The notes below the pieces were generated by a model. The model was not told where the DNA came from, did no database searches, and saw nothing but the letters and a program-made list of their open reading frames with translations. Position numbers and translations under genes: made by a program. Positions 1 through 64,000 of a DNA stretch of 64,000 nt are shown one piece after another; positions within the stretch are counted from its first letter, which is position 1; each line of letters opens with the position of its first letter. Source of the DNA: an uncultured bacterium (GTDB taxonomy: Bacteria > Hydrothermota > UBA3073 > NMUJ01 > CBEVQO01); contig CBEVQO010000005.1 in the NCBI GenBank assembly GCA_965552055.1, positions 13,373-77,372 of the forward strand, given 5' to 3'.

Positions 1-650
1 GAATGAGAAAGGGGCAAAAGATTAATTTCATCAATCACTCTGCCATATAGAGGAGCCTCTGGATTATGCACTTGTAAAAATTGATAAAGCAAACCAACTT
101 CAGAACCTGTCAGCACAACGCATAAATTTTTAAGATTATCATAGATGTATGCAAAAATTTTATCCATGCGATACTTAACAAAACGCCGTAGTTCCTGCGC
201 TTCGTCAAAAATCAATAAAAGGCGTGTAGCCTTTTTATTCGCAATGTCATTTAATTTTTCGAAAATATCGATGAAGTCGAGTTTTTTATCATCAAATTCT
301 ACAGAAATTCCATAAAAAGAAATTCCTTTCACTTTTTGCAAAATATCAATAAAAATTTTTCGCCAGCCTGCATTTCTCTTTATGAAGGTGTCTATTGAAT
401 TACAAAGTTCAAGTAAAAAACTCCTTTTGTCGATTAAGCCTTCAGATGGTAGCCTCCCGCAATCAAATACAATTCCTTTTAATTTATAAGAGTTTAAGGC
501 AGTAAGTAAAAGCGAAGTTTTACCAGTTCGCCTCAAACCTTTTATGATGAAAAGAGGAGAGGATAAAGCAAATTCCCTAAATTTTTTCAATTCATCTTCC
601 CTGTCAAAAAAATCTTTTCTATTTACCTTGGGTCTCGGGTCAAAATACAT
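1..650 (-). CDS. P-loop ATPase (archaeal-type AAA-like ATPase family), N-terminal 216 codons; gene continues past window start
   Basis: Minus-strand frame open from ATG at 648-650 (AGGGGG 4 nt upstream) to the window edge. Translation MYFDPRPKVNRKDFFDREDEL... has Walker A GLRRTGKTS and Walker B LLLIFDEAQ. Absent from the ORF track only because no stop lies inside the window. Confidence 0.6.
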   Translation of the reverse strand, partial: MYFDPRPKVNRKDFFDREDELKKFREFALSSPLFIIKGLRRTGKTSLLLTALNSYKLKGIVFDCGRLPSEGLIDKRSFLLELCNSIDTFIKRNAGWRKIFIDILQKVKGISFYGISVEFDDKKLDFIDIFEKLNDIANKKATRLLLIFDEAQELRRFVKYRMDKIFAYIYDNLKNLCVVLTGSEVGLLYQFLQVHNPEAPLYGRVIDEINLLPLSH

Positions 651-703
651 ACTACCCCCTGGTAGTTACTACCACCTGATAGTATATTCGAAATGTCATT
701 ATG

Positions 704-1051
704 TCAATAAATTTTAAACAAATGGGATTTACATCTACAATCAGATGAGCCAAAGTTTTCAACACAATCAAAATATTTTGCCAGATTTTGGGCAATTTTA
801 CATTCGAAAGATTTTTCATTTGTCTCAATACAAAAAGCACAGATAGGAACTGCTTTTCTCAAAAGGTAATCGATATGCCAGTGCAATTTCTTATCCCGTG
901 AAAAATGCCTTTTAATACGAGGAAATAAACCCTGTAATGCCGACCCCACATATACATAAAAACCTTTTTCAAAAAAGATTTCACCAAGTTTCCCTATTTT
1001 TATCCTCTGAGAGACAGGAAGCCAGATTAAAAGAGCATAAACGCCTTTTAT
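704..1051 (-). CDS. GIY-YIG nuclease-superfamily protein (DUF123-like); N-terminal boundary unresolved
   Basis: ORF-track entry 704..949 starts at GTG, but the same frame is open upstream to a stop at 1085-1087 and encodes ...KGVYALLIWLPVSQRIKIGKLGEIFFEKGFYVYVGSA... (GIY- and YIG-like strands). This is followed by HWHIDYL and a C-terminal Cys cluster (CVENFGSSDCRCKSH). No ATG/GTG/TTG lies upstream of the GVY motif. Confidence 0.45.
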   Translation of the reverse strand: MKGVYALLIWLPVSQRIKIGKLGEIFFEKGFYVYVGSALQGLFPRIKRHFSRDKKLHWHIDYLLRKAVPICAFCIETNEKSFECKIAQNLAKYFDCVENFGSSDCRCKSHLFKIY

Positions 1052-2364
1052 TTTTTCTCCTTTTTCCTCTTCATTATCACCGATTTACCGTATTTGAAAA
1101 GGTGTACAAGAGGACGATGGGCAGGACACTGGAAAGCACAGCATCCACATTCAATGCAGTCAAGCAAGCCCCATTCTTCTGCTTCATCAAATTTGCCTTT
1201 CTCAACAAAGTCAGCAATATAAACAGGAGTAAGATGCATCGGACAAACTTCAAGACAACATCCACATCTTATACAATTGGTTTCATGTGGTAGATATACA
1301 TTTTGAATACTTTGAACAAGAATACCAGATGTGCCTTTCACTACGGGTACTTCATCCGATGCCTGAGCTATACCCATCATGGGACCGCCCATTATCACTT
1401 TGCCCGGTGTGTCTATGTATCCTTCACAAAAATCAATCAAGTCTTTAAACAAAGTGCCAATTCTACAAATTAAATTTTTGGGATTTATAACATCACCTGT
1501 TACTGTGATAGCACGCTCGACAAGTGGCTTTCCATATTTGCATGCTTCATAAATCGCAATGCATGTGCCTACATTTTGCACATAACAGCCGATGTGAAAG
1601 GGAAGACCACCAGATGGCACCTCACGCCCAGTTATCGCTTTAATGAGCTGTTTTTCCGCACCCTGGGGATATTTTGTTTTCAAAACTTTTATTTCAAAGC
1701 CATCGTCTTCTTTCAATTCGTTTTCCATCACTTTTATTGCTTCTGGTTTATTATCTTCAATTGCTATGTAGCCTTTTTTTGCATTGAGAGCACGCATTAT
1801 GAGTTTGCCACCTTCGATGATTTCTCTTGGACGCTCAAGCATCAATCTGTAATCACAGGTAAGATAAGGCTCGCATTCACATCCATTTAAGATTACGATT
1901 TCAACGGGATATTCAGGTGGGGGAGAGAGTTTCACATGGGTGGGAAATGCAGCACCACCGAGACCAACGATACCTGCTTCTTTAACTGCCTCAACAATAT
2001 CTTTTGGCGAAAGTTTATCCGTATCTCTCTCTGTGAGGGAAATCCATTCATCTTTTTCATCGCTTTCGATTATGCACGATAAAACTTCCCGGCCAAGTAC
2101 GGGATGGGGATAGGGGGCAACATCTATCACTTTGCCAGATATTGTAGCGTGAATGTTAGCAGAGATAAATCCTTGCAGTTCACCTATTTTTTGACCTGTT
2201 TTAACTACATCGCCTTTTTTCACGAGTGGTTTGGCAGGTGCACCTGTATGCTGTGAGAATGGTATTACAACTTTCTTTGGCAGGGGTGCTTTCTCCAGTT
2301 TGCTGTCTTTTGTAATTTTACATTCTGGTGGATGGACACCTCCTTTAAATGATAGTTTACCCAT
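1048..2364 (-). CDS. RnfC-family FeS flavoprotein (SLBB / NADH-binding / two 4Fe-4S motifs), not in an rnf operon
   Basis: N-terminus MGKLSFKGGVHPPE and the block GAAFPTHVKL...ILNGCECEPYLTCDYRLM are RnfC-like. Two ferredoxin motifs CIRCGCCLEVCP and CIECGCCAFQCP. ORF track starts at GTG 2370; the ATG at 2362-2364 with GAGG 5 nt upstream is the more likely start. Confidence 0.7.
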   Translation of the reverse strand: MGKLSFKGGVHPPECKITKDSKLEKAPLPKKVVIPFSQHTGAPAKPLVKKGDVVKTGQKIGELQGFISANIHATISGKVIDVAPYPHPVLGREVLSCIIESDEKDEWISLTERDTDKLSPKDIVEAVKEAGIVGLGGAAFPTHVKLSPPPEYPVEIVILNGCECEPYLTCDYRLMLERPREIIEGGKLIMRALNAKKGYIAIEDNKPEAIKVMENELKEDDGFEIKVLKTKYPQGAEKQLIKAITGREVPSGGLPFHIGCYVQNVGTCIAIYEACKYGKPLVERAITVTGDVINPKNLICRIGTLFKDLIDFCEGYIDTPGKVIMGGPMMGIAQASDEVPVVKGTSGILVQSIQNVYLPHETNCIRCGCCLEVCPMHLTPVYIADFVEKGKFDEAEEWGLLDCIECGCCAFQCPAHRPLVHLFKYGKSVIMKRKKEKK

Positions 2365-2384
2365 CATCACCTCACATTTCTATA

Positions 2385-2411
2385 AACTTAATCAATATAC
2401 AGGTATGTCAA
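2385..2411 (-). promoter_or_regulatory. sigma70-like promoter (TTGACA-N15-TAAGTT) for the RnfC/GIY-YIG/ATPase genes
   Basis: Minus-strand TTGACA at 2411-2406 and TAAGTT at 2390-2385. Same ~45-nt block as the promoter upstream of the response-regulator gene at 11189-11215. Confidence 0.45.
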
Positions 2412-2413
2412 CA

Positions 2414-2521
2414 ATTTTTAGCCCCGCCTCCCTATCCCCACCGCCCTCGTGCACACCCCTCCTTTCAGTCGGGGTGTTGACTCACAACCCGTATGTAATA
2501 AGCTCGGCTACGCCTCGCATT
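2414..2521 (-). repeat. Intergenic GC/G-tract-rich repeat, copy 1
   Basis: Plus-strand text atttttagccccgcctccctatccccaccgccctcgtgcacacccctcctttcagtcggggtgttgactcacaacccgtatgtaataagctcggctacgcctcgca. Shares blocks with copies at ~11218-11296, ~15680-15846 and (reverse complement) ~24161-24266. Contains inverted repeat ACACCCC/GGGGTGT (2453-2459 / 2471-2477). Confidence 0.5.
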
Positions 2522-2539
2522 AAAAATTTTAAAGCCGCT

Positions 2540-3196
2540 CTAATATTCACCTTTGTGGTGTTTTATGACTTTGCCTTCTACCATAAATATCACATCTTCA
2601 CAGATGTTTGTAGATAAATCTCCTATGCGCTCTAATGCATGAGAAATTCTCAACAAATGCAGTGAGCGCTCGATGGTAGATGGGTCCGAACACATATAAG
2701 TAATTAGCTCTCTTAAAATCTGCTCACCTAAATTATCAACAATTTCATCACTCTGGCACACTATCCTGGCCTTCTCTGTATCTTCGTTTATAAAAGAATC
2801 TATGGCTTTCTTTAACATATTTGTGGCTTCTTCAGCCATCCTTGGAATATCAATTAATGGTTTGACAGGCGGTCTTTCTATCAAAAACATGGCACTTTGT
2901 GATATATTTACTGCTAAATCGCCGATCCTCTCTAAATCGTTATTCATTTTTAAAATCATAAGAATAGTTCTTAAATTTTTTGCCTCTGGCTGATACAGGG
3001 CGATTAAATTTGTGCATAATTCATCTAATTCTATCTCAAATTCATTCATCTTTGGTTCATATTCTTCTATTACTTCTTTTAAAATTTCTTTCCTTTTTTC
3101 AATAAGTCCTTTGATTGACTTTCTAACCATATCTTCAGCCAGTCCTGCCATCTCAATTAATTTCTTTTTTAATATATTGATTTTTTCTGCAAGCAT
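2540..3196 (-). CDS. phoU: Phosphate transport system regulator PhoU
   Basis: 218 aa with two repeated halves, each carrying LERIGD (LERIGDLAVNI, LERIGDLSTNI). Sits directly downstream of pstB. Confidence 0.85.
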   Translation of the reverse strand: MLAEKINILKKKLIEMAGLAEDMVRKSIKGLIEKRKEILKEVIEEYEPKMNEFEIELDELCTNLIALYQPEAKNLRTILMILKMNNDLERIGDLAVNISQSAMFLIERPPVKPLIDIPRMAEEATNMLKKAIDSFINEDTEKARIVCQSDEIVDNLGEQILRELITYMCSDPSTIERSLHLLRISHALERIGDLSTNICEDVIFMVEGKVIKHHKGEY

Positions 3197-3205
3197 ATCA
3201 CCTCC

Positions 3206-3961
3206 TTATCCAAATTTACCCATTAGATAATCTTCTGTACGCTTATCCCTGGGTCTTGTAAATACTTCTTCAGTTGGACCATATTCTATAAACTCTCCAT
3301 GCATAAGAAATGCTACATAGTCAGATACTCTTGCTGCTTGTTGAATATTGTGAGTTACGATAATTATTGTATATTTATTTTTCAAGTTTTCAAGTAATTC
3401 TTCGAGTTTCGCAGTAGCTATTGGGTCTAAAGCAGATGCAGGTTCATCAAGTAGTATTATTTCGGGCTCAACAGCCAGTGCCCTTGCTATACAAAGTCGT
3501 TGCTGCTGACCACCTGAAAGTGCGAGTGCAGAAGTATGTAATCTATCTTTAACTTCATCGAAAAGATTAGCATCTATCAGTGCCTTCTCAACCCTTTCCT
3601 GTAATTCTCTTTTATTTTTAACTCCATGAATTTTTAGTCCATATGCCACATTCTCAAATATTGATTTGGGTAAAGGATTGGGCTTCTGGAATACCATGCC
3701 TACTCGTTTGCGAAGCTCATACACATCGATGTCATCAGAATATATATCTTTGCCGTCAATAAGAATTTGTCCCTCTACTCTTGCATCATCAATTAAATCT
3801 ATCATTCGGTTGATGCATCTTAGAAAAGTAGATTTACCACAGCCAGATGGTCCCATTATCGCAGTTATCTTATTTTCCTTTATAGATATGTTATTATTAA
3901 CCAAAACATGTTTATCCCCGTACCATACATTTAAATTCTTAACGATTATTTTGTCTACCAT
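3206..3961 (-). CDS. pstB: Phosphate ABC transporter ATP-binding protein PstB
   Basis: Walker [13 protein letters not shown] signature [15 protein letters not shown], Walker [13 protein letters not shown]. Position within pstSCAB order. Confidence 0.9.
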
Positions 3962-4800
3962 TTCTTTCTTCTTCTTTTTATTCTTATTAGTATAGCTGTT
4001 AAGTTTATTCCCACAACGAGTATAAGGAGCACAAGAGCAGTTCCGTAAGCGATAGGCACCTGCAAATCGGGTTTCGTTCCTTCTGTCATCAATGCATAAA
4101 TATGGTAGGGTAATGCCATTACTTCATCGAATATTGACCTTGGTAATCTTCTTGTATAAAAAGTAGCGGCTGTGAATAAAATAGGTGCTGTTTCACCTGC
4201 TGCTCGCCCTATCCCGAGTATAACACCTGTTAATATACCGGGCATAGCATTGGGAAGGACAACATGGGTTATCGTTTGCCATTTTGTCGCACCCAGTGCA
4301 TAAGATGCCTCCATGAATGTTTGAGGCACAGTAAGAATAGCCTCTTCACTTGCTCTTATTATCGTGGGTAATATAAGCATCCCTAATGTCAGTGCTCCTG
4401 CAAGGATTGATACTCCAAATTTAAACAATTTTACAAAAACCGCAAGTCCAAAAAGCCCAAATACAACAGAAGGCGTACCGGCGAGTGTATTTATGCCTAT
4501 TCTTATAATTCTTGTTAGTTTAGATGATTTCGCGTATTCGGTTAGATAAACGGCACTCAAAACCCCTAAGGGTAAGGCAAAAAGTATCGCACCTACAGAA
4601 AGATAAAGTGTACCAATAATAGCAGGGAAAATGCCTCCTTTTGTCATGCCTTCTCTCGGGAAGTCAAAAATAAAATTTAAACTCAAAACTTTAAATCCAC
4701 GAATAAAGATAAAAAAGAGTATTATAAAAAGAGAAAGAACCGCTATCAAGCATGCAAACCTGCACATCAAAAAACCTATATTTTGTTTAAATCTTCTCAT
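3955..4800 (-). CDS. pstA: Phosphate ABC transporter permease PstA
   Basis: Multi-pass permease with ABC transmembrane-domain signature region; sits between pstC and pstB. Confidence 0.8.
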
Positions 4801-5656
4801 AACCTTTTTCTTTTATGTAATTTGCCAAAATATTTAATCCCAGAGTTATTAAAAACAGTATTATGCTGATAGCGAATAGTGCGTGATAATGGGGACTTCC
4901 TACGGGTGCTTCTCCCATTTCTGCTGCAATAGTCGCTGTCATAGGTCTAACGGGTTGTAAGAATGAATGCGGGATGACCGCTGCACCTCCTGCAACCATA
5001 AGCACAGTCATTGTCTCACCTATTGCCCTGCCAAGACCCAGAATAATGGCTCCTAAAATTCCTGATTTCGCAGAGGGTATGATTGCTCGCGTTAGCGTCT
5101 CCCATTTGGTTGCTCCCAATGCATATGATGCCTCTTTTATTTCTTTTGGAACAGATGCTATAGCATCTTCTGCTATGCTGGTAATCGTTGGTAGTGCCAT
5201 AATTCCAAGAAGACAAGACGCAGTAAAGGCGTTCAATCCCACAGGTATTTTAAAAAGCTTTTGTACAAATGGTGCAAAAACTACCATACCAAAGAAACCG
5301 TATATTACAGAAGGTATGCCCGCAAGAAGTTCTATCATCGGCTTTATAATTTCTCTAATTTTTGGATGACTCAATTCAGATATATATATTGCCGTGCCTA
5401 TTCCAAGTGGAACGGCTACCATCATTGCACCAAAAGTAACAATAAGTGAAGCCAGAATGAGTGGTAATATGCCGAACTCAGGTGGCTCATGGGTAGGATA
5501 CCAGAACTTACCGAAAATGAATTTTACAGGATTTACTATTTTAAAAATTGGGAGTCCTTCTTTGAACAAAGAAATAGCAATTCCAAATAGAAAGATAATT
5601 GATAAAGAGGCACAGAAGCGAAGCATATATTCGATGAATTTTTCCTTCTTCAACAT
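4787..5656 (-). CDS. pstC: Phosphate ABC transporter permease PstC
   Basis: Multi-pass permease following pstS. ORF track begins at 5713, overlapping pstS by 44 nt; the internal ATG at 5654-5656 (MLKKEKF...) avoids the overlap and has a weak AAGAG upstream. Confidence 0.75.
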   Translation of the reverse strand: MLKKEKFIEYMLRFCASLSIIFLFGIAISLFKEGLPIFKIVNPVKFIFGKFWYPTHEPPEFGILPLILASLIVTFGAMMVAVPLGIGTAIYISELSHPKIREIIKPMIELLAGIPSVIYGFFGMVVFAPFVQKLFKIPVGLNAFTASCLLGIMALPTITSIAEDAIASVPKEIKEASYALGATKWETLTRAIIPSAKSGILGAIILGLGRAIGETMTVLMVAGGAAVIPHSFLQPVRPMTATIAAEMGEAPVGSPHYHALFAISIILFLITLGLNILANYIKEKGYEKI

Positions 5657-5669
5657 TTTATCACTCTTA

Positions 5670-6506
5670 TCATTCATCTGTCGGCTTAACAGGAACAAAT
5701 CCAGCTTCTTCAACTATCTTTTGTCCTTCTGGGTTCAGAACGAAATCAATAAACTCCTTCGCTAAGCCCTTTGGTTTTCCGTCCGTATAAAAATAAAGCG
5801 GTCTTGAGAGTTTGTATTCCCCTGATGCTACTGTCTTTTTAGTAGGCTTTACTCCATCAACTGTGAGTGCTTTAACTTTTGATGAAACATATCCGAGTCC
5901 CACATATCCTATAGCGCCAGGTGTCTTTTCCACAGTTGTAGCAACTGCCTTATTTGATGCTAGCATAAGCGCATCTGCTCTCGTCTTTGCACCTTTTAAA
6001 ACCAGTTTTTTAAAAACTTCAAATGTGCCTGATGCTACATCTCTCGATATCACCACAATTCTGCCGGATTTACCGCCTACATCTTTCCAGTTGCTTATCT
6101 TACCGGTATAAATATCTCTTAATTGTGCCATAGTTATTTCTGACAGCGGGTTAGATGGATGCACGATAATAGCTATACCATCGCGTGCAATTACAGTAGC
6201 TACGGGATTTATACCTTTACTCCTTGCGGATTTAAGTTCTTTTGTTTTCATTGGTCTTGATGCCATAGCAATATCGCATGTTCCGTCAATAAGAGCAGCA
6301 ATACCAACACCAGAGCCACCTCCTCTTACACTTATATCCACATCAGGATGCTGTTCCATGAATTTTTCAGCGCATAATTGAGCGATTGGAAGTACTGTCG
6401 TTGAGCCAGTCAGCGTGAGAGTTTTTTTAGCGAATGCTGTCTCATACATGAGCACCTGTGCAGATATTACACCTGCACATACTATATTTTTGACCCATCC
6501 CTTCAT
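5670..6506 (-). CDS. pstS: Phosphate-binding protein PstS (periplasmic substrate-binding)
   Basis: Signal peptide, then TLTLTGSTTVLPIAQ...VRGGGSGVGIAALIDGTCDIAMASRPMK typical of PstS-family binding proteins. First gene of the pstSCAB block. Confidence 0.8.
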   Translation of the reverse strand: MKGWVKNIVCAGVISAQVLMYETAFAKKTLTLTGSTTVLPIAQLCAEKFMEQHPDVDISVRGGGSGVGIAALIDGTCDIAMASRPMKTKELKSARSKGINPVATVIARDGIAIIVHPSNPLSEITMAQLRDIYTGKISNWKDVGGKSGRIVVISRDVASGTFEVFKKLVLKGAKTRADALMLASNKAVATTVEKTPGAIGYVGLGYVSSKVKALTVDGVKPTKKTVASGEYKLSRPLYFYTDGKPKGLAKEFIDFVLNPEGQKIVEEAGFVPVKPTDE

Positions 6507-6518
6507 GCTACACCTCCC

Positions 6519-7526
6519 TTAAAAAGGATTTGTCGCAAATTCCCATCTTAATTGCATTAGAAATTCATTCTCAGCATCTTTATTCTGGTTTTCATATTGC
6601 TTTCGTTCGTAATTTACCTGTAGCATCACACCTGGTTTACCTTTTTTACGCCTAACAATGTAATAGTTAAAACCGCATATCATTCTGTAGTGCGCATCTT
6701 TTTCTTTATCAATATTTTCATCCCAGTAATCAACTCTGCCTACTAACTCAAGATTAGGGTTGAGTTTTAAAACCGGCATTATCATAGCACCTAATCCGGT
6801 AATTTCGGGTTTGCCCGTTTTTGTAAAAACGAGTTCACCCCAGCAATCAATCGGTCTGCGTGCAACTCTACAAACACCAGCCATTAAAAATCTTTTTGAT
6901 GCTTCTTTTTTCTCATAAAGGAGAGACCCACCGATAGTTAACCCGGGTATGGGTATAAATCTAACATTACCAACAAATGCAGGATACTTATCAACATTAC
7001 TTTTGCATTTCTTATAACCTTCTCCGTTATAGATTCCGAGTTGCCACTCTCCCATTCCTTTCGGAATATCCGCATTGAAAGTTACGCCGTAGTCAGCACT
7101 TGATACTAACTTCTCTTTATCTTCGAATGATTTTTCAATGGTTACATATTTCCAGTCATAAATAGTTCCCCAGTAAGTTTTCTGTAATCCTGCTGTAATC
7201 TTACCATAAGGGATGATACTCTTAAAATCGAGATACCCGTATTTAAGTTTGATACCAGCTCCATGTGGGTCTTTATCGCTTGAGAATATATCGACATTTA
7301 TTCTACATTTGATTTTATCGGTGAATGCATGTTCCCATCGCAAGTAGCATCTCTCCAGTGCAAAATAACTTTCATCCAGTCCTGTAGTTTCGCCTGCCTC
7401 TCTGGCTGTATATCTGAACCATGTATATGCTTTGAACTGAGATTCCCCCGGTATCAGCCCAGCGTACGAGCAATATGCATAAATCGTCCCCAAAAGCATC
7501 AGCACTTTTATAAATTTACACATCAC
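6519..7526 (-). CDS. Outer-membrane beta-barrel protein, putative phosphate-selective porin (OprO/P-like)
   Basis: Signal peptide MMCKFIKVLMLLGTIYAYCSYA, aromatic-rich alternating pattern, C-terminal Phe (..ATNPF). Lies immediately upstream of pstS in the same operon. Porin specificity is inferred from context only. Confidence 0.45.
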   Translation of the reverse strand: MMCKFIKVLMLLGTIYAYCSYAGLIPGESQFKAYTWFRYTAREAGETTGLDESYFALERCYLRWEHAFTDKIKCRINVDIFSSDKDPHGAGIKLKYGYLDFKSIIPYGKITAGLQKTYWGTIYDWKYVTIEKSFEDKEKLVSSADYGVTFNADIPKGMGEWQLGIYNGEGYKKCKSNVDKYPAFVGNVRFIPIPGLTIGGSLLYEKKEASKRFLMAGVCRVARRPIDCWGELVFTKTGKPEITGLGAMIMPVLKLNPNLELVGRVDYWDENIDKEKDAHYRMICGFNYYIVRRKKGKPGVMLQVNYERKQYENQNKDAENEFLMQLRWEFATNPF

Positions 7527-8026
7527 ACCTCCTTTTTGCTTTTCATATTAATCCTCATCTTCCTTATAAGCAGTTGCCTAATTTGTCTCACTTTCTCTCT
7601 CCGAATACCTAACTCCTCAGCTATCTGTGATAAAGTTTTTCCCTCTTGAAAATGCAATTCAAATATTTTTTGCTCAAGTTGAGATAAGTTTTTAGCAATA
7701 GAAGATATATCTAAATTCATTCCTCTATAATCTTCATTCCTGTTATTATCTTCTAAAATTTCTTCATTTAATTCTAAAAGTCTCATGGTTTGTATTTTTT
7801 CTCTCCTGACTGCTTCCACAATTTTTTTCTTTATCCAGTAAAATGCATAAGTTGAAAATTTTGAGCCATTGGATGGTTCAAATCTTTTTTCTGCTTCAAG
7901 TAGTCCCAGAAATCCTTCCTGTATTAAATCCTCGAGTGGCACACCATTTCCTTTGTATTTAGTAGCAATTGATTTTATCATAGGTAAATAATCCATGCAC
8001 AATTTTGTAAGTCTATCGCTTTTCAT
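7523..8026 (-). CDS. Small sigma-70-family sigma factor (ECF-like) embedded in the phosphate cluster
   Basis: Region 2-like DLIQEGFLGLLEAEKRFEPSNGSKFSTYAFYWIKKKI and region 4 HTH-like LSQIAEELGIRREKVRQIRQ. 167 aa. 4-nt overlap with the porin gene. Confidence 0.6.
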   Translation of the reverse strand: MKSDRLTKLCMDYLPMIKSIATKYKGNGVPLEDLIQEGFLGLLEAEKRFEPSNGSKFSTYAFYWIKKKIVEAVRREKIQTMRLLELNEEILEDNNRNEDYRGMNLDISSIAKNLSQLEQKIFELHFQEGKTLSQIAEELGIRREKVRQIRQLLIRKMRINMKSKKEV

Positions 8027-8741
8027 TTGTTTTCCTCATTAAGTAAATTGCAACATTTTCATTTTTTCTTATAGCATCTTTTATTGCTTCGATATTCTTT
8101 TCTGCTTTTATTAATGTCTTCCACGAATAAAGGTGCCAAGGTTCATGGAAATCAGAATTTGCAATATAATTGTATTTCTTTACTCCAATTGAATTAAACA
8201 AATCATCGCGATTGGCAACTTCCCAGGCATCAAACATTTCTTTGAATTTTTCCTGATTCTCCCATAAATACCATGATAGATGTTCTTTATCTTCTTTTTT
8301 CCTGTCCGGATGAGCAGCAATAACAATGGCATTTTGCTCTTTTACTTCTTTAATAATCTCTTCCACAGGTAAAGATGGTTCAACATATTCTTTTATATCT
8401 ATGGCAAGAATGTGATATAAATCACGATTATTGGTGATTTCTACTCCCGGAATTAACAGCATGTTGTATTCTTTCCATGCTCTTTTTGCTTCTTTCCATA
8501 ATGTTTTTAAATAATCCTTAAAATTTTCTTTTGTTATCGCATTTATTTGTTCTCCTTTCCTTATACGCTCTTCAAGGGTATACTTATCTAAAATATGGTC
8601 AGTTATTGAAATAACATCAAAACCATGTTTCCCGAATAGATCAACAACTTCTCTAAGTGGTAGTTTGCCGTCGCTAAATTTTGTGTGAATATGGAAATCG
8701 CAAAGCAACCAGTTCATCTCACTCACATAATTTATACACAA
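8013..8741 (-). CDS. PHP-domain metal-dependent phosphoesterase
   Basis: N-terminal CDFHIHTKFSDG (HxH metal motif), further His/Asp positions (ITDH, AAHPD, SDFHEP). Probable start at the internal Met MNWLLCDF. Confidence 0.6.
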   Translation of the reverse strand: MCINYVSEMNWLLCDFHIHTKFSDGKLPLREVVDLFGKHGFDVISITDHILDKYTLEERIRKGEQINAITKENFKDYLKTLWKEAKRAWKEYNMLLIPGVEITNNRDLYHILAIDIKEYVEPSLPVEEIIKEVKEQNAIVIAAHPDRKKEDKEHLSWYLWENQEKFKEMFDAWEVANRDDLFNSIGVKKYNYIANSDFHEPWHLYSWKTLIKAEKNIEAIKDAIRKNENVAIYLMRKTNEKR

Positions 8742-8780
8742 TAATTGTTAAGTGAGTATAAAGGAAATGTTAATTTTTGG

Positions 8781-10499
8781 TTAAGATGGGAATGTAATTA
8801 TGAATTCTGTTCCTTCACCTACTTTGCTTTTTACATCTATTTTTCCATTATGTAAAAGCACAACATGTTTTACAATAGAAAGACCAAGTCCTGTTCCACC
8901 AAGTTTCTTGGAGCGAGATTTATCAACAACATAAAATCTTTCAAATATTCGGGGAAGATGCTCATCAGGAATGCCAATCCCTGTATCCCTTACGCTCACA
9001 ATTACTTTTTTATCCACTCTCTTTAAGGAAACAGTCACTTCTCCTTTCTCTGTGTATTTAATAGCATTATCTATTAAATTGATAAACAGTTGCTCCAATT
9101 TAAAAGGGTCTCCCTTTATTACAGGTTCGCCTTCACATATCAAATTCAATTTTAGCCCCTTTTCTTTTGCTTTTTGTTCAAATATTTTAAATACATTTTC
9201 TACTATGCACCTTAAATTTGCATTTTCCTTTATTTGGGTTAATCCTTTTTCTTCAAGTTCCGATAAGAGAAGCAAATCGTTAACAATATTTATAAGCCGT
9301 TCTGTATGCCGTTTTATAACCTCTAAATAATGTTTAGCATTACCTTCTATTTCTTCCTCTAAAGTTTCAATATACCCTTTTATAGCTGTAAGAGGCGTTC
9401 TTAACTCATGAGAAACATTTATCACAAAATCTTTCTTTATCCTTTCAAGTTTTTTAAATTCGGTAATATCATGCAAAACAATTATCAGCTCTTCCTTAGA
9501 AGGTATAATGACAAAACTCGCTAAAAATACTTTTCCATTCAATTCTATCTCTTCAGAAGATATTCTTTTTTCTCTCTTTACCTTCTCTATCAATTCTGCT
9601 ATCTTTGGATTTCTTAAAATTTCCCACCAGAATTTTCCTTCGGGATTTGTCTGGACAACTTTTTTGAAAGATTCATTAAAAAGAATGATTTTTCCTTCTT
9701 TATCCAGAACTAAAAGCCCTTCTTCAAGAAAAGAGATGATGCTATTTAATTCCTCTTGCTTCAATGATAAATCATTAAACAGACGCTTTAATTCTTCTGA
9801 CATTCTGTTGAAACTGCGAGCTAATTCTCCTATCTCATCTTCCCTTCTAAACATTACCTTCGTAGAAAAATCACCACCAGACAATTTTTTAAATGCCAAG
9901 GCAAGTTCTTTTAAAGGATGAGAAATATTTCTTGAAAAAAGGAAAGCTCCTATTAAAGATAGAAGTGTCACAAAAATTACAATCGCAAAAATTTTAAGCC
10001 TGAGGTTATTGAGCAATTTATTTATGTCCTTTAAAAATAAACTTACTCTTAAGATGCCCACGAAGTTTCCTTTTGACTTAACAGGTATCGCGACATATAG
10101 CATCTCTTCTTTCACTGTGGTGCTGAATCTTAAAGATTTACCGAAGCCTTTCTCTCTGGCTTGCTTGACCTCAGGTCTGTTGCTGTGGTTCTCCATTTGT
10201 CGAGGGTCTTTCTCTGAATCTGCCCAAACTTCACCAGAAGGTGCAATAACTGTGATCCTTGTCTTTATTTTTTTACCTACATTTTTAACAAGAGAATCTA
10301 AACCATTGTAATCTTTCCTCTCTATAAAAGGTAAAACTTGAGGTTTAAGTGCGTAAGCTAAATTTTTAAGTTCTAAAGACAGGGTGTTTATGTAATGATG
10401 CCTTATCGTTTTAAAAGAAAAAACGAACACAAGGATTGAAATCAAAAAAATGATTAAACAGAAGCAATAAAAGATTTTAAAGAATATGGATTTTTTCAT
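8781..10499 (-). CDS. Sensor histidine kinase, PhoR-like (periplasmic sensor, HAMP, PAS, HisKA, HATPase)
   Basis: Two TM segments flank a ~150-aa extracytoplasmic domain. H-box HELRTPL, N-box NLIDNAIKYT, G-boxes DTGIGIP and GGTGLGLSIVK. 4-nt overlap with the upstream response regulator. Confidence 0.8.
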   Translation of the reverse strand: MKKSIFFKIFYCFCLIIFLISILVFVFSFKTIRHHYINTLSLELKNLAYALKPQVLPFIERKDYNGLDSLVKNVGKKIKTRITVIAPSGEVWADSEKDPRQMENHSNRPEVKQAREKGFGKSLRFSTTVKEEMLYVAIPVKSKGNFVGILRVSLFLKDINKLLNNLRLKIFAIVIFVTLLSLIGAFLFSRNISHPLKELALAFKKLSGGDFSTKVMFRREDEIGELARSFNRMSEELKRLFNDLSLKQEELNSIISFLEEGLLVLDKEGKIILFNESFKKVVQTNPEGKFWWEILRNPKIAELIEKVKREKRISSEEIELNGKVFLASFVIIPSKEELIIVLHDITEFKKLERIKKDFVINVSHELRTPLTAIKGYIETLEEEIEGNAKHYLEVIKRHTERLINIVNDLLLLSELEEKGLTQIKENANLRCIVENVFKIFEQKAKEKGLKLNLICEGEPVIKGDPFKLEQLFINLIDNAIKYTEKGEVTVSLKRVDKKVIVSVRDTGIGIPDEHLPRIFERFYVVDKSRSKKLGGTGLGLSIVKHVVLLHNGKIDVKSKVGEGTEFIITFPS

Positions 10500-11176
10500 T
10501 CTTCTATTTTGTAGCCTATTCCTCTTACGCTTTTTATAAATTTCTTGGCTTTGCCTAATTTTTCTCTTAAATTCTTAATATGGACATCTACTGTCCTATC
10601 CAGAACAACTTTATCAATTCCCCATAATTTATCCAGAATCTGGTCCCTTGTAAATACCCAGCCTTTTCTTTCTGCCAGTATTTTTAGAATCCTGAATTCC
10701 GTTGGAGTTAAGTCCACTTTTTTATTTTCAACAAAGACTTCATATTTATTGAGGTCTATTACGAGGATATCACCTATTTTAATCTTTTTGCAGGTATCAT
10801 GCGGTGCTTTCCTTCTTAAGACTGCTTTTACTCTGGCAACTAACTCCCTTGGTGAGAAGGGCTTTGTCACATAATCATCTGCTCCCAGTTCCAGACCCAA
10901 AACTTTATCTGCTTCGGTAGTGCGTGCGGTAAGCATAATGATAGGAATAGATTTAAATTCATCTTTTGATTTTAGATACTTACAAACCTCAAAGCCATCC
11001 ATATCAGGAAGCATGAGATCCAAAATTATAAGGTCAGGTATCTGTGAGGATAAAAATTCGAAGAAATCTTCAGCATTCTGAAAGCATTTAACTTTAAAAC
11101 CATGCTTAGTGAGATGTAAAGATACAAGCTCTAAAATATCAGGCTCATCATCTATCACAGCTATTAATTCATTCAT
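10496..11176 (-). CDS. OmpR/PhoB-family response regulator (PhoB-like)
   Basis: Receiver domain (DDEPDIL, LDLMLPDMDGFEV, conserved Lys in YVTKPF) plus winged-helix output (LTPTEFRILKILAERKGWVFTRDQI). First gene of the phosphate cluster. Confidence 0.85.
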   Translation of the reverse strand: MNELIAVIDDEPDILELVSLHLTKHGFKVKCFQNAEDFFEFLSSQIPDLIILDLMLPDMDGFEVCKYLKSKDEFKSIPIIMLTARTTEADKVLGLELGADDYVTKPFSPRELVARVKAVLRRKAPHDTCKKIKIGDILVIDLNKYEVFVENKKVDLTPTEFRILKILAERKGWVFTRDQILDKLWGIDKVVLDRTVDVHIKNLREKLGKAKKFIKSVRGIGYKIEE

Positions 11177-11188
11177 CGCATTTCTCTA

Positions 11189-11215
11189 AACTTATTCAAT
11201 ATACAGGTATGTCAA
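11189..11215 (-). promoter_or_regulatory. sigma70-like promoter (TTGACA-N15-TAAGTT) for the Pho cluster; near-leaderless
   Basis: Minus-strand TTGACA 11215-11210 and TAAGTT 11194-11189. The ATG at 11176 lies about 12 nt after the -10 with no SD. Block is near-identical to 2372-2416. Confidence 0.45.
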
Positions 11216-11217
11216 CA

Positions 11218-11296
11218 ATTTTTAGCCCACCTCCCTATCCCCACCTCCCTATCCCCACCCCACAACCCATTGGTAATTAGCTCGCTTACGCTCGCA
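11218..11296 (-). repeat. Intergenic GC/G-tract-rich repeat, copy 2 (internal 14-bp tandem duplication)
   Basis: atttttagcccacctccctatccccacctccctatccccaccccacaacccattggtaattagctcgcttacgctcgca. Tandem 14-mer acctccctatcccc at 11229-11242 and 11243-11256. Lacks the hairpin block seen in copies 1 and 4. Confidence 0.5.
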
Positions 11297-11303
11297 TTTT
11301 TAC

Positions 11304-11331
11304 TTGACATCCTTAAAGATAAAATTATAAT
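11304..11331 (+). promoter_or_regulatory. sigma70-like promoter (TTGACA-N16-TATAAT) for the restriction-modification operon
   Basis: TTGACA 11304-11309 and TATAAT 11326-11331. The ATG at 11340 lies about 8 nt after the -10, so the AGGAG directly abutting the ATG is probably not a functional SD and the mRNA is likely leaderless. Confidence 0.5.
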
Positions 11332-11339
11332 TAAAGGAG

Positions 11340-12041
11340 ATGAATCTAAAGGAAGTTCAAAATAGACTTCAAGAAATTAAAAATAAAGGATTTGTGCCAT
11401 CTTTAAGAAGAGGAACAACAGGAATTGGATACACCTTTGAGATACTTTTTGGAATAAAGGAAAACAATATCCCAATCCCAGACATCGGCGGAAGAGTTGA
11501 AATTAAAACAATAAGAAGAGATTCGCAATCTTTAATAACATTATTTACTTTTAATAGAGGCGTCTGGCATATAAAGCAAAAAGAACTAATCAAAAAATAT
11601 GGATATGTTGATAAAAAGGGTAGATATGCATTAAAAAATACGGTTTTTTATGGCAAATCCATTCCACAAGGAATATCATTAGAAGTAGATGAAGATAAAA
11701 ACACTATTCATTTAGTTGATACGAATACAAAGAAAGTCCTTGCAACATGGGATGTTTATGTCATTGTCGGTATATTTATGACAAAATTGAGCAAATTATT
11801 ACTCGTAATAGCTGATAGAAAGAAAGAGAAAGGTAAAGAATATTTTCACTACAATGAAGCTTACCTTTTGACAGATCCCAGTGCTCGAAATTTTATAAAA
11901 GCATTTAAAAATTCCCTAATAGGCATTGATATTAGAATGCATCTAAAAGAAAGCGGAGAAGTTAGAAATAGAGGAACTGCATTCCGTATAAAAGAAAAGG
12001 ATTTATTAGAACTTTATGAAAATCGCAAGAAACTTATTTAA
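11340..12041 (+). CDS. Putative type II restriction endonuclease, MutH/MvaI/BcnI-like PD-ExK fold
   Basis: 233 aa with a candidate PD...ExK active site (IPIPDIGGRVEIKT) in a MutH-like arrangement. Stop is 2 nt before the SPPY methyltransferase gene. Confidence 0.5.
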   Translation: MNLKEVQNRLQEIKNKGFVPSLRRGTTGIGYTFEILFGIKENNIPIPDIGGRVEIKTIRRDSQSLITLFTFNRGVWHIKQKELIKKYGYVDKKGRYALKNTVFYGKSIPQGISLEVDEDKNTIHLVDTNTKKVLATWDVYVIVGIFMTKLSKLLLVIADRKKEKGKEYFHYNEAYLLTDPSARNFIKAFKNSLIGIDIRMHLKESGEVRNRGTAFRIKEKDLLELYENRKKLI

Positions 12042-12043
12042 AA

Positions 12044-13312
12044 ATGCCTGCAATTATGCATAGATTTAAAAAATATAGAGACAAAACATGGGATTTTCGT
12101 ATGGCGAATACAAAGCAATATACTCATTGTTTTCATTCTTATCCTGCAATGATGATACCGCAAGTCGCAGGACGCATTTTGGATGAATTTGGAAAAAATT
12201 CTAAACTTTTATTCGATCCATATTGCGGTACAGGAACTTCTTTAGTAGAAGCAAATTTAAGAGGCATAAATGCTATCGGCACAGACATTAACCCATTGGC
12301 TAGATTAATAGCTAAAGTTAAAACAACCATTATTCCTTTAAAATCTTTGGATTTATATATAAAAGATTTCAACGATTTTGTTCTTTCAATACGATTAGGA
12401 GGGAGAAAAGTTTCTCCTAAAATTCCTAATTTTAAAAATATCGATTATTGGTTCAAAAAAGAAACACAATATTGGCTCGCTGTCATTAAAGAATATATTG
12501 AAAAAATTGATAACGAAGATATTAGGGACTTCTTTAAAGTAGCATTTAGTGAAACAGTAAGAGAAGTATCGTTGACCCGAAATAGTGAATTTAAACTATA
12601 TAGAATGAGTGAAAAGCAAATAGAGAAATTTAATCCCGATGTTTTCTTTATAATGATGGAGAAATTAATAAGAAATAGAAATGGAATGGCAGAATATATC
12701 AAAATAAAAAAGAACAAAGCATCTTCTAAAATCTACGATTTTAACACAGTCTATGAGATTCCATTCGATATAATTCCACCAGAAAGTATAGATATCGTGG
12801 TAACTTCTCCACCATATGGTGATTCTAGAACCACAGTAGCATATGGACAATTTTCTCGACTCGCTAACCAATGGTTGGAATTTGAAGAAACTAACGAAGT
12901 AGATAAAAAGTCAATAGGTGGAGTAAGAAAGAAAGAATATAGAAATTTTAATGTTGAAGTGTTAGACAAAGTGCTATTTAAAATTGCACGAATAGATGAA
13001 AAAAGATTATATGATGTGATTTCATTTTACATAGACTATGAAAAATCCATAAATAATGTTGCTAAAGTTGTTAAAAAGGGCGGTATTGTAGCGTATGTAG
13101 TGGGTAATCGCAAGGTAAAGGGCATAGAAATTCCAAATGATGAAATAACCAAAGAATTTTTTGAAAGAAATGGCTTTAAGCATATTAAAACCATAATAAG
13201 AGAAATTCCAAATAAAAGGATGCCTAAAAGAAATAGTCCGAGCAATATAGCAGGAATAACGGATACAACTATGAATTACGAATACATTGTTATCTTGAGA
13301 AAAGAAAAATAA
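12044..13312 (+). CDS. DNA methyltransferase with SPPY motif IV (N4-cytosine/N6-adenine class, alpha-like order)
   Basis: AdoMet motif I FDPYCGTGTSLVEA near the N-terminus and motif IV VVTSPPYGD near residue 255, with the intervening region as presumptive target-recognition domain. Confidence 0.75.
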   Translation: MPAIMHRFKKYRDKTWDFRMANTKQYTHCFHSYPAMMIPQVAGRILDEFGKNSKLLFDPYCGTGTSLVEANLRGINAIGTDINPLARLIAKVKTTIIPLKSLDLYIKDFNDFVLSIRLGGRKVSPKIPNFKNIDYWFKKETQYWLAVIKEYIEKIDNEDIRDFFKVAFSETVREVSLTRNSEFKLYRMSEKQIEKFNPDVFFIMMEKLIRNRNGMAEYIKIKKNKASSKIYDFNTVYEIPFDIIPPESIDIVVTSPPYGDSRTTVAYGQFSRLANQWLEFEETNEVDKKSIGGVRKKEYRNFNVEVLDKVLFKIARIDEKRLYDVISFYIDYEKSINNVAKVVKKGGIVAYVVGNRKVKGIEIPNDEITKEFFERNGFKHIKTIIREIPNKRMPKRNSPSNIAGITDTTMNYEYIVILRKEK

Positions 13313-13318
13313 TTCTTT

Positions 13319-15679
13319 TCACTCATGCTCCTCAAAGCCTTTGAGTAATTCTGCCATTTCTCTCAGTTTCTGGTCAACGAGGTAATTTACGGTATCAGGT
13401 TCATAAGTGCCATCGGGCAAAAGTTTTCCCGCTTTTACACCCGTTAGCAATTCAATGCCTTCATCAATGGTTTTTATCGCATAAATATGAAATTTGCCAT
13501 CTTCAACTGCTTTAACAACTTCTTTATTCAACATTAGATTTTTGATATTCTGATAGGGTATAATCACTCCCTGTGTGCCAGTAAGCCCTTTTGCCTTGCA
13601 TACTCTGAAAAAGCCCTCGATTTTTTCGTTAACACCTCCTATTGGCTGTATCTCACCCCATTGATTCACAGAACCTGTAACAGCGAGGTCCTGACGGATA
13701 GGCAGTCCAGATAGGCACGATAAAAGTGCGTAAAGCTCCGTGCTCGAAGCACTATCACCTTCTATTTCTTCATACATCTGCTCAAAGCATATACTCGCAG
13801 AAAGAGAAAGCGGTTTATTATGTGCATATTTGCCAGCAAGATAAGCACTCAAAATCAAAACTCCTTTGCTGTGAATAGGACCACTCATTTCAATTTCACG
13901 CTCAATGTTTAAAATGCCCTTCTTACCCATATAAACCCTGGCAGTAACACGAACAGGATAGCCAAAAGAATAATCACCGAGCTCAACAACAGTCAAACCA
14001 TTCACCTGACCTACTTTTTTGCCTTCAACATCTATAAGTAATCTGCCTCTTTTTATTTCTTCGTGTATTTTTTCTTCTATCAAATTTACCCTGTAGCGCT
14101 TTTTCTCAAGTGCCTTTTCAACATGCTCTGCCGTCACATATTTACTGCCATCCTGTTCTGCCCAGAAACTCGCTTCAGTTATCACATCAACAACTTCTAT
14201 AAATTTTGTGGATAATTTATCCTGGTCTCCCGTTAACTCCGAGCCATATTCAAGTATGCGTGCTACACCAGATGGGTCAAAATGCTTCAAATTTTTATCC
14301 CTGCATTGTTTCGCAATAAACGAAATATAAGCATCAATATGCTCCTTTGTTCTCGGCATCTCTGTATCAAAATCCGCTTTCACTTTAAACAATTTTCTGA
14401 AATCTTCATCAAATTCATGTAAAAGATGATAAAGCAAAGGTGTACCAATCAAAATAACTTTAACATTATGAGGGATGGGTTCTGGACGCAATGTAACAAC
14501 AGGTGTCTGACGCAATTCCTCACCTATATTCTCAATCCTCAACTCCTTTGTCCTTATCGCACGCTTTAAGGCATCCCATACAAATGGATTTAAAAGGGCT
14601 TCTTTCGCCGGTATTATCAAAAAGCCACCATTAGCCCTGTGAAAAGCTCCGGGTTTTATCAAAGTAAAATGAGTTACGAGATTGCCATCAACACTTTTAT
14701 ACTCAATTCTCCCAAAAAGATTATAATATGTCGGATTTGGTTCAAAAACAAGGGGTGCATGAGATAAATGTGAATTATCAACAAAAACATTAACTTTTAA
14801 GTTAAAAAGAAAATCAGGCTCCTCTTCTCCTGAAAGTGATTTTATCTTTTCAGTAAATTGTGCAAGGTATTCTTTGACACCATCAAAATATTCTTTCAAT
14901 TTCTTATATTTCTGATATTTCGCTTTAAGTTGTTTCACATATCTTCCGACCACATTTTTTACAATCCATTCATCGAGCTGTTTTATTTCTTCTCTCATTA
15001 CATCGTCAATTTCATGTAGCTTATGGAAGGTTTCGTCGAGTTTTTCCTTTATATATGCTCCTGCTTTTTCAATTTTTTCTTTTTCCTTTTTCGGAAGGGC
15101 TTCGAGTTCTTCAAGTGTATATTGTGTGCCATCTTCTTTCAGTGGCACTGCAAAAAGACCTGCAGGACGCCTTAAAACTTCAAAATTATATTTGCGGGCT
15201 TCTTTTTGTAATGATTCTAAAATTTCGGATTTCTTAGCTTCATATTTCTCTTTTATCGTATTGACTTCACGAAAATACTCATCGGATTTGAAAAAATGAG
15301 GCAATTTCTTTTTGCATGCGATTATTAATTTCTCCATATCTTCTGCAAGTTCTTTCCCTTTGCCTTTATCAAGTTCAACAAAAATAGGTTCTTCTGGCTT
15401 TTTAAAATTAAAAAGATAACAATAATCCTTTGGCGGTGGTAATTTTTTTGCGTATTCTTCTACAAATGCACGAACAGTGGAAGTCCTGCCGGTGCCAGGC
15501 AATCCCGATACAAATATGTTAAAGCCATCGGCTTTGGTCTGCAGACCAAATTTTATAGCTTCTACTGCACGCTCCTGACCAATGGTGCCGGTAAGTGGTT
15601 TGACTTCTTCAGTACTCTTAAATTTAAATTGCGAAATATCATATTTTAATCTAAGTTTATCAGCACTTAATTTTTCCAT
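13319..15679 (-). CDS. Lon-like protease (LonB/LonC-type) with degenerate P-loop
   Basis: P-loop-like GLPGTGRTS (Arg in place of the Walker A Lys) and no clear hhhhDE Walker B. C-terminal Lon protease domain with EGDSASST (Ser) and FFRVCKAKG (Lys). ORF track starts at TTG 15751, but the first 24 codons are the intergenic repeat; the likely start is ATG 15677-15679 (MEKLSADK...). Confidence 0.7.
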   Translation of the reverse strand: MEKLSADKLRLKYDISQFKFKSTEEVKPLTGTIGQERAVEAIKFGLQTKADGFNIFVSGLPGTGRTSTVRAFVEEYAKKLPPPKDYCYLFNFKKPEEPIFVELDKGKGKELAEDMEKLIIACKKKLPHFFKSDEYFREVNTIKEKYEAKKSEILESLQKEARKYNFEVLRRPAGLFAVPLKEDGTQYTLEELEALPKKEKEKIEKAGAYIKEKLDETFHKLHEIDDVMREEIKQLDEWIVKNVVGRYVKQLKAKYQKYKKLKEYFDGVKEYLAQFTEKIKSLSGEEEPDFLFNLKVNVFVDNSHLSHAPLVFEPNPTYYNLFGRIEYKSVDGNLVTHFTLIKPGAFHRANGGFLIIPAKEALLNPFVWDALKRAIRTKELRIENIGEELRQTPVVTLRPEPIPHNVKVILIGTPLLYHLLHEFDEDFRKLFKVKADFDTEMPRTKEHIDAYISFIAKQCRDKNLKHFDPSGVARILEYGSELTGDQDKLSTKFIEVVDVITEASFWAEQDGSKYVTAEHVEKALEKKRYRVNLIEEKIHEEIKRGRLLIDVEGKKVGQVNGLTVVELGDYSFGYPVRVTARVYMGKKGILNIEREIEMSGPIHSKGVLILSAYLAGKYAHNKPLSLSASICFEQMYEEIEGDSASSTELYALLSCLSGLPIRQDLAVTGSVNQWGEIQPIGGVNEKIEGFFRVCKAKGLTGTQGVIIPYQNIKNLMLNKEVVKAVEDGKFHIYAIKTIDEGIELLTGVKAGKLLPDGTYEPDTVNYLVDQKLREMAELLKGFEEHE

Positions 15680-15846
15680 TTTTAGCCCCGCCTCCGCTGT
15701 CCCCACCTTCCCGATTAAGTCAGCCCACTCCTTACCCTTCTTTAAACGCAATCAGAAGATAAAGCGTAAACAACCCGAATAACCCACATCCCCGTAATGG
15801 GCTGACATATCAACCCTTATGTAATGTGCTCGGCTGCGCCGAGCAA
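15680..15846 (-). repeat. Intergenic GC/G-tract-rich repeat, copy 3 (divergent middle, perfect 7-bp palindrome)
   Basis: tttttagccccgcctccgctgtccccacc ... caacccttatgtaatgtgctcggctgcgccgagca. Shares 5' and 3' blocks with copies 1, 2 and 4; the middle carries inverted repeat GTCAGCCCA/TGGGCTGAC. Abuts the Lon-like start codon directly (GGGGCTAAAAATG). Confidence 0.45.
15828..15844 (-). terminator. Hairpin GCTCGGC-tgc-GCCGAGC just downstream of the membrane-protein gene stop
   Basis: Perfect 7-bp stem, 3-nt loop, 4 nt after the stop at 15849. Only a weak U-rich tail follows, so terminator function is uncertain; it is also the conserved 3' block of the repeat. Confidence 0.3.
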
Positions 15847-15848
15847 TA

Positions 15849-17042
15849 TTACTCTTTCTTCTCTTCCTCTTTCTTCTCCTCTTTCTTTTCTTCTTCCTTC
15901 TTTTCCTCTTCCTCTATCGGCAATTCTTCTTCGGGCTTCTCTTCAAGCAGGTCTTTTTCATCTTTAATCTTAACAAGGACAACATAAAAGAGAGTTTGAC
16001 CGGCACTCCATGTTGCTAAACCATATCCCGCTACAAACATGCCAATGAAGTGGAAGGATAAACCAGCGAGAAAGCCACCAATCCAGTCAGCCCAGGTAAG
16101 AGGCTTCATCCACTCAACGCCCCACAGCAATACAGGAAGATGGAACACTTTTGCACAAAGTATCTCAGCCCATGGTACTCTCGGACAGCGCGGCAGATAC
16201 CACAAACCATTATTCCACATCACTTCCCACCATCTATAAGCACCGAGCTCCGTATATCTCGTGCCAGACCATAAGTTGAGTGCCCAGTGCATCAAAATGA
16301 GTGCCTTCTTAACCAGCCAGCCAAGAATATACACACCTGCAAACGCTGCAAATGCTATGAAAATCTGCCACAGAACTGTACGCCATGTCTGGTCATTCAA
16401 CACACTGAATACCTCAAAAAGAGTATCAAATGCATCGCTCTCCGTAGTAGCAGTAACAGCAGGAGATACTATAAGCGATAAAAACCATACTATCGCAAGG
16501 TAAACAACAAATAGCGCTCCAAATGCTATCGGGATAAAGAGCAAACCCGTTATTATCTGTCCAGCATAGGGAATCCTTCCAACGAGTCCACAGAGAAAAC
16601 CAACAAGAATCAGGAAGCCAATGAGAAATGTAAGCACAAGAGGAGCACCTATCGTGCCTTTCCACTGCTTCATCGCAAATCTTATAGCCTCTGTTACTTC
16701 GTAAAATTCATTGCCCTTTAACTGCTCAAAGGTCATCTTGCTGATAGCACAAACCGTAGTAAGCAGTATGAATACTCCAGCCGATACCCCTATAACCCAT
16801 ATCACCCAGCTCCATGGTCGAAGATGAGTGCCAACTCCCTTTACAGGTATTATCACCCACGGAATATACCTGAACTCACGCCAGACCTCTTTCCATGTCC
16901 AGCCCGAGGTAACATACGCTACATAGGCCAGTATAGAGTACACAACCGTCGCACTCAGTATCCCCAGGAACGCGATCCAGATTTTTTTAGCAGAGAACCC
17001 AAGACGAGGCGCCCTGACTACATCTGCAAAACCCCACTTCAT
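15849..17042 (-). CDS. Trp-rich polytopic membrane protein with acidic/basic (EEKK)n C-terminal tail
   Basis: Multiple hydrophobic helices; 26 Trp in 397 aa; tail ...EEKKEEEKKEEKKEEEKKE. Begins 12 nt after the trpS stop, so probably co-transcribed. Confidence 0.5.
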   Translation of the reverse strand: MKWGFADVVRAPRLGFSAKKIWIAFLGILSATVVYSILAYVAYVTSGWTWKEVWREFRYIPWVIIPVKGVGTHLRPWSWVIWVIGVSAGVFILLTTVCAISKMTFEQLKGNEFYEVTEAIRFAMKQWKGTIGAPLVLTFLIGFLILVGFLCGLVGRIPYAGQIITGLLFIPIAFGALFVVYLAIVWFLSLIVSPAVTATTESDAFDTLFEVFSVLNDQTWRTVLWQIFIAFAAFAGVYILGWLVKKALILMHWALNLWSGTRYTELGAYRWWEVMWNNGLWYLPRCPRVPWAEILCAKVFHLPVLLWGVEWMKPLTWADWIGGFLAGLSFHFIGMFVAGYGLATWSAGQTLFYVVLVKIKDEKDLLEEKPEEELPIEEEEKKEEEKKEEKKEEEKKE

Positions 17043-17054
17043 AATACCTCCTTT

Positions 17055-18029
17055 TTACCACATTCCTATTGCTTCCTTAACTTCCTTTAAAACCTCAGAT
17101 GCAACACTCCTTGCACGCTTCGAACCTTCAAAAATTATATCCTTAACATCTTCATCTTTTAAACTTTTAGCCCTCTCTCTAATCTCTCTGAAAAACTCCG
17201 ATAACTTTTGGGATGCCTCTTCCTTACACGCTACACAACCTCTTTTACCCTCCCTGCATTCCTTCTCAATGATACTTAAATTCTCTGCATTAACAAGGTT
17301 GTGATAGGCGAAAACAACACAACCTTCGGGATGACCAGGGTCATTTTTTCTTATCTTCTGAGGGTCTGTAAAAGCCTGCATAACTTTTTCTTTTATAACT
17401 TCAGGCTCATCTCTCACCAGTATATAATTTTTCAGCGATTTTGACATCTTTTTACCGTCAATCCCCGGTACTTTCGGTGACCTCGATAGAAGTGGCTGTG
17501 GCTCAGGGAATATCTTTTTATAAAGCGAGTTAAACCAGCGAGCAATTTGACGGGTTAATTCAAGATGAGCAAGCTGGTCTTCACCCACAGGTACTTTATT
17601 CGGCTTATACATCAAAATATCAACCGCCTGTAAAACAGGATACCCCAGTAACCCATAATTAACTTTTTCCCTCAAACCATAATCCCTTATCATCTCTTTG
17701 AGTGTTGGATTTCTTTCGAGCCAAGGCACAGGTACAAACATCGAAAAAATTAAATGCAATTCACAATGCTCGGGAACAAGCGATTGCAAAAAAATTACAG
17801 ATTTTTCAGGAGATATACCGGCAGAAAGCCAGTCCTTAGTCATTTCAATTATATTTTCCTTCAATTTAGATGTATCTTTATAATCTGTTGTCAATGCATG
17901 ATAATCTGCCAGCAAAAAATAACATTTATATTCATCCTGAAGTTTCAGCCAGTTACTTAAAGCACCAAAATAATTACCAATGTGAAGCTTGCCTGTTGTA
18001 CGCATACCAGATAAAATATTCTCTTTCAT
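17055..18029 (-). CDS. trpS: Tryptophan--tRNA ligase
   Basis: Class I signature HIGN (GKLHIGNYFG) and KMSKS (KKMSKSLKN); length 324 aa. Confidence 0.9.
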   Translation of the reverse strand: MKENILSGMRTTGKLHIGNYFGALSNWLKLQDEYKCYFLLADYHALTTDYKDTSKLKENIIEMTKDWLSAGISPEKSVIFLQSLVPEHCELHLIFSMFVPVPWLERNPTLKEMIRDYGLREKVNYGLLGYPVLQAVDILMYKPNKVPVGEDQLAHLELTRQIARWFNSLYKKIFPEPQPLLSRSPKVPGIDGKKMSKSLKNYILVRDEPEVIKEKVMQAFTDPQKIRKNDPGHPEGCVVFAYHNLVNAENLSIIEKECREGKRGCVACKEEASQKLSEFFREIRERAKSLKDEDVKDIIFEGSKRARSVASEVLKEVKEAIGMW

Positions 18030-18264
18030 TTCAATAAGATTTCGAGTTTTTTAGCAAGATATAAGAGCATTAAAAACAAAGCAAGCAGAATTATCAATAA
18101 TTTGTAGTTGGGCGAAGGACTTTTTCTTTCTGAAAATAATCTTCTCATTATCATACTATAAATTATCGTCAAATTACAAGGATGTCAAGAATAAAATGAA
18201 AAATTTGAATTGACATTTTTGTGAAATAAACATAATGGTTAGTGCGTTATATTAAAAAGGGGGT

Positions 18265-19107
18265 GTGATGAGGTATGTATTGTTAGGAGTGATATGTTTG
18301 GGACTGGTGGTAGGATGTGCTCGTAAGTGGATTTCGGATGAAGAAGCGATAAGGGAACTCATAGATGAGCTCGGCTATCTGCTGGGTGCGGGCGAATATT
18401 ACGGTAAGGAAACAGGGGATACCACTGTTACTCAAGGTAAGGGATATGCCGGGGTGTTCTGGTACAGAAGTGTCGATAGTGTGAGCGTAGATCTTAAAGT
18501 GAATATAAATGGCGATTCCGCATGGGTTGAAATAGAAAGAATGATTTACGGAGTATTCCACAGGTTTCCTTTCGATACGATGCCAGCAGGTACTCTGGTT
18601 GATAAGCCAAAAGACCTAAAAGATAAAATCACAAGATATGCTATTTTCAGGAAGACAGGTAAGCCGAGGCGTCATCGTGGATGGTGTTTGCATAAATTGT
18701 CGGGAGCTATGGCAAAATCACAACTTGGAGGTCCCGATATAAAGATTGATAGTGTGAAGTTGATATTGAAAGGCGATACGATAACGATAAGAGAGCCCTT
18801 TGAGTTTACAGATACTGTGAATATTATTGAATGCCAGCAAAATGAAGAAATTGAAGTTTATGCCTATGTATCTCCCGATACTGTTCCTGTTCTTGTATTT
18901 TTACATTTTCCAGGTAATCAGCGCCACATAAGGAGGAGATGCATGATAATAAGTGATGGGGTATTTTATGGTGAGTGCAAGGTAGGCAGGAAGGGTTATG
19001 GAAGATTGGGAGTAGATGTGATATGGAGTCCAACATTGTTTGAAGATGATGAGAGTACTTATCCTTACTGTTCGAGGGCATGGATTATAAATATAAGGTG
19101 CAAGTGA
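18265..19107 (+). CDS. Hypothetical lipoprotein
   Basis: Signal peptide with lipobox LVVGC (MMRYVLLGVICLGLVVGCAR); no recognisable catalytic motif. Confidence 0.5.
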   Translation: MMRYVLLGVICLGLVVGCARKWISDEEAIRELIDELGYLLGAGEYYGKETGDTTVTQGKGYAGVFWYRSVDSVSVDLKVNINGDSAWVEIERMIYGVFHRFPFDTMPAGTLVDKPKDLKDKITRYAIFRKTGKPRRHRGWCLHKLSGAMAKSQLGGPDIKIDSVKLILKGDTITIREPFEFTDTVNIIECQQNEEIEVYAYVSPDTVPVLVFLHFPGNQRHIRRRCMIISDGVFYGECKVGRKGYGRLGVDVIWSPTLFEDDESTYPYCSRAWIINIRCK

Positions 19108-19140
19108 GGAATAAAATTTTGAGATTTTTAAAATTTTAGC

Positions 19141-19169
19141 TTGACAAATTGATATTTTGAATATTATAT
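19141..19169 (+). promoter_or_regulatory. rRNA operon promoter P1
   Basis: agcTTGACAaattgatattttgaatattatat: -35 TTGACA at 19141-19146 with a TAtnaT-like -10 15-17 nt downstream. Confidence 0.5.
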
Positions 19170-19207
19170 AAGTGGGTTCTTTGGATTGAAAAAGTGAAAA
19201 AAGAAGC

Positions 19208-19237
19208 TTGACAAATTGGGATTTTTGATAATATAAT
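19208..19237 (+). promoter_or_regulatory. rRNA operon promoter P2 (tandem duplicate of P1)
   Basis: agcTTGACAaattgggatttttgataatataat: TTGACA 19208-19213, TATAAT-like 19231-19237. The ~67-bp unit agcttgacaaattg...ttctttg is repeated from P1. Confidence 0.55.
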
Positions 19238-19261
19238 AAGAGAGTTCTTTGAAAATAAAGT

Positions 19262-20818
<1,557 letters not shown>

Positions 20819-20851
20819 TTTCTCTCCGGGCAGCACACTTTATTTTTTTAT

Positions 20852-20923
<72 letters not shown>

Positions 20924-20924
20924 T

Positions 20925-20996
20925 GGGGATGTAGCTCAGTGGGAGAGCGCCTGCTTTGCAAGCAGGAGGTCAGGGGTTCGAATCCCCTCATCTCCA
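20925..20996 (+). tRNA. tRNA-Ala (anticodon TGC)
   Basis: Acceptor GGGGAUG/CAUCUCC with G3:U70, anticodon loop UUUGCAA, T-loop GGTTCGAAT. Separated from tRNA-Ile by 1 nt. CCA not encoded. Confidence 0.9.
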
Positions 20997-21040
20997 TGGG
21001 AAGCGATTTAGTTCTTTGACAATCAAGGCAGATGAGCATC

Positions 21041-24047
<3,007 letters not shown>

Positions 24048-24087
24048 GATGCTCATCTGCCTACTTTGTAATTAACCTGTTTTTAAC

Positions 24088-24157
24088 GCCCCGACCGCCT
24101 TCTTAATATTGTCCCTTAGAGGACCTGTGTAAGAATAAGGGGTCGGGGCTTTTTTTT
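24088..24157 (+). terminator. Rho-independent terminator of the rRNA operon (long nested hairpin plus T8)
   Basis: gccccgacc (24088-24096) pairs with ggtcggggc (24141-24149), with inner complementary segments ttctta/taagaa and gtcc/ggac, followed by 8 T at 24150-24157. Confidence 0.6.
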
Positions 24158-24160
24158 ATT

Positions 24161-24266
24161 ACGAGCGATAGCGAGTTTATTACATAAGGGTCTTTTGTCA
24201 CACCCCGACCGAAGGGAGGGGTGTGCACATGGGAAGGTGGGGACTGGGAGGAGGGGCTAAAAATAA
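24161..24266 (+). repeat. Intergenic GC/G-tract-rich repeat, copy 4 (opposite genomic orientation)
   Basis: Reverse complement reads tttttagcccctcctcccagtccccaccttcccatgtgcacacccctcccttcggtcggggtgtgacaaaagacccttatgtaataaactcgctatcgctcgt, colinear with copy 1. Oriented toward the downstream plus-strand promoter. Confidence 0.5.
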
Positions 24267-24273
24267 TTTTTAC

Positions 24274-24300
24274 TTGACTTTGTGACTTTCCTGTTATAAT
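24274..24300 (+). promoter_or_regulatory. sigma70-like promoter (TTGACT-N15-TATAAT) for the downstream envelope gene cluster
   Basis: TTGACT 24274-24279, TATAAT 24295-24300. The first ORF start (GTG 24307) lies 7 nt after the -10. Confidence 0.45.
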
Positions 24301-24306
24301 AAATAG

Positions 24307-24678
24307 GTGTTGCAAATTCTTTTAATATCTGTAACTATTGAATGTTATGTATGGGGTCAGGTTCGTAATCCCGGTGCTTATGAATTATCTCCCTCTTCTA
24401 ATTTAATTGAGTTAATATCGCGTGCAGGTGGTCCCACAGATTATGCTGACCTTTCTCGTATAAAGGTACTGAGACACGATAAAGTTTATAAAATCAATTT
24501 GAAAAAATTTTCCCGTGATGCTTTTTTTATTCTTGAACAGGGTGATGTGGTAATAGTCCCCCCTAACAGGACATATAAAATTAAAAAATATCTCGAGAAT
24601 ATGATGATACTTATATCTTTTCTTGACATCTTGAGATTTGGTTTAGAACTTTACTGGAGGTTATATGTCGCTAAATGA
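24307..24678 (+). CDS. SLBB-domain protein related to polysaccharide export (Wza-like); possibly 5'-truncated
   Basis: VWGQVRNPGAYELSPSSNLIELISRAGGPTDYADLSRIKVLR...GDVVIVPP matches the SLBB/polysaccharide-export motif. No signal peptide or lipobox; GTG start abuts the promoter. Confidence 0.45.
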   Translation: MLQILLISVTIECYVWGQVRNPGAYELSPSSNLIELISRAGGPTDYADLSRIKVLRHDKVYKINLKKFSRDAFFILEQGDVVIVPPNRTYKIKKYLENMMILISFLDILRFGLELYWRLYVAK

Positions 24679-26575
24679 TTTATATTTACTTTTGAAATCG
24701 CGTTATAAACTTTTTATCCTATTTTTTTCATTGGTTATTATTGTTTGTATTGTTTATTATGAAGTATCTGAGCGTATTTATGAAGCTAAAGGTACTTTGT
24801 TAATAGAGACGACTCCCCGTCCTATTTCTATTTTTACCGAGATAACGGCTTATTATTTACCGACCATGCGAGTTGAAAATCAAATAAACATTATGAAGAG
24901 TTTACAATTGCTGGAGGAACTGGTTGATAGTTTGCCATCCGAGATAAAGAGCAAAATTATAAAAGGTAATCCTTCTCCTTCCCGTTTAAAATTGGTGAAG
25001 TATATAAGGAAGAGGCTCAATATTTGTCCCCGTCGTAATACAGACATAATAGATGTGAGATTTGCTTCTCATTATCCCGAGGTAGCGCGTGAGATAGTGA
25101 ATACTCTGATGAGGTTGTATATTGCATTTGATTTGAGGGAGAAAAGGCGTGCAGCCCGTGAGTTTAAGAATTTTATAAAGCAAGAACTGGAACATGCTCA
25201 GAAGCAGTTAACAATTATTGAAGAATCTTTAAGAGTTTATAAAGAGAGATATAAAATTTATGAACTGAGTACTTATGCGAAGGGTTTAGTTTCAACGATA
25301 GAAGCTTTTGAGCGTCAATTAAATAAGGCACTTATAGATAAAGCTGAGATAAAGAGCAAACTGGATTATTTGGAGTCACAGATAGTAAAGCTTGCTGATA
25401 CTTCGCTTACTTCTGATTTTAACACTCCTGTTCTTCAGGAGTTACAGTCATCTCTTGCCGAGCTTGAGCGTAAGCGTCTCGAATTATTATTGAAAGGATA
25501 TAGTGAAGCTGATCCAAAGTATCGTAGCATTTTGAAGCAGATAGAAGAGACGAAGGGAGAAATAAATAAGCGTTTAAGAGAGATAGCAGAGAATGTGTAC
25601 AGTACGGTGCCTGTGGAACAGGTTAGTGATTTACTCAGTAGTTCTCTTGAGTTGCGTGGTGAATTGATAAGTGAGGAAGCGAAGATTTCAGCTTTGCGTT
25701 CTGTTATTTCAGTTTATTCTAGGAAATTGCTGTCTTTACCTCGTCATGAGATGGAGTTAGCGCGTCTTGAGCGTGCTCGTCAATCTTATGAAAATGTTTA
25801 TCTTTTATTGTTGAAAAAATATCAGGAAGCTATGATTAGCGAAAGAGAGAAAGTTTCAAATATAAGGGTTCTGGAATGGGCGGAGCTTCCCCGTTCACCT
25901 GTTCGTCCGAAGTTTTCTTCTGTTTTTGGTTTTGGGATAATAGGCGGTGTTATTTTATCTGTTGCACTTACTTTGTTGATTGCCATTACTGATGTAAAAG
26001 TTCGTCAGGATATTGATTTGCGTAAAATAGGTGAGAGCGGTCTTCCTTTGAATGAAATTTTATATAATGTTTACCTTCAGAAGGGTAAAGTCAAAAGGTT
26101 ACTCATATCTTCTGCTGATGAGAAATTTTCTTCTTTGAAGATCATTTCTTCTTTGCTTTCTGAATTGAAGGTGAAAGATTTGCGTGCGGTTATAATAGAT
26201 GCTGATTATCTTAGTTTTTCTCTTACGCGTATTTACTCAAAAAATGAGACGAATTTTCTTTCGTTGTTGCGGGGAGATGAATTTAAATTTGATGAGATTT
26301 TTTCAAATGTTCATTTTATAGGCATTAAGGATACACATTCTCTATTTTTACCGAGTTATGAAGATAGATTAAAGGATGTATTTCTGGAGCTTGATAAAAA
26401 ATATGACTGTATTATAATGCATTGTGCTCCGTTATGTAAGAGTAAAGACTTTTATTACTTATCTAAATTTTTTGATGTTGCTATAATAGGGATAAAGAAA
26501 GGAGAGGTTAATTTAAACTTTTTGAGAGAAGTGAAATCTAATGTTGAAAATAGTTTGTTTGTACTTGTTGATTAG
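24665..26575 (+). CDS. Polysaccharide chain-length determinant (Wzz/Wzc-like) with degenerate C-terminal kinase-like domain
   Basis: N-terminal TM plus Wzz-like region, long coiled-coil, second TM (GFGIIGGVILSVALTLLIAITD). C-terminal domain has Walker A'-like AVIIDADY and Walker B-like DCIIMHCAP, but no GKS/T P-loop. Confidence 0.6.
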   Translation: MSLNDLYLLLKSRYKLFILFFSLVIIVCIVYYEVSERIYEAKGTLLIETTPRPISIFTEITAYYLPTMRVENQINIMKSLQLLEELVDSLPSEIKSKIIKGNPSPSRLKLVKYIRKRLNICPRRNTDIIDVRFASHYPEVAREIVNTLMRLYIAFDLREKRRAAREFKNFIKQELEHAQKQLTIIEESLRVYKERYKIYELSTYAKGLVSTIEAFERQLNKALIDKAEIKSKLDYLESQIVKLADTSLTSDFNTPVLQELQSSLAELERKRLELLLKGYSEADPKYRSILKQIEETKGEINKRLREIAENVYSTVPVEQVSDLLSSSLELRGELISEEAKISALRSVISVYSRKLLSLPRHEMELARLERARQSYENVYLLLLKKYQEAMISEREKVSNIRVLEWAELPRSPVRPKFSSVFGFGIIGGVILSVALTLLIAITDVKVRQDIDLRKIGESGLPLNEILYNVYLQKGKVKRLLISSADEKFSSLKIISSLLSELKVKDLRAVIIDADYLSFSLTRIYSKNETNFLSLLRGDEFKFDEIFSNVHFIGIKDTHSLFLPSYEDRLKDVFLELDKKYDCIIMHCAPLCKSKDFYYLSKFFDVAIIGIKKGEVNLNFLREVKSNVENSLFVLVD

Positions 26576-28295
26576 TCTTGGTGATGCTTTTCTTTTTGAG
26601 GAATCCGGTAATTACTCTGTTGCTATAGAAGAATACAGGAAATTTTTGAAAGATGATTTAATATCTGATTTTGCTCATTACAGAATAGGTTTTTGTTTTC
26701 AAAAGCTGGGAATTTATGATTCTTCTTTGAAGTATTACAAGATAGTTGTAGATAGTTTTCCTTTCAGTTCTTTTTATATTGATGCTTTGTTAAACATTGC
26801 AGAATGTTATTATGCACTTTCCATTTCTGATAGTGCTGTTTCTTATTTTGTTAAGTTGATGAATTTTTCTGATGATTATAAAGATTTATGCTTGTTTCGT
26901 TTGGGCACAATCTTTTATCGTCGTAAAGAACCCGTGTATTTAAATTTTTATCTCGAACTTGCTCGAGAATATCCAACATCTCCTTATTGCCTTTATATAC
27001 TTGATAAATTACCAAGGGACAGTGCATATTTAAAAGCATTGATTTTGTATAATCATAGAAAATATTATGAAGCTCTTAGATTTTTGCGAGGCACCAGTAA
27101 AAGAGAGCTTTTGTTGAAAGCCAAATGTTATTTTGGTTTGAAAAATTACAGAAGTGCGCTTAAGTTTTTTGAACTCGCTGGAGATTTTTATAATGCCGGA
27201 GAATGCTGTTATAAGTTAAAAGATTATGATAAGGCTTTATCTTTTTATTTGAAATCCGGGACAAAATGTGGTTATGCGAAAGCGGGTGAGCTTTTTGAGA
27301 AAAAGGGAGATATTGCATCTGCCATAGAGTATTATGGTAGGAGTGGTCTATCCTATTACCTGATAAGGGCAGGAGTTTTATGTTTGAGGTTGAAAAAATA
27401 TGAAAAAGCTCTTCTTTATTTTAAGCGTGTAAAAGGCGATGCCGGACTATACTGGCGATATAGGGTTTATAGTGAGATGAAAAAAAGGCGAGCCAGAGCA
27501 TTGGTTAAAGAGCTAAAGAGAAAATATCCTGTGTCGTATTATACATATCTTTTATGTAATGGTGAATCTCATTTTGATTTGCCGTCGTCTTATAAATTTT
27601 CCGGTAGTTCTAATGGTTTGACGCGTAGTGATTATTTTCATTACAAAAGGATGGAAATTTTTCTGCGAGAGGGGCTTCGTTTTTTTGCTTATCGTGAGTT
27701 AAATTATATAAAGACGGATGCAGGTAAATTCTGGCTCAAGGTAGCGAAACTTTTGCACCGATATGGCGAAGATAAAAAAGCAATTATGATAGTTGAGAGA
27801 AAGGTATATAATGGTGGTATTCCATCGAAGGAAATAGCTGAGATTTTGTATCCATTGAGGTATAATGATGTTATAGATGAGCTCTCTGTTGATAAGTATC
27901 TTTTGCTTGCTCTCATAAGGGAGGAGAGTCATTTTGACCCTGTTGCTGTATCTCCTGCGAATGCCATAGGTTTGACGCAAATAATTCCCTCTACCGGTAA
28001 ACAAATCGCAAAAGAGATGGGTTTAAGATTTTCCATGAGTTTATTATTTGACCCTGTTATGAATATTAAGATGGGTGCGTATTATTTGAAAAAATGTCTG
28101 AAAATTTTTGGCGGAGAGAAAATTTTAGCACTTGCTGCTTATAATGCTGGTCCTTTTGCTGTGCAAATATGGCTTTCGAAGTATGGAGGTAGATTGGATG
28201 AATTTGTAGAGTTAATCCCTAATTCACAGGCTCGTAACTATGTTAAAAAGGTTTTGAAAAGTTATTGGGGATATAAAATAACTTATGGAGGGTGA
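26541..28295 (+). CDS. Soluble lytic murein transglycosylase (Slt-like; TPR-like superhelical N-domain plus SLT domain)
   Basis: C-terminal SLT motifs LLALIREESHFDPVAVSPANAIGLTQIIP and AAYNAGP; N-terminal Tyr/Leu-rich helical repeats. Confidence 0.7.
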   Translation: MLKIVCLYLLISLGDAFLFEESGNYSVAIEEYRKFLKDDLISDFAHYRIGFCFQKLGIYDSSLKYYKIVVDSFPFSSFYIDALLNIAECYYALSISDSAVSYFVKLMNFSDDYKDLCLFRLGTIFYRRKEPVYLNFYLELAREYPTSPYCLYILDKLPRDSAYLKALILYNHRKYYEALRFLRGTSKRELLLKAKCYFGLKNYRSALKFFELAGDFYNAGECCYKLKDYDKALSFYLKSGTKCGYAKAGELFEKKGDIASAIEYYGRSGLSYYLIRAGVLCLRLKKYEKALLYFKRVKGDAGLYWRYRVYSEMKKRRARALVKELKRKYPVSYYTYLLCNGESHFDLPSSYKFSGSSNGLTRSDYFHYKRMEIFLREGLRFFAYRELNYIKTDAGKFWLKVAKLLHRYGEDKKAIMIVERKVYNGGIPSKEIAEILYPLRYNDVIDELSVDKYLLLALIREESHFDPVAVSPANAIGLTQIIPSTGKQIAKEMGLRFSMSLLFDPVMNIKMGAYYLKKCLKIFGGEKILALAAYNAGPFAVQIWLSKYGGRLDEFVELIPNSQARNYVKKVLKSYWGYKITYGG

Positions 28296-29445
28296 TATGA
28301 AAGCGTTAATTGTTTTGCTTGATGGCGTAGGTGTCGGCGAGCTTCCTGATGCTGCTGAATACAATGATGCTGGTAGCAATACTTTGGGTAATCTTTCGCG
28401 AGTGGTTGACCTTCATCTGCCCAATTTCACAAAACTTGGTCTCGGTAATATAATTGATATAAAGGGGGTGCCTCCTGTTTCTTCGCCTCTCTGTTGTTAT
28501 GGTAAAATGGCAGAAAAATCAAAAGGCAAGGACAGCACCACCGGTCACTGGGAGATAATGGGTGTAATACTTGAAAAGCCTTTTCCTACTTTTCCTCAGG
28601 GTTTTCCTCGCGAAATGCTTGAAAAATTTGAAAGAGCAATAGGCAGAAAAGTGCTGGGTGGCTATCCTGCATCGGGTACAGAAATTATAAAAGAGTTAGG
28701 AGAAGAACATATGAGGACAGGATATCCCATTGTTTACACATCTGCAGATAGTGTCTTTCAGATAGCAGCACATAAAGATGTTATACCTTTAGAGGAGCTG
28801 TACAAAATGTGCGAGATAGCGCGTAAACTTTTTCCGGATATAGGGAGGGTGATAGCGCGTCCTTTTGTTGGCGAGCCGGGAAACTTTACTCGCACACCGG
28901 AGCGCAAAGATTATGCCTTACCACCGCCAGAAAAAACAGTTCTCGAAATCTTAAAGGAAAATGGAATAAAAGTAATTACAATTGGAAAGGTTGATCAGAT
29001 CTTTTGTGAAAGAGGAGTTAGCAAAGCGATTCATACAAAGAATAATCGTGATGGAATGGAGAAAATTTTGAAAGTTTTAGATGAAGAAGAAAATTGTCTA
29101 ATTTTTGCTAATCTAATAGATTTTGATATGTTGTGGGGGCATCGCAACGATTGTGAGGGCTTTGCGCGTGGTCTTGAAGAAGTAGACAGATGGCTTCCGG
29201 ATTTATTGTCAGCCCTTAAAGAAGGTGATTTACTTATAATAACATCTGACCATGGAAATGACCCCACTACTCCATCTACCGACCATTCCCGTGAATATGC
29301 CTTGTTGCTCGCTATGGTAAAGGGAAAGACAAAAGGAAAAAGTTTGGGAGTTAGGGAATGTTTTTGTGATGTAGGAGCCACAATTTGCAAATATTTTGAT
29401 ATAGAGCCAAAGAGGGGCAAGAGTTTTCTCGATTTATTGCTATGA
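28285..29445 (+). CDS. deoB: Phosphopentomutase
   Basis: Collinear with DeoB blocks: LLDGVGVGELPDA, TGHWEIMGV, LGEEHMRTGYPIVYTSADSVFQIAAH, RVIARPF, ITSDHGNDPTTPSTDHSREY. Likely start at the internal Met MKALIV. Confidence 0.85.
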   Translation: MEGDMKALIVLLDGVGVGELPDAAEYNDAGSNTLGNLSRVVDLHLPNFTKLGLGNIIDIKGVPPVSSPLCCYGKMAEKSKGKDSTTGHWEIMGVILEKPFPTFPQGFPREMLEKFERAIGRKVLGGYPASGTEIIKELGEEHMRTGYPIVYTSADSVFQIAAHKDVIPLEELYKMCEIARKLFPDIGRVIARPFVGEPGNFTRTPERKDYALPPPEKTVLEILKENGIKVITIGKVDQIFCERGVSKAIHTKNNRDGMEKILKVLDEEENCLIFANLIDFDMLWGHRNDCEGFARGLEEVDRWLPDLLSALKEGDLLIITSDHGNDPTTPSTDHSREYALLLAMVKGKTKGKSLGVRECFCDVGATICKYFDIEPKRGKSFLDLLL

Positions 29446-30122
29446 GTGAGATAAAAAATTATGAGAATTTGAAAAAACTTGCGTTAAATTATGGCATAAA
29501 GCTTTTTGGTGTATGTGAGATAACGGAGGATATGCGAAAGGAGTTTCATCCAGAGATTTTAGAAATTTCCAAAAATTTAAAATTCGGGATAGCACTTGGT
29601 TATCCACTTGATAAGAAAGTAATTAAAGGGATTAAAGATAAGCCAACTTTGATTTATAAGCATCATTATAAAACGGTAAACTGGCTTCTTGACCAGGCAT
29701 CTGAATTGATATCTTTATATATTCGAGAACAAGGTTTTAGTGCGCTTTCGATTCCCGCGTCCCAGGTTGTCGATTTTGAAAAACAATTGGGTCATTTGTC
29801 TCATAAAATGATTGCAAAGAAAGCGGGATTGGGTTTTATTGGAAGGTCGGGTCTGCTTATAAATCCACATTATGGACCTGCTGTAAGATATGCTACAATA
29901 TTAACAAATTTTCCATTAAAAATTGATGAAGAATATAAGGGCGATTGCGGAGATTGCATGCTTTGTGCAGATGCATGTCCTGCTGGTGCAATAACAAAAG
30001 AAGGTTATGACCGCTGGAAATGCTATCAAAAATTAAAAGAATTTGCTGGAATGAGGGGAATAGGTGTTTGTATTTGCGGTATCTGTATAAAAGTTTGTCC
30101 GTATTCAAAGATTGAGGAGTAA
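29442..30122 (+). CDS. QueG-like 4Fe-4S protein (epoxyqueuosine-reductase family core, short form)
   Basis: GLGFIGRSGLLINPHYGPAVRYATILTNFPL followed by CGDCMLCADACPAGAI and CICGICIKVCP. 226 aa, shorter than canonical QueG. Confidence 0.45.
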   Translation: MSEIKNYENLKKLALNYGIKLFGVCEITEDMRKEFHPEILEISKNLKFGIALGYPLDKKVIKGIKDKPTLIYKHHYKTVNWLLDQASELISLYIREQGFSALSIPASQVVDFEKQLGHLSHKMIAKKAGLGFIGRSGLLINPHYGPAVRYATILTNFPLKIDEEYKGDCGDCMLCADACPAGAITKEGYDRWKCYQKLKEFAGMRGIGVCICGICIKVCPYSKIEE

Positions 30123-30820
30123 GAAAGAGATAAGAGAATACATTTGGGATTTATTGTATAAGAAAGGGGTATGGGATTTTCCTCCGCCTTATGGTCGCAT
30201 TCCGAATTTTAAAAACGCAAAGAAATGTGCGGATTTAATTAGAAAAATGGAAATATGGAAAAATGCAAAAGTTTTAAAGATAAATCCTGACAGTCCACAA
30301 TACTGGGTTAGATATTATTGCTTATGTGATAGGAAGATTTTAGTAATGCCGACTCCCCGTCTCAGGGAAGGTTTTTTATTGCTTGAACCACAGACTATAC
30401 CTGAAAGCGAGTACAGATATGCAGCGAAGATAAAAGGTGCGTTTATGTGGGGTAAAAAAAGTGAAACCCTGGGATTTACCCGAGATAGACCTTATTGTTG
30501 AGGGTTCAGTTGCTGTTACGCTAAAAGGTGCGCGTATAGGCAAGGGCGAGGGCTACGGCGAAATAGAATACGCTATTCTAAGACAATTTGGCAAGGTTAA
30601 AGAGGAAACACCCATTGTGACAACGATTCACAATTTACAAATAGTTGATGATTTTGAAATAGATGAATGGGATGTTCCCGTTGATTACATAGTTTTGCCA
30701 GATAAAATAATAGAAACCAGGACAAAAATAAAGAGACCTGAAGGAATTTTATGGGATAAATTGAAAAAAGAGAAACTAGAAGAAATACCTTTGTTGCGTG
30801 AGATAAGGAAATTAAAGTAA
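30112..30820 (+). CDS. 5-formyltetrahydrofolate cyclo-ligase-like family protein, interrupted by a frameshift in an A7 run
   Basis: Two overlapping ORFs (30112..30501, 30437..30820) in different frames. The second carries GARIGKGEGYGEIEY and DEWDVPVDYIVLPDKII, resembling the 5-FCL G-rich and C-terminal blocks. Removing one A from the run at 30454-30460 fuses them into a single ~235-aa protein. Confidence 0.45.
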
Positions 30821-32578
30821 TTTTTTGACTGCATATACTTTTACTGGTAGTTCTTTTCCTCTTATTTTCACATAACCCAAATCTTCTGCTTCTACAAATC
30901 CTCTAACTTCTTTATATGTCATTTCGCTTATTATTATTTCTTTTTTAAACTCTTTTGTTAGGGGTTCTAATCTTGCAGCCAGGTTTACATTATCGCCTAT
31001 GACTGTGTAATCGAGGCGTTTTTCCGAGCCAACAAATCCGCATACCATTTCGCCAGTATTTATTCCGACTCCTATTCTTATTCCGAGTCTCATTTCCTTT
31101 ACTGTTTCTACCATTTTGATAGCGGTTCTGACTGCTCTAAGTGCGTGGTCGTGATAGTAGATGGGTGCTCCAAATATTGCCATGATGCCATCACCAATAA
31201 ATTTATCAACGGTTCCTCCTTCGGAAAAGATGATATCTGTCATTTTAGAATGATAAATGTTTAACATTTTTAAAACTTCTTCGGGTGGCAATTTCTCCGA
31301 AAGCGAAGTAAATCCTCTGATATCTGCGAACATTACGGTTAATACTTTTCTTTCTGCTGTCTTTTCGTCTATTTCTCTTTTTTCTGTAAGAATTTGAATA
31401 ACAGGTTCGTCCACAAATCTTCTAAATAGCCCTCTTATTTTATTTTTTTCTCTTTGTTCCGTTAAAAACTTTTGCAAAGCAGTGATTGCAAATCCAAAAA
31501 ATATGCAGTAAGTTGGTCTTACTACTTCAATCCATAAATTATATTTTGCGAAGAATAAATATGATATGTAAAAAAATAAGAATCCGAATAATAGGGCAAA
31601 AATTCCCCCTCCCAATGGCGGTAGGTTCATTACACAGAAAATAGTTATAAATCCACATAATAAGGATAGTAAAAAGATAAAAGGATTCGAGATTTTTTTG
31701 ATCATCGAATTTTTAAGTAGAGAATAAAGTGCAGAGGCATGTATTTTGACACCGGGATATCTTCCACCTGAGGCAACCGGTTTTATGTCGAACAGTCCTT
31801 TGGCACTACCCCCTATAAAAATGATTTTATCTTTAAAAAATTCTGCAGGTAATCTTCTTTTCAACACATCATAAAATGAGATATCACGGAACTTAAAGAA
31901 TTTTATAAAAATTGATTTCGATTTTAAAATCTTCAGTGAATCTTTCATTAAATCAATGGCTACTCTTGCTGCTAAAGTTAAATAAGTTGAATCTCTGGTA
32001 GAAAAAATTAAAGGATATCTCCTTACTATTCCATCAGCTTCTGGCATTATTAAACCGACTCCTATTCCTTTTGCATTTTCTCGTAACATAGATATGGGTA
32101 ATTTAACGGCATTTGGCAAAGGTAAGGCTGCCAAGTAAACTTTTCCACTTCTTTTGATAGCGTCTGCAAGAACTTTATCGAAACTAATTTTTCTAAGGAT
32201 TTGAGAAATTCGCAGTGAATCTGTAAAGTCCGTGTTAGTTAGAAATTCATGAATTATAATTTCCGGAAAGCTATCGGGTTCGGTAAAGAAAACATCGAAA
32301 ACTATAGCTTTTGCTTTGCCCTGAGATAAGAAATCAATTACTTTTGCGTAAAAAGACCTTGGCCAGTGTCTGAAATTGCCGAGTTTTTCTATGCTTTTTT
32401 CATCAACATCAACGATTACAATTTCTTCTATTTGCTTTTTAGGAGCGTTCAAATAGTGGAAGAGGTCAAATATCCTTAATTCAAATTCTTGATATGAAGA
32501 ACGCCAAAATGTTACAAAAGATAAAATTAAAATTATCGCTATTGAAGGTGTTAAAATATCTTTCTTCAAATAGCCCAT
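30812..32578 (-). CDS. CHASE2-domain sensor adenylate/guanylate cyclase (class III)
   Basis: N-terminal CHASE2-like extracytoplasmic domain, four TM helices, C-terminal cyclase domain (VLTVMFADIRGFTSLSEKL, KFIGDGIMAIFGAP, IGVGINTGEMVCGFVGS, GDNVNLAARLE). Confidence 0.75.
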   Translation of the reverse strand: MGYLKKDILTPSIAIILILSFVTFWRSSYQEFELRIFDLFHYLNAPKKQIEEIVIVDVDEKSIEKLGNFRHWPRSFYAKVIDFLSQGKAKAIVFDVFFTEPDSFPEIIIHEFLTNTDFTDSLRISQILRKISFDKVLADAIKRSGKVYLAALPLPNAVKLPISMLRENAKGIGVGLIMPEADGIVRRYPLIFSTRDSTYLTLAARVAIDLMKDSLKILKSKSIFIKFFKFRDISFYDVLKRRLPAEFFKDKIIFIGGSAKGLFDIKPVASGGRYPGVKIHASALYSLLKNSMIKKISNPFIFLLSLLCGFITIFCVMNLPPLGGGIFALLFGFLFFYISYLFFAKYNLWIEVVRPTYCIFFGFAITALQKFLTEQREKNKIRGLFRRFVDEPVIQILTEKREIDEKTAERKVLTVMFADIRGFTSLSEKLPPEEVLKMLNIYHSKMTDIIFSEGGTVDKFIGDGIMAIFGAPIYYHDHALRAVRTAIKMVETVKEMRLGIRIGVGINTGEMVCGFVGSEKRLDYTVIGDNVNLAARLEPLTKEFKKEIIISEMTYKEVRGFVEAEDLGYVKIRGKELPVKVYAVKKLL

Positions 32579-33645
32579 ATTTTTAGTGATATGGCAAGAA
32601 AGATAAAAATAAATCCAAGTGCTAATTTTATCCAGAAATTATTTTTTCTCAGGAATTTTGAAATTTTTTCAATAGAATAAATTTTTGTAAGGCATGCTAT
32701 TGCTATTAAAGGTGTTATGAAACACACATTATAAAGGACAAGGTAAGAGTATGCTTTGAACTTCAGGGAGGGTACTGCTGTCATATAAATTATAGTCGGC
32801 AAGTAAATTTGTCCTGTGCAACCAAATTCCAATCCTCCTATTAATATTCCTGTGATAAATCCAAGAGAAATATTACTTATTTTGCTTTTTATAAGCATAT
32901 GCATTATTCTGTGTAATTTTCCCGGTAATTTTAAAATTTGCTGACTTATGTTTTTGCGTGAGATATAAGCATCATAAAAACTAAAACCAGCAAAAATTAT
33001 TAAAATTATAATTGTGATAGGATAAATGTATTTTTTGATAATCTGGTAATTAAGAAGTAAAACTGTTTCGAAAAATCCTATGCCTATTAAGAAATAAATT
33101 GTGAAAATTCCGATAATGAAAGAAAGAGCAATAAAAATTATTTTCTTTTCTTCGGTCTGTCTATAGGTTAAAAATGATAATAGAAAGATGAGAGTAGCGA
33201 ATGCACAGGGGTTAATTCCGTCGATAAGTCCTGCTGAGATTATGTTTATGATTTTTATTTTTTCGAAGACAGCTCTAATTTTCAATCGTGCGGTGTCAAG
33301 AAAAGGTGCTGCCTGTTTCCATGGAGGTTCTACTTTCCTATCGGCATATTTTTCGATATAATGTTTTATCCATTTTTCTGATATCTGGAAATAAGGTATA
33401 TAATTGTATCCCACAAAAATAATTGGCACGACACACATTCTTGGATGCACTTTATATTTTTCGCAAAGAGCATACAACATTTCAATTCCTTCTCTTTCTT
33501 TTACATTGTATCTTCTTACTCTGATAAAGGGATATTTTTTCTCAAATTTTTTAAGCATTTTATCAACTTCTGAACAATGTTTGCATCCTGGTTTGTAAAA
33601 AAATGCAAAATAGATAACGGATAGTAATAAGAGCAGCTGCATCAT
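32566..33645 (-). CDS. Thiol:disulfide interchange protein (thioredoxin-like CxxC domain fused to CcdA/DsbD-like membrane domain)
   Basis: N-terminal YKPGCKHCSEV (CxxC), then polytopic domain with GLIDGINPCAF and LEFGCTGQ Cys-containing helices. Confidence 0.6.
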   Translation of the reverse strand: MMQLLLLLSVIYFAFFYKPGCKHCSEVDKMLKKFEKKYPFIRVRRYNVKEREGIEMLYALCEKYKVHPRMCVVPIIFVGYNYIPYFQISEKWIKHYIEKYADRKVEPPWKQAAPFLDTARLKIRAVFEKIKIINIISAGLIDGINPCAFATLIFLLSFLTYRQTEEKKIIFIALSFIIGIFTIYFLIGIGFFETVLLLNYQIIKKYIYPITIIILIIFAGFSFYDAYISRKNISQQILKLPGKLHRIMHMLIKSKISNISLGFITGILIGGLEFGCTGQIYLPTIIYMTAVPSLKFKAYSYLVLYNVCFITPLIAIACLTKIYSIEKISKFLRKNNFWIKLALGFIFIFLAISLKIWAI

Positions 33646-33719
33646 ATAATTTTAATTGGGATATGTAAAAGTCAATAAATAATAAATGTTGACATACTTT
33701 TTATTTCATTAAAATATGG

Positions 33720-34832
33720 GTGTTTGTTTTACTGCGATTATATTTTCTGGCGTTTTGTGGTAATACTATTTTCTGGATTTTGCGACCACTTCTTACGGTA
33801 TATGTGAGGGACCTTGGTTTTTCTGCTTTACTTGTTGGTGCTTTATCTTCTGCTTTTATGTCTGGCAGGGGTTTATTTTCTGTGCTTATCGGCATTTTAT
33901 CTGACAGGCTCAAGAATCGCAAGTTATTTGTTATTGCTGGTTTCTTCATTTTTTCTCTTGCTTCTTATCTTATTTCGGTTTCTAAAAAGAGCTATGAGTT
34001 TTTATTGTCTTCTTTTCTACTGGGTGTTGCGTCTGGCAGTGTATGGCCTGTGGTTCAGACGATGGTTGTTGAGAGTGTCGATAGCGTCAAAGCTGGCAGG
34101 TCTTTAAGTATTTATTTTAATTGCGGAGCAATGGGAAGAATTCTGGGTAATTTTCTTCTCGCACAGCTGAGTGCACTTTTCTCCAGCAATCGCATTTTCT
34201 TCTTTTGTGCATTATTCTATGTTTTGCCATTTTGTATTTCCTGTTTTATAAGTGATACTTATAAAGAGAAGGTGAAGCCGGAATCTTCTTTTGCTTCCGG
34301 TAGTTTTTTATGGTTTTTCATTATAATATTCCTTGTGGGATGGATAATGGGGAGGGCTATGATAATTCTTTATTTAAAAGAAAGATTTTTGATGAGCACA
34401 TCGGATATTGCTTATGTTCTGATGATTTTATCTGTTGTTACAATTCCTTTGAGTTATATTATTTCATGGGTTTTTGACAGGAATATGAGAGCGGGCTTTT
34501 TACTGCTGTCATCTTTGCTTTTCCTTGGTGTGTTTTTACCTTTAGCCGGGACTAAATATTTATTCGTAATTTTACTTTCTTTGTGGTTCTCCGGGACATC
34601 TTCTTTCTTTTCTATTTCCCGTGCTTATATTTCTCGTATGTCAAAGAATGTTGGTAGTGCGATAGGTGTATTGAATACGGTTTCGAATGCAGGTACTGCG
34701 ATAGGTCCGCTTTTCCTTGGTTATATTTATGATTTGTTCCCAAAAGGTTCTCCACTTACCATGATAGGTTATTCTATTTTATCGTTCGTTGTATGTGCAG
34801 GAATATGGTTGACAATTTTAAAAAAGAGATAA
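33720..34832 (+). CDS. MFS transporter
   Basis: About 12 TM helices; MFS loop motif GILSDRLKNRKL between TM2 and TM3. Confidence 0.7.
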   Translation: MFVLLRLYFLAFCGNTIFWILRPLLTVYVRDLGFSALLVGALSSAFMSGRGLFSVLIGILSDRLKNRKLFVIAGFFIFSLASYLISVSKKSYEFLLSSFLLGVASGSVWPVVQTMVVESVDSVKAGRSLSIYFNCGAMGRILGNFLLAQLSALFSSNRIFFFCALFYVLPFCISCFISDTYKEKVKPESSFASGSFLWFFIIIFLVGWIMGRAMIILYLKERFLMSTSDIAYVLMILSVVTIPLSYIISWVFDRNMRAGFLLLSSLLFLGVFLPLAGTKYLFVILLSLWFSGTSSFFSISRAYISRMSKNVGSAIGVLNTVSNAGTAIGPLFLGYIYDLFPKGSPLTMIGYSILSFVVCAGIWLTILKKR

Positions 34833-34840
34833 ATTAACAG

Positions 34841-35860
34841 ATGAAAGTAGGGGTACTTGCAGGTGGTAACAGTCCTGAATACGATATTTCTTTGATGTCA
34901 GCAAGGGAAGTTGTTTCACATGCTCCTTCTGGGTATCTTATAAAGCCAATAATTTTGACAAAAGAAGGTAAATGGAAGATACCTGTTAATTTTACCAGAG
35001 AATTTGAAGAAGTACTTAATTTGAAGGAAGTTTCCACAGATGAAGCAATACCATTACTTAAAGAGCTTTCTGTTATTTTCATTGCGATGCACGGCCCCCA
35101 GGGAGAAGATGGCAAGATACAGGGTTTTTTTGAAATACTGGGAATTCCCTATACGGGTCCGGATGTGCTCGGTGCATCAATTACCATGAGTAAATCAAAG
35201 ACACACGAAATATTAAAATTACACGGAATAAAAACTCCTGAATTCATGGTGATTAAAAAATGGGATTATAACAGGGATAAAAATATTTTTTTGAAATTGA
35301 TAGAGGAGAAAATGGGTTTTCCCTGCGTAATAAAGCCAGATAATCAGGGTTCGAGTATAGGCACATCGATACCTGAATCTGCGAATGAGCTGAAAGAAGC
35401 TCTTTCTGATTGTTTTAAATACTCTGATATTTGTGTATGTGAGAAATATATTGGAGGCGAAGAATTTACCTGTTCTGTTTTACAGGCTAAAAAATCGGAT
35501 AAACCTGTGGCACTTGCTGTTACCAAAATCGTTCCGAAAAGGGGCAAATTTTTTGAATTTTCTGTTAAATATGAAGAAGGAGCGACAGAAGAGTTGACAC
35601 CAGCACCGATAAGTAAGGATTTAGAGGATAAGATAAAGGAAATTAGTATAAAGGCACATGAGGTATTGCGGGCAGGACAGATGTCACGCACAGATATTAA
35701 AATTTTTAGAGAAGAAATATATGTGCTGGAGACAAATTCGATACCAGGTTTAACAAGGTATAGTATTTATCCTAAAGCCGCTGAATATTATGGTATAAGT
35801 TTTGAGAAATTGATAAAGATTTTAGTTGAAGGAGCTTTGGAAAATTTTCAAAATTTTTAA
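34841..35860 (+). CDS. ddl: D-alanine--D-alanine ligase
   Basis: N-terminal GGNSPEYDISLMSA, HGPQGEDGKIQGFFEILGIPYTG, and an ATP-grasp C-terminal half. Confidence 0.85.
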   Translation: MKVGVLAGGNSPEYDISLMSAREVVSHAPSGYLIKPIILTKEGKWKIPVNFTREFEEVLNLKEVSTDEAIPLLKELSVIFIAMHGPQGEDGKIQGFFEILGIPYTGPDVLGASITMSKSKTHEILKLHGIKTPEFMVIKKWDYNRDKNIFLKLIEEKMGFPCVIKPDNQGSSIGTSIPESANELKEALSDCFKYSDICVCEKYIGGEEFTCSVLQAKKSDKPVALAVTKIVPKRGKFFEFSVKYEEGATEELTPAPISKDLEDKIKEISIKAHEVLRAGQMSRTDIKIFREEIYVLETNSIPGLTRYSIYPKAAEYYGISFEKLIKILVEGALENFQNF

Positions 35861-35863
35861 CAT

Positions 35864-37081
35864 TTAGAGATTTAAGAATTCTCTAATAGCACTACAAATT
35901 CTTCGTGCTCCTTCTTTAGTTCTCTCTTCAGGATAATAAGGAAAGTTAATTCTCAAAGCTTTTTGTATTTCTATATCGCAATCCGGTGGATAAAAGTCAT
36001 AACTTGGTATGAAAGCAACTCCTTTTTTAATTGCGAATTCCAAAAACTTATCAAGGTCGATATCTTGAGGCAAAGTAAGCCAGATGTAGGTGCCTCCTTC
36101 AGGTTCATTATAGGTTATCTCAGGGTGTTTTGGAAGTTCTTTTTTCAAAACTTCAAGCATCGCAAGTAATCTTGGATAATGAACATTTTTTATTCTTTTT
36201 ATTTGTTCATCCCACAATCCTCTTTCTATAAATTCTTTTATTATGTATTGATTTAATCTGGGAGTATTATAATCGCAGAGCTGTTTTATTGGTTTCATTT
36301 TCTTTATAAAATCTTTTTGTGCGAGCACATATCCTACTCTGAGACCTGTTGAAAGAACTTTTGAAAAGCTATTGCAATGTATAACGATATCTTTTGCGAG
36401 TTCAAATAGCGAAGGGATGCTTTTGCCTTTATATCTCATATATCTGTAAGGTGTGTCTTCGAATACTGGTAATTCATATTTTTTAGCGATTTCAATTATT
36501 TCTTTTCTCCTTTGAAGGGGCAAAGTTCTGCCTGTGGGATTTTGAAAATCCGGAATCGTATATAAAAACTTTGGTTTAATTCCTTTCTTTTTCAGTTCGA
36601 ATAATCTTTTTTCTAAGTCTTCGGGTATCAATCCGTTTTCGTCCATTTTTACGCTTACGATGTTTGCCTGGAACATCCTGAAATTTTGCAGATGAAGTGA
36701 ATAAAATGGAGTTTCAGCGAGTATGTAATCACCGGGATTCAAAAGAGTTTGGCAGGTAAGAAATCCACCCTGAAGAGCGCCAGTCAAAATTATCACTTCG
36801 TCTTCCTCTACCTCTATAGTGTCGTATTTTTTAAGAAAATCTACTATTGTTGGGATTATATCACCGCATGTAGCACCATATTGAAGCACTTTTGTGCCAT
36901 ATTTTGAGAGGACATCTTCTGTAATTTCTTTTATCTTTTCTGTTGGTATTATTTCAGGTGCAGGTTCTCCGACTGTGAATGCAATGAGGTCTTTGACTTC
37001 CTTTGCAAGTTCAGTGAGCTTTACGATTGAAGTGAGGGTAGATGTTTCAGCAAATTTCGAATATCTAAAAACTTCTTTCAT
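35864..37081 (-). CDS. PLP-dependent aminotransferase (class I/II fold)
   Basis: Candidate PLP-lysine motif NSFSKVLSTGLRVGY; overall aminotransferase layout; 405 aa. Confidence 0.7.
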   Translation of the reverse strand: MKEVFRYSKFAETSTLTSIVKLTELAKEVKDLIAFTVGEPAPEIIPTEKIKEITEDVLSKYGTKVLQYGATCGDIIPTIVDFLKKYDTIEVEEDEVIILTGALQGGFLTCQTLLNPGDYILAETPFYSLHLQNFRMFQANIVSVKMDENGLIPEDLEKRLFELKKKGIKPKFLYTIPDFQNPTGRTLPLQRRKEIIEIAKKYELPVFEDTPYRYMRYKGKSIPSLFELAKDIVIHCNSFSKVLSTGLRVGYVLAQKDFIKKMKPIKQLCDYNTPRLNQYIIKEFIERGLWDEQIKRIKNVHYPRLLAMLEVLKKELPKHPEITYNEPEGGTYIWLTLPQDIDLDKFLEFAIKKGVAFIPSYDFYPPDCDIEIQKALRINFPYYPEERTKEGARRICSAIREFLNL

Positions 37082-38007
37082 ACTTCAGGAATAGCCAAAT
37101 CTTGTGGTGTTTTTTCAGAGCATTTTATATCTGGATTCTGTTTCTGTATCAATTCTATAATTATTTCTGCGTATTTTACTTTTTCTCGAGCAAACCATGC
37201 TAAAAATTCTGGCGATACCCAGGGTTTATAAAGTGCACTTACGCTTACACCGGGTTCTATTTTGAAATAACAGGGCGAAGCAATTCTGGCTATTTCTGCA
37301 CATTCATAAAAACGATTAAATCCTCCCCATTGATCAAAAAGATAAACATGGATATCCATTGGGATGTCGATTACCTTTCTTATAGCTGCGAGTGTTGGCA
37401 AACTAATATCGCCGATTGGATTGAAAGTATTTGCTCCCAGGTCCTGTAAGACCTTCGCAGAAAAAGGTGTGCCATGACCCGTATAAATCGAAACTTTGAA
37501 AACAGTATTTTTGGGAATAATTCCTTCTTCCCTGAGTTTGTTCATAAGCCATAGGACGCCTTCATCCCACACCAGAAAGCCTCTAAATCCAGCATCACAA
37601 CATCTGAGCACATCTTCGACATAATATTTGACCCAGCGAGTACTGCGAAAGCGCGGACCACAGACCATTCCCTCTGGAGTAACAATTTGACGCCCTGTAT
37701 CCCAGAAGGCACGGGGTCCAGGGGTTAATATCGCTTCAACACCGTAATCTTTGCATAATTTTGCAAACCTTTTGAGTTCTTCTTTCGATAAAAGAGTAGC
37801 TCCCATTACAGTTGATATCAAACGATGCACAGGTACTCCTCTTTTATCAGCTTCGTCGAGCACGGCTTCGCAAACTTCCGGTCTTTCGATACCCGAGATT
37901 TCTATCCTGTAATGTGCACCATCCGGAAAGCGCTTATCAGAGGAAGGTAGTCCCCATTCATCGTCTTCAGGCATACCAATTTTTTTAAAAAAATCAGACA
38001 AATTCAT
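37078..38007 (-). CDS. Hypothetical protein (possible TIM-barrel-like enzyme) co-transcribed with the aminotransferase
   Basis: 309-aa ORF with alternating hydrophobic-strand/helix pattern, 4-nt overlap with the aminotransferase gene. No family recognised by eye. Confidence 0.3.
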   Translation of the reverse strand: MNLSDFFKKIGMPEDDEWGLPSSDKRFPDGAHYRIEISGIERPEVCEAVLDEADKRGVPVHRLISTVMGATLLSKEELKRFAKLCKDYGVEAILTPGPRAFWDTGRQIVTPEGMVCGPRFRSTRWVKYYVEDVLRCCDAGFRGFLVWDEGVLWLMNKLREEGIIPKNTVFKVSIYTGHGTPFSAKVLQDLGANTFNPIGDISLPTLAAIRKVIDIPMDIHVYLFDQWGGFNRFYECAEIARIASPCYFKIEPGVSVSALYKPWVSPEFLAWFAREKVKYAEIIIELIQKQNPDIKCSEKTPQDLAIPEV

Positions 38008-38086
38008 AACCCCTCCTTACAAATTATAGAGGAAATATGGATTAGTCAACATTTTTCTTGACAAGGGAAAATATAATTTAAAATTT

Positions 38087-40768
38087 ATGATGGTGATTTT
38101 AATTTTCATACTGGGAACATTAATTGACTCTGCAGGTGGCAAATGTATAATTTCGCCGAAAGAGGATTTTGTAATTAAGGTGACACCCTTTTTATGGATA
38201 AAAATAGAAGATTTACCCGAAATTGTAAAGGAAGCCATAGATTCTGCTCCTTCCTGGCTTCGAGGTCGCTTAACTTTGAATTTTATGAAAATGTACGGTC
38301 AATGTCAAGAAGTTTATGCTGGACTTATTCTTTCTGTTGATAAAAGTTATCGTGATGAAATTGCTTTTCAGATAGCAACGCTTGACCCCCTTATCCTTTA
38401 TCATTATGTAGGTGACCCTTCGCTCTTTGTAGAAAATGTGAAGTTGATTTATAAAAGCGATAGTTTACTCGATTATGTTGAGCTTGTGGAGTATCCAGAA
38501 TATACAACCTGCAGATATAGAATATCTGACCATGGGAAAGATACTTTTGAGATTGAGATTCCGAAAGAGATTTATTACTGGGATATTGTTCATCCTGTAA
38601 TTGGCTGGGAGGCTCCTCTTTATATTGACCCGAAGGTACCTGACCCTTATCATACAGGTGCAGGGGAAGCGCCTCCGCCCCGTGGACATTTCTGGCGCGA
38701 ATATTATCTCTTTTATCCTGATACCGTTGAAAGTACAGTGATATCGGATAATGGTAAAGATACAGTTAAAGAAGGATATGTTTGCACTCCTTTAAAAGAC
38801 CTGTTAAAGGATGAAAAAATATTATGGGCGATGAAGAAAGATACAATAGAAGGTAACGGTGCAATAGGTAAACTTACTCAATGGGTTAAAGATGTTATGG
38901 TTTTTAACTCTGGTAGTGAGCGTCCCTGGCAGCCTGTTCGTGTTTATCACATGCATATGGGGAGGTGTGGTGAGCATGGGCATATTACTGGAGCAGCTGC
39001 AAGAGCAGCTCTTATACCTGCAACTTATATTTTGACACTTTGCAATGACCATGTATGGAATGAATTTTATGACGAAGAATGGCATACATGGGAGCCTGTA
39101 AACACTTATATAAATCATCCTGAAAGCTATGATAACTGGTGGAGCGGAAAGGCAGTGTTACCCTTTGCTTTCAGAGGCGACGGATGCATTATCGATGTTA
39201 CACAAAGATACACCCCGCATTGTACTCTTACCGTGTTTGTTGCAGATAGCGTGGGTAATCCGGTTGATGGTGCATGTGTAAAACTTTATGCAACACATAT
39301 TTATGGTGGGACTTATATATGCGGATGGCATTACACAAATACAGATGGATTGGCAAGATTTATAATCGGTGATAATGTAAGTTATTACATAAAAATAGAA
39401 TCAGACATTGGTAACTATCCTTCAAGTGGAAGTATGCAGATAATAACGATTTCGCAACCAGATACTCATTATTATTATGAGCATTATTTTGATGAATTTT
39501 TACCGCAATTAAATGCAGAAAGTACCCAAATAACAGAACCTGTAGAATATCGAGTTGAGATAACATTTAAACTTGAGGATGAATATACAGAAGCACAAAC
39601 TTTGTTTTCGAATGAACTGGGAGTTGCGCAAAAGTGGTTTAAAAAAGGGTTGCCAAAAATAAACTTTTTCATTTGTGATGAGGAGAATTATAAAAAATAT
39701 CTTGAAGGTGAAAATTTTGATGCTGTTTACATTGCAAAAAATGTAGATTCGGGATATGTGTCTTTTCAATTTCCAGTGCCTCATCTTACAAATTGGTACA
39801 TTGTTTTTATGAATAAAAATAAATGCAAGACTTATGAACTTCTTGAATTTGAAGTGAAGAGCTATCAATTAACTTCAGTAGCACATATTAAAGTTGAGAA
39901 AGCAGTTTATGATTTTGGGACAGTTATAGCAGGTAAATTTTCACAGGATACAATGTGGATTTATAACATTGGACTTGGTGACTTAAAAGTTGATAGTATA
40001 AAATTAATTTCAAATGTTTTTGATTTTGATGATAATTTGCCTTATATGCTTTCCTCGCATGATAGTGTGGGTGTTTTATTATATTTTGCTCCAGAAGATA
40101 CAGGTATTTTTTGTGATACTTTGTTTATTTATTCAGATGACATTGATGCCCAAGAGTTACCGGTAGTTTTGGTTGGTGAGAGTAGAGTGCCCGATATTGA
40201 GTTTGCAGATAGTGTGTGTGATTTTGGTACGGTATCCATAGGCCAAACTGTTTATAAAAGAGAAAAAGTGTGGAATTGCGGGAGTTATCCTTTAAAAATT
40301 GACAGTGTTATCTCGACGAGCAATTCATTTGGTGTTTACTCTCCTTCTTTTCCACAACAGTTAGAAGAGGGTGATACTCTCGAGATGATAATTTATTGTT
40401 CGCCACGGGATACGGGAATTCTTGAAGGCGAGTTTTTGTTCTATTCAAATGATCCCGATGAAAATCCAGCTGTGTTAAAATTAACGGCAAGGGGATATGG
40501 TCTTCAGGAAAAGTTAGGCAGTTTTTATGTGAAATACAATCCAAATCCCTGTAAGGATTTCTGTGTTATTACTTATTATTTGCCAAGAGAAGAAAAAGTT
40601 AGTTTAAAGATATATGATGTATGTGGCAGATGTGTTGAAAAAATTAATTCTTTTGAGAAAACAGGCATTCACAAAATTTTTATTAAAGATTTGCCATCGG
40701 GAGTGTATTTCTGCGAGTTTAAAGCAATGAAAAAATTGCATAGATTTAAGATAATCTTTATAAGATGA
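38087..40768 (+). CDS. Secreted transglutaminase-like domain protein with Ig-like domains and T9SS C-terminal sorting domain
   Basis: Transglutaminase-like core GRCGEHGHITGAAARAALIPATYILTLCNDHVWNEFYDEEWHTWEP (Cys/His). DUF1573-like Ig modules (YDFGTV...NIGLGDLKVDSI). C-terminal tail KIYDVCGRCV...GVYFCEF...FKIIFIR typical of T9SS sorting domains. Confidence 0.6.
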   Translation: MMVILIFILGTLIDSAGGKCIISPKEDFVIKVTPFLWIKIEDLPEIVKEAIDSAPSWLRGRLTLNFMKMYGQCQEVYAGLILSVDKSYRDEIAFQIATLDPLILYHYVGDPSLFVENVKLIYKSDSLLDYVELVEYPEYTTCRYRISDHGKDTFEIEIPKEIYYWDIVHPVIGWEAPLYIDPKVPDPYHTGAGEAPPPRGHFWREYYLFYPDTVESTVISDNGKDTVKEGYVCTPLKDLLKDEKILWAMKKDTIEGNGAIGKLTQWVKDVMVFNSGSERPWQPVRVYHMHMGRCGEHGHITGAAARAALIPATYILTLCNDHVWNEFYDEEWHTWEPVNTYINHPESYDNWWSGKAVLPFAFRGDGCIIDVTQRYTPHCTLTVFVADSVGNPVDGACVKLYATHIYGGTYICGWHYTNTDGLARFIIGDNVSYYIKIESDIGNYPSSGSMQIITISQPDTHYYYEHYFDEFLPQLNAESTQITEPVEYRVEITFKLEDEYTEAQTLFSNELGVAQKWFKKGLPKINFFICDEENYKKYLEGENFDAVYIAKNVDSGYVSFQFPVPHLTNWYIVFMNKNKCKTYELLEFEVKSYQLTSVAHIKVEKAVYDFGTVIAGKFSQDTMWIYNIGLGDLKVDSIKLISNVFDFDDNLPYMLSSHDSVGVLLYFAPEDTGIFCDTLFIYSDDIDAQELPVVLVGESRVPDIEFADSVCDFGTVSIGQTVYKREKVWNCGSYPLKIDSVISTSNSFGVYSPSFPQQLEEGDTLEMIIYCSPRDTGILEGEFLFYSNDPDENPAVLKLTARGYGLQEKLGSFYVKYNPNPCKDFCVITYYLPREEKVSLKIYDVCGRCVEKINSFEKTGIHKIFIKDLPSGVYFCEFKAMKKLHRFKIIFIR

Positions 40769-40798
40769 GATTTAATTCAGAAAGAGAAAGGGAGTGTT

Positions 40799-43141
40799 AT
40801 GAAGAAGTGTGTTTTAATACTATGTGTATTTTGGGGTCTATTAATGGCTAATGCCGATGCTGAGAAATGGGTTGTGGATACTTCTGGTGTAGAGGGCGAA
40901 TCTTTACAGGTGGCGATAGATAAAGCATGGAATGACCCTGGAATTGATACTGTAGTGGTTAAAAACGGGAAATATCATCTTGCTATAAATGGCGATACGG
41001 GTTTAATAATGCGAGATTCTGTTGTATTGATAAGCGAAGGTGGTGCGTACAAATGCACACTTACAGCAATAAAAGAAGATTTCAGTGACACTGCATGGCA
41101 TGTGATTTTTTGTGATACAAGTGGCTTCAAAGATACTGCATCTCATGCAGCACTGATAAAAGGTTTTACAATAAAAGATGGCAAGACAGAGTTCGGTTCT
41201 CCACCGCACAACCAAGGTGGAGGCATTTTCTTATACAGGGCTTCTCCTGTTATTGAATCATGCAATATTGTTTACAATACCGCCTACAATGGAGCAGGCA
41301 TTTACATTGAATATGCTTCACCTATATTGAGGGATAACATAATAGCGCATAATTATGCTTACTATTTTTGCGGAGGCGTTCATATTGCTGACCATTCCTC
41401 ACCTTATTTAAGCGGTAACATTATAAAAGATAACTCGGGATATTATGCAGGTGGTATTTGCATTATAGGTTATTCAAGACCTGAATTGTGCAATAATATT
41501 ATAGAAAAGAATTGGGCGGGTGCTCTTGGTGCGGGCATTTATATCCTTGCTTCTTCTTCAGCAACTCTAAATAATAACATTATTAAAAACAATCATGCCG
41601 ATTATAAAGGAGGCGGTATTTGCATTTTGCAAAATTCTTCCGCGATATTAAGGGCTAGCATTATAAAGGGCAATAGTGTTTATCACCATGGTGGTGCTTT
41701 ATGCATAGGTAAAAATTCTTGGTGTGTGCTTTCGAATAATGTTATTATCGATAATAAAGCTCGTGATTATGGTGGATGTGTTTTTATTTGTGATAATGCT
41801 TCTCTTTTGATGAAAAATTGTGTTATTGCGATGAACAAAGCACTGGAAGGCGGGGTAATATTTGAAAGTTGTTCAAGCAAAACTGTAATTGATTCGTGTT
41901 TTATAATTGATAATGGCAGTCATTCTTCGCGCACGGGTCTTGCATTCATTGATAGCACTGCGGATTCAGGTGTGACATTTAAAATTTCAAATTCAAATGT
42001 TTATTATAATACCTATCAGCCCGATACCGAGATTTATAACTTATCGAGTGTTATGATAGATTTAAAGAACAATTTCTGGTGGGATACAACCGATAGTGAA
42101 ATATCATCATTGATTTACGGCTTAAATGACCATTCTAACTGGCGAAAAGATTTTGTGTCTGGTGTGCCAGGTGAGCCTCTTCAAGTTGATTCTGTAAAAG
42201 TGTATATTGATTCGATGTATTCTGAATTAGCCGATAACATATGGGAACCATGCACCCTTTATTTGAGATTATTCGGCAGAGATAGATTAAGGAATGTGAA
42301 AGAAATAGCCATTGCCATCGTTAAGACATCCATTTACCAGGTAGGGATTGCTGTTAGTTTGTTAGAAACGGATACTTCATCTGGAATATACGAGGGTGAA
42401 ATTTATGTGAAGGAAGTTACAGGAAAGGATACCATTCAAACTGATGATATTTATCAAAGAATAAAGGTTGATTCAATATGGGATACGATAATTGTTTTTC
42501 CTAACATTGATGTTACAAAGAGATACCGTGTAATTTACAAAGGTCCTGATATTGATGTATCTTATAAGAATTATGATTTTGGAAGTATAAATGTTGGAGA
42601 TAGTGCTGATTTTGAATTTTACTGCATGAATAAAGGTATTGCGAATCTTATAATTGATAGTGCAAAAGTAGATTCACCTTTCTTTGTAGTTTCTCCTGTA
42701 TTACCTTGCAGTATCGGGAGTGGTGATAGTGTAAAAATGGTTGTAAGATTTATCCCGCGTGATACGGGCAACTATACGGATACACTTAAAATTTATTCCA
42801 ATGACCCGAATGAACAGGTGATTTATATTTTGCTATCAGGTAGCGCTGTTTCGCCTTTTGTAAAAGAAATAAAACCTGTTAGATTCGAATTTAAAGGCGT
42901 GACCCCCAATCCTTTATGCAATCACGGTAAAATTCATTATGCTGTTCCTGAGAAATCGCACATTAATATAAGAATATATGATGTCACCGGTAGATTCATC
43001 AAAGAAATTATCAATGAAGAAAGTTCACCTGGCTTTTATGATGTTGAATTCAAAATTAATTTACCGGAAGGCGTTTACTTCATCGTAATGGAAGCTGACA
43101 AATTCAAATCGATTCGCAAATTTCTGGTAATAAAATGGTGA
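40799..43141 (+). CDS. Secreted right-handed parallel beta-helix repeat protein with T9SS C-terminal sorting domain
   Basis: Signal peptide; more than 8 repeats of ~23 aa of the form NNII.(D/N)N...GGGI.I.; Ig-like module (YDFGSINVGDSADFEF); tail RIYDVTGRFIKEI...GVYFIVMEADKFKSIRKFLVIKW. Confidence 0.6.
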   Translation: MKKCVLILCVFWGLLMANADAEKWVVDTSGVEGESLQVAIDKAWNDPGIDTVVVKNGKYHLAINGDTGLIMRDSVVLISEGGAYKCTLTAIKEDFSDTAWHVIFCDTSGFKDTASHAALIKGFTIKDGKTEFGSPPHNQGGGIFLYRASPVIESCNIVYNTAYNGAGIYIEYASPILRDNIIAHNYAYYFCGGVHIADHSSPYLSGNIIKDNSGYYAGGICIIGYSRPELCNNIIEKNWAGALGAGIYILASSSATLNNNIIKNNHADYKGGGICILQNSSAILRASIIKGNSVYHHGGALCIGKNSWCVLSNNVIIDNKARDYGGCVFICDNASLLMKNCVIAMNKALEGGVIFESCSSKTVIDSCFIIDNGSHSSRTGLAFIDSTADSGVTFKISNSNVYYNTYQPDTEIYNLSSVMIDLKNNFWWDTTDSEISSLIYGLNDHSNWRKDFVSGVPGEPLQVDSVKVYIDSMYSELADNIWEPCTLYLRLFGRDRLRNVKEIAIAIVKTSIYQVGIAVSLLETDTSSGIYEGEIYVKEVTGKDTIQTDDIYQRIKVDSIWDTIIVFPNIDVTKRYRVIYKGPDIDVSYKNYDFGSINVGDSADFEFYCMNKGIANLIIDSAKVDSPFFVVSPVLPCSIGSGDSVKMVVRFIPRDTGNYTDTLKIYSNDPNEQVIYILLSGSAVSPFVKEIKPVRFEFKGVTPNPLCNHGKIHYAVPEKSHINIRIYDVTGRFIKEIINEESSPGFYDVEFKINLPEGVYFIVMEADKFKSIRKFLVIKW

Positions 43142-43172
43142 TAAAAATTGATAAAAATTTTTAATTTTTAGC

Positions 43173-43199
43173 TTGACAAAGTCAAAATTTGATTAAAAT
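43173..43199 (+). promoter_or_regulatory. sigma70-like promoter (TTGACA-N15-TAAAAT) for the giant surface-protein gene
   Basis: agcTTGACAaagtcaaaatttgatTAAAAT, then SD AGGAGG at 43206-43211 and ATG at 43217. Confidence 0.5.
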
Positions 43200-43216
43200 A
43201 GATAAAGGAGGTTGTT

Positions 43217-46200
43217 ATGAGGTGGTTAATTTTTATGTTTTTAACTGCAAATCTGTGGGGGGCTGAATACTGGTGGAGGATTGAGGTCGTTGATTCTGGG
43301 GTTCAGCGTGGTCAATATACAAGTGTTGTTCTTGATGATAGTGGTAGACCCTGGATTTCTTATTATGATGCCAATAATGGGTGGTTGATGTGTGCGCACT
43401 GGACAGGGACTGCATGGGATATTGATACGGTTGATGATAGTGGCAATGTTGGTATGTATTCGAATATTGCTCTTGATAAAGCAGGTTATCCTCATATCGT
43501 TTACTTTGATGATGGGAATACAAGGTTAAAGCATGCGTGGTGGACTGGTGCTTTTTGGAAAACAGAGACCGTGAATGACCCTAACTCAAATGATTATGGA
43601 TACTGGTGCGATATTGCTATAGATTCTTTAAATCGCATCTGGGTATCGTACTATGATGCTGATAACAAAAGGCTTATGTGTGCACGCAAAGTAGGAGCTG
43701 TGTGGGATACTATTTATATCGTAGTTGAAGCATTTGGACCTCCGGTCGGGGAATACTCATCAATTTGTATTGATACATCTAATAATCCCCATATATCCTA
43801 TTATCATCAGATTAATGGGTTATCTCATGCATGGTGGGATGGTTCAAAATGGCAGGCTCAGCAGGTTGATTTTGCAGGCGGTTATTACACAAGCATAATT
43901 GCAAGCGAATGTGATACACTGCATATATCTTATTACAATCCTTCTTCGCGGGATTTAAAATATGCGAAAGGTTATTATTCTTCGGGTAGCTGGGGATGGA
44001 CGACGCAGGTAGTTGATACACAGGGAGATGTTGGCAAATGGACGAGCATAGCTGTCTGTGGAAATTCACCTCATATATCCTATTATGATGCTACAAATTT
44101 ATGTCTCAAATATGCACATTTTGAGAATGGTAGCTGGGAGATAGAAGTTGTTGATTCGCCGAAAGTCGGTGAATACACATCAATTGCACTTGATACAAAT
44201 GGCTTACCCTGTATATCCTATTATGACGGAGGTAGTGAATGGCTTAAATTTGCAAGATTGCTTATAAGACCAGAGGTTGATTCAACTTCACCTCTTCATA
44301 ATGAAGTTAATGTATCGCGTGCAACTCAGATAAATGTCTGGTTCTCAAAGGATATTGAATCTGCAACAATAAATAGTGCGAGTTTTAAAGTAATTGGTTC
44401 ACAATCGGGTGAAAGGAAGGGCACGATAACTTACGATTCTAATGAACGCAAAGCAACTTTTACATTGAATGCAGGTGAAACTTTCTATACCGGTGAGAAG
44501 GTGACAGTAATTTTAACAGATTCTATTAAGTCAGTGGATGGTGCACCACTTGTGCCTTATGTGTTTGAATTTACGATAAAGGCAGCCGAAGGGATTGCAG
44601 AGTTTAGTAATGAGGTAAGGTATAGTGTATTGGGTACGCCTGTTGATATAGAGGTTTGTGACCTTGACCTTGATGGTGACCCAGACATTGTTACGCTTTC
44701 ACAGGATACGATAATGATATGGCGTAATGATGTTGATAGTCTGGTACCTGTGGATACTATTCCCTCGCCTTCTTCACAGTACTGCATTGCGATATTAGAC
44801 CTTGATTTGGATGGTTTACCTGATATTGTGGTTGATTCAACTCCATCGAGTGCTCCTTATAGTATAAAGTTTTACAAAAATCAAGGTGGATTGAATTTCG
44901 CCTGGGGTTTTCGTTGTCAAACTGCTTATGGTGTAACAGATATGTTTGTGTCTGACTTTGATGGAGATGGCGACTTTGATATTGCTGCACTGGAATTAAC
45001 TCAGGTTGAGATTCTTTTAAATGAAGGATTTTTTAATTTTACATCGAGTGATACGATTGACCTTACATTTTCGCACAATAAATTATATGGTGCTGATTAT
45101 AATAATGATGGGTTGATTGACCTTGCTGTTACTGCCGCAGCGGGCACTCCCGGTTATGATGTTCTTGCAAATGAAGGTGAAGGCAAATTTAAGCACATTG
45201 GAACAATAACTTTAAGTCAGGGTGTTAAGGATATTATTGCATCTGATTTCGACAATGATTACAATGCGGATAATGCTTTGACGGGCGATGATACACTTAT
45301 TATTTCAGAAGGCAATGGTGATTTTAGTTTTGCACCGGAAGATGATTATGTTGCTACTGGTTCAAATTTTCTTACTTCCGGTGATTTTGATGCAGATGGT
45401 GATATAGACCTTGCGGTTAGTGGGAATGTTACAGGTGGTGATACTTTATTTATATTTTTGAATGATAATGCTAGTTTTGATTCTGTTCACAAATTTTCTG
45501 CAACTGCGATAGAAAGAATTGTGAGTGCAGATTTTAACCTTGATAGCACAATTGATATTGCATCTATTCATTCTGGTGGAATATTATCAATATTTTACAA
45601 TACGCCCGATACATTTCCACCTCCGCCTCCTGAAAGTTTAACTGCAAATGGTGGTTCTCCCTCTCCATGGGATTCCAGTGCTCGATTTGTAATTGACTGG
45701 ATAAATCCTAATGACCCATCGGGGATACTTTTTGCCAATTATAAGATAGGTTCGAGACCTGTGAGTGACTGGGATACAACAGGTCATATGTCTGCACCGT
45801 ATACTCATCCCAAAGATACGATTTACTGGAAAGGGGAAGGGATAGATACATTGTGGGTGTGGCTTGTTGATGGTAACCTTAACACCTCGAAAGATTCTGT
45901 TTCATTTGTGCTTTTAAGAAGGGATACAACACCTCCTCCTGAGCCACAAAAGATTTCTCCATCTGATGGAATATGGGTTGATAGTGCAAGGATAAAATTT
46001 ATGTGGCATTCTGTTGTTGATTCTCTATCAGGGACAATGAGTTATGGGATAGTGCTTGAATATGATGATGTAATAGGTCCTCCTTATATTAGAACAGCGG
46101 GCGATTTGAGTGGCACAACTTACTTTTATACATGTCCTGAGACTGCTGTTTACTGGAGAGTATTTGCAAAGGATTCGGCAACAAACAGGAGTCCGCAATC

Positions 46201-49200
46201 ATTCTGGTGTGTAAAAATAGACACAACTCCTCCAAATAAATTTTATGTTATTTCTCCCGATGGTGTATGGTTGAGGAAACCTCCTTATACATTTATCTGG
46301 CATAGTGCAAAAGACCACTGGTCAGGTGTTGAAAGTTATAAATTGAGAGTGTGGAGAGAAGGTTTTGCTGCTAGCAATTGGTCCGGTATAACTGATACCT
46401 CTTACATTGTGTTTGGTTTGCCTGGTTTTGCCGAAACTACATACTGGTGGTGTGTTATAGCGTATGATTCTGCTGGAAATTATGTGTATAGTGATACAGG
46501 GATTTTCTGGACAGATACTACAATTTTGCCGCCTTCTAATCTCACGATAAATGGTAAAAATCCGAACGACTGGACCAATGATAGTGTATTTACATTGAAC
46601 TGGACAAATCCTTCTGATTATTCCGGTATCGTTAGAGCATTATATAAGATTGGCAATAGACCTTCTTCTGATTATGATACAACTGGTTCTCTCACAGGAA
46701 TTCCTCCTGTAAGTATTATCTGGCGGGATGAAGGTGTAGAAACATTATGGCTGTGGCTCGAAGATAAGGCAGGTAATGTTGATTACACAAAAAATGCATT
46801 TGCAATAATAAGAAGGGATATAACTCCGCCTCAATCTTTTACTCAGATTTCACCTGTAAATAATTTCTGGCTAAATACCATTAATCCTCGCCTTATATGG
46901 CACAGCACTATGGATACTTTGTCGGGCTTGGCTTATTATACGATAAATGTTGATACAGTTCAAACATTTTCAACGAAAATAATTTGTGATACTGTTTCGG
47001 ATACCATTTACAATGCAAATCTATTTGAAGACGCGTTTTACTGGTATGTTGAGGCATGGGATTCTGCTGGTAATGTATGTTCTACTTTTGTGTGGAATTT
47101 CAAAATAGATACAACCCATCCTCCCAAACCTGTTTTAATATCTCCTCCTGATGGCTCATGGAACGGCAAATATGCTCATTTTGTATGGCATAAAGTTGAA
47201 GATTACTGGTCTGGTCTAGCTGCTTATCGCTTAAACATTGATACGAATGCTTTGATGCCAAATCCTCTGACATTTTCACTTACAGATACAGAGACAACAA
47301 TTGTGCTTACTCATGAAGGCAAAACTTATTACTGGATGGTGGAAGCTGAAGATTCGGCATTTAATATATCGCAAAGTTTGGTATGGACTTTCAAACTTGA
47401 CACAACAGTTCTTGCACCGATTAATTTAATTGCAAATGATAGTTCTCCGTCACCGTGGCAAAGGAGTTCTATGTTTGTTATTAACTGGCAAAATCCATCT
47501 GATTCCGCTGGAATAAAGTTTGCATTATACAAACTTGGCACAGGACCCAGTAATAACTGGGATACCACAGGTACGATGCATTTACCACCCGATACGATTT
47601 ACTGGCAGGGCGAGGGCAAAGAAACTTTATGGGTATGGCTTTGCGATAGTGCAGGCAATGTTAATTACCATAATCGCTCTTTTGTGTTGTTAAGAAGAGA
47701 TACAACTCCTCCTTTTGCATTTTCAAAAATAAGACCCCAGGATAATGCGTGGATAAGGGTTGTTAAGCCTTCTCTTATCTGGCATAGCACTCAAGATTCT
47801 CTATCGGGTCTGAGGATTTATCGTGTTGCTGTAGATAAAGATATGACTCCTCCTTTTATGATTGATTTTGTTTTGCGAGGTACTCTATATGTTACACCCC
47901 ATTTACCTGAGACGATACTTTACTGGGCAGTCGTAGCAGTTGATTCTGCAGGTAACTTTAAAGAAGCTGATGCGGATACAAAAGTATGGTGGAAGATGAA
48001 AATAGATACAACTCCTCCTGATACAGTCCATCCAGTTTATCCTGTATCTAATCAATGGACGAGAGGTGGATTTATGTGGCGTAGTGCTAAAGATTACTGG
48101 TCAGGGATTAGATTTTATCATTTTGTGATAGATACAGTTTATCCATTCACTCCCAGTCCCATAAAGGATACAGTTTGCAGGGATACCGTGATATTTATCA
48201 AAGGACTTTCTGAGCGGAATTATTACTGGAAAGTTGTAGCATTAGATTCTGCTTTTAATGGAGGTGCTGGTGTTGTTCATCAATGTCGAGTTGATACCAC
48301 GCCACCGGATAGCGTTAAATTAATCTCTCCTGAGAACCTTTCTTACACGAATGATATACATTCTGTATTTACATGGGATACAGGCTATGATGCGCGTTCA
48401 GGTGTTATGGGCTATATTTTCTGGGATTCTTCACTTGCATATGGTGAAAAAATTGATACTCTTATCTTAGGCGTATTTAACACATCTTATAAGCCTTTAA
48501 AAGGTTTAAAGGAGGGCTGGCATTGCTGGGCAGTTGTAGCAATGGATTCAGCCTACAATGTTAGTGATGGTCATTATCCTTATTCTGTGCATTTGTTATG
48601 TGTGGATACTACTCCTCCTGAGTCCGCAATTGCAACTTCGCCTCTTTATGTTGATAGCCTTGTATTTGTTGTGCAATGGAGTAAAGGTAAAGATACTTTA
48701 TCGGGCATCACAGATACTTATAAATTGAGATATTCTACAGATTTAGTTTCATGGTATGATACGGCTGTTACGGGTACCGCATTTATTTTCAAAGGAGAAG
48801 ACCAGACAAAATATTACTTTGAGGTGCTTTCTCGGGATTATGCTGGCAATTTTGAGCGCATCACAGGAGTGCCTGAATGCTCAACCTATGTTGATACTAC
48901 ACCGCCTCAGCAGGTTCAGTTAATCTCACCTGAAGGCTGGATTAAAGAATTATCACCTGTTTTAATATGGCACAAAGCAAATGACTTTACAGGGATAGCA
49001 GAATATTATGTGCAGCTAAGTAAAGATATGGGTTTCGATACCATTATTTTTTCGGATACCGTTGCAGATACATTTGCGGTGGTAGGTTTAAATTTAATGG
49101 AAAATGTTAAGTACTACTGGCGAGTTAGGGCAAAAGACAACGCAGGCAATGTAAACATGTGGTCAGGTTATAATATGTTTAAAGTGGATACATCATCGCC

Positions 49201-51430
49201 GCAAATACCTGAACTTGTAAGTCCTCTAAATGATACTCCAGTAACAACGGTTGATGATACTTTGACACTTATATGGAGGGCATCTTACGATGAGCTTTCT
49301 GGTATTTATGCTTATCAGGTGCAGATAAGCGAAGTTCCTGATTTCTCATCGCTTATACTTGATACTATTTTGTATCATCCTGATACTATATTGAGGTATC
49401 CAAGAGAATTAAATGAAATTAAGCATTATTGGCGAGTATTTGCGATAGATAGTGTCTGGAATGTTAGCGATGGACATAAAGGGACATTTATGGTTGACAA
49501 TACCGCGCCTGTACTTGTTCATAAGTATCCTGACCTGAATGACACGGTTGACCCGCGTATAAAAATAGAAATTGCATTTTCTGAAAAAGTAGACCCCAAA
49601 ACGGTTGATACTCTCTCCTTCTGTTTATATATGGAAGCAGAAAAAGTGAGAGGAAATGTTTATCAACATCCAGCTATAGAGACATTGTTTTACTTTGAGC
49701 CTAAAGAAAATCTTGAACCCAACACCAAATATCTTGTTGTTGTTTCAACAAAAGATAAAAAAGTTAAAGATATTGCAGGTAATAAGATGTCGATGGTGAG
49801 CTGGAGTTTTTACACTGCAGGCAGTGCTGATAATATGCCTCCGGATGTTAAGGAAATAAAAACTTATCCCGAAGTTACTTATGGTGCGCCTTATGTAGTT
49901 ATAAAAGCATTGCTAAAGGATGATATTTCGCGCATTAAATATGCTGAATATTTCGTTGATTCAGTGGGTTCACCTGGTACGGGCGATGCAATGATGCCAC
50001 TCGATGGTGCGTTTGATAGCAAAGAAGAGTGGGTGATAGATACTCTATTCACTAAAGATTATAGTGGCACTTTGAGGATATTTATTCAGGGTAAGGATGA
50101 ATGGGACAACTGGAGTGATGCAGTTAAATCGAAGATAATAGTATGTCCTCCCGATACAATACCTCCGCTTTTTGATATAATGGTTAATGGAAGCCGAGAA
50201 GATACACTTCAGGTGACAGATACTATTGTAGTGAGAACTAAATCTTCGGAAATTATAAATCCCGATTATCCCGTAGTATGCACTTTGAAATACAATTCCA
50301 CAGTTATTGCACAAACTATGAAGAGAGAAGATAGTGTTACCTATACTGTGCAATTTGTAATTACACATCCTCCTTTGACAGAATATGATGTTAAAGTGCT
50401 TGGTTACGATTATGGATGGCATTGGGATACTTTGAAGGATAGCATTGTAAGTATGCCAAATCTCGGTGTCAACGAAAAGCATTTTATACTTTATGACTTT
50501 GAATCACCCAGTATAATCTCATTTACATTAAAACCAGAGACCCTTGAAATAACGGATAAACTAAATGTGGAGATTACAATAAAAGATAATTATGAGCTTA
50601 AAGAAGTTAGATTTTATTTTGACTCCGACACCGTACCTGTGGAAACGATTTCATTGAGTGGCAGGGATACTTCTTTAACAACGAACATACCTGTTAGTGG
50701 TTTGACTCCTGCCTCTTCCCATATATTGCGTGCCCTTGCATCTGATATATGTGATAATATTAGCCCTGAAGTTTCTGCTGGCTTTTATATCAGAGAACTC
50801 GATGTCATACCACCTGTTTTGATGCTTCAGAGACCGGATACATTTTATCTTGGAGATTCCGTTTTAATAGTAGCAATCGCGAGCGAGAAATTGTCAAGAG
50901 ATTCAATTCCGGTTTGTTTGATAAAAGGCTTAAGAGGTAATGATACTTTGATAGATACTTTAAAGATGACTTTTGTGGATGATTCTACCTGTCAGACGAA
51001 ATACAGGGTTCAGGGTTTAAATCTGGGAGTTGCTTACATTGATGTATATGCTTATGATGAAGCAGGCAACCTTGGACTCGTTGAAGATTCGGTTTACATC
51101 AGTAAGAGAGGAAGATTATTTGACCCAAGGAGAGATGTGTTCCCGTTTCCTAATCCTGTTAGAAAATCCAACGAGGTGTATTTCCATATTTATGTGAATC
51201 AAAATGCCTATGTTGATATAAGAATTTATACGATAGAAGGTCGTCTTGTTAAGAGATTAGAAAGAATATTTGTAGAAGGAGGTCGTCCGAAATACAGCTG
51301 GGAGGCAAATGTAATTAAGGTTGACATTTCTAAATTAAAAACAGGATTATATTATGCCAAGATTACGATAAGGAGTCTGGATGGGAAAGAAAAACAGAGT
51401 TGCACCAAGAGATTTGTGGTGATAAAGTAA
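43217..51430 (+). CDS. Giant (2737 aa) modular secreted surface protein: N-terminal propeller-like repeats, FG-GAP/VCBS-like repeats, at least ten Ig/FN3-like modules, T9SS C-terminal sorting domain
   Basis: Signal peptide; about seven ~45-aa repeats (G.YTSIALD..G.PHISYYD....LKYA); DxDxDG repeats (DLDLDGDPDIV, DFDGDGDFDIA, DFDADGDIDLA); ~100-aa modules separated by (K/R)(I/V)DTTPP linkers, each with YW.V.A.D.AGN; tail FPFPNPV...IRIYTIEGRLV...KRFVVIK. Confidence 0.75.
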   Translation: MRWLIFMFLTANLWGAEYWWRIEVVDSGVQRGQYTSVVLDDSGRPWISYYDANNGWLMCAHWTGTAWDIDTVDDSGNVGMYSNIALDKAGYPHIVYFDDGNTRLKHAWWTGAFWKTETVNDPNSNDYGYWCDIAIDSLNRIWVSYYDADNKRLMCARKVGAVWDTIYIVVEAFGPPVGEYSSICIDTSNNPHISYYHQINGLSHAWWDGSKWQAQQVDFAGGYYTSIIASECDTLHISYYNPSSRDLKYAKGYYSSGSWGWTTQVVDTQGDVGKWTSIAVCGNSPHISYYDATNLCLKYAHFENGSWEIEVVDSPKVGEYTSIALDTNGLPCISYYDGGSEWLKFARLLIRPEVDSTSPLHNEVNVSRATQINVWFSKDIESATINSASFKVIGSQSGERKGTITYDSNERKATFTLNAGETFYTGEKVTVILTDSIKSVDGAPLVPYVFEFTIKAAEGIAEFSNEVRYSVLGTPVDIEVCDLDLDGDPDIVTLSQDTIMIWRNDVDSLVPVDTIPSPSSQYCIAILDLDLDGLPDIVVDSTPSSAPYSIKFYKNQGGLNFAWGFRCQTAYGVTDMFVSDFDGDGDFDIAALELTQVEILLNEGFFNFTSSDTIDLTFSHNKLYGADYNNDGLIDLAVTAAAGTPGYDVLANEGEGKFKHIGTITLSQGVKDIIASDFDNDYNADNALTGDDTLIISEGNGDFSFAPEDDYVATGSNFLTSGDFDADGDIDLAVSGNVTGGDTLFIFLNDNASFDSVHKFSATAIERIVSADFNLDSTIDIASIHSGGILSIFYNTPDTFPPPPPESLTANGGSPSPWDSSARFVIDWINPNDPSGILFANYKIGSRPVSDWDTTGHMSAPYTHPKDTIYWKGEGIDTLWVWLVDGNLNTSKDSVSFVLLRRDTTPPPEPQKISPSDGIWVDSARIKFMWHSVVDSLSGTMSYGIVLEYDDVIGPPYIRTAGDLSGTTYFYTCPETAVYWRVFAKDSATNRSPQSFWCVKIDTTPPNKFYVISPDGVWLRKPPYTFIWHSAKDHWSGVESYKLRVWREGFAASNWSGITDTSYIVFGLPGFAETTYWWCVIAYDSAGNYVYSDTGIFWTDTTILPPSNLTINGKNPNDWTNDSVFTLNWTNPSDYSGIVRALYKIGNRPSSDYDTTGSLTGIPPVSIIWRDEGVETLWLWLEDKAGNVDYTKNAFAIIRRDITPPQSFTQISPVNNFWLNTINPRLIWHSTMDTLSGLAYYTINVDTVQTFSTKIICDTVSDTIYNANLFEDAFYWYVEAWDSAGNVCSTFVWNFKIDTTHPPKPVLISPPDGSWNGKYAHFVWHKVEDYWSGLAAYRLNIDTNALMPNPLTFSLTDTETTIVLTHEGKTYYWMVEAEDSAFNISQSLVWTFKLDTTVLAPINLIANDSSPSPWQRSSMFVINWQNPSDSAGIKFALYKLGTGPSNNWDTTGTMHLPPDTIYWQGEGKETLWVWLCDSAGNVNYHNRSFVLLRRDTTPPFAFSKIRPQDNAWIRVVKPSLIWHSTQDSLSGLRIYRVAVDKDMTPPFMIDFVLRGTLYVTPHLPETILYWAVVAVDSAGNFKEADADTKVWWKMKIDTTPPDTVHPVYPVSNQWTRGGFMWRSAKDYWSGIRFYHFVIDTVYPFTPSPIKDTVCRDTVIFIKGLSERNYYWKVVALDSAFNGGAGVVHQCRVDTTPPDSVKLISPENLSYTNDIHSVFTWDTGYDARSGVMGYIFWDSSLAYGEKIDTLILGVFNTSYKPLKGLKEGWHCWAVVAMDSAYNVSDGHYPYSVHLLCVDTTPPESAIATSPLYVDSLVFVVQWSKGKDTLSGITDTYKLRYSTDLVSWYDTAVTGTAFIFKGEDQTKYYFEVLSRDYAGNFERITGVPECSTYVDTTPPQQVQLISPEGWIKELSPVLIWHKANDFTGIAEYYVQLSKDMGFDTIIFSDTVADTFAVVGLNLMENVKYYWRVRAKDNAGNVNMWSGYNMFKVDTSSPQIPELVSPLNDTPVTTVDDTLTLIWRASYDELSGIYAYQVQISEVPDFSSLILDTILYHPDTILRYPRELNEIKHYWRVFAIDSVWNVSDGHKGTFMVDNTAPVLVHKYPDLNDTVDPRIKIEIAFSEKVDPKTVDTLSFCLYMEAEKVRGNVYQHPAIETLFYFEPKENLEPNTKYLVVVSTKDKKVKDIAGNKMSMVSWSFYTAGSADNMPPDVKEIKTYPEVTYGAPYVVIKALLKDDISRIKYAEYFVDSVGSPGTGDAMMPLDGAFDSKEEWVIDTLFTKDYSGTLRIFIQGKDEWDNWSDAVKSKIIVCPPDTIPPLFDIMVNGSREDTLQVTDTIVVRTKSSEIINPDYPVVCTLKYNSTVIAQTMKREDSVTYTVQFVITHPPLTEYDVKVLGYDYGWHWDTLKDSIVSMPNLGVNEKHFILYDFESPSIISFTLKPETLEITDKLNVEITIKDNYELKEVRFYFDSDTVPVETISLSGRDTSLTTNIPVSGLTPASSHILRALASDICDNISPEVSAGFYIRELDVIPPVLMLQRPDTFYLGDSVLIVAIASEKLSRDSIPVCLIKGLRGNDTLIDTLKMTFVDDSTCQTKYRVQGLNLGVAYIDVYAYDEAGNLGLVEDSVYISKRGRLFDPRRDVFPFPNPVRKSNEVYFHIYVNQNAYVDIRIYTIEGRLVKRLERIFVEGGRPKYSWEANVIKVDISKLKTGLYYAKITIRSLDGKEKQSCTKRFVVIK

Positions 51431-52428
51431 TGTTGAAGCAATTAGAGTACTGGATAAGAAAGGTGATAAGAGAAACAAAAGACCTTGAATTTGACACTCA
51501 CCTGATCGGTGTAAGGACTAAAAAAGAGGATTATCCGAAAGCCATTTTTAATAGGACTTTAAGTGAAGCTGTAAAAAGGAAATATGGTTCAAGGTTTGAC
51601 CCCAAGAATCCCGATGTTCAGATAATATGCGATATTGATAAAGATGAGATAGAATTTTACATAAAGCCTGTCTTCCTTTATGGTAGATACAGAAAACTTG
51701 TGCGTGGTATTCCTCAAACTCGCTGGGATTGTAAGGAATGCGGAGGAAAAGGATGTGAAAAATGTAATTACACAGGCAAAATGTATCCTGAATCTGTAGA
51801 GGAGATAATAGGTGATAAGGTTAAAGAATATTTTAAAGCAGAAGAAATAATTTTGCATGGTTGTGGCAGAGAAGATGTAGATGCGAGGATGCTTGGAAAT
51901 GGCAGACCATTTGTGCTCGAAATAAGAAAACCATGGAAAAGAAGAGTTGATTTGAACAAACTTACAGAAGAAATAAATGATAGTGCAAAAGGGAAAATTG
52001 AAGTTTTATTTTTGCGTTATACTGAGAGGCATGCCGTTAGATTGATAAAAGCGGTTCGTCCAAAGAAAGTTTATCTTGTAAATGTGAAGTTCGAGGAGCG
52101 GGTTGACAAAAGTAAGCTTCTGATGGCACTGGATGAATTAAAAGGTAAGGAGATAGTGCAAAGGACACCGATAAGGGTTCTGCATCGCAGAGCCAATTTA
52201 AAAAGGATAAGAAAAGTTTATGATTGTAAATTGATAGAGTTTAACGATTCTACTGCAAAGATAGAGTTTACATGTGAAAGCGGTATGTATGTTAAAGAGA
52301 TGATTTCAGGTGACTTTGGCAGGACGAAGCCCAGTTTAAGCGAAATACTCGGCGTGCAATGTGAGGTGCAGGAGCTCGATGTAATAGGTGTTGAGAAGAT
52401 TCCGTTAGAAGAATTTGGGTTCCTCTAA
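51430..52428 (+). CDS. tRNA pseudouridine synthase Pus10-like (archaeal/eukaryotic type)
   Basis: Zinc ribbon CKECGGKGCEKCNYTG and block HGCGREDVDARMLGNGRPF resembling the Pus10 catalytic-Asp region. ORF track starts at 51400; the ATG at 51430 (MLKQLEYW) overlaps the giant gene stop as TAATG. Confidence 0.55.
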   Translation: MLKQLEYWIRKVIRETKDLEFDTHLIGVRTKKEDYPKAIFNRTLSEAVKRKYGSRFDPKNPDVQIICDIDKDEIEFYIKPVFLYGRYRKLVRGIPQTRWDCKECGGKGCEKCNYTGKMYPESVEEIIGDKVKEYFKAEEIILHGCGREDVDARMLGNGRPFVLEIRKPWKRRVDLNKLTEEINDSAKGKIEVLFLRYTERHAVRLIKAVRPKKVYLVNVKFEERVDKSKLLMALDELKGKEIVQRTPIRVLHRRANLKRIRKVYDCKLIEFNDSTAKIEFTCESGMYVKEMISGDFGRTKPSLSEILGVQCEVQELDVIGVEKIPLEEFGFL

Positions 52429-53217
52429 AACATAATCCAGTGGATTTTTTGGTACACCGTCATATAAAATTTCATAATGGAGGACAGGTCCCACTGTTAA
52501 TCCTGTTTTGCCGACATATCCGATAATTTGTCCTCTTTTTACTTTATCTCCTTTTTTAACGATAATTTCTTTTAAATGTGAATATTTTGTTTTAAAGCCA
52601 TTGCCGTGATCAATAACAATTGTTTTTCCGAAGAATCTTTTATAACCTGCGAATTCCACTTCTCCTGATGCTGTGGCTATAACAGCTGCCCCTTCTTTAC
52701 ACGCAATATCTATGCCCGTTGAAATACGCGTTTGGTCTGTAAAAATATCCCTTTGATAGCCATAAGTCTTTATAATCCAGCCATCTACAGGTAGAATCGA
52801 TGGAACAGTTTCTGAAAGTTTTTTATCTTTACTGATAATATCTTCAATATGACTTAACAAAAATGAACTTAATCTTACATCCTGATACATTTTGTTAATA
52901 TCCATTGTGAAGACTTCTTTTTTCTTTTTATAATTTGTATAAAAGGATTTTCTTACTTTTTTCGCAAGCGAGAATAATGCTTCCGTTTTTTCCTTTAAGG
53001 AATCAAGTTTCACTTTTAAATTTTGCAGTTTTTCTCTTTTAATTTTTAAATCTTCAATAACTTTTTGCGGTGATTTTCTTACAAACTGTATTTTAAACCC
53101 AATAATAGGCGTCGCAATCATCGCAGATAAAAATATGATCAGTAATATGAAAAGAGGTAGAGGTATCTTTATTTGTCTTATTTTACCTGAATGATGGGGA
53201 ATTATTTTTATAACCAT
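52405..53217 (-). CDS. M23/LytM-domain protein with coiled-coil N-terminus and degenerate active site (EnvC/NlpD-like activator candidate)
   Basis: TM/signal segment, coiled-coil (LKIKREKLQNLKVKLDSLKEKTEAL), M23 domain with VIDHGNGFKTKYSHL but GPVLHYEI where catalytic M23 enzymes have an HxH motif (first His missing). Confidence 0.6.
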   Translation of the reverse strand: MVIKIIPHHSGKIRQIKIPLPLFILLIIFLSAMIATPIIGFKIQFVRKSPQKVIEDLKIKREKLQNLKVKLDSLKEKTEALFSLAKKVRKSFYTNYKKKKEVFTMDINKMYQDVRLSSFLLSHIEDIISKDKKLSETVPSILPVDGWIIKTYGYQRDIFTDQTRISTGIDIACKEGAAVIATASGEVEFAGYKRFFGKTIVIDHGNGFKTKYSHLKEIIVKKGDKVKRGQIIGYVGKTGLTVGPVLHYEILYDGVPKNPLDYVLEEPKFF

Positions 53218-54026
53218 TTAGACATTTTTCTGAGCTTCTCGATTGCTCTGTTTTTAATTTGTCTTACTCTTTCTCTTGTGAGTCCCAGCATTTCTCCTAT
53301 TTCCTTCAAAGTATGAGGTCTATTATCTCCGAGTCCGAAATATTTTTCGAGAACGAATCTTTCCTTATCGGACAATTCTTTTATTTTTTCTTGAATTTCC
53401 TCGCGTACCATTTCTTTCAGTGCAACATCTTCCAGTGGCTCTGTATGTTCTTCTATTACTTCCAGCATCTGTAATCCATCTCTTACCGATGCATCTAGTG
53501 AGATATCTTTTTGTGCAAGTTCCATGGCATAGAGAACTTCTTTTTCTCTCAATCCAAGTGCTTTTGCTATTTCTTTGACACCCGGTTGCTTTCCTTCTTC
53601 TGCCATTATTTTCTCTTCATGTTCTCTTACCGCTTTTGAGCTTATCATTTTGTGTGTCGGATAGCGTACTACTTTCATTTGACTGCATATTAGTTTCAGC
53701 ATTCTTTGTCTTATCCACCATGCAGCATAGGATATAAACCTCACTCCTTTGTTGGGGTCAAAACTCTGGAAAGCTCTAACCAGTCCCCAGTTACCTTCAT
53801 TTATCAATTCGGCAAAAGGTATACCTTCTCTCTTATAGAGCTTCGCAAGATTTATTACGAATTTCAGATGAGCGCTTAAGAATCTCTCCATCGCTTTTCT
53901 ATCTCCTGCTTTGGCTCGTTTCAATAATTCTTTCTCCTCTTCAGGCGTTAAATCAGGGATTCTGGCTATTTCTTTCATATATATGCTTAAAGGATCGTCC
54001 CTCATTTTGGCTCCACTGTTAACCAA
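53208..54026 (-). CDS. Sigma-70-family RNA polymerase sigma factor (group 2/3-like, 272 aa)
   Basis: Region 2 LINEGNWGLVRAFQSFDPNKGVRFISYAAWWIRQRM, region 3, and region 4.2 HTH LKEIGEMLGLTRERVRQIKNRAIEKLR. Confidence 0.75.
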   Translation of the reverse strand: MVNSGAKMRDDPLSIYMKEIARIPDLTPEEEKELLKRAKAGDRKAMERFLSAHLKFVINLAKLYKREGIPFAELINEGNWGLVRAFQSFDPNKGVRFISYAAWWIRQRMLKLICSQMKVVRYPTHKMISSKAVREHEEKIMAEEGKQPGVKEIAKALGLREKEVLYAMELAQKDISLDASVRDGLQMLEVIEEHTEPLEDVALKEMVREEIQEKIKELSDKERFVLEKYFGLGDNRPHTLKEIGEMLGLTRERVRQIKNRAIEKLRKMSKWL

Positions 54027-55300
54027 ACTTTCATTTCACCTCTTTTCAAAACAAACAAAATTGGCTTCTCTGAATCTTTATATTGATTGATAGCTTCTTT
54101 ATAATCTTTAATGTCTTTTATTCTTTTATCTCCTATTCTTATGATTATGTCATCTTTTTCAATCCCTGCTTTTTCTGCTTTGCTTCTTGGTGCTACTTCA
54201 ACGACTTTCACACCTTCTTCTGTCTGCTTGACTTTGATTCCAAGCCATTCTGTCTCTGCTACTTCTAACTTCTCTGGTCTTTCACCCAATTTTACTTTTA
54301 TGGTTTTTTCTTTCTTTTCTCTCAAGATTTTGAGTGTTATTTCTGTTCCCGGTTTTGTATACATTATTTTCCACTGGAAGTTATCAGGATTCACTTTTTC
54401 TCCGTCTATTTCCAGTATTATGTCTCCTGCTTCGAGACCTGCTTTTTCCGCAGGACTTCCTTTTATTACATCCTGAACAAGTATTCCGTCTTCTTTAACT
54501 CCGAGTGCCTCTTTTAAGCTTTTTGTAAGCGGTCGCCAGTAAATTCCGAGGTATCCGTATTTTATCCCTCCTGCAATCAATTCTCCAAGAAATCTTTTCA
54601 CAAGATTTATAGGAATTGCAAAGCCTATCCCCACATTTCCGCCACTTGGAGTCGCTATAGCAGTATTTACACCTATGACCCTTCCGTAAATGTCACAGAG
54701 AGGACCTCCTGAATTCCCCGGATTTATAGCTGCGTCTGTTTGAATAAAGTTCTGATAACGGGGACCCCCGGGTAGTGGCACATGAGAGCGTCCTTTTGCA
54801 CTTACTACTCCAACGGTAACAGTATATTCGAAACCAAAAGGATTACCGATGGCGATAACCCAGTCACCCACTTCTATTGAATCAGAATTACCAAGTTCAG
54901 CACATGGTAAATTTTTTGCATCAATCTTTAGTAATGCGATATCAATGTTTGCATCTTTGCTGACAATCTTTGCATCATATTCTTTTTCTCCCACTTTTAC
55001 TTTAATTTTTTGCGCTCCCTTAACAACATGATAATTTGTGATGATATAACCATCTTCCCTGATGATAAATCCTGAACCCAAACTTCTTCTTGGTATTTCA
55101 TACTCTCTGAACAGTTCAGGGAACAATTGTTTTAGCCATTCATCAGCAAAGAAAGGTTCGAAAGGCGACTTATATTTTATCACACTTTCAGCGCTTATGT
55201 TCACAACTGCTGGCTTTATCTTTTTAACCGCTTTCGTAAAAGGACTGTGATAGGTAAATACATTCTGCGACACTATTAAGAGTGCCAGCAATACACCCAT
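54002..55300 (-). CDS. HtrA/DegP-family periplasmic serine endopeptidase with PDZ domains
   Basis: Signal peptide; catalytic triad context (ITNYHVV His, DIALLKI Asp, GNSGGPL Ser); two PDZ-like regions (GSPAEKAGLEAGDIILEIDG, APRSKAEKAGIEKDDIIIRIG). Confidence 0.85.
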   Translation of the reverse strand: MGVLLALLIVSQNVFTYHSPFTKAVKKIKPAVVNISAESVIKYKSPFEPFFADEWLKQLFPELFREYEIPRRSLGSGFIIREDGYIITNYHVVKGAQKIKVKVGEKEYDAKIVSKDANIDIALLKIDAKNLPCAELGNSDSIEVGDWVIAIGNPFGFEYTVTVGVVSAKGRSHVPLPGGPRYQNFIQTDAAINPGNSGGPLCDIYGRVIGVNTAIATPSGGNVGIGFAIPINLVKRFLGELIAGGIKYGYLGIYWRPLTKSLKEALGVKEDGILVQDVIKGSPAEKAGLEAGDIILEIDGEKVNPDNFQWKIMYTKPGTEITLKILREKKEKTIKVKLGERPEKLEVAETEWLGIKVKQTEEGVKVVEVAPRSKAEKAGIEKDDIIIRIGDKRIKDIKDYKEAINQYKDSEKPILFVLKRGEMKVWLTVEPK

Positions 55301-55309
55301 TTTGCCCTC

Positions 55310-55888
55310 CTATTCATAACGCTTAACTTCCCCATTATATTTCTTATATTTTTTTCCACATTTCTTACATACTGCTTTGCCATTTTCAAAATATAATTTT
55401 TCTCCACATTCACACATGTAACCTATTATCTTTGCAGGCACTCCTACAACGATTGCGTAATCTGGCACATCTTTCGTTACAACCGCACCAGCACCAACAA
55501 ATGCCCATCTCCCAATAGTTATTCCGCAAACTATAGTAGCATTTGCACCAATAGTGGCACCCTCTTTCACAAGAGTTGGCACCCAATTACCATGTTTCGG
55601 ATAAGGGGCACGCGGATTAATATCATTCGTGAAAACGGCAGAAGGTCCTACAAAAACATTATCTTCGAGGGTGACAAGGTCATAAACAGATACATTATTT
55701 TGTATTTTTACACCGTTTCCAATCACGGCTCTTCTTCCTATAAAGCAATTTTGTCCTATTACACAGTTTTTACCTATTTTCGCACCGCCCATTACATGAG
55801 TGAAATGCCAGATCTTTGTGCCATCGCCAATCTCTGCACCTTCATCAACAACAGCCGTCGGATGAATAAAATAATCTCCCATATCCAA
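55310..55888 (-). CDS. Left-handed beta-helix (hexapeptide-repeat) acyltransferase with C-terminal Cys4 zinc ribbon
   Basis: Tandem hexapeptide repeats ([43 protein letters not shown]...); C-terminal CECGEK...CKKCGKK. Confidence 0.65.
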
Positions 55889-55914
55889 AAATTTATTATA
55901 TTCATATTTTCAAT

Positions 55915-56889
55915 TTGTCAAGTAGAAATTTCTTTATTGCCATTTTAATATTCCGAATAAATTTAATGGTGAAAAGATTTTTATTCATGATAATTATTTT
56001 GCTAACCTGTTCGCCACCCAGGGACAACCCCTTTGACCCCAATTCTCCCATTTTTAAATTTGGTTTCTTAAAGGGAAGTGTTAAAAATCATTATCATATT
56101 CCTGTTCCTTATCCCGAAATCTATATTTTAGGTTCACAGAAAGGTTGTGGAGATTCTACGGGTAACTTCTTTTTTAAACTCGAAGAGGATTCCTATAAAG
56201 TCATTTTTTCAAAAAGCGGATATACATCGTCAACTTTATCTGTATGGATTGCATCTAAAGATACTCTTGAGGTCTTTCCCGTTATTGCAGGGATACCTTA
56301 TTTTGAAGAAGTCGGTGTTGCTTCTGAATTTTACAAAGGTACAGCGATTCAACCTGATAGATGTTATCTCACTATAAGAGCGGAAGTCAAAGACCCCGAT
56401 GGATTACAGGATATAGATAGTGTGAAGTGCCTTATACCTGCTGATAATCCATATTATGTAACTCTTTTTCCTTCTGCAGGATACTATGAGGCTACAATAA
56501 AGGGCACGAGTATTGTGACGATAGAAAACTGGGTTGGCAGGACTTTTCGCGCTTATGCAGTAGATAAATGGGGGATTAGGGGTTTTTCTCGTGATTTTAC
56601 ACTTGTAAGAGTTATAAAGGAGACAGCGAATCCTTTATATCCCCAAAATGGTGATTCGGTGGAATCTCCCGTGACCTTTGTGTGGAGAAAGCCGGATGTG
56701 AATTTTAGCATTCATTATCAGCTGATATTATACGAAGAAAACGGTGCAGAGAGAATTTTCGATACAGAAGATACCACAATTACGCTTTCACTTAATCCTT
56801 CACGCTATAGCTATTACATAAGAGCAATAGACGAATTCGGTAATTTCTCACAATCCACTTACACTGTCTTTTATGTTATCTCAAAATGA
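55915..56889 (+). CDS. Hypothetical lipoprotein with Ig-like beta-sandwich regions
   Basis: Probable start at internal Met MVKRFLFMIIILLTCSPP (lipobox LLTC); beta-rich sequence. Confidence 0.45.
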   Translation: MSSRNFFIAILIFRINLMVKRFLFMIIILLTCSPPRDNPFDPNSPIFKFGFLKGSVKNHYHIPVPYPEIYILGSQKGCGDSTGNFFFKLEEDSYKVIFSKSGYTSSTLSVWIASKDTLEVFPVIAGIPYFEEVGVASEFYKGTAIQPDRCYLTIRAEVKDPDGLQDIDSVKCLIPADNPYYVTLFPSAGYYEATIKGTSIVTIENWVGRTFRAYAVDKWGIRGFSRDFTLVRVIKETANPLYPQNGDSVESPVTFVWRKPDVNFSIHYQLILYEENGAERIFDTEDTTITLSLNPSRYSYYIRAIDEFGNFSQSTYTVFYVISK

Positions 56890-58438
56890 TGAGCTTTTCT
56901 ACTCTATTATCCTGAGTTCTTACAAAGTAAATTCCCTCTTTAAGATTTGAAATACGAATAATCCCTGACTCATTTTTCAAAGAGCATATTTTTCTGCCTG
57001 TTATGTCGAATATTTCAATATTGCCTTTATAATTTATTTTTATGTAATCTTTTGCGGGATTTGGTATTAATTTTAATTTTGAAATCTTATTTTTATTTTC
57101 ATAGGTTGCTACTACTCCTTCGTTTATAACAACAGGTATCGATTCGTCGAAAGTTGCTGCGAAAACAGTATCACTGATAAAATCAGGTGTATTCCCGTAA
57201 ATTTTGTATAAGCCCGGAGTTAAACCGGTGAGATAAAAATTACCATAGGGGTCAGAGAGCGTAGTTTTCACACTTTTAGAGTTTCTGGCGATTATAATGC
57301 CTATCTTCTGTATCTTACAATAAGAAAGTTTTCCGTAAAGTGTAAAATACCCTGTTTTGCTTCTATTAAGTTTAAAGTTAATGTTCGAAGCCGATGATGA
57401 GAATTTAATCGCTTCCTGAAAATTAAAAGTGGATGGATAAAGTACACCTGTATGATTTTTTGCGAAGCAATAAAGATAAACTTCACCATGTAATCCGCTT
57501 AATCTGTAAAATCCATCACGATTTGTGATCGCACAATAGAACTTTGAGTTTTCATCAAATGCAAATACAAAAGCAGGATAAATTGGTGCACTGTCTTCTA
57601 CATAGCCTTCGATTGAAAAGCCTGTATTAACACTATCAAAAGTAAGTATAAGTGATGTATCGTTTTTGAGAAAAATGCTATCTATCGATGGTAGATAACC
57701 ATTTGCTACCGCTAATATCTTGTAGTTACCCTCAGGTAATAATAGAGTGTCCGTTATATCAACTTTTTTAATGGTGCAATATGTTTTTGATGCTATAAAA
57801 ACATAAGCTGAGCAATTTGTTGTTAGAGTTAAATTCAATAAGTTTGAAGGTTGCCTATATATTTCGATGTAGTAGTTTTCATCGGGTGCGAGATGTAAGT
57901 TTTCTATTTTGTTGATTATAAGGCCTTTGTAAAATGCTTCGAGTGTATAATGTGAGATTTTGCTTGTGTCCGGTGGTATATTATCGATGATGAACTCACC
58001 ATTTTCATCCGTTGATGCTGTTCCTACCGTATAAAGGTCGTTAAATTTTAATATTAAAGTTGCATCTTTTAAAGGTGTGGAATCCGTGTCCATTACTTTT
58101 CCGCTTATAGTAGCCGGATGCCAGTCGGGATTAGGCGATAGATTAAAATTTACATCTGTTATTTCACCTGTGATGATTATTTCAACGGCATCCTCAGGGA
58201 AATCCGCATTATACCACCACTGGGGGAAATATCCTCCTTTTTCTGCGTAAACATAAACGGTTTCCCCTGCTCTTAGACCGCTGAATTTATATCTCCCATC
58301 AGGAAAAGTATATGTCCATTTGTAAGGATATAAAGGTGCATCGAAAGCATTTTTTAATAGCAGTACGATAGAAAAATTCAAAGGTTCTCCATTACTTTCT
58401 ACTCTGCCAGTAAGTAATATTCCGATTAAAAAAATCAT
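56876..58438 (-). CDS. Secreted protein with carboxypeptidase-regulatory-like domains and T9SS C-terminal sorting domain
   Basis: Signal peptide; repeated CarboxypepD_reg-like modules (ISGKVMDTDSTPLKDATLIL...TDENGEFIID; GYVEDSAPIYPAFVFAFDENS...TNRDGFYRLSGL); tail LIPNPAKDYIKINYKGNIEIFDITGRKI...GIYFVRTQDNRVEKLIILR. Confidence 0.55.
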   Translation of the reverse strand: MIFLIGILLTGRVESNGEPLNFSIVLLLKNAFDAPLYPYKWTYTFPDGRYKFSGLRAGETVYVYAEKGGYFPQWWYNADFPEDAVEIIITGEITDVNFNLSPNPDWHPATISGKVMDTDSTPLKDATLILKFNDLYTVGTASTDENGEFIIDNIPPDTSKISHYTLEAFYKGLIINKIENLHLAPDENYYIEIYRQPSNLLNLTLTTNCSAYVFIASKTYCTIKKVDITDTLLLPEGNYKILAVANGYLPSIDSIFLKNDTSLILTFDSVNTGFSIEGYVEDSAPIYPAFVFAFDENSKFYCAITNRDGFYRLSGLHGEVYLYCFAKNHTGVLYPSTFNFQEAIKFSSSASNINFKLNRSKTGYFTLYGKLSYCKIQKIGIIIARNSKSVKTTLSDPYGNFYLTGLTPGLYKIYGNTPDFISDTVFAATFDESIPVVINEGVVATYENKNKISKLKLIPNPAKDYIKINYKGNIEIFDITGRKICSLKNESGIIRISNLKEGIYFVRTQDNRVEKLIILR

Positions 58439-58516
58439 CTCATTTGTTTTTTAGCAAATTTCATATCTACAGAATTTTGTAAAATTTAACCAATTTCATG
58501 CTTTATAAAGATAAAG

Positions 58517-58537
58517 TTAATGCAAATTTTGCATTAA
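58517..58537. promoter_or_regulatory. Perfect 10-bp inverted repeat TTAATGCAAA-t-TTTGCATTAA (operator or AT-rich terminator candidate)
   Basis: Located 15 nt downstream of the stop of gene 58553..59188 and ~80 nt upstream of the start of gene 56876..58438. A U-rich tract follows on the minus strand. Confidence 0.3.
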
Positions 58538-58552
58538 AATTGCAATTTTTGC

Positions 58553-59188
58553 TTACTTTAACAAAAAAATAAGATTTATAATGGGAAAGCAAAATGCAAG
58601 TGTAAAAGAGATATTACGCACATTATACCATAATTTGTATTTTTTATAAAATCTTTCAATTTCGCTTTCTTCCTTTGCACTTAAATATTTAAGATGAGCT
58701 TCTTCGTATTCTTTTTGCGAAAAATAAGAAAATCCAATCAAAAATAATTGTGTTCCCAGCAAAATAAATCCCTTTTTTCTTTTCCCGTTTTGTATGTCGT
58801 AAACACCCGGAATTATATGAATTGGTTTCAATACTTTTTTTCTCACAAAAACGGTTTCGATTTTTATTTTTTCGATAACAGGAATTTTAAATTCTTCTTT
58901 TGCTTTTTTAAACACTTTTATTACTTTTGGGGGAGTTACTGTGGGGTCGAGTTCGAGTTCAGGATTCAGAATAAGAGCCTCTCCGAACTCCAGCATTGCA
59001 AGATTTTCTTTGGATAAAGCAATATAAGAATATGCGAGGATTAAATGTAAATCTATTTTTTCACTTTTTTTCAACTTTTCTTCTTTCAAAATTTTTTTGG
59101 CAAGTTCTATTGTTGTTAAAAAATCGCCTTCTTCAAAATGTTTTTTTACTTCACTTAAATCGACCAAAATCAAAAAAATGAAAATCAT
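58553..59188 (-). CDS. Hypothetical membrane-anchored protein (TPR-like helical N-region, two C-terminal TM helices)
   Basis: 211-aa ORF, 4-nt overlap with the upstream Ser/Thr kinase gene; hydrophobic segments LLGTQLFLIGFSYF and FTLAFCFPIINLIFLL. Confidence 0.4.
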   Translation of the reverse strand: MIFIFLILVDLSEVKKHFEEGDFLTTIELAKKILKEEKLKKSEKIDLHLILAYSYIALSKENLAMLEFGEALILNPELELDPTVTPPKVIKVFKKAKEEFKIPVIEKIKIETVFVRKKVLKPIHIIPGVYDIQNGKRKKGFILLGTQLFLIGFSYFSQKEYEEAHLKYLSAKEESEIERFYKKYKLWYNVRNISFTLAFCFPIINLIFLLK

Positions 59189-60576
59189 TTTAGTTTGACT
59201 TTTATTCTTACGGTATCTCCTGCTTTAAAATTTATCTCCTTTTCCCACGGTTCAAAGTATGGATTTTGTAATCTTACTTTATGTTTTCCCGGTTTTATCT
59301 TAATAGCTTCTGCAATGGGTGTTTGGGTTATATATTCACCGTCTATGAAAACTTCTGCCCATGGTTTCACATTTAAAAATAGATAAGAAACTTCATTAAA
59401 TAAATTTACTGCAATTTTTTTATTTCCATTTATCTCAACTATTTTTGCAATTTCAGGAAAAGCCGGGTTCTTGAATTTAAGAGTATATTTTCCTTCTTTT
59501 AGCCCAAGTTTACAATAATTCGTATTTTTTGCGATTAACTTTTCGTTAAGGTAAATATCGCATTTGGGCTTGCATTCCACTTCTATTTCGTAAATTTTTA
59601 TCCGCTCTCTTATGATTTCAACTTTTCTTACAGTATCAACTTTTATTATAGTTTCTTTTGTTATTTTTTCCTCTGCTATTTTTCCTTTCCCCTTCTGTTC
59701 TTTTAAAAAGAGAATTAAAAATGCGAGCAAAACCGGGATTATATAAAACCATGATAATCTTTTTACTTTTTTCTTTGGGAGTTCTACTTTTAAATCTCTC
59801 AAAACTTCATCTGCGGATTTATATCTTTTTTCTGGCTCTTTTTCTATCATTTTCAATATCACATTTGCAAAGTCTTCGGGTGTTTGTTCCTGTAATTCTT
59901 TAATTCCTTCTGGTTTTTCTGTTAATATTTTTTTTAAAATCTCTGTAAATGTTTTTCCTGAATAAGGTGGTTTTCCTGTTATCATTTCGAGTGCGCATAT
60001 TCCCAGTGAATAGATGTCGGATGATGGTGTATAATCACGCCCTTGTAGCACTTCAAAGGGCAGGTAAGCTGGAGTGCCGGGTAATGTATCTTCTGATGTT
60101 ATTCTTAAAGCTTCCTTTGAGACAGCGAGACCGAAATCGGTTAAAACAGCTCTTTCTTCTGTTAGAATTATATTTTCGGGCTTAATATCTCTATGCACTA
60201 TTCCACGCGAATGAATATAAGATAATGCAGATAAAATATCTATTAAAATTTTTCTGGCTTCATTTAAAGGAATTCTTCCACGATTTATCCTTTGCCTTAA
60301 AGTTTCACCTTTTATGTATTCGAGACAGATGAAATAAGAGTCATCCATTTTTCCGAAATCTATAACCTTGACAATAGAAGGATGATTTAATTTTGATAAA
60401 ATTCTCGCTTCTCTGTGGAATCTTTTAATCATTTCTTCATTTTTTGAGATGGAATGATGTAAAACTTTTAAAATTACTTCTCTATCAAGTGATTTCTGTT
60501 TAGCGAGGTAGCATACGGATAAACCACCTCTTGCTATTTCTTTTATTATTTCAAATCCACAGATGATATTCCCCAT
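59185..60576 (-). CDS. Hanks-type serine/threonine protein kinase with TM segment and C-terminal beta-rich domain
   Basis: ATP-site Lys (VILKVL), catalytic loop HRDIKPENIIL, DFGLA, GTPAYLPFEVL; TM segment WFYIIPVLLAFLILFL; C-terminal ~170-aa extracytoplasmic region. Confidence 0.8.
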   Translation of the reverse strand: MGNIICGFEIIKEIARGGLSVCYLAKQKSLDREVILKVLHHSISKNEEMIKRFHREARILSKLNHPSIVKVIDFGKMDDSYFICLEYIKGETLRQRINRGRIPLNEARKILIDILSALSYIHSRGIVHRDIKPENIILTEERAVLTDFGLAVSKEALRITSEDTLPGTPAYLPFEVLQGRDYTPSSDIYSLGICALEMITGKPPYSGKTFTEILKKILTEKPEGIKELQEQTPEDFANVILKMIEKEPEKRYKSADEVLRDLKVELPKKKVKRLSWFYIIPVLLAFLILFLKEQKGKGKIAEEKITKETIIKVDTVRKVEIIRERIKIYEIEVECKPKCDIYLNEKLIAKNTNYCKLGLKEGKYTLKFKNPAFPEIAKIVEINGNKKIAVNLFNEVSYLFLNVKPWAEVFIDGEYITQTPIAEAIKIKPGKHKVRLQNPYFEPWEKEINFKAGDTVRIKVKLK

Positions 60577-61997
60577 TGTTTTAATTTATGATATAAAGTG
60601 CGTACGGGAATACCGAGGCTTTCTGCTGCTTTCTTCTTATTACCACCAAATTCTTTAATCCTTTCGAGAATTACTTTTTTCTCAATTTCTTCGAGGGTTC
60701 TGGGTTTTAATTCTTTTTTCTCTTCCCATTGTATATGTTCGGGTTTTATAACTGTTCCCTGGCATAATAAAACGGCTTTTTGTATTATATTTTCAAGTTC
60801 TCTTACATTCCCGGGGTAATGCCATTCCATCAGTTTTTTGATGGCAGCATCGGATAAAACTAAATTTTCTTTTCCCCATTTTTTACCATATTTTTTAACA
60901 AAATAAGACGCCAAAGCGGGTATGTCTTCTTTTCTTTCCCTTAAAGGTGGAATTCTTATGGTTATAACATTCAGCCTGTAATAAAGGTCTTCTCTGAATC
61001 TTTTTTCTTTAATTTCTTCTTCGACATCTTTGTTAGTTGCGGATATTATTCTTACATTAACCTTTTTAATTTTTGTATCGCCCACTCTTCTTATTTCTCC
61101 AAGTTCTATTGCTCTTAGCAATTTTGCTTGAGTTTCTATTGGTATATCGCATACTTCATCCAAAAAGAGTGTTCCTTCGTGCGCTACTTCGAATAATCCT
61201 TTTTTATCTTCGTGTGCACCTGTAAAAGCTCCTTTTTTGTGTCCAAATAATTCTGATTCTATTAAAGTTTCGGGTAATCCGCCGCAATAAAGCGGTACAA
61301 ATTCTTTGTTCTTTCTCGCGCTGTTAAAATGAATTGCTCTTGCTACGAGTTCCTTTCCTGTTCCACTTTCGCCTAATATTAGCACAGGGCAGTCAACTGC
61401 TGCTGTTTTCTTGATAAGGTCAAAAATATGCTGCATCTTCTCACTTACTCCAATCAGGTCACCAAATTGGGTTATTCTTTTTAATCTTTCGTGTTCTTTT
61501 TTCAAAGAAGAATAAAGCAAAGCATTTTTAAGAGCTATCGAAACAATGTTTGTGAAAAGTTCGAGAAAGTTAAGAGTATCTTTTGTGAAAAGACCCGATT
61601 TAAGACTTGAATCAAGATAAATTATCCCTCTTAACTCTTCATCAATAAAAATCGGAGCAGATATTACAGATGAAATTGATTGGGTTAAAACGGTTTCTGA
61701 ATCTTTAAATCGTGGGTCTTCTCTTGCATTTACGGACAATATGGGTTTTCTTTCCTTTTCTACTTCCTTTATTATTTTTGTGGAAATATCTTCTGTTACA
61801 TCTTCTTTCTGTATGTTTCTTCCGATTTTGAATTCAAAAGGAGCATTTTTCTCTTCGCGTAAGAGGAAAAAACCCCTTTCAGCGCCCGTGTGTTCGAGAA
61901 GAACATCCATCACTCTGCGTAGCAATTCTTCTATGTCAAGTGTGGAGTTTAGAATCTGCGAAATCCTGTAAAGTGCTTCAAATTGATTCCGCATCAA
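60546..61997 (-). CDS. Sigma-54-dependent transcriptional activator (GAF sensor, AAA+ domain with GAFTGA, Fis-type HTH)
   Basis: Walker A GESGTGKELVARAIH, GAFTGA loop (KKGAFTGAHEDKKG), Walker B LFLDEV, arginine-finger region, C-terminal HTH GGNKKKAAESLGIPVRTLYHKLK; N-terminal GAF-like domain. Confidence 0.85.
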   Translation of the reverse strand: MMRNQFEALYRISQILNSTLDIEELLRRVMDVLLEHTGAERGFFLLREEKNAPFEFKIGRNIQKEDVTEDISTKIIKEVEKERKPILSVNAREDPRFKDSETVLTQSISSVISAPIFIDEELRGIIYLDSSLKSGLFTKDTLNFLELFTNIVSIALKNALLYSSLKKEHERLKRITQFGDLIGVSEKMQHIFDLIKKTAAVDCPVLILGESGTGKELVARAIHFNSARKNKEFVPLYCGGLPETLIESELFGHKKGAFTGAHEDKKGLFEVAHEGTLFLDEVCDIPIETQAKLLRAIELGEIRRVGDTKIKKVNVRIISATNKDVEEEIKEKRFREDLYYRLNVITIRIPPLRERKEDIPALASYFVKKYGKKWGKENLVLSDAAIKKLMEWHYPGNVRELENIIQKAVLLCQGTVIKPEHIQWEEKKELKPRTLEEIEKKVILERIKEFGGNKKKAAESLGIPVRTLYHKLKQWGISSVDLK

Positions 61998-62056
61998 TAA
62001 TTATAATGCATTTTACGAATTTGTCAATAATTTTCTACATTTATCAAATTTTATCC

Positions 62057-62083
62057 TTGACATTGTGACTTTTTCATTAAAAT
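62057..62083 (+). promoter_or_regulatory. sigma70-like promoter (TTGACA-N15-TAAAAT) for dxs; likely leaderless
   Basis: TTGACA 62057-62062, TAAAAT 62078-62083, ATG 62089 only ~6 nt after the -10. The ORF-track GTG start at 62065 lies inside the promoter spacer. Confidence 0.45.
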
Positions 62084-62088
62084 GTTTG

Positions 62089-63945
62089 ATGATAGAAAAG
62101 ATAAAATCTCCGGAGGATATAAAAAGATTATCCATTGGTGAACTTTATGAACTTGCTGGAGAAATAAGGAAAGTGATTATTGAAACTGTTGCGAAAAATG
62201 GGGGACATCTTGCACCGAATTTGGGAGCAGTTGAGCTGACGCTTGCACTCCATTATGTTTTTAACAGCCCAAAGGACAAGATAATATGGGATGTGGGTCA
62301 TCAGTGTTATACTCATAAATTGATAACAGGGAGGTATGGGGTTTTTCACACTTTAAGGCAATATGGTGGGATAAGTGGTTTTCCGAGGCTTGAAGAAAGT
62401 CCGCACGATGTTTTTGGTACAGGACATGCCAGCACTTCTATTTCTGCTGCTCTTGGCTTTGCCTGTGCTCGCGACATTAAAGGAGAAGATTATAAAGTAA
62501 TAGCCGTAATAGGTGATGGCGCCTTAACAGGGGGAATGGCATTCGAAGGTTTAAATAATGCAGCATATTTGAAGAAAAATTTGATAGTTGTTTTGAACGA
62601 TAATAAAATGTCAATATCAGAAAATGTCGGAGGCTTATCACAGTATTTACGAAAAATATCTCTGTCTCCTGTTTACAATGAATTGAAAAAAGATGTATGG
62701 GAGCTTCTTGGCAGGTTGCCCGATAATCTTGGTTCGAGGGCACGCGGTCTTGTACGCAAAATAAAAGAATCTTTAAAAAGTTTTATAGTGCCTACCGTTC
62801 TATTTGAAGAACTCGGTTTTCGTTATATAGGTCCTGTTGATGGTCATAATTTAAAGGTTTTGATCGATACTTTTGAAGCTGTGAAAAGGATGAAAGGTCC
62901 CATTTTAGTACATGTACTTACAGAGAAAGGAAGGGGCTACACTCCTGCGGAGAGAGCTCCATCGAAGTTCCATGGTATAGGTAAATTCGACCCAAGTACA
63001 GGTGAGCCTGTTTCATCTGGTAAATCTTATTCCCGGGTATTTGGAGAAAAGATGGTCGAGCTTGGTAAGAGATACAAGGACCTTGTTGCTATTACTGCTG
63101 CTATGGCGGAGGGCACGGGTCTAATTCTTTTTGCTCGAGAGTTTCCCGAAAGATTTTTCGATGTGGGGATATGTGAACAGCATGCTGTTACATTTGCAGC
63201 TGGACTTGCTTTACAGGGTCTCAGGGTAGTTTGTGCGATTTACTCTACATTTCTACAAAGGGCATTTGACCAGATAATACATGATGTATGTCTTCAAAAA
63301 ATACCCGTTGTGTTTTGTCTTGATAGAGCAGGGATTGTAGGTGAAGATGGTCCGACACATCACGGATGTTTTGATTTGTCGTATTTGCGTATGATTCCGA
63401 ATATAGTGGTTTGTGCACCGAAGGATGCACCTGAACTTTGTGCTATGCTAGATTTCGCAGTGGAATATAAAAAATCGGCAATAGCAATAAGGTATCCAAG
63501 AGATAGAGCCATAGAAATTGAGAAAACGCCAAAAGAAGTAAAATTAGGAAAATGGGAAATTTTAAAAGAGGGAAAAGAGGGTTATATAATCGCTGTTGGT
63601 AGCATGGTTGCAGAGGCATTGAAGGCTGTAGAAGATATTCCAGAATTTGGAGTTATAAATGCCCGTTTTGTAAAACCTCTGGATGAAGATATGCTTCTTG
63701 CTATTATAAATCGAGTGAAAAAGATAGTTACTTGTGAAGAAAATGTTTTACAGGGAGGATTTGGCAGTGCGGTTCTGGAATTCTATGAAGAAAAAGGGCT
63801 AAAAGCAGATGTTTTGCGAATAGGGATACCCGACAGATTTATAGAACATGGAGAGAGACATTTTCTACTCGAGAAATATGGCTTAAAGGCAAAGTGCATT
63901 CGTGAAAAAATTTTGAAGTATTTTGGAAGGAGGGGCAATGCGTAA
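62089..63945 (+). CDS. dxs: 1-deoxy-D-xylulose-5-phosphate synthase
   Basis: N-terminal GGHLAPNLGAVELTLALHYVFNSPKDKIIWDVGHQCYTHKLITGR, ThDP motif GDGALTGGMAFEGLNNA...NDN, transketolase-like C-terminal domains. Confidence 0.9.
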   Translation: MIEKIKSPEDIKRLSIGELYELAGEIRKVIIETVAKNGGHLAPNLGAVELTLALHYVFNSPKDKIIWDVGHQCYTHKLITGRYGVFHTLRQYGGISGFPRLEESPHDVFGTGHASTSISAALGFACARDIKGEDYKVIAVIGDGALTGGMAFEGLNNAAYLKKNLIVVLNDNKMSISENVGGLSQYLRKISLSPVYNELKKDVWELLGRLPDNLGSRARGLVRKIKESLKSFIVPTVLFEELGFRYIGPVDGHNLKVLIDTFEAVKRMKGPILVHVLTEKGRGYTPAERAPSKFHGIGKFDPSTGEPVSSGKSYSRVFGEKMVELGKRYKDLVAITAAMAEGTGLILFAREFPERFFDVGICEQHAVTFAAGLALQGLRVVCAIYSTFLQRAFDQIIHDVCLQKIPVVFCLDRAGIVGEDGPTHHGCFDLSYLRMIPNIVVCAPKDAPELCAMLDFAVEYKKSAIAIRYPRDRAIEIEKTPKEVKLGKWEILKEGKEGYIIAVGSMVAEALKAVEDIPEFGVINARFVKPLDEDMLLAIINRVKKIVTCEENVLQGGFGSAVLEFYEEKGLKADVLRIGIPDRFIEHGERHFLLEKYGLKAKCIREKILKYFGRRGNA

Positions 63946-64000
63946 GTATGTGTTTTTATTCTTATTTTCAGCAAATCTATTTGCAGAGACATTTGTGGTG
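63938..64000 (+). CDS. Start of a secreted/membrane protein gene (N-terminal 21 codons only; runs off window end)
   Basis: ATG at 63938 overlapping the dxs stop; MRKYVFLFLFSANLFAETFVV looks like a signal peptide. Too short to classify. Confidence 0.3.
   Translation, partial: MRKYVFLFLFSANLFAETFVV

Follow-up and report, generated by a model that had tools for sequence, protein, structure and literature searches.

Why should a locus for phosphate uptake carry its own small sigma factor and a PHP-domain phosphoesterase between its regulatory genes and its transporter genes? The question is raised by ten genes on the minus strand of a 64 kb stretch of DNA from an uncultured bacterium (hereafter the window, numbered from its first nucleotide). 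The region combines an ordinary Pho/Pst core with what is apparently an undescribed mini sigma factor linked to phoBR, and we consider below the promoter that joins the two, the sigma factor itself, the regulation that they suggest and the remaining cargo.

Gene content and layout of the array

The ten-gene minus-strand array of the preliminary description is real: ORF calls and profile searches recovered all ten genes between 2540 and 11176, with the domains originally assigned to them. The features discussed here are:

11177..11298 (-), direct-repeat copy A, in the phoB upstream region (families D4 and D9)
10496..11176 (-), phoB-like OmpR-family response regulator, 226 aa, Response_reg and Trans_reg_C domains
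8781..10499 (-), phoR-like sensor kinase, 572 aa, sCache-HAMP-PAS-HisKA-HATPase
8730..8785 (-), P1, putative pho-box-type promoter, 56 nt, in the gap between phoR and the PHP gene
8013..8717 (-), PHP-domain metal-dependent phosphoesterase, TM0559 ortholog, 234 aa, predicted cytoplasmic
7523..8026 (-), mini sigma-70-family factor, 167 aa, sigma domains 2 and 4 only
6519..7523 (-), predicted outer-membrane 16-strand porin, divergent OprO/OprP-like branch, 334 aa
5670..6506 (-), pstS, phosphate-binding protein, TIGR02136 299 bits (cut-off 207)
4787..5713 (-), pstC permease, TIGR02138 313 bits (cut-off 196)
3955..4800 (-), pstA permease, TIGR00974 305 bits (cut-off 193)
3206..3961 (-), pstB ATPase, TIGR00972 404 bits (cut-off 343)
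2540..3196 (-), phoU, TIGR02135 199 bits (cut-off 130)
2372..2521 (-), direct-repeat copy B, between the phoU stop and the start of an rnfC-like gene

Three starts need comment. Those first given for the porin and PHP genes should be corrected, the starts lying most likely at ATG 7523 (homolog P0121 has 334 aa) and at ATG 8717 rather than TTG 8741, respectively; the TIGR02138 match in pstC begins at ORF residue 24, and the true start of this gene is probably downstream of 5713.

PstS, PstC, PstA, PstB and PhoU all score above curated NCBIfam cut-offs (equivalog or subfamily). The two regulatory genes fall short of the curated PhoB and PhoR equivalog cut-offs, though the PhoB and PhoR models rank top or near-top for them: the best NCBIfam match of the regulator is TIGR02154 PhoB (255 bits, under the cut-off of 296), and those of the kinase are the WalK, PnpS and PhoR models, all under their curated cut-offs (PnpS 370 against 400, phoR_proteo 310 against 334). 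Their domains are those of PhoB (a receiver and a winged helix) and of PhoR (HisKA, HATPase and PAS), they adjoin pst-phoU, and this synteny is kept in relatives. The gene set is that of the Pho core of E. coli and B. subtilis (phoBR or phoPR, pstSCAB-phoU and pho-box promoters). Unlike in those species, the regulator, transporter, porin and accessory genes lie in one same-strand array, which embeds a sigma gene and has the phoR stop inside the first promoter repeat.

Most junctions within the array are tight. Overlaps occur between phoB and phoR (4 nt), the PHP and sigma genes (14 nt), the sigma and porin genes (1–4 nt), pstC and pstA (14 nt) and pstA and pstB (7 nt), and gaps of 12 nt and 9 nt separate the porin gene from pstS and pstB from phoU; 63 nt lie between phoR and the PHP gene. 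A scan for terminator-like sites found 5, against 5.7 expected by chance, and no convincing minus-strand terminator within the array.

A direct repeat of about 120–150 nt, overlooked in the preliminary description, brackets the whole array. Copy A carries a promoter-like stretch bearing TTGACA and a G-rich tandem 14-mer, and shares with copy B an identical 31-nt core, for which 0 matches are expected by chance.

A conserved pho-box-type promoter between phoR and the PHP gene

The gap between phoR and the PHP gene holds a conserved promoter element, P1, which the first reading of the sequence had also passed over. It consists of four TTAAC-type repeats in 11-nt phase, a spacer of 9–10 nt and GTATAA. 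The repeats read CTTAACC (8785-8779), ATTAACA (8774-8768), CTTTATA (8763-8757) and CTTAACA (8752-8746); the last is followed by 9 nt, an invariant G (8737) and TATAAA (8736-8731). The TAA stop codon of phoR (8783-8781) falls within the first repeat. The repeat consensus, (C/A)TTAAC(A/C), occupies the -35 position about 10 nt upstream of the G-TATAA -10, so that 8730-8785 has the layout of a pho box: at least two 7-nt direct repeats in 11-nt phase, replacing the -35 and ending about 10 nt before the -10. Pho promoters of E. coli and B. subtilis are built alike, and those of the pstS type have four repeats, as in P1. The PhoP half-site consensus of B. subtilis is TT(A/T/C)ACA, to which the TTAACA half-site of P1 is similar. 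No pho-box array was found in the phoB-phoR promoter region.

P1 can be aligned without gaps over eight copies, from the window and from loci L001, L002, L003, L006, L011 (two copies) and L012 of relatives, in each of which the element precedes a sigma or PHP gene. This gap-free conservation spans loci whose sigma proteins share just 41–73% identity, and every aligned copy has a G immediately ahead of the -10, whose TATAA is strongly conserved. With a position weight matrix, P1 scored 71 bits, and 28 matches of at least 15 bits were found in the relatives' loci in addition to it (0.51 Mb in all). Every match at or above this threshold shares the strand of a Pho gene and lies a short way upstream of it. 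Those recovered include sites left out of matrix building, namely one in the independent locus L101 (61 bits), one in L008 (24.6 bits) and five within sigma genes. The best score in control loci was 7.7 bits, and nothing comparable to P1 was found there (1.17 Mb scanned). Within the 64 kb window P1 is the only site of its type, so that no regulon can be defined from it.

Among relatives, a P1-type element also lies ahead of porin-pst operons in loci of Cloacimonadota and WOR-3, the phn cargo operon of L003 has its own copy, as does each L011 cassette, and pho-box-like repeats precede a Na/Pi-cotransporter-PhoU gene. Many relatives encode a second promoter copy within the 3' end of the sigma gene, a copy that the window has lost. 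Promoters of the P1 design are also found in loci without a nearby sigma gene (L010, L094).

We read P1 as a predicted PhoB-dependent promoter. The proposal of a single array holds as far as ten same-strand genes are concerned, yet this is not one featureless operon, as P1 lies inside it. An internal promoter splitting the array into unrelated units would have spoken against a common function; the one that exists is of Pho type, and so ties the two units to each other instead of dividing unrelated ones. On this reading the array would comprise phoBR followed by a PhoB-activated PHP-sigma-porin-pstSCAB-phoU unit.

A two-domain sigma factor linked to phoBR

The 167-aa protein has regions 2 and 4 of the sigma-70 family (Sigma70_r2, PF04542, 74 bits; r4, PF04545, 36 bits; TIGR02937, 114 bits, cut-off 43), and a Pfam profile search gave no match to r1.2 or r3. 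In its AlphaFold2 model a disordered linker (residues 90–104) connects two helical domains. It thus has the sigma2-sigma4 architecture of ECF sigmas, without region 3, but not their sequence affinity, PF07638 reaching only 20.0 against a cut-off of 21.1. The best 60 solved-structure matches of the family profile are SigA, RpoD, RpoS, FliA, RpoH and WhiG, and a Foldseek search points the same way. By these comparisons the mini sigma is akin to the primary sigmas and not to the ECF group. No anti-sigma-like gene adjoins the sigma gene in the window or in the relatives' loci examined.

The family comprises about 100 clusters at 50% identity, with members of 150–200 aa each, and appears never to have been described. 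Seven residues of regions 2.2–2.4 (D33, Q36, E37, G41, F57, Y60, A61) and two of region 4.2 (E144, R147) are invariant and W64 is nearly so. Also kept are the residues of region 2 that bind core and melt DNA and, in region 4.2, the equivalents of E585, R588 and Q589.

The relatives that carry a phoBR-linked sigma come from several little-known phyla. Had the sigma gene been absent from this position in all relatives, its placement here would have meant little; in fact, 19 of the loci surveyed in relatives have it immediately after the PhoR-like kinase gene (just 5–40 nt away in Cloacimonadota). In five more (L003, L011, L092, L093, L097) and in the window it lies behind Pho cargo, with nothing but Pho-regulated genes between it and the phoBR pair or the contig end. 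The pst genes are less constant, being found upstream or downstream, in divergent orientation or more than 10 kb away. The position after phoR is kept in lineages whose sigma proteins share just 32–46% identity.

Sigma factors under two-component control are known elsewhere. In P. aeruginosa, PhoB switches on the alternative sigma VreI (PUMA3) under phosphate limitation, and the VreI target promoters carry a pho box at which PhoB is needed for VreI action (PMC4971064). VreI, however, belongs to the true ECF sigmas, has both an anti-sigma (VreR) and a receptor (VreA) and is encoded away from phoBR, whereas the window sigma is primary-like, has no neighbouring anti-sigma gene and is physically linked to phoBR. 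In Streptomyces the sigma factor of sigE-cseABC is controlled by the two-component system of the same operon. That system is similar in pairing a small two-domain sigma with a kinase and regulator, under transcriptional rather than anti-sigma control, and differs in its signal (cell envelope stress), its gene order and its ECF sigma family.

Proposed regulation of the locus

We propose that the region is probably a phosphate-starvation (Pho) island of two linked transcription units, with P1 driven by PhoB and the mini sigma set by PhoB. The first unit, phoB-phoR, would be expressed constitutively from a promoter region of which a second copy lies upstream of the adjacent rnfC-like gene, and the second, PHP-sigma-porin-pstSCAB-phoU, would start at P1. 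Under phosphate limitation PhoR would phosphorylate PhoB, and PhoB~P would bind the P1 repeats and recruit RNA polymerase. The second unit would then supply an OprP-type porin, the Pst transporter, feedback control by PhoU, a cytoplasmic PHP phosphoesterase that may release phosphate from an internal phosphoester, and the mini sigma. Since the latter has domains 2 and 4 only, is RpoD-like and has no neighbouring anti-sigma gene, its level would be set by PhoB.

The secondary regulatory tier suggested in the preliminary description is therefore a reasonable reading, given a sigma gene in synteny with phoBR and behind a pho-box-type promoter. Our best guess is that the sigma would draw a share of the RNA polymerase to promoters of the phosphate-starvation response, whether these belong to a second tier of genes, are the pho-box promoters, used jointly with PhoB, or include both kinds. 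The genome has canonical TTGACA/TATAAT promoters (e.g. 11304-11331 and before the rRNA operon), and the mini sigma is therefore not needed just for reading a TATAAT-type -10.

A possible but doubtful alternative is that the mini sigma has no regulon of its own and replaces the primary sigma at P1-type promoters, where PhoB~P would recruit it and where it would regulate its own synthesis, the two forming a co-evolving pair and a private RNA polymerase holoenzyme for the Pho regulon. The sigma gene does stay beside phoR where the pst genes have moved, and the absence of an adjoining anti-sigma gene, together with the conserved G-TATAA of the aligned promoters, is consistent with such a pairing. 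In sigma-70, PhoB touches a helix of region 4.2 (PMC4415409) which the mini sigma also retains, and VreI likewise requires PhoB for its action (PMC4971064). If this were true, Cloacimonadota, WOR-3 and related uncultured lineages would possess a two-component system with its own RpoD-derived two-domain sigma. However, L010 and L094 share the promoter design with no sigma gene in the locus, from which it follows that an ordinary primary sigma may suffice, and promoters of the E. coli pho type do operate with the primary sigma. Moreover, the window sigma gene lies downstream of P1, and a strict need for its product would require basal read-through from phoBR.

It is very improbable that the protein is no working sigma but a shortened remnant of rpoD, or a sigma-like regulator that starts no transcription and acts by titrating PhoB or core RNA polymerase. 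Regions 1.2 and 3 are indeed absent from a sequence closest to primary sigmas, but family members agree in length and sequence, with invariant residues in regions 2.2–2.4 and 4.2, and the predicted two-domain layout equals that of working ECF sigmas.

Porin and PHP phosphoesterase

The preliminary call of an outer-membrane beta-barrel, putatively a porin, was right. The protein has a signal-peptide-like N-terminus and a C-terminal Phe, and its AlphaFold2 model (pLDDT 90) is a barrel of about 16 strands, the predicted fold matching solved porins in Foldseek (OprP, PDB 2o4v, TMq 0.69, the top query-normalised TM-score listed). Like Pseudomonas OprP/OprO, it would form a 16-strand barrel and is encoded beside pst genes. 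It is about 80 residues shorter and itself falls short of any Pfam match, whereas PF07396 (Porin_O_P) is matched by 12 of 44 aligned homologs (best E-value 2.4e-08), and its positional equivalent in L101 is a Porin_O_P protein. OprP owes its anion/phosphate selectivity to an arginine ladder, with a lysine cluster.

The PHP protein (PF02811, 31 bits against a cut-off of 26.4) is 76% identical over its full length to the stand-alone PHP phosphoesterase TM0559 of T. maritima (PDB 2ANU, E 3e-125), whose gene, unlike that in the window, is not beside pho or pst genes. Alignment A5 shows the H-x-H, D, H and H motifs to be invariant. TM0559 is uncharacterised and has no known substrate, a literature search giving structural mentions only. 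The window protein is predicted to be a cytoplasmic enzyme because it has no signal peptide and its active-site motif starts at residue 7, and the idea of a phosphate-scavenging hydrolase fails to the extent that this is not an external scavenger.

The placement of the PHP gene is only partly shared: it is missing from this slot in L001, L002, L006, L012 and L101, and other pho/pst loci contain it in one of four arrangements (that of the window, L092 and L097; that of L011 and L093; that of L010; and that of L094). In L092 and L097 in-frame deletions have removed catalytic motifs; the window copy is intact. Such deletions in close relatives speak against the enzyme being of great importance, and the gene is optional, dispensable cargo. 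The least credible reading of the locus extends this to the sigma gene, both being unrelated insertions without a phosphate role in a convenient intergenic slot, as the permissive phoR-pst slot (PHP, a phn operon or nothing), the decay of PHP and the rearrangement suggested by the flanking direct repeat might indicate, but the synteny survey makes it unlikely for the sigma, which has a pho-box promoter copy of its own and holds its place after phoR across highly divergent proteins in a family of some 100 clusters, and even PHP recurs in four independent arrangements. Other Pho-promoter-led cassettes that occupy the slot in relatives include a phn C-P lyase operon, an MGS-like protein and an ArsC/LMW-phosphatase-like protein.

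Gene content of the array

The preliminary description read 2540-11176 as one ten-gene array on the minus strand, and this is borne out by ten open reading frames between 11176 and 2540, consecutive ones either overlapping (1-14 nt) or standing 9-63 nt apart, in the order phoB, phoR, a PHP-domain gene, a small sigma factor gene (mini sigma), a porin gene, pstS, pstC, pstA, pstB and phoU. In searches against Pfam and NCBIfam, the OmpR-family response regulator had PhoB as its top model (255 bits; cut-off 296), while the kinase, with the architecture sCache-HAMP-PAS-HisKA-HATPase, had WalK, PnpS and PhoR as top models, each below cut-off. PstS, PstC, PstA, PstB and PhoU each exceeded the curated NCBIfam cut-off, and the PHP-domain protein was identified in the same searches. 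For PHP the most probable start codon is the ATG at 8717, for the porin gene the one at 7523. This Pho/Pst core is textbook, the Pho regulon being a two-component circuit whose response regulator is thought to act via the primary sigma factor. Terminator-like sites were no more frequent than expected by chance and none within the array was convincing; RNA folding of the spacer between phoU and an rnfC-like gene gave no significant terminator (z = -1.2), and an Rfam scan of the window returned rRNA and tRNA genes only.

The 334-aa protein encoded between the sigma gene and pstS matched no family in Pfam/NCBIfam, including the Porin_O_P model, and its family profile found no match at the sequence level among solved structures, so a fold search was used. 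Its AlphaFold2 model, built with 44 homologs (pLDDT 90), has about 16 strands and in Foldseek matches trimeric porins, with the highest query-normalised TM-score (0.69) to OprP (2o4v). The protein has a signal-peptide-like N-terminus and Phe as its final residue, 12 of the 44 homologs reach Porin_O_P, and a Porin_O_P protein occupies the equivalent position in the distant locus L101. Judged from the modelled fold, this unannotated protein is a porin, and of a divergent branch, since it misses the Porin_O_P model. OprP-like porins adjoining pst are already known.

A two-domain sigma factor linked to phoR

Mini sigma is a 167-aa member of the sigma-70 family that contains regions 2 and 4 only (Pfam/NCBIfam). 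Compared with solved structures, a profile of 53 family members best matched the primary sigma factors SigA and RpoD, followed by RpoS, FliA and RpoH; no ECF sigma was among its best 60 matches, and the ECF Pfam model fell below cut-off on mini sigma itself. The AlphaFold2 model consists of two helical domains and a disordered linker (residues 90-104), and a structure search with this model again returned primary sigmas. Residues of regions 2.2-2.4 and the equivalents of E585, R588 and Q589 in region 4.2 are kept across the family, for which an exhaustive search gave roughly 100 clusters at 50% identity, of 150-200 aa each and matching the profile end to end. By these profile and model comparisons, mini sigma is a two-domain, RpoD-like protein; no Pfam or NCBIfam family specific to it was found.

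To place the gene in context, we mapped the ten window proteins onto relatives' loci fetched from MAGs and metagenomes (L001 to L101). The preliminary description had singled out the embedded sigma gene as a departure from the usual arrangement, and its placement is clearly not peculiar to the window: in 19 loci, some of them near-duplicates of one another, it lies directly 3' of the gene for a PhoR-like kinase and on the strand of that gene (L001, L002, L004-L008, L012, L014-L022, L100, L101). A complete phn C-P lyase operon separates kinase and sigma in L003, and in L011 and L093 the sigma gene follows a phn-type TIM-barrel gene and PHP, with the contig breaking off before a kinase gene is reached. 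The position of pst is less faithful: it lies downstream in the window type and in L001, L002, L006, L012, L017 and L101, upstream on the same strand in L019-L021, and divergent or convergent in L008 and L022, and it is absent within 10 kb in L004, L005, L016, L018 and L100. Relatives with a taxonomic name are MAGs of Cloacimonadota and WOR-3/Stahlbacteria, and some bear the label Omnitrophota or Deltaproteobacteria. The survey of taxa is incomplete, because the back-translated patterns of the sigma alignment, when run on species-representative genomes, also catch ordinary RpoD-type sigmas, and only the first 11 of the 80 survey loci are family members, the other 69 serving as negative controls. 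L100 carries a second mini-sigma copy (15540-16155), 5 kb from the first and behind a HATPase fragment of 45 aa, as if the kinase-sigma pair had been duplicated in part.

Pho-box-type promoters of the Pho genes

The 63-nt gap between phoR and the PHP gene, TCTTAACCAAAAATTAACATTTCCTTTATACTCACTTAACAATTATTGTGTATAAAT, contains a 56-nt pho-box-type promoter, P1 (8730-8785, minus strand). Counterparts that align gap-free with P1 stand ahead of the sigma gene in L001, L002, L003, L006 and L012 and, in L011, ahead of PHP as well as sigma; the same promoter design precedes porin-pst operons in L008, L010, L013, L017, L019, L020 and L022. Pho-box-like repeats lie ahead of an Na/Pi-cotransporter-PhoU gene in L004, and in L003 the phn operon also has a copy of the element ahead of it. 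The element has the consensus (C/A)TTAAC(C/A)-N4-(A/C)TTAACA-N4-nTTATAn-N4-nTTAACA-N9-10-G-TATAA, that is, four 7-nt direct repeats in 11-nt phase that end about 10 nt before the -10. The E. coli pstS promoter is built in the same way, and the half-site is similar to that of B. subtilis PhoP. A weight matrix built from 12 copies of the element gave, at a threshold of at least 15 bits, 28 matches in the relatives' loci in addition to P1 in the window (0.51 Mb in all), every one in coding-strand orientation and immediately ahead of Pho genes; unrelated control loci (1.17 Mb) scored 7.7 at most. Sites outside the training set scored 61 bits (L101) and 24.6 bits (L008). Within the window P1 is the only site of its type, with no second one to define a regulon. 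Pho-box direct repeats and the contact between PhoB and sigma-70 have been reviewed (PMC4415409); no pho-box consensus for these lineages was found in the literature searched. Such a consensus could be used to predict Pho regulons of these uncultured lineages from metagenomes, which is of importance for the Cloacimonadota of anaerobic digesters and for bacteria of sediments and hydrothermal sites that live under phosphate limitation.

The stop codon of phoR (TAA) falls within the first repeat of P1, and only 10-16 nt separate the -10 from the start codon of PHP or sigma; leaders would therefore be very short, which implies a nearly leaderless transcript from P1. In the window (8718-8736), and at the equivalent sites of L001, L002, L011 and L012, the Shine-Dalgarno sequence of the first gene behind P1 is weak or absent.

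No pho-box array was found upstream of phoB, where a TTGACA-bearing sequence is common to the upstream region of the rnfC-like gene. From these upstream sequences we infer that phoBR would be constitutive and the genes from PHP onward PhoB-activated, with read-through from phoBR possible because no terminator lies between the two units.

A second promoter within the sigma gene

The matrix scan placed a second copy of the element, P2, in the last ~45 nt of the sigma reading frame in L002, L006, L011, L012 and L097 (e.g. L097 7983-8038), and L001 has the same repeats at this position with a score below threshold. The family's conserved C-terminal tail I-N-Q-K-L-T-E-D-L-Y-A-V-N (INQKLTEDLYAVN) is coded by ATTAACCAAAAATTAACAgaaGATTTATATGCAGTTAAC, and the TAA that ends the sigma gene lies within the P2 -10 (GTATAAT) in L006, L012 and L097. 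This is a clean example of DNA that is both coding and regulatory, and no promoter coded in a sigma factor's C-terminal codons was found in the literature searched. P2 would allow porin-pst expression independent of the sigma gene. The genes behind P2 have a strong GGAGG about 21 nt past the -10.

In the window and in L092, from the same species, about 45 nt have been lost at the P2 position. The window's sigma protein finishes in ...RINMKSKKEV, its gene running into the porin start, and this leaves P1 as the one promoter to which PHP, sigma, porin and pst are tied. L101 also has a single-promoter layout. The reading of the array as one operon consequently holds from PHP onward in this genome, but as a derived state; in relatives the PHP, phn, sigma and porin-pst cassettes each carry their own pho-box promoter.

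A proposed role of the sigma factor in phosphate starvation

In the model that we favour with moderate confidence, low phosphate would cause PhoR to phosphorylate PhoB, which would bind the four repeats so that P1 fires and the porin, the Pst transporter, PhoU, the PHP enzyme and mini sigma are made. No anti-sigma gene lies near the mini-sigma gene, so sigma activity would track its synthesis. Mini sigma might then run a second tier of starvation genes or act with PhoB at pho-box promoters, and these are not exclusive. At pho-box promoters the P. aeruginosa sigma factor VreI acts together with PhoB (PMC4971064), and VreI is also a known case of a sigma induced by PhoB. That mini sigma is strictly PhoB's private partner at pho-box promoters we consider rather unlikely. 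In favour of the partner reading, its gene strictly adjoins phoR even where pst has moved, and the promoters share an invariant G and a conserved -10; against it, the same design occurs in loci without the sigma gene (L010, L094) and canonical sigma-70-type promoters exist in this genome.

Two further candidates were rejected: Bacteroidetes-type housekeeping promoters, and hence a special sigma for the TATAAT-type Pho promoter, since TTGACA-type promoters are present (a perfect TTGACA-16-TATAAT at 11304-11331, and others preceding the rRNA operon); and an ECF-type 'AAC' -35 with a 'CGTATA' -10 in the style of B. subtilis sigma W, since AAC and GTATA lie about 8 or 30 nt apart and not 16-17.

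If a sigma gene stays with phoBR in several little-studied phyla, the Pho circuit would gain a layer: phosphate starvation would be wired to a sigma cascade, or regulator and sigma would form a private pair. The significance would rise sharply if the sigma proved to be PhoB's private partner. The literature searched yielded no primary-sigma-like two-domain family tied to phoBR across several candidate phyla, and nothing relevant on PhoBR-linked sigmas or on ECF classifications with a phosphate context.

The PHP protein and other cargo

The PHP protein is, by sequence, an ortholog of T. maritima TM0559 (PDB 2ANU; 76% identity, E 3e-125), which, unlike the window gene, is not near any pho genes. 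Literature searched for TM0559 gave structural mentions only, of a structural-genomics protein without known substrate. The PHP protein has no signal peptide and is therefore cytoplasmic, and most likely hydrolyses an internal phosphoester.

The gene lies between kinase and sigma in the window, L092 and L097, so that its position is shared by some relatives, but it is missing from this slot in L001, L002, L006, L012 and L101. Moreover, the L092 copy (2532-3176) lacks 19 aa in frame, among them the catalytic GVE motif, in a locus otherwise 98-100% identical to the window, and the copy in the close relative L097 (7001-7435) has an in-frame 61-aa deletion that removes the NSDFH motif; the flanking genes are intact in both. 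PHP recurs in other pho/pst loci, ordered porin-pstS-MGS-PHP-pstCAB-phoU-RR-HK in L010 and RR-HK-PHP-ArsC/LMWP-like-porin-pstSCAB-phoU in L094. Because it is missing or deleted in some relatives yet found inside pho/pst loci in further arrangements, PHP is a recurrent yet dispensable Pho cargo. This link to phosphate starvation is a first physiological clue for the TM0559 family, whose structure was solved without known function.

The Pho loci of relatives carry further cargo. L003 has a complete phnCDE-GHIJKLM operon (686-9920) with its own pho-box promoter, and L010 (9585-10004), L094 (7711-8142) and L008 (2176-2649) encode an MGS-like protein or LMW-phosphatase/ArsC-like proteins with a CX5R motif and two more downstream cysteines. 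The latter could be arsenate reductases, a sensible reading because Pst also imports arsenate. The MGS-like, ArsC/LMW-phosphatase-like and phn cargo would share a theme of phosphate release within the cell, other sources of phosphorus and side-effects of arsenate.

Flanking repeat and neighbouring features

Other features of the window are as follows.

2372-2521 and 11177-11298, minus strand: direct repeat bracketing the 8.8-kb array, upstream of the rnfC-like gene and of phoB
11304-13312, plus strand: MvaI/BcnI-family restriction endonuclease gene and N4/N6 DNA methyltransferase gene, divergent from phoB
19266-24049, plus strand: complete rRNA operon with 16S, two tRNAs and 23S, no 5S match reported
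43217-51430, plus strand: single 2737-aa open reading frame with FG-GAP repeats, Ig-like domains and a C-terminal secretion-sorting domain (Por_Secre_tail)

The two repeat copies share a 53-nt stretch of 94% identity with an identical 31-nt core, for which 0 matches are expected by chance, and a partial third copy lies at 15680-15711. Part of the repeat is promoter-like and bears TTGACA; another part is a G-rich tract, GGTGGGGATAGGGAGG(T/C)GGGG, which is a tandem 14-mer in the copy upstream of phoB and could form a G-quadruplex in this genome of ~35% GC. The G-rich part occurs again just before the probable start of a Lon-like gene. The repeat may reflect promoter duplication at insertion of the block, or may be a dispersed promoter-associated repeat.

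The endonuclease/methyltransferase pair lies behind a perfect TTGACA-16-TATAAT promoter. The 2737-aa reading frame contains internal tandem repeats of ~890 nt at 45.8-48.1 kb, and its Por_Secre_tail domain recurs in the fetched WOR-3-type loci. The lineage placement of the window draws on this protein and on the named best homologs (Stahlbacteria, WOR-3). Upstream of it, a promoter-like repeat (43145-43200) is common to two rRNA promoter copies at 19113-19235.

Follow-up and report, generated by a model that had tools for sequence, protein, structure and literature searches.

Dispersed repeats confined to intergenic DNA are familiar from the BOX elements of Streptococcus pneumoniae (boxA-boxBn-boxC) and the BIME/REP mosaics of enterobacteria. 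These elements are strictly intergenic, measure about 75-170 nt, are modular, with conserved 5' and 3' modules around a middle one that may vary or be missing, include short, stable, GC-rich hairpins and differ in unit number from strain to strain. A repeat with each of these properties is described here from an uncultured thermophile, in a contiguous stretch of 64 kb (hereafter the window). It has no sequence similarity to BOX or BIME/REP, however, and its 3' module is a polar G-rich tract without a complementary partner. In contrast to those families, no inverted REP pairs were seen, and most copies border a promoter on its upstream side instead of occupying a 3' untranslated region. REP sequences can be accompanied by a RAYT-type transposase, whereas none was seen in the window. 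The extragenic imperfect palindrome of REP/BIME is kept by compensatory change, and this is also true of the 5' hairpin of the present repeat.

The Correia elements of Neisseria and promoter-sited MITEs offer a second comparison. Like the present repeat they are short, do not code for protein and stand immediately before numerous genes that are unrelated to one another; promoter sequences can be introduced or altered by them, and they can be hot spots of recombination. A Correia element is bounded by terminal inverted repeats of 26 bp and duplicates a TA target, whereas the repeat ends here share only an A/T-rich ATTTTTA and show no consistent duplication. Moreover, the promoters here vary among copies and are part of the flanking DNA. 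Of the features by which MITEs are recognised, the many near-identical copies (17 sites) and the absence from the orthologous sites of relatives were found; terminal inverted repeats and a target duplication were not.

Two of the repeat copies adjoin near-identical promoter blocks, denoted A and B. PhoB/PhoP-dependent promoters are a comparison for copy B, which likewise heads a phoB-phoR-pstSCAB-phoU cluster; unlike them, it has a consensus -35 hexamer and yielded no Pho box. A further parallel is segmental promoter duplication, or 'promoter capture': a short non-coding promoter segment is copied before another gene by way of one-sided repeat homology, as we propose for this locus. What would set the present case apart from other promoter captures is that the donor is a phosphate operon expected to be autoregulated and the recipient the very next gene.

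The two promoter blocks and their genes

A repeat-family search of the window returned a 53-nt ungapped match of 94% identity (family D11) between 2372-2424 and 11176-11228, both on the minus strand, which is the gene strand of both blocks. The 26-mer AAATTGTTGACATACCTGTATATTGA within it is exact at 2392-2417 and 11196-11221 (both minus), and the 64 kb hold no third match at up to three mismatches (0 expected, from 100 shuffles). The promoter block can be written as TTGTTGACATACCTGTATATTGA. Allowing one 1-nt indel, the similarity extends upstream via GGTGGGGATAGGGAGG(C/T)(G)GGGCTAAAAAT (also read as GGTGGGGATAGGGAGGNGGGGCTAAAAAT), to give a match of about 71 nt at about 93% identity (2372-2442 versus 11176-11245). 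A preliminary description had reported a near-identical block at 2372-2416 and 11177-11222 with a shared -35, 15-nt spacer and -10, and both the 26-mer and the 53-nt match bear this out.

Copy B (11176-11228, minus) stands before the gene for a PhoB-like response regulator. It has the -35 element TTGACA at 11215-11210, a 15-nt spacer and the -10 element TAAGTT at 11194-11189, followed by a short leader, TAGAGAAATGCG, and the ATG of the regulator at 11176. Copy A (2372-2424, minus) stands before a gene of the RnfC family, with TTGACA at 2411-2406 and TAAGTT at 2390-2385; its leader carries GAGGTGAT, and the candidate starts are GTG 2370, ATG 2367 and ATG 2364. The leader distances given previously are correct: we find 12 nt from the -10 to the regulator ATG without a Shine-Dalgarno sequence, and 14-20 nt with GAGG for the RnfC-like gene.

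The blocks recur in independent assemblies, both copies in L001 and copy B in L002, L003, L004, L007 and L012. Repeats do break metagenome assemblies, and many contigs of this data set end at or near a repeat copy; a repeat-induced chimera might thus be suspected of having produced the second copy. We regard this as next to impossible. L001, a contig of a separate MAG, spans both copies with unique flanks, which contradicts a chimera and by which we exclude an assembly artefact, and the five positions at which A and B differ do so consistently across assemblies. Among the 105 loci compared, the 20-mer TTGACATACCTGTATATTGA is confined to the two sites and their orthologues, and viral contigs gave no match to the promoter sequence. 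Judged by their sequence, copies A and B are homologous rather than convergent, since the non-consensus spacer and both flanks are identical.

Between them the blocks bracket a tightly packed phosphate cluster (2540-11176, minus) that encodes, in order, the PhoB-like regulator, a histidine kinase, a PHP-domain protein, an ECF-type sigma factor, an unknown 335-aa protein, PstS, PstC, PstA, PstB and PhoU. The best NCBIfam match of the regulator is PhoB, and the kinase is PhoR/PnpS-like. The closest kinase homologues (76-79% identity) come from an Atrimonadaceae genome and from a MAG with the label Planctomycetia; Hydrothermota/WOR-3 follow at about 55%. The genes for the PHP-domain phosphoesterase, the ECF-type sigma factor and the 335-aa protein sit between the kinase gene and pstS (7523-8741) and are missing from the related operons in L026 and L027. 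Divergent from copy B are genes for an MvaI/BcnI-type restriction enzyme and a methyltransferase, whose promoter is a perfect TTGACA-16-TATAAT (TTGACA 11304). The RnfC-family gene (1048-2370, minus; TIGR01945, 563 bits) has no other rnf genes next to it. A small DUF123/GIY-YIG-like ORF and then an ATPase gene lie downstream. As the ATPase gene has its own spacer-15 promoter, read directly as TTGACA(707-702)-15-TATACT(686-681), the three genes may not form one transcription unit.

Promoter geometry

The 15-nt spacer is the norm for this organism. When TTGAC[AT]-N-TAnn[AT]T was counted in the window for spacers of 12 to 20 nt, the numbers were 0, 1, 2, 14, 3, 5, 4, 4 and 2; the 14 sites at spacer 15 form a sharp mode against 0-5 at any other spacer. 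A generic promoter scan had missed the block because only spacers of 16-18 nt were allowed there. Examples of spacer-15 sites are at 19141, 19208, 24274, 33689, 38058, 43173 and 62057 on the plus strand, at 55921, 38049 and 33675 on the minus strand and, outside the window, at L011 1894 and L019 7025. Two precede the 16S rRNA gene and thus the rRNA operon, and on either strand further sites come shortly before protein genes. On contigs of the same population, tRNA genes begin 8 nt past the -10 of two spacer-15 promoters, and this short distance fixes the assignment of the -10.

Protein genes behind these promoters fall into two classes. In the first the start codon follows the -10 by 2-7 nt and the gene is leaderless; in the second the gene has an AAGGAGG Shine-Dalgarno sequence and its start codon comes 15-25 nt past the -10. 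The distances of 12 nt (B) and 14-20 nt (A) are within the range of other promoters here, and the regulator leader without a Shine-Dalgarno sequence and the RnfC leader with GAGGTGAT are both unremarkable, because both gene classes occur. The -35 of each copy matches TTGACA at six of six bases. The earlier reading of the block as a promoter is thus upheld by the TTGACA-15-TAnnnT norm, rRNA and tRNA promoters included, from which we infer its activity. Both blocks appear to be copies of one housekeeping-type (sigma-70-type) promoter, TTGACA-15 nt-TAAGTT.

The 15-nt optimum departs from the usual 17, and we found no relevant literature on promoters with a 15-bp spacer. The primary-like sigma factor encoded in the window is short (272 aa, 53208-54026). 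The combination of TTGACA-15 nt-TAnnnT promoters with many leaderless genes in this lineage bears on the prediction of gene starts and promoters in such genomes.

A modular intergenic repeat

Upstream of the -35, both blocks adjoin the 3' end of a modular GC-rich intergenic repeat. The block had been described as a single promoter unit, and this stands for the promoter but not for its first 10 nt or so, GGCTAAAAAT, which are the 3' end of the repeat. It is for this reason that GGCTAAAAAT is common to unrelated genes (a Lon-like protease gene, the gene after the rRNA operon and others). Ubiquity of the block before unrelated genes, named in the preliminary description as a refutation of its reading, thus holds for the widespread GGCTAAAAAT end, but not for the promoter proper, which in the window and the loci compared was seen at the two sites and their orthologues.

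The pattern GGGGAN{3,4}GGAGGN{1,2}GGGCTAAAAAT has four sites in the window. A scan of metagenomes with the 3' motif gave 21 loci, 17 of them real, and nhmmer confirms the modules; nearly all of the real loci come from one hydrothermal metagenome, the same as that of the phoB contig. After removal of orthologues, the metagenome loci and the four window copies amount to 17 genomic sites, at least 13 of them outside the window.

From 5' to 3', the repeat consists of an A/T-rich edge, the hairpin GCGAGC-GTAA-GCGAGC, the segment ATTACATATGGGTTG, an optional middle module and a G-rich tail, GGGAAGGTGGGGAC(A/T)G(C)GGAGGNGGGGCTAAAAAT. The middle module is absent, or is a hairpin of about 35 nt (ACACCCC...GGGGTGT), or is about 100 nt long and closed by GTCAGCCCA...TGGGCTGAC. 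Direct reading indicates that the 5' hairpin is kept by double changes (GCGAGC/GCGAGC, ACGAGC/GCGAGT, GCGAGGC/GCCGAGC, GCTCGGC/GCCGAGC), and its loops are GNRA-like or GNA.

Each type is represented in the window. The minimal copy B (11218-11297, minus), between the divergent MvaI/BcnI promoter and the phoB promoter, has the hairpin, ATTACCAATGGGTTG, two tandem 14-nt units of GGTGGGGATAGGGA and the end GGGCTAAAAAT. Copy A (2414-2520, minus) has the middle hairpin and starts about 20 nt past the phoU stop. Copy C (15678-15845, minus) is of the long type and fills the gap between a gene for an unknown 397-aa protein and the Lon-like gene, whose ATG (15679) is provided by its end, CTAAAAATGG. Copy D (24160-24264, plus), again with the middle hairpin, follows an apparent intrinsic terminator, read directly at 24090-24158 behind the 23S rRNA gene; its downstream promoter is a different one, TTGACT 24274-15 nt-TATAAT. 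The rRNA operon itself (16S, tRNA-Ile, tRNA-Ala, 23S; 19266-24160) has a GC content of about 61% against about 36% in the rest of the window, as is common in thermophiles, and the 5S rRNA gene is absent behind the 23S gene, its place being taken by the terminator and copy D.

We considered a structured RNA and dropped this reading, the small 5' hairpin excepted, as folding was not clearly beyond that of shuffled sequences: the z-score of the long type is -2.1, and those of four other copies range from -1.9 to +0.9. RNAalifold returned invariant stems with almost no covariation for the long type. At gathering thresholds, an Rfam scan of the window gave rRNA and tRNA only, and an E-value scan of four repeat loci was empty. 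A role as intrinsic terminator was also rejected, since a scan of 1-17000 found no terminator-like site at copies A, B and C.

With regard to mobility, the window holds no transposase gene. No real terminal inverted repeats were found, the ends sharing just ATTTTTA / TAAAAAT, nor was a consistent target-site duplication: TAAAAAT flanks copy B on both sides but not the other copies. The repeat was not found in 80 loci of other species (L026-L105), which include the two closest relatives and the orthologous phoB upstream regions, nor in viral contigs. The 3' motif had no match in a collection of representative genomes, among which this species is not included, and no empty site was seen within the species. 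On these data the family is best described as a modular repeat of intergenic DNA, restricted to this lineage and of the same kind as REP/BIME, BOX elements or MITEs. The genome is compact, and the repeat would be tolerated solely where a gene end or a divergent promoter is followed by the next promoter; it would also serve as a recombination substrate. The family has not been described previously, and it marks promoter-proximal intergenic DNA in an uncultured thermophile.

Origin of the promoter copy

Repeat copy A is a mosaic. Its 5' two-thirds, that is the hairpin, the ATTACATA segment and the middle hairpin, are nearly identical to the L013 copy, while from GGTGGGGATAGGGAGG on it matches copy B, with which it shares the 3' module GGGGATAGGGAGG. 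In the tail, A and B alone read ATAG; the remaining copies have ACTG, ACAG or ACAGC.

Two relatives give information on which site is the older. The sequence directly upstream of phoB in L026 (kinase identity 79%), AAAAATTGTTTGAATTTTTATATGGAATGATTTTA, aligns with the block of B at a local score of 26, compared with 14.4 +/- 2.6 for mononucleotide shuffles (fraction 0.003), and the B leader TTTAGAGAAA is exact in L027 (shuffle fraction 0.02); both p-values are modest. Within the promoter block A and B differ twice (T/A and T/G), and in each case the relatives agree with B. Since the block of B resembles the phoB-upstream sequence of these two genomes, we regard B as the probable original, from which A would have been copied by recombination. 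This argument draws on two relatives with 76-79% histidine-kinase identity; the rnfC-like gene after phoU is absent from both. The B leader of L007 reads AAATGTGATG, as in A, and with this variant the shared tract reaches the microhomology GTGA(T/G)G at the right-hand junction. Because this junction shows microhomology alone, the event would not be classical gene conversion.

We suggest that a recombination event or a template switch was initiated in the homologous G-rich 3' module of two directly oriented repeats 8.8 kb apart, that the tract ran on across the phoB promoter and that it ended in the first leader bases at the GTGA(T/G)G microhomology, by which about 70 nt of the phoB site would have been written into the rnfC site. 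Repeat-mediated copying of the phoB promoter before the next gene is probably the correct, and in our judgement the best, explanation of the identity, its direction and mechanism being read from the sequences compared.

A different explanation is that the promoter is built into a subfamily of mobile repeats and faces outward from them, comparable to promoters of Correia elements or IS ends, and is present at many more loci. The block is indeed contiguous with the 3' end of the repeat, A and B have their private 3'-module variant in common, and AAAAATTGTTGACA also follows the L024 copy, though 6 nt further from the repeat end. At 15 other repeat sites, however, the sequence after CTAAAAAT is unlike the A/B block, and the confinement of TTGACATACCTGTATATTGA to the two sites and their orthologues also speaks against this explanation, as does the likeness of the block to the native phoB-upstream sequence of genomes without the repeat. 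We therefore think a promoter-carrying repeat very unlikely.

Alternatively, the direct repeats might matter as substrates for recombination, by which the 8.8-kb phosphate cluster could be amplified or excised, or as marks of its insertion, with the sharing of a promoter incidental. They bracket phoB to phoU exactly, and a related Atrimonadaceae genome has a 274-nt, 99% identical inverted repeat around the same operon. Against this, all independent assemblies have the same single-copy arrangement, no recombinase gene is nearby and about 70 nt is short for frequent RecA-dependent exchange. This role is highly improbable in our opinion.

If copying of the phoB promoter is accepted, the RnfC-like gene now carries a copy of the pho-operon promoter as the result of the proposed repeat-mediated exchange, and should have the same basal strength as the original, together with any regulation exerted between about -65 and +10. 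The event is of an ordinary kind, in what appears to be a new repeat family. The case would show a promoter passing to a neighbouring gene through recombination between dispersed repeats, and an identical promoter need not mean a shared regulon where, as we propose here, identity reflects a copying event.

The borders of the phosphate operon in the relatives merit separate description. In L027 (Atrimonadaceae bacterium, CP184673.1) the inverted repeat at 8837-9110 and 16557-16830 (274 nt, 99% identical) brackets the phoB-to-phoU operon and consists of the last 108 nt or so of phoU and about 165 nt downstream. In L026 the same phoU fragment is found upstream of phoB. Taken with blocks A and B, these fragments indicate that the borders of the phosphate operon carry duplicated sequence in two lineages, inverted there and direct here.

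Phosphate regulation

Identity of the two promoters could also have been kept by selection, if both were operators of the PhoB-like protein and the RnfC-like gene and its neighbours belonged to the phosphate regulon. The identity spans the non-consensus spacer, copy B heads a phoB-phoR-pst-phoU cluster that is expected to be autoregulated and whose regulator has PhoB as its best NCBIfam match, and a copied promoter brings any internal site with it. A Pho box was sought in the form of CTGTCAT or TT(A/T/C)ACA units that are directly repeated and either overlap the -35 or take its place. The window has no E. coli-type box CTGTCATAWAWCTGTCAY at up to three mismatches, a consensus that may not be that of this lineage. 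It has no strict Bacillus-type TT[ATC]ACA-N4-6-TT[ATC]ACA either, and the lone relaxed match (52893-52911) is far from both blocks. No direct repeat with a period of 8-13 nt was found in the shared 71-nt segment. The statement in the preliminary description that no convincing E. coli- or Bacillus-type Pho box is present agrees with these scans.

Typical PhoB-activated promoters lack a consensus -35 and usually have the box in its stead, but here the -35 is a perfect TTGACA. The identity reaches into the repeat module and the leader, which fits common descent and argues for copying rather than selection of an operator. Finally, the phoB promoter region of the relatives (L026, L027) differs further upstream, where it is replaced here by the repeat. 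We consider selection on a shared operator unlikely. Phosphate co-regulation of the RnfC-like gene is possible, as the copied promoter brings along any operator inside it, but is unsupported by the features of the DNA itself. Co-expression would not even need a shared promoter. The RnfC-like gene is the next gene after phoU on the same strand, the scan found no terminator-like site between them, and read-through from phoU could couple the genes.

Placement, variation and possible function of the repeat

At 11 or more of the 17 sites, the 3' end of the repeat is followed within 60 nt by the start of a gene in the same orientation. TTGACA follows the terminal AAAAAT in most of these, with a gap of 2-3 nt at seven sites, 5-9 nt at three and 14-15 nt at three. 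The promoters next to the repeat all differ between sites, with the exception of the A/B pair. What borders the 5' edge of the repeat is often a divergent TTGACA, seen at copy B, or else the stop codon that ends the preceding gene (copies A and C; L006). In copy C the end GGAGGCGGGGCTAAAAATGG (15678-15704) supplies a Shine-Dalgarno-like GGAGG as well as the ATG of the Lon-like protease gene. As there is no promoter between the gene for the 397-aa protein and lon, the 168-nt copy C is presumably transcribed in a two-gene mRNA.

The repeat varies between assemblies. Copy B has two of the 14-nt units GGTGGGGATAGGGA in the window (11246-11259) and one in four other assemblies. G-runs differ in length, with GGGG in copy A against GGG in L001 and GGGC in copy B against GGGGC (L001 4384-4409, 13281-13310), and the T-run before copy D is of 8 or 10 (L016). 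By their form, the differences in unit number, G-runs and T-runs are slippage-type polymorphisms just upstream of promoters. Orthologous repeats from two metagenomes (L006 1203-1307 and L018 1668-1772) are 96.2% identical; the upstream coding flank is about 93% identical and the 41 nt downstream, comprising promoter and leader, 83%. Such a difference points to constraint on the repeat or to concerted evolution among its copies.

Canonical G-quadruplex motifs (four G3+ runs, loops of 1-7) number only three in the 64 kb, although the scan included the 61%-GC rRNA operon, and they coincide with copies A, B and D (2422-2446, minus; 11247-11268, minus; 24231-24256, plus). The G-rich strand of these motifs is the coding strand of the downstream gene, and the orientation is the same in most sites. 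A G-quadruplex as a general conserved feature was rejected, as the commonest long type breaks the motif (GGGGACAGCGGAGG).

The repeat could be a genome-wide cis-acting module at the upstream edges of promoters rather than a passive or selfish element. As such it could act as a boundary or insulator or as a protein-binding or G-quadruplex platform, or its A-tract end could serve as an UP element. That the repeat end lies 2-3 nt from the -35 at seven of 13 sites, and 14-15 nt from it, about one helical turn more, at three others would fit. So would the shared orientation of G-rich strand and downstream gene, the quadruplex motifs of three window copies and the higher conservation of the orthologous repeat (96%) than of its adjacent promoter (83%). 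On present evidence we nevertheless consider such a module quite unlikely. If it exists, one upstream control module is common to the pho and the rnfC promoter, and through the direct repeats the cluster could also be amplified or excised.

Other features of the window

The cumulative GC skew has its minimum near 18 kb, where gene orientation flips from minus on the left to plus on the right. The minimum separates copies A-C (minus) from copy D (plus), as it does the genes, so that the orientation of the repeat fits transcription and replication alike. The skew suggests a replication origin between a Trp/Tyr-tRNA synthetase-like gene (17055-18029, minus) and an ORF at 18265-19107 (plus), before the rRNA operon.

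The intervals 38087-51430 and 51400-52428 include genes for two large proteins with T9SS C-terminal sorting domains, a 2737-aa ORF with internal repeats of about 890 nt and a gene for a Pus10-type pseudouridine synthase, a family known mainly from archaea and eukaryotes. The T9SS proteins, the 2737-aa ORF and the Pus10-type gene agree poorly with the label Atribacterota that the nearest homologue of the kinase carries.

Follow-up and report, generated by a model that had tools for sequence, protein, structure and literature searches.

A tandem 14-bp G-tract duplication within a dispersed, promoter-adjacent intergenic repeat of an uncultured bacterium

The window, i.e., the whole stretch of 64 kb analysed here, contains four copies of an intergenic repeat. 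Copy 2 sits amid back-to-back divergent promoters, between the gene of an OmpR-family response regulator and an MvaI/BcnI-like gene, and it exactly occupies the 88 nt between the two divergent -35 boxes (11215-11210 on the minus strand and 11304-11309 on the plus strand). Within the L block of this copy, the end of the element that carries the G/C tracts, an exact 14-mer is repeated in tandem. Promoters are consensus matches throughout, and transcription starts are inferred from them. The features are the following:

2372-2424, minus strand: 53-nt stretch, 94% identical to 11176-11228
2414-2530, minus strand: repeat copy 1, short-hairpin subfamily, with the hairpin ACACCCC...GGGGTGT; between phoU (2540-3196) and rnfC
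11189-11215, minus strand: promoter-like site of the response-regulator gene (TTGACA at 11215-11210, 15-nt spacer, TAAGTT at 11194-11189; ATG at 11176), a consensus match only
11218-11303, minus strand: repeat copy 2, minimal subfamily, L block and R block with no hairpin module
11229-11242, minus strand: unit 1 of the exact tandem 14-mer, ACCTCCCTATCCCC on the plus strand and GGGGATAGGGAGGT on the strand of the downstream gene
11243-11256, minus strand: unit 2 of the exact tandem 14-mer; compared to four other assemblies, a net 13-nt insertion
11304-11331, plus strand: divergent promoter-like site at the R end of copy 2 (TTGACA, 16-nt spacer, TATAAT); ATG at 11340 (MvaI/BcnI-like gene)
15680-15855, minus strand: repeat copy 3, long-hairpin subfamily, with the stem GTCAGCCCA/TGGGCTGAC; only three G3+ tracts
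24153-24264, plus strand: repeat copy 4, short-hairpin subfamily; the G-rich strand is the plus strand, and the copy is inverted compared to copies 1-3
24274-24300, plus strand: promoter-like site by the L end of copy 4 (TTGACT, 15-nt spacer, TATAAT); GTG at 24307

Direct reading places the two units at 11229-11242 and 11243-11256, in the plus-strand context TTTTTAGCCC ACCTCCCTATCCCC ACCTCCCTATCCCC ACCCCACAACCC, and TRF, applied to the window, reports 11226-11259 with a period of 14, 2.4 copies and 100% matches. An exact tandem 14-bp duplication in copy 2, which had been claimed by a sequence-only reading of this DNA, is thus confirmed by both approaches. Allowing up to two mismatches, the 14-mer has three matches in the window compared to 0.20 expected; the third match is the single unit GCCTCCCTATCCCC at 2426-2439, so that copy 1 carries one unit where copy 2 carries two, as had also been stated. 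The G-strand strings quoted at that time are correct, both for copy 4 (GGGAAGGTGGGGACTGGGAGGAGGGG at 24231-24256) and for copy 2 (minus strand over 11226-11268). Relative to the transcription start inferred for the response-regulator gene, the duplicated tract spans about -47 to -74, and the G-rich block that adjoins the -35 box of this gene lies just upstream of the promoter, at about -45 to -75, in agreement with the earlier estimate.

The L block reads ATTTTTAGCCCCnCCTCCCnnTCCCCACCnnCCC on the C-rich strand and consists of two diverged 14-nt units, e.g., CCCCGCCTCCCTAT and CCCCACCGCCCTCG, which on direct reading are identical at 10 of 14 positions. It is followed on the same strand by an optional middle module, then by ACAACCCnTATGTAAT, and finally by the R block GCTCGCTTACGCTCGCATTAAAAAT. 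A strict pattern of the L block matched 16 metagenome contigs: 15 come from a single JGI metagenome (Ga0190367) and belong to the species of the window, with 98-99% nucleotide identity where they overlap it, and the sixteenth is a chance match. Once orthologues of the window copies are removed, there are at least 13 distinct loci, which fall into three subfamilies according to the middle module: (i) the minimal subfamily, in which the L and R blocks are joined with no middle module (about 80 nt; copy 2, L007, L010, L012 and L018); (ii) the short-hairpin subfamily, in which the module is a 35-nt hairpin, ACACCCC...GGGGTGT (copies 1 and 4, L005 and L014); (iii) the long-hairpin subfamily, in which the module is a hairpin of about 100 nt, GTCAGCCCA...TGGGCTGAC, and the whole element measures about 170 nt (copy 3, L008, L009, L011, L019 and L020). 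One locus, L017, has an L block with no R block, and another, L009, has an additional solo R block; the element is therefore a mosaic.

Identity between element sites is 85-100%. In pairwise comparisons within the long subfamily, the L block together with the left stem is 97% identical compared to 66% for the hairpin interior, which points to constraint on the ends of the element and drift of the interior, and it is in the constrained ends that the repeat resembles MITE/BOX-type elements. The non-G positions of the L block (the A after GGGG, the T in GGTGGGG, and CTAAAA) are invariant. The R block is only 73% conserved and alternates between direct-repeat and palindromic forms, being in several copies the direct repeat GCGAGC-N4-GCGAGC with a 10-nt period. 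Both ends of the element finish in an outward-facing A-tract, TAAAAAT, which lands at about -38 to -45. Copies 1 and 2 are alike even beyond the element proper and have in common the region from the promoter to the start codon. The near-invariance of the L block could equally reflect a function in the host, e.g., protein binding or G-quadruplex (G4) formation.

The copy 2 locus was compared to four other assemblies (an NCBI MAG, an ENA assembly and two JGI contigs), in which the DNA is 98-99% identical; the response-regulator protein has the same sequence in the NCBI MAG (GCA_964419125.1), the ENA assembly, one JGI contig and one Logan contig. In the NCBI and ENA assemblies and in both JGI contigs, copy 2 reads GTGGGGTGGGGATAGGGAGGTGGGGCTAAAAATTG, i.e., one unit; the one-unit allele is represented by L001/L027, L002/L028, L006 and L013/L029, and two units are found only in the window. 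The net 13-nt insertion of the window corresponds to an additional unit together with a GGGG run, beside CTAAAAA, that is shorter by one G (GGGCT). The other copies differ from their orthologues by single-nucleotide indels, located in a G run in copy 1 (the run of the NCBI MAG is 1 nt shorter at 2439) and in copy 3, and elsewhere in the element, outside the G/C run, in copy 4. The elements make up about 2% of the approximately 23 kb compared, yet they contain 4 of about 11 indel events; their substitution rate over the same sequence is not unusual, and the strains differ by 1-2% substitutions.

The number of units therefore varies not only between copies, as had been noticed from the sequence, but also between strains (two in the window versus one in four assemblies), and the between-strain comparison that had been proposed as a check shows the locus to be polymorphic. 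The suggestion of slippage gains support from the one- and two-unit alleles at copy 2 and from the 1-nt G-run indels in copies 1 and 3. The simplest event would be slipped-strand mispairing, with a 1-nt offset, between GGGG runs that recur every 14 nt. As in a VNTR, the number of units differs among closely related strains at the same locus; the arrangement through which a VNTR would alter expression was not found, the tract being upstream of the -35 box, and the -35/-10 spacer and the promoter-adjacent unit being unchanged. If the window assembly was made from long reads, the 1-nt G-run differences could be homopolymer errors, whereas the 13-nt duplication is not of that kind. This limits the alternative that the second unit and the 1-nt differences are all errors of the window assembly, an alternative which is compatible with the presence of two units only in the window as opposed to one in four assemblies, and with G-run length changes being the typical homopolymer error. 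A clean in-register 13-nt duplication is, however, atypical of sequencing error, homopolymer differences are few elsewhere in the approximately 23 kb despite plentiful A/T runs, and the 1-2% substitutions between strains are genuine; an artefact is thus very improbable.

The repeat appears to be restricted to this lineage. The strict L-block pattern has no match in 185,579 species-representative genomes, among which the best RnfC match is 56% identical; in a large protein collection, the next RnfC relatives are 63-65% identical, and the named homologues are mostly from candidate division WOR-3 / Ca. Stahlbacteria. In the nearest relatives that could be identified (48-65% RnfC identity), about 100 kb surrounding rnfC contain neither the L block nor the R block (about 48 kb of the closest and about 48 kb of more distant ones), and the rnfC promoter of L034 is an ordinary, element-free TTGACA-N16-TATAAT. 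Searches of viral contigs with the L-block and R-block patterns returned chance matches in GC-rich DNA, or none. The GC content of rRNA is related to growth temperature, and the contrast between the rRNA genes (about 60% GC) and the genome (about 36% GC) suggests that the host is a thermophile.

With regard to mobility, the element is small, non-coding, multi-copy and dispersed, as MITEs are (80-175 bp, four copies in 64 kb, at least 13 loci in the metagenome of the species), but neither target-site duplications nor empty sites were seen in the assemblies of the species: the four window loci are occupied in every other assembly, and no clear or consistent direct repeat flanks the copies. Exact-protein look-ups for further orthologous loci or empty sites (PhoU, a 397-aa ORF and the 636-aa GNVR protein) had no match on record. 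Inverted repetition of the termini is limited to 7 nt of AT-rich sequence (ATTTTTA/TAAAAAT), beyond which the L and R blocks are unrelated, and no autonomous partner element or transposase was identified. Assignment to the REP/BIME class is not supported, the hairpin modules being optional and having no GTAG head. Subterminal hairpins of the IS200/IS605 or REP type are not consistently present, and this candidate was rejected.

The promoter-like sites that precede long ORFs in the window most commonly have a 15-nt spacer (11 of 21), and at many of them the start codon lies 3-7 nt past the -10 box, i.e., the mRNAs would be leaderless or nearly leaderless. At element-free divergent promoters of the window, the -35 boxes are 8-29 nt apart (33675/33689, 38049/38058 and 62027/62057). 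The G-rich L end of the repeat faces a start codon in 10 of 13 copies, at 22-54 nt from the element, and TTGAC(A/T) follows 4-16 nt past CTAAAA; this distance is 4-5 nt in five copies, 8-9 nt in two, and 11 and 16 nt in the two other measurable copies. The R end, which is not G-rich, faces a start codon in 9 of 14 cases, and TTGACA lies 6-14 nt past GCAT at the R ends of copy 2, L008, L010, L011 and L019. Where an end faces the 3' end of a gene (the R ends of copies 1 and 3; the L ends of L007, L014 and L018), TTGACA is absent, and the -35 boxes therefore belong to the genes and not to the element. On the same evidence, we rejected the idea that the element itself carries the -35 box, as part of an outward promoter of the kind known from IS elements. 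The L-side genes are unrelated to one another, encoding RnfC, the OmpR-family response regulator, LonC, an SLBB/GNVR polysaccharide-export pair and an MnmG-like protein.

UP elements are A/T-rich tracts that occupy -38 to -59, ahead of the -35 box. In its location at about -38 to -45, TAAAAAT is similar to a proximal UP subsite, and the distal position holds G/C-rich DNA, the location of the A-tract end being what puts the G block at -45 to -75. Such a position may also be read as that of a protein-binding module: the L block GGTGGGGAnnGGGAGGnGGGGCTAAAA and/or the R-block repeat GCGAGC-N4-GCGAGC would be the operator of a regulator or nucleoid protein in a class-I-like position, and the copies would mark a regulon. 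A conserved 27-nt motif at a nearly fixed distance from the -35 box (4-9 nt in 8 copies) and the invariant non-G positions of the L block are consistent with this reading, as is the 10-nt-period direct repeat in the R block of several copies, one copy being upstream of the gene of an OmpR-family regulator; OmpR/PhoB-family regulators bind direct repeats with a 10-nt period. However, although the position is fairly fixed, the downstream genes have no functional theme, and relatives with the same genes lack the element. In addition, the 85-100% identity between sites is far above that of usual operators and is consistent with recent spreading, the motif is not confined to promoters (L007, L014 and L018 have it elsewhere), and the R block is just 73% conserved and switches between direct-repeat and palindromic forms. 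We consider an operator improbable.

Copy 3 is located within what appears to be an operon. Its L block directly adjoins the lonC start codon (ATG at 15679), with GGAGG 11 nt ahead of this codon, and thus the copy probably supplies the Shine-Dalgarno (SD) sequence of lonC. Located between co-directional genes and having no promoter-like site of its own, this copy is almost certainly transcribed, and the repeat might then act as an RNA element, with the G strand as an SD donor or rG4, or with the C strand as a C-rich anti-SD-like or Rho-loading (rut) tract. The existence of hairpin modules fits this possibility, as does CACCTCC on the C strand, which matches the 16S 3' end GATCACCTCCTTT. At most copies, however, the flanking promoters point outward on both sides, and these copies should therefore not be transcribed. 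Moreover, a search of the whole window against Rfam 15 at the gathering score matched only rRNA and tRNA, and a search of copy 3 at E-values up to 10 gave chance-level matches only. When the six long copies were folded to a consensus on each of the two strands, there was no covariation, the stems being invariant, and no conserved pairing in the drifting hairpin interior, and no terminator follows the element; a transcribed RNA element is therefore very unlikely. The same folding gave no support to an RNA gene, which was rejected. A role as a terminator was also rejected: there is no stem with a T-run inside the elements, and copy 4, located between the terminator of the rRNA operon and the promoter of the SLBB/GNVR genes, comes after a separate canonical rRNA terminator.

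Canonical G4 motifs (PQS; at least four runs of at least three G, with loops of 1-7 nt) were searched for with the regular expression (G3+ N1-7)x4 on both strands of the 64 kb. Only copies 1, 2 and 4 matched (in copy 4, at 24231-24256), and there was no match in the 60%-GC rRNA operon; these are thus the only canonical motifs of the window, which is the outcome of the G4 prediction that the sequence-only reading had named beforehand. Every PQS in this 36%-GC genome segment derives from one repeat family. G4Hunter (25-nt window) gives 2.24, 2.48, 1.8 and 2.16 for copies 1-4; outside the rRNA genes, values of at least 2.0 are found in copies 1, 2 and 4 only, and fifty shuffles contained no region with a value of at least 2.0. 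G4-aware folding with ViennaRNA at 37 C places a three-tetrad G4 in the G-strand MFE structure of copies 1, 2 (one- and two-unit alleles) and 4, with a gain of 6-13 kcal/mol under DNA parameters, as a thermodynamic prediction for the single strand. Folding at 70 C with DNA parameters yielded implausible isolated-pair structures, which were discarded. The claim of at least four G-tracts with a very high G4 propensity therefore holds in silico by regular expression, G4Hunter and folding; the predicted G4 potential of the tract is strong, and its function is putative.

No G4 is predicted for copy 3. In this copy and in five other copies of the long subfamily, GCG replaces one GGG, leaving three G3+ tracts (compare the three-tract variant of copy 3, GGGAAGGTGGGGACAGCGGAGGCGGGG, to the one-unit allele, GTGGGGTGGGGATAGGGAGGTGGGGCT). 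Both alleles of copy 2 already have at least five G3+ tracts, and the differences between copies are mostly in loop positions of the L block. Thus, the predicted G4 motif is a frequent property of the repeat family and not a defining one, and of the statement that a G4 lies just upstream of promoters, the motif and its place stand, whereas the canonical motif does not extend to the whole family, the six-member long subfamily having three tracts.

The G4 idea of the sequence-only reading can be elaborated into a promoter switch: a G4 formed by the non-template strand within -45 to -75, aided by heat and by negative supercoiling between divergent promoters, would up- or downregulate transcription, with the number of units tuning the effect. 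The restriction of canonical PQS in the 64 kb to copies 1, 2 and 4 speaks for such a switch, together with their G4Hunter values (2.16-2.48, with no shuffle at 2.0), the three-tetrad G4 in their MFE structures (both alleles in the case of copy 2), the concentration of between-copy differences in loop positions and the conservation of the L block (97% compared to 66% in the hairpin interior); the thermophily suggested by the GC contrast between rRNA and genome (about 60% versus about 36%) would fit as well. An enrichment of PG4 close to the starts of bacterial genes has been reported (PMC12563890), and the effects of G4 in promoters of E. coli depend on location and strand, according to a summary given in PMC4692102. 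Nonetheless, 6 of the 13 copies (the long subfamily, including copy 3) have three G3+ tracts and no predicted G4, and their L block is equally conserved, and a purely structural constraint would not need the invariant non-G positions. Furthermore, three copies have the G block beside the 3' end of a gene, with no promoter, the R end is about equally promoter-adjacent (9 of 14 compared to 10 of 13 for the L end), the downstream genes are unrelated, and the element is missing in the nearest relatives identified. Because both alleles already have more than four tracts, the duplication is expected to alter G4 competence little, and the folding support pertains to single strands and not to duplex DNA. 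Taken together, these results weaken the case for a promoter-regulating G4, which we regard as unlikely.

We favour, with a probability of about 0.72, the reading in which the 28-bp tract is a recent strain-specific slippage duplication in the L block of a lineage-specific mosaic dispersed intergenic repeat, located at permissive promoter-side sites. The net insertion of 13 nt would have been mediated by the CCCC/GGGG runs that occur every 14 nt, and the repeat itself may have spread by transposition or recombination. The genome is compact, with TTGACA-N15-TAnnnT promoters, start codons often 3-7 nt past the -10 box and divergent -35 boxes back to back, and the bases just upstream of a -35 box or after a stop codon would be nearly the only dispensable DNA; it is there that copies are found. 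The terminal A-tract TAAAAAT could plausibly substitute for the proximal UP subsite, and the G block would consequently come to lie at -45 to -75 on the non-template strand, where any G4 is likely to have at most a modulatory effect. A more elaborate possibility is a mobile promoter-upstream cassette with UP-like ends, in which the G/C-tract block, folded into a G4 or i-motif by the negative supercoiling that divergent transcription creates at high temperature, would sense supercoiling or temperature or act as an insulator, slippage would provide heritable tuning, and the cassette would have spread to unrelated, mostly leaderless genes of an uncultured thermophile, possibly a member of WOR-3; we consider this a long shot.

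If, in line with the favoured slippage-in-a-repeat reading, the G block rides on a selfish or neutral repeat, the family is an example of dispersed repeats accumulating where a compact genome, many of whose genes are leaderless, has its only dispensable DNA, and the G-tract modules, as passengers, are seen mutating by slippage. That one repeat family is behind every PQS of an AT-rich segment calls for caution with genome-wide statistics of G4 near promoters. Conversely, if the block modulates transcription, the copies provide a natural set of at least ten promoters with built-in controls, i.e., the one- and two-unit alleles and the GCG variant that has no fourth tract, and this set would make G4 function testable in a thermophilic bacterium.

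Judged by its sequence, the repeat shares no similarity with the known analogues considered here and differs from them in architecture. BOX elements of Streptococcus pneumoniae and BIMEs of E. coli are short dispersed non-coding modular repeats with conserved end modules and a variable interior, often located beside promoters or between operons; BOX elements have one module in variable tandem number (the 45-nt internal boxB), and BIMEs have alternative hairpin modules. The repeat described here is likewise a short non-coding dispersed modular intergenic repeat with conserved ends and a variable internal part. However, instead of a 45-nt internal boxB, its variable tandem unit is a 14-nt G-tract unit at one end, it lacks a REP-type palindrome headed by GTAG, its sequence is not similar to BOX or BIME, and we know of no RAYT or other partner gene for it. 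Correia elements of Neisseria have 26-bp terminal inverted repeats and TA target duplications. The present repeat is similar to these and other MITEs in being about 80-175 bp long, multi-copy, species-restricted, intergenic, located beside promoters of unrelated genes and divided into subfamilies by internal segments, whereas it has a 7-nt AT-rich inverted match, no clear duplication, no empty site, and -35 boxes outside the element.

Among G4-related systems, the HPG1 and HPG2 families of E. coli (16 and 7 members) consist of near-identical PQS motifs that are exclusively intergenic and can adopt a hairpin or a G4, half of the HPG1 members being upstream of operons (PMC5100583). Our repeat is also a near-identical intergenic PQS-containing family, but the E. 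coli motifs are mostly near 3' ends, between convergent or tandem genes and in one case between divergent genes (PMC5100583), whereas here the copies are mostly promoter-proximal and many are between divergent genes. The GGGNATC / GGGGA(C/T)T SSRs of Xanthomonas and Nostoc, for which the consensus forms a G4 in vitro, are over-represented in non-coding DNA and resemble our repeat in having G-rich tandem units, the number of which varies between loci and strains (PMC4692102). Those SSRs are pure arrays in which a 7-nt unit is repeated 2-26 times, most of them are transcribed, and they are depleted between divergent ORFs (PMC4692102); in contrast, the unit described here is 14 nt long, is present in 2-3 units within a larger mosaic element and is frequent between divergent promoters. 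Finally, surveys of promoter-proximal bacterial PQS, including Deinococcales/Thermales, report scattered motifs, mostly in GC-rich genomes (PMC12563890; PMC6200779). The window agrees with these surveys in having intergenic PQS close to gene starts in a probably thermophilic organism, and it differs from them in that all PQS of a 36%-GC segment come from a single repeat family.

Outside the element proper, copies 1 and 2 of the dispersed intergenic repeat have a further 53 nt in common (2372-2424 vs. 11176-11228, 94% identity), a stretch that spans the -35 box and the -10 box and continues up to the start codons. The genes that start there, rnfC and the response-regulator gene, are unrelated, and the shared stretch, as judged from the sequence, looks like a promoter that was copied along with the repeat. 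Another promoter block, AGCTTGACAAAnT..., is present in three copies in the window (at 19113-19235 and 43145-43200), two of them in tandem ahead of the 16S gene and one ahead of a 2737-aa ORF that starts near 43211; A/T-rich UP-like sequence, including TTTTTAGC, lies upstream in these blocks.

Across the window, the spacer mode of promoter-like sites preceding long ORFs is 15 nt (TTGACA-N15-TAnnnT, 11 of 21 sites), and the distance from the -10 box to the start codon is often only 3-7 nt; thus, many mRNAs encoded in the window appear to be leaderless. Divergent -35 boxes are arranged back to back, with 8-29 nt between them. The -10 hexamer is often immediately preceded by a TTGA(A/T) motif. 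Divergent pairs and example sites are as follows:

33675 (minus) and 33689 (plus), divergent promoter-like pair
38049 (minus) and 38058 (plus), divergent promoter-like pair
62027 (minus) and 62057 (plus), divergent promoter-like pair
34809, plus strand, promoter-like site
55921, minus strand, promoter-like site

The repeat also bears on the annotation of lonC, which the ORF list and the gene calls of other assemblies extend into copy 3 at 15680-15751, giving products of 810, 808 or 817 aa. Translation of lonC likely begins with the ATG at 15679 (MEKLSADKLRLKYD...), 11 nt upstream of which the repeat supplies GGAGG, and the longer calls are probably start-codon miscalls caused by an open frame running through the G-rich block.

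Modules of the repeat also occur separately in same-species metagenome contigs: L009 carries, in addition to a complete element, a solo R block (the non-G-rich end; 2620-2647) about 50 nt beyond that element, and in L017 (1057-1300) an L block, the G/C-tract end, is followed by approximately 120 nt of unrelated sequence, without an R block. Short-read contigs of this species often terminate within the repeat or at its edge (starts of L003/L029, L004 and L027; ends of L010, L012 and L019), which fits with assemblies breaking at an element present in multiple copies; therefore, the copy count from metagenome contigs is an undercount.

Cumulative GC skew has its minimum near 18 kb (about 17000-19200), where gene orientation flips from mostly minus to mostly plus strand, which could mark a replication origin or result just from the strand bias of the genes. 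In all four window copies of the repeat, the G-rich strand is the presumptive leading strand, a pattern confounded with gene direction.

In the PHP-domain gene (8427-8508), the window has 57 additional in-frame nt (21+34+2) compared to the ENA and JGI contigs. The additional nucleotides coincide with a tandem repeat of 21-nt units (TRF 8469-8508) and constitute a second tandem-duplication polymorphism, here within a coding region. Three longer tandem repeats of about 890 nt each (45815-48105; 63-84% identity over matched stretches) are presumably three consecutive paralogous genes or domains.

One further feature is as follows:

19266-24049, rRNA operon, in the order 16S, tRNA-Ile(GAT), tRNA-Ala(TGC), 23S

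No 5S gene was detected in the whole 64 kb with Rfam at the gathering score. Downstream of the 23S gene come a canonical hairpin and T-run terminator (~24085-24155) and, after it, repeat copy 4. Unusual features of the 16S gene include GGAGGTAGCAG where GGAGGCAGCAG is usual.

Follow-up and report, generated by a model that had tools for sequence, protein, structure and literature searches.

The locus holds two adjacent genes on the forward strand of the window, which is the whole 64-kb stretch of DNA that was analysed. The first gene (positions 11340–12041) encodes an endonuclease of 233 residues, hereafter R, and the second one (positions 12044–13312) encodes a methyltransferase of 422 residues, hereafter M. 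The TAA stop codon of R (12039–12041) and the ATG of M (12044–12046) are separated by 2 nt, as had been reported in the preliminary description, and this junction (12039–12046) represents a candidate site for translational coupling. The gap ranges from 0 to 10 nt among the endonuclease-first relatives examined. No Shine-Dalgarno sequence is present ahead of M, where AAGAAA occupies the place of the AGGAGG of its relatives. At the other end of the cassette, six bases lie between the stop codon of M and a convergent gene for a Lon-like protein, and no intrinsic terminator was found 3' of M.

Upstream of R, and on the same strand, lies a consensus sigma-70-type promoter (11304–11331), with TTGACA at 11304–11309 and TATAAT at 11326–11331 separated by a 16-nt spacer. 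This promoter matches the consensus at 12 of 12 positions, and its TATAAT ends 8 nt before the ATG of R. Three such perfect promoters occur in the 64-kb window, compared to the 0.09 expected from Markov-1 simulations, and one of the two others precedes the rRNA operon. Among the candidates that the promoter scans returned for either strand of the cassette, the one at 11304–11331 is the only strong one. There is no in-frame start codon 5' of 11340, since the ORF listing opens each frame at the earliest start codon that follows a stop. A GGAG sequence (11336–11339) directly touches the ATG of R, a spacing of zero as opposed to the 4–7 nt observed in the Shine-Dalgarno genes of the host. This spacing, together with the geometry of the promoter, points to a leaderless or near-leaderless transcript, which we infer to start at approximately 11338–11340; the single promoter and leaderless start read earlier from the position of the −10 element therefore fit the geometry of the region. 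Leaderless starts seem to be common in this host, and the geometry is host-typical, but it is not conserved by the relatives. The upstream regions of the relatives exhibit no alignable conservation, and thus give no grounds for regarding the promoter and its leaderless geometry as a conserved feature of the system.

R is clearly an enzyme of the family of MvaI (from Kocuria/Micrococcus varians; PDB 2OA9/2OAA) and BcnI (from Brevibacillus centrosporus; PDB 2ODH/2ODI), the family to which it had been provisionally assigned, and both the homology searches and the structure prediction bore the assignment out. The Pfam family PF15515 (MvaI_BcnI) matches R with an E-value of 3.5e-43 (148.7 bits versus a cut-off of 25) over the full length of the profile (residues 8–226 of R on positions 2–227 of 227), and the PADLOC model REase_II matches it with an E-value of 1.4e-24. 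Among solved structures, phmmer recovers R.MvaI (E 4e-21, 78.7 bits) and R.BcnI (E 2e-15, 60 bits). The AlphaFold (AF2) model of R, with a pLDDT of 91.2, exhibits the two-lobe MutH-like fold of the MvaI and BcnI structures, and Foldseek aligns it with BcnI (2odh) and MvaI (2oaa) with E-values of around 1e-18 and TM-scores of 0.69–0.71. No other chain of the PDB scored below an E-value of 0.01 in this search with the predicted model. In NCBIfam, no specific family was found for either R or M, the matches being weak ones to tRNA/rRNA methyltransferases.

The PD...ExK arrangement noted earlier in the 233-residue protein lies within residues 44–57 of R (IPIPDIGGRVEIKT), which contain P47-D48 and E54-I55-K56. 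Together with E34, these residues make up the predicted active site (11439–11507), where E34 is encoded at 11439–11441 and the stretch from P47 to K56, including D48, E54, and K56, at 11478–11507. In the phmmer alignments to 2oa9 and 2odh, E34, D48, E54, and K56 correspond to E36, D50, E55, and K57 of MvaI, the residues that define its active site (PMC1874612), and the last three to D55, E60, and K62 of BcnI, so that R shares the catalytic E...PD...ExK of the family. None of the four varies among 23 close homologues or across 71 related loci. By analogy with MvaI, R is most likely a single-domain PD-(D/E)XK endonuclease that binds a 5-bp pseudo-palindromic site as a monomer. As in BcnI, the standard example of a monomeric enzyme that nicks first one strand and then the other, both strands would be cut in two successive nicking steps, each of them after the second C.

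The residues predicted to read the target resemble those of MvaI. Taking the base-contact lists from PMC1874612 for MvaI and from PMC3089477 for BcnI, 7 of the 11 MvaI contacts are identical in R: R23, T27, T70 (11547–11549), T101, D197, R199, and R216, which match R25, T29, T68, T102, D207, R209, and R230 of MvaI. Most of the recognition-lobe residues are clustered at 11928–11987, and comprise D197-I-R199, R209-N210-R211, A214, and R216. The D-x-R element formed by D197 and R199 is equivalent to D207-x-R209 of MvaI, the element that recognises the T at the centre of the site and the G next to it. The Thr/Ala combination at the central base is also common to both enzymes, where T70 corresponds to T68 of MvaI and H77 of BcnI, and A214 to A228 of MvaI and H219 of BcnI. 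On the other hand, N28 of MvaI is replaced by Thr, and H223-D224-H225, whose two histidines read guanines (PMC1874612), by R209-N210-R211. Throughout the endonuclease-first clade, the recognition residues are invariant except for A214 (Ala in 9 loci and Gly in 4). This conservation of contact residues is partial, in a protein with only about 27% identity to MvaI, and supports an MvaI-type specificity without proving it; the most likely target deduced from the sequence is CC^WGG, the site of MvaI.

The composition of the host DNA supports this target indirectly. The observed/expected ratios of CCWGG are 0.53 for the entire window and 0.40 when the rRNA operon is set aside, as opposed to 0.98 and 0.81, respectively, for CCSGG. 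Across 19 additional host contigs in which close relatives reside, CCWGG reaches 0.47 and is the most depleted of 32 sites, while CCSGG remains at 0.99; five control contigs show no depletion of CCWGG (1.00). This depletion could also stem from another system directed at CCWGG that these genomes carry.

An enzyme of the same family that tolerates or prefers another central base, with CC^SGG (as in BcnI) or CC^NGG as its target, is an unlikely alternative, although several observations are compatible with it. The Pfam family of R covers both MvaI and BcnI, the apo-BcnI structure ranks marginally first in the Foldseek search, and the three substituted MvaI contacts could have relaxed or shifted the specificity towards a CCNGG-like site. 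However, the two histidines with which BcnI reads the central C:G pair (H77 and H219; PMC3089477) are Thr and Ala in R, and R retains the MvaI-type arginine (R199) that BcnI lacks. The higher phmmer score with MvaI and the undepleted CCSGG, a site that the hosts do not avoid, likewise argue for CC^WGG.

All 81 of the fetched loci that are complete enough to show both genes have R and M next to each other and in the same direction, which identifies them as a cognate pair and confirms the restriction-modification pairing proposed in the preliminary description. The genes flanking the cassette are different in every host, and its GC3 (21–23%) is below that of its flanks (27–31%). The endonuclease-first order is derived and monophyletic within a methylase-first family, and this subclade has reached many phyla of both bacteria and archaea. 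On neither side of the cassette were convincing repeats found, whether direct or inverted, and the search for an empty site in related genomes yielded, as the nearest homologue of the Lon-like protein, one with 55% identity, from which the boundaries of the insertion are not definable.

Within this clade, genes for R do decay, as exemplified by a relative from Verrucomicrobiota (L005) that has a stop at codon 62 of R next to an intact M. Furthermore, a leaderless start without a usable Shine-Dalgarno sequence might result in a low output of R. It can therefore be asked whether the system has decayed as well, with R inactive or unexpressed and M acting as an orphan. This seems rather improbable, because R is full length and retains all the catalytic and recognition residues of the clade, and because its protein is 100% identical in a second strain, despite a difference of 1.4% of the nucleotides of the locus. 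Moreover, its promoter is as consensus-like as that of the rRNA operon, and the fact that the host avoids CCWGG speaks for restriction pressure that is recent or still present.

M is matched by the PADLOC model MTase_II (PDLC03322) with an E-value of 1.7e-138 and by the Pfam family N6_N4_Mtase (PF01555) with an E-value of 7.9e-12, the latter in permuted order, with residues 10–84 on the C-terminal end of the profile. Both matches uphold its earlier description as a Type II methyltransferase and identify it as an amino-methyltransferase, and the two motifs on which that description was based are present. Motif I, FDPYCGTG (F57–G64; 12212–12235), corresponds to the S-adenosylmethionine-binding loop after strand β1 (residues 55–58 in the AF2 model) and extends to FDPYCGTGTS over residues 57–66 (12212–12241); its residues D58, P59, G62, and G64 do not vary among 24 homologues. 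It is followed by a mostly helical insertion in the AF2 secondary structure, from residues ~95 to 225 (12326–12718), which is presumed to be the target-recognition domain. Motif IV, SPPY (S255–Y258; 12806–12817), forms the catalytic loop after strand β4 (IVVT), and the stretch T254-S-P-P-Y-G-D-S261 is invariant in the same number of homologues. The order of motif I, recognition domain, and motif IV defines class alpha (PMC7544214), and this is the order of FDPYCGTG, the helical insert, and SPPY in M, which is, as judged from these motifs, a class-alpha amino-methyltransferase.

The motif S/DPPY/F is considered a hallmark of N4-cytosine enzymes (PMC6712171), and SPPY has likewise been cited as such (PMC2532716). 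A validated alpha-class enzyme with this chemistry is M.DraR1 from Deinococcus radiodurans, which makes C(m4C)GCGG (PMC6712171). The methyltransferase of D. radiodurans CP1 was taken as M.DraR1, given that D63, P64, T255, and N261 match those described in PMC6712171. This protein shares FxGxG, the central recognition domain, and SPPY with M, and BLASTP aligns both collinearly (E 1e-23, 24% identity over 355 aa), with their SPPY motifs in register, although they differ in their recognition domains and targets. A closer relative, with 46% identity, adjoins an MvaI/BcnI homologue on the Geobacillus plasmid pLDW-1. Two enzymes that act on CCWGG, M.MvaI and M.PspGI, are N4-cytosine methyltransferases of the SPPY type (PMC2532716), and M shares this motif type with M.MvaI. 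The PspGI system is also found in a thermophile (Pyrococcus), and its N4-type methyltransferase is similar to M.MvaI; however, R.PspGI belongs to another endonuclease family, as it is a homodimer that resembles EcoRII, flips bases, and cleaves ahead of the first C. The GC content of the host rRNA (62%, versus 36% for the genome) suggests a thermophilic host, and it has been argued that, of the cytosine methylations, N4-methylcytosine is the one that suits thermophiles (PMC2532716). By analogy with these enzymes, the product of M is most likely N4-methylcytosine at the inner C of CCWGG, which would block cleavage. SPPY by itself is no proof of N4 chemistry, and M.DraR1 is a distant relative with another site.

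The alternative that M methylates adenine at N6, on the central A of CCAGG, is highly unlikely. PF01555 spans both N6 and N4 enzymes, so that the chemistry is not fixed by the sequence, and some plasmid homologues of M are annotated as 'DNA adenine methylase'. The fold cannot decide between N4 and N6 either, as sequence and fold searches of the PDB with M and its model returned generic Rossmann methyltransferases (Trm11, NNMT, and Dam) and point to no close solved relative. Against an adenine methylase, motif IV is SPPY rather than D/NPPY, and the validated homologue M.DraR1 makes m4C. In addition, there is no adenine in a CCTGG strand, and protection by N6-methyladenine would be poor, given that in MvaI this modification at the centre of the site blocks cleavage of the A-strand only, while N4-methylcytosine at the inner position blocks both strands (PMC1874612).

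Taken as a whole, the cassette is probably a Type IIP restriction-modification system of the MvaI/BcnI kind that was acquired horizontally and resides in the chromosome, with CC^WGG as its target and an N4 methylase. It is an ordinary two-gene defence cassette of a well-known family and no new kind of system. The suggestion that R is a MutH-like strand-discrimination nickase, accompanied by a maintenance methyltransferase and devoted to mismatch repair instead of defence, is scarcely credible: both MvaI and BcnI are related to MutH in structure, and R probably nicks one strand per step, but its Pfam match is MvaI_BcnI and its significant fold matches are limited to BcnI and MvaI, neither mutS nor mutL is found among the neighbours, the two-gene cassette moves among unrelated bacteria and archaea into a new context each time, and the avoidance of a target site is a characteristic trace of restriction.

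Regarding the control of this restriction-modification system, Type II systems governed by a C protein carry a small HTH gene and C-boxes upstream of R. In the present case, the 163-bp intergenic region upstream of R contains no ORF, and no gene for a controller protein was found. Similarly, the antisense ORFs of the cassette have no Pfam matches, and no HTH-fused methyltransferase is detectable in it. The best candidates for an internal promoter of M or an antisense promoter match 9 of 12 positions, which is the level found in shuffled sequences, and a stricter, host-style scan detected none. An antisense scheme like that of EcoRI was rejected on these grounds. The EcoRI and Eco29kI operons also place the endonuclease gene first and produce one bicistronic transcript (PMC12707154), but they add a promoter for M inside R, as well as strong reverse promoters that generate antisense RNA, nothing comparable being detected here.

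The preliminary description had asked how methylation is established before restriction when the endonuclease gene comes first. This is a fair question, but a less special one than it appeared, because endonuclease-first operons such as those of EcoRI and Eco29kI are known (PMC12707154), leaderless starts seem to be common in the host, and relatives do not share the upstream region. In the proposed mechanism, both genes would probably be expressed from the promoter at 11304–11331 on one leaderless bicistronic mRNA, and the translation of M would be coupled to the termination of R 2 nt upstream. Double nicking by a monomer would give ligase and methyltransferase a kinetic head start, and a single N4-methyl group per site would be enough for complete protection, an argument for safety that relies on the hemimethylation rule of MvaI (PMC1874612). 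If translation is strictly coupled, the output of M would be at most equal to that of R, an uncomfortable ratio that the kinetic argument may cover, but by inference. It is conceivable, albeit doubtful, that the endonuclease-first subclade, which is so widespread in spite of its flipped gene order, represents a minimal, regulator-free operon with a single promoter, tightly coupled R and M, and, in this host, a leaderless mRNA. Safe establishment in a naive cell would in that case rest wholly on the properties of the enzymes and not on transcriptional timing.

If the proposed reading is true, the cassette would provide a CC^WGG endonuclease, probably thermostable, together with its m4C methyltransferase. 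Their source, an uncultured bacterium and a probable thermophile, is unlike the host of MvaI. Their practical value would be modest, as enzymes with CCWGG specificity are already known (MvaI, BstNI, and PspGI). The combination of contact-residue mapping with site depletion in many unrelated host contigs versus control contigs offers a cheap and testable call of specificity for enzymes that are not yet characterised. For the family itself, the endonuclease-first subclade, with no detectable regulator and yet a wide horizontal spread, constitutes a natural test case for whether a monomeric enzyme of the nicking type depends on expression timing to become safely established in a new host.

The cassette comprises two genes on the forward strand, encoding a 233-aa endonuclease (R, 11340..12041) and a 422-aa methyltransferase (M, 12044..13312). 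The stop codon of R (TAA, 12039-12041) and the ATG of M at 12044 are separated by 2 nt. R contains the sequence IPIPDIGGRVEIKT, while M holds FDPYCGTGTS at residues 57-66 and SPPY at residues 255-258. This reading of the ORFs confirms the PD...ExK arrangement, the 2-nt gap, motif I and SPPY of the preliminary description, and its overall interpretation as a Type II restriction-modification pair is supported by family, motif and linkage evidence. Its guess of an MvaI/BcnI-like endonuclease also holds, since homology searches and structure prediction agree on it. The 233-aa protein gives a full-length match to Pfam PF15515 (MvaI/BcnI family; E 3.5e-43; 148.7 bits, cut-off 25) and also hits several PADLOC Type II endonuclease models; R.MvaI (E 4e-21) and R.BcnI (E 2e-15) are its sole sequence matches among solved structures. 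Its AlphaFold2 model, built on 23 homologues (mean pLDDT 91.2), retrieves BcnI and MvaI as the only significant Foldseek hits in the PDB (E ~1e-18, TM ~0.7; all others E >0.01). The catalytic residues of MvaI, E36, D50, E55 and K57 (PMC1874612), align with E34, D48, E54 and K56, which are invariant in 23 close homologues and 71 related loci. By every sequence and fold feature that could be tested, the protein is a member of the MvaI/BcnI family, and its homologues are already labelled 'MvaI/BcnI family restriction endonuclease' by NCBI.

On one side of the cassette are an OmpR-type response regulator and its sensor kinase, and on the other a LonC-like protease; the flanking genes vary by host. 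The cassette is slightly more AT-rich than its flanks (GC 30% vs 33-38%; GC3 21-23% vs 27-31%). It also occurs in another strain of this organism, where the locus shows 98.6% nucleotide identity and the endonuclease protein is identical. The LonC-like protease (13319-15751, minus strand) shows at most 55% identity to any homologue outside its own genome in a collection of 5.8 billion proteins, which argues that the host belongs to a poorly sampled lineage.

The 422-aa protein matches a PADLOC Type II methyltransferase model (E 1.7e-138). Its N-terminal residues 10-84 match the C-terminal end of the Pfam N6_N4_Mtase profile (class beta), so the motif order is permuted. In its AlphaFold2 model (pLDDT 79.7, pTM 0.85), motif I (FDPYCGTG) follows the strand 55-58, a mostly helical insertion spans approximately residues 95-225, and SPPY follows the strand 249-254; the order motif I, recognition domain, motif IV defines class alpha (PMC7544214). 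No close solved relative was found, and the fold search retrieved only generic Rossmann methyltransferases. The protein is collinear with a methyltransferase from the Deinococcus radiodurans plasmid CP1 (BLASTP E 1e-23, 24% identity over 355 residues), identified as M.DraR1 because its D63, P64, T255 and N261 agree with residues given in PMC6712171. Experiments have shown M.DraR1 to be an N4-cytosine enzyme of the alpha class that produces C(m4C)GCGG (PMC6712171). M.MvaI and M.PspGI, which resembles it, both target CCWGG and have been described as SPPY N4-cytosine enzymes (PMC2532716). The 422-aa protein is an alpha-class SPPY amino-methyltransferase related to M.DraR1; its N4 chemistry, although not a direct result, is a well-supported prediction.

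Two independent lines, contact residues and site avoidance, point to CCWGG rather than CCSGG as the probable target. The base contacts of MvaI were taken from the MvaI-DNA structure (PMC1874612), and those of BcnI include H77 and H219, which read the central C:G pair (PMC3089477). Residues R25, T29, T68, T102, D207, R209 and R230 of MvaI are identical in the window endonuclease (R23, T27, T70, T101, D197, R199 and R216), N28 is replaced by T, and D224, a main-chain DNA contact, by N. Arg, a standard guanine reader, replaces both H223 and H225, which in MvaI read the guanines paired with the two cytosines. The positions of BcnI H77 and H219 are occupied by T70 and A214, the same residues as in MvaI (T68 and A228), and the Arg of the D-x-R element is missing from BcnI. 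Within the subclade, every mapped contact position but A214 is invariant. By analogy with the family, cleavage would fall at CC^WGG.

Site avoidance was measured against a maximal-order Markov expectation. The whole 64-kb window contains 64 CCWGG sites against 120 expected (ratio 0.53; CCSGG 0.98), and 38 against 94.7 once the rRNA operon is removed (0.40; CCSGG 0.81). Similar depletion is found in 19 other host contigs with close relatives (138 kb; 92 against 196, 0.47; CCSGG 0.99), where CCWGG is the most depleted of the 32 five-base pseudo-palindromes, and in 64 loci from more distant clades (314 against 516, 0.61; CCSGG 0.88). Five control contigs (107 kb), chosen via the Lon-like gene that neighbours the cassette, hold 392 sites against 391 expected (1.00; CCSGG 0.97). 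As evidence for the target such avoidance is indirect, and part of it could come from a different CCWGG system present in these genomes. Even so, CCWGG avoidance is clearly linked to carriage of the endonuclease family and clearly contrasts with CCSGG. In the window, GATC (27 sites against ~229 expected, 0.12), GGCC (0.43) and AGWCT (0.45-0.50) are likewise depleted, which suggests that further restriction systems, such as GATC- and GGCC-specific ones, are or were active in this genome.

A promoter scan places a perfect TTGACA-16 nt-TATAAT promoter (12/12 matches) at 11304..11331 on the forward strand, its -10 hexamer ending 8 nt ahead of the R ATG, as had been described. Perfect promoters of this kind occur three times in the window, against 0.09 expected from Markov-1 simulations, and one of the other two precedes the rRNA operon. 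This complete bacterial operon (19266-24049; 16S, two tRNAs, then 23S; promoter TTGACA-18-TATAAT at 19208-19237) has a GC content of 62%, while the remainder of the window has 36%, a difference typical of a thermophile. No in-frame start codon was found upstream of 11340, and a GGAG at 11336-11339 abuts the R ATG with zero spacing, whereas host genes in which a Shine-Dalgarno sequence can be recognised show a spacing of 4-7 nt; the 3' end of the 16S rRNA is the canonical CACCTCCTTT. A very long ORF at 43217-51430 (forward strand; 2737 aa) has a good Shine-Dalgarno match, AGGAGG at 6-nt spacing. The geometry of the R promoter and start codon implies a putatively leaderless R transcript. Several unrelated window genes, with start codons called crudely at 24307, 32566 (minus), 33720, 38087, 55310 (minus) and 60546 (minus), also have a near-consensus -10 hexamer 2-9 nt ahead of the first start codon, with a near-consensus -35, so that this organism may often use leaderless mRNAs. 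Across hosts, the regions upstream of R cannot be aligned and the Shine-Dalgarno sequence is normal in some and absent in others, indicating that the consensus promoter and the leaderless start are local, host-supplied features.

A controller gene would not fit beside the cassette: the 163-bp upstream intergenic region holds no ORF, and the gap between M and the convergent Lon-like gene is 6 nt. No N-terminal HTH extension is present on the methyltransferase, antisense ORFs of the cassette have no family matches, and no promoter scoring above 9/12 lies inside the cassette on either strand, matches as weak as this being equally frequent in shuffled sequence. Between the response-regulator gene and the promoter, a 14-nt C-rich unit, CCCACCTCCCTATC (minus strand, GGAGGTGG), is exactly duplicated in tandem at 11226-11253, with near-copies at 2424-2437 and 3198-3211 (4 matches vs 0.24 expected); the repeat may be part of the divergent regulator gene's region rather than of the cassette.

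Endonuclease homologues form 745 clusters at E <= 0.001, from hosts including WOR-3, Zixibacteria, Verrucomicrobiota, Bacteroidota, Caldisericota, Nitrospirota, Aquificaceae and archaea (Methanoxibalbensis, DHVE2). A methyltransferase homologue directly adjoins the endonuclease gene, in the same orientation, at every one of the 81 fetched loci that extend far enough to include both genes. The closest relatives (84% protein identity) neighbour archaeal-type genes (RtcB, archaemetzincin, V4R and HVO_0163-type HTH), and others lie in MAGs labelled Methanoxibalbensis and DHVE2; these loci (L082, L085 and L086, also L019 and L079) indicate a recent transfer between archaea and bacteria. In a neighbour-joining endonuclease tree rooted on BcnI, MvaI is sister to the whole remaining group, and the endonuclease-first loci (L002-L012, L019, L058, L065, L073, L082-L087 and the window) form one clade nested within more distant methylase-first clades (L013-L081 apart from those just named). 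The R-then-M order goes with at least ~65% identity to the window endonuclease, and M-then-R with lower identity. Such nesting makes endonuclease-first a derived state with one origin, followed by wide spread. Where R is intact, which is the case in 11 endonuclease-first loci, 0-10 nt lie between the R stop and the M start, suggesting that the two genes are translationally coupled; about half of these loci hold AGGAGG within the last R codons. Its counterpart in the window is AAGAAA, leaving M without a Shine-Dalgarno sequence. In a Verrucomicrobiota locus (L005), R (from 4001) is cut short by a stop at codon 62 beside a seemingly intact methyltransferase gene, which looks like decay of the toxic partner.

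Under the proposed mechanism, R and M would be expressed from one leaderless bicistronic transcript, with ribosomes going on to translate M straight after completing R. The endonuclease would act as a monomer nicking the two strands in turn, and the methyltransferase would N4-methylate the inner cytosine. A resident chromosomal copy would face no timing problem. In a naive cell, methylation could stay kinetically ahead without a regulator, as a single methyl group would be enough to protect a site, with a further edge from the endonuclease needing two separate, ligase-repairable nicks; these considerations suggest, as an argument rather than a finding, a regulator-free kinetic advantage. The endonuclease-first EcoRI and Eco29kI systems additionally use antisense RNAs and a promoter for M inside the operon (PMC12707154), neither of which is visible in the window cassette, and in predicted behaviour the MvaI system is the closest to it. 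The pair is a new, uncharacterised addition to the known MvaI/BcnI-type systems, and only mildly unusual in its derived endonuclease-first order, spread across domains, and in the apparent absence of a regulator.
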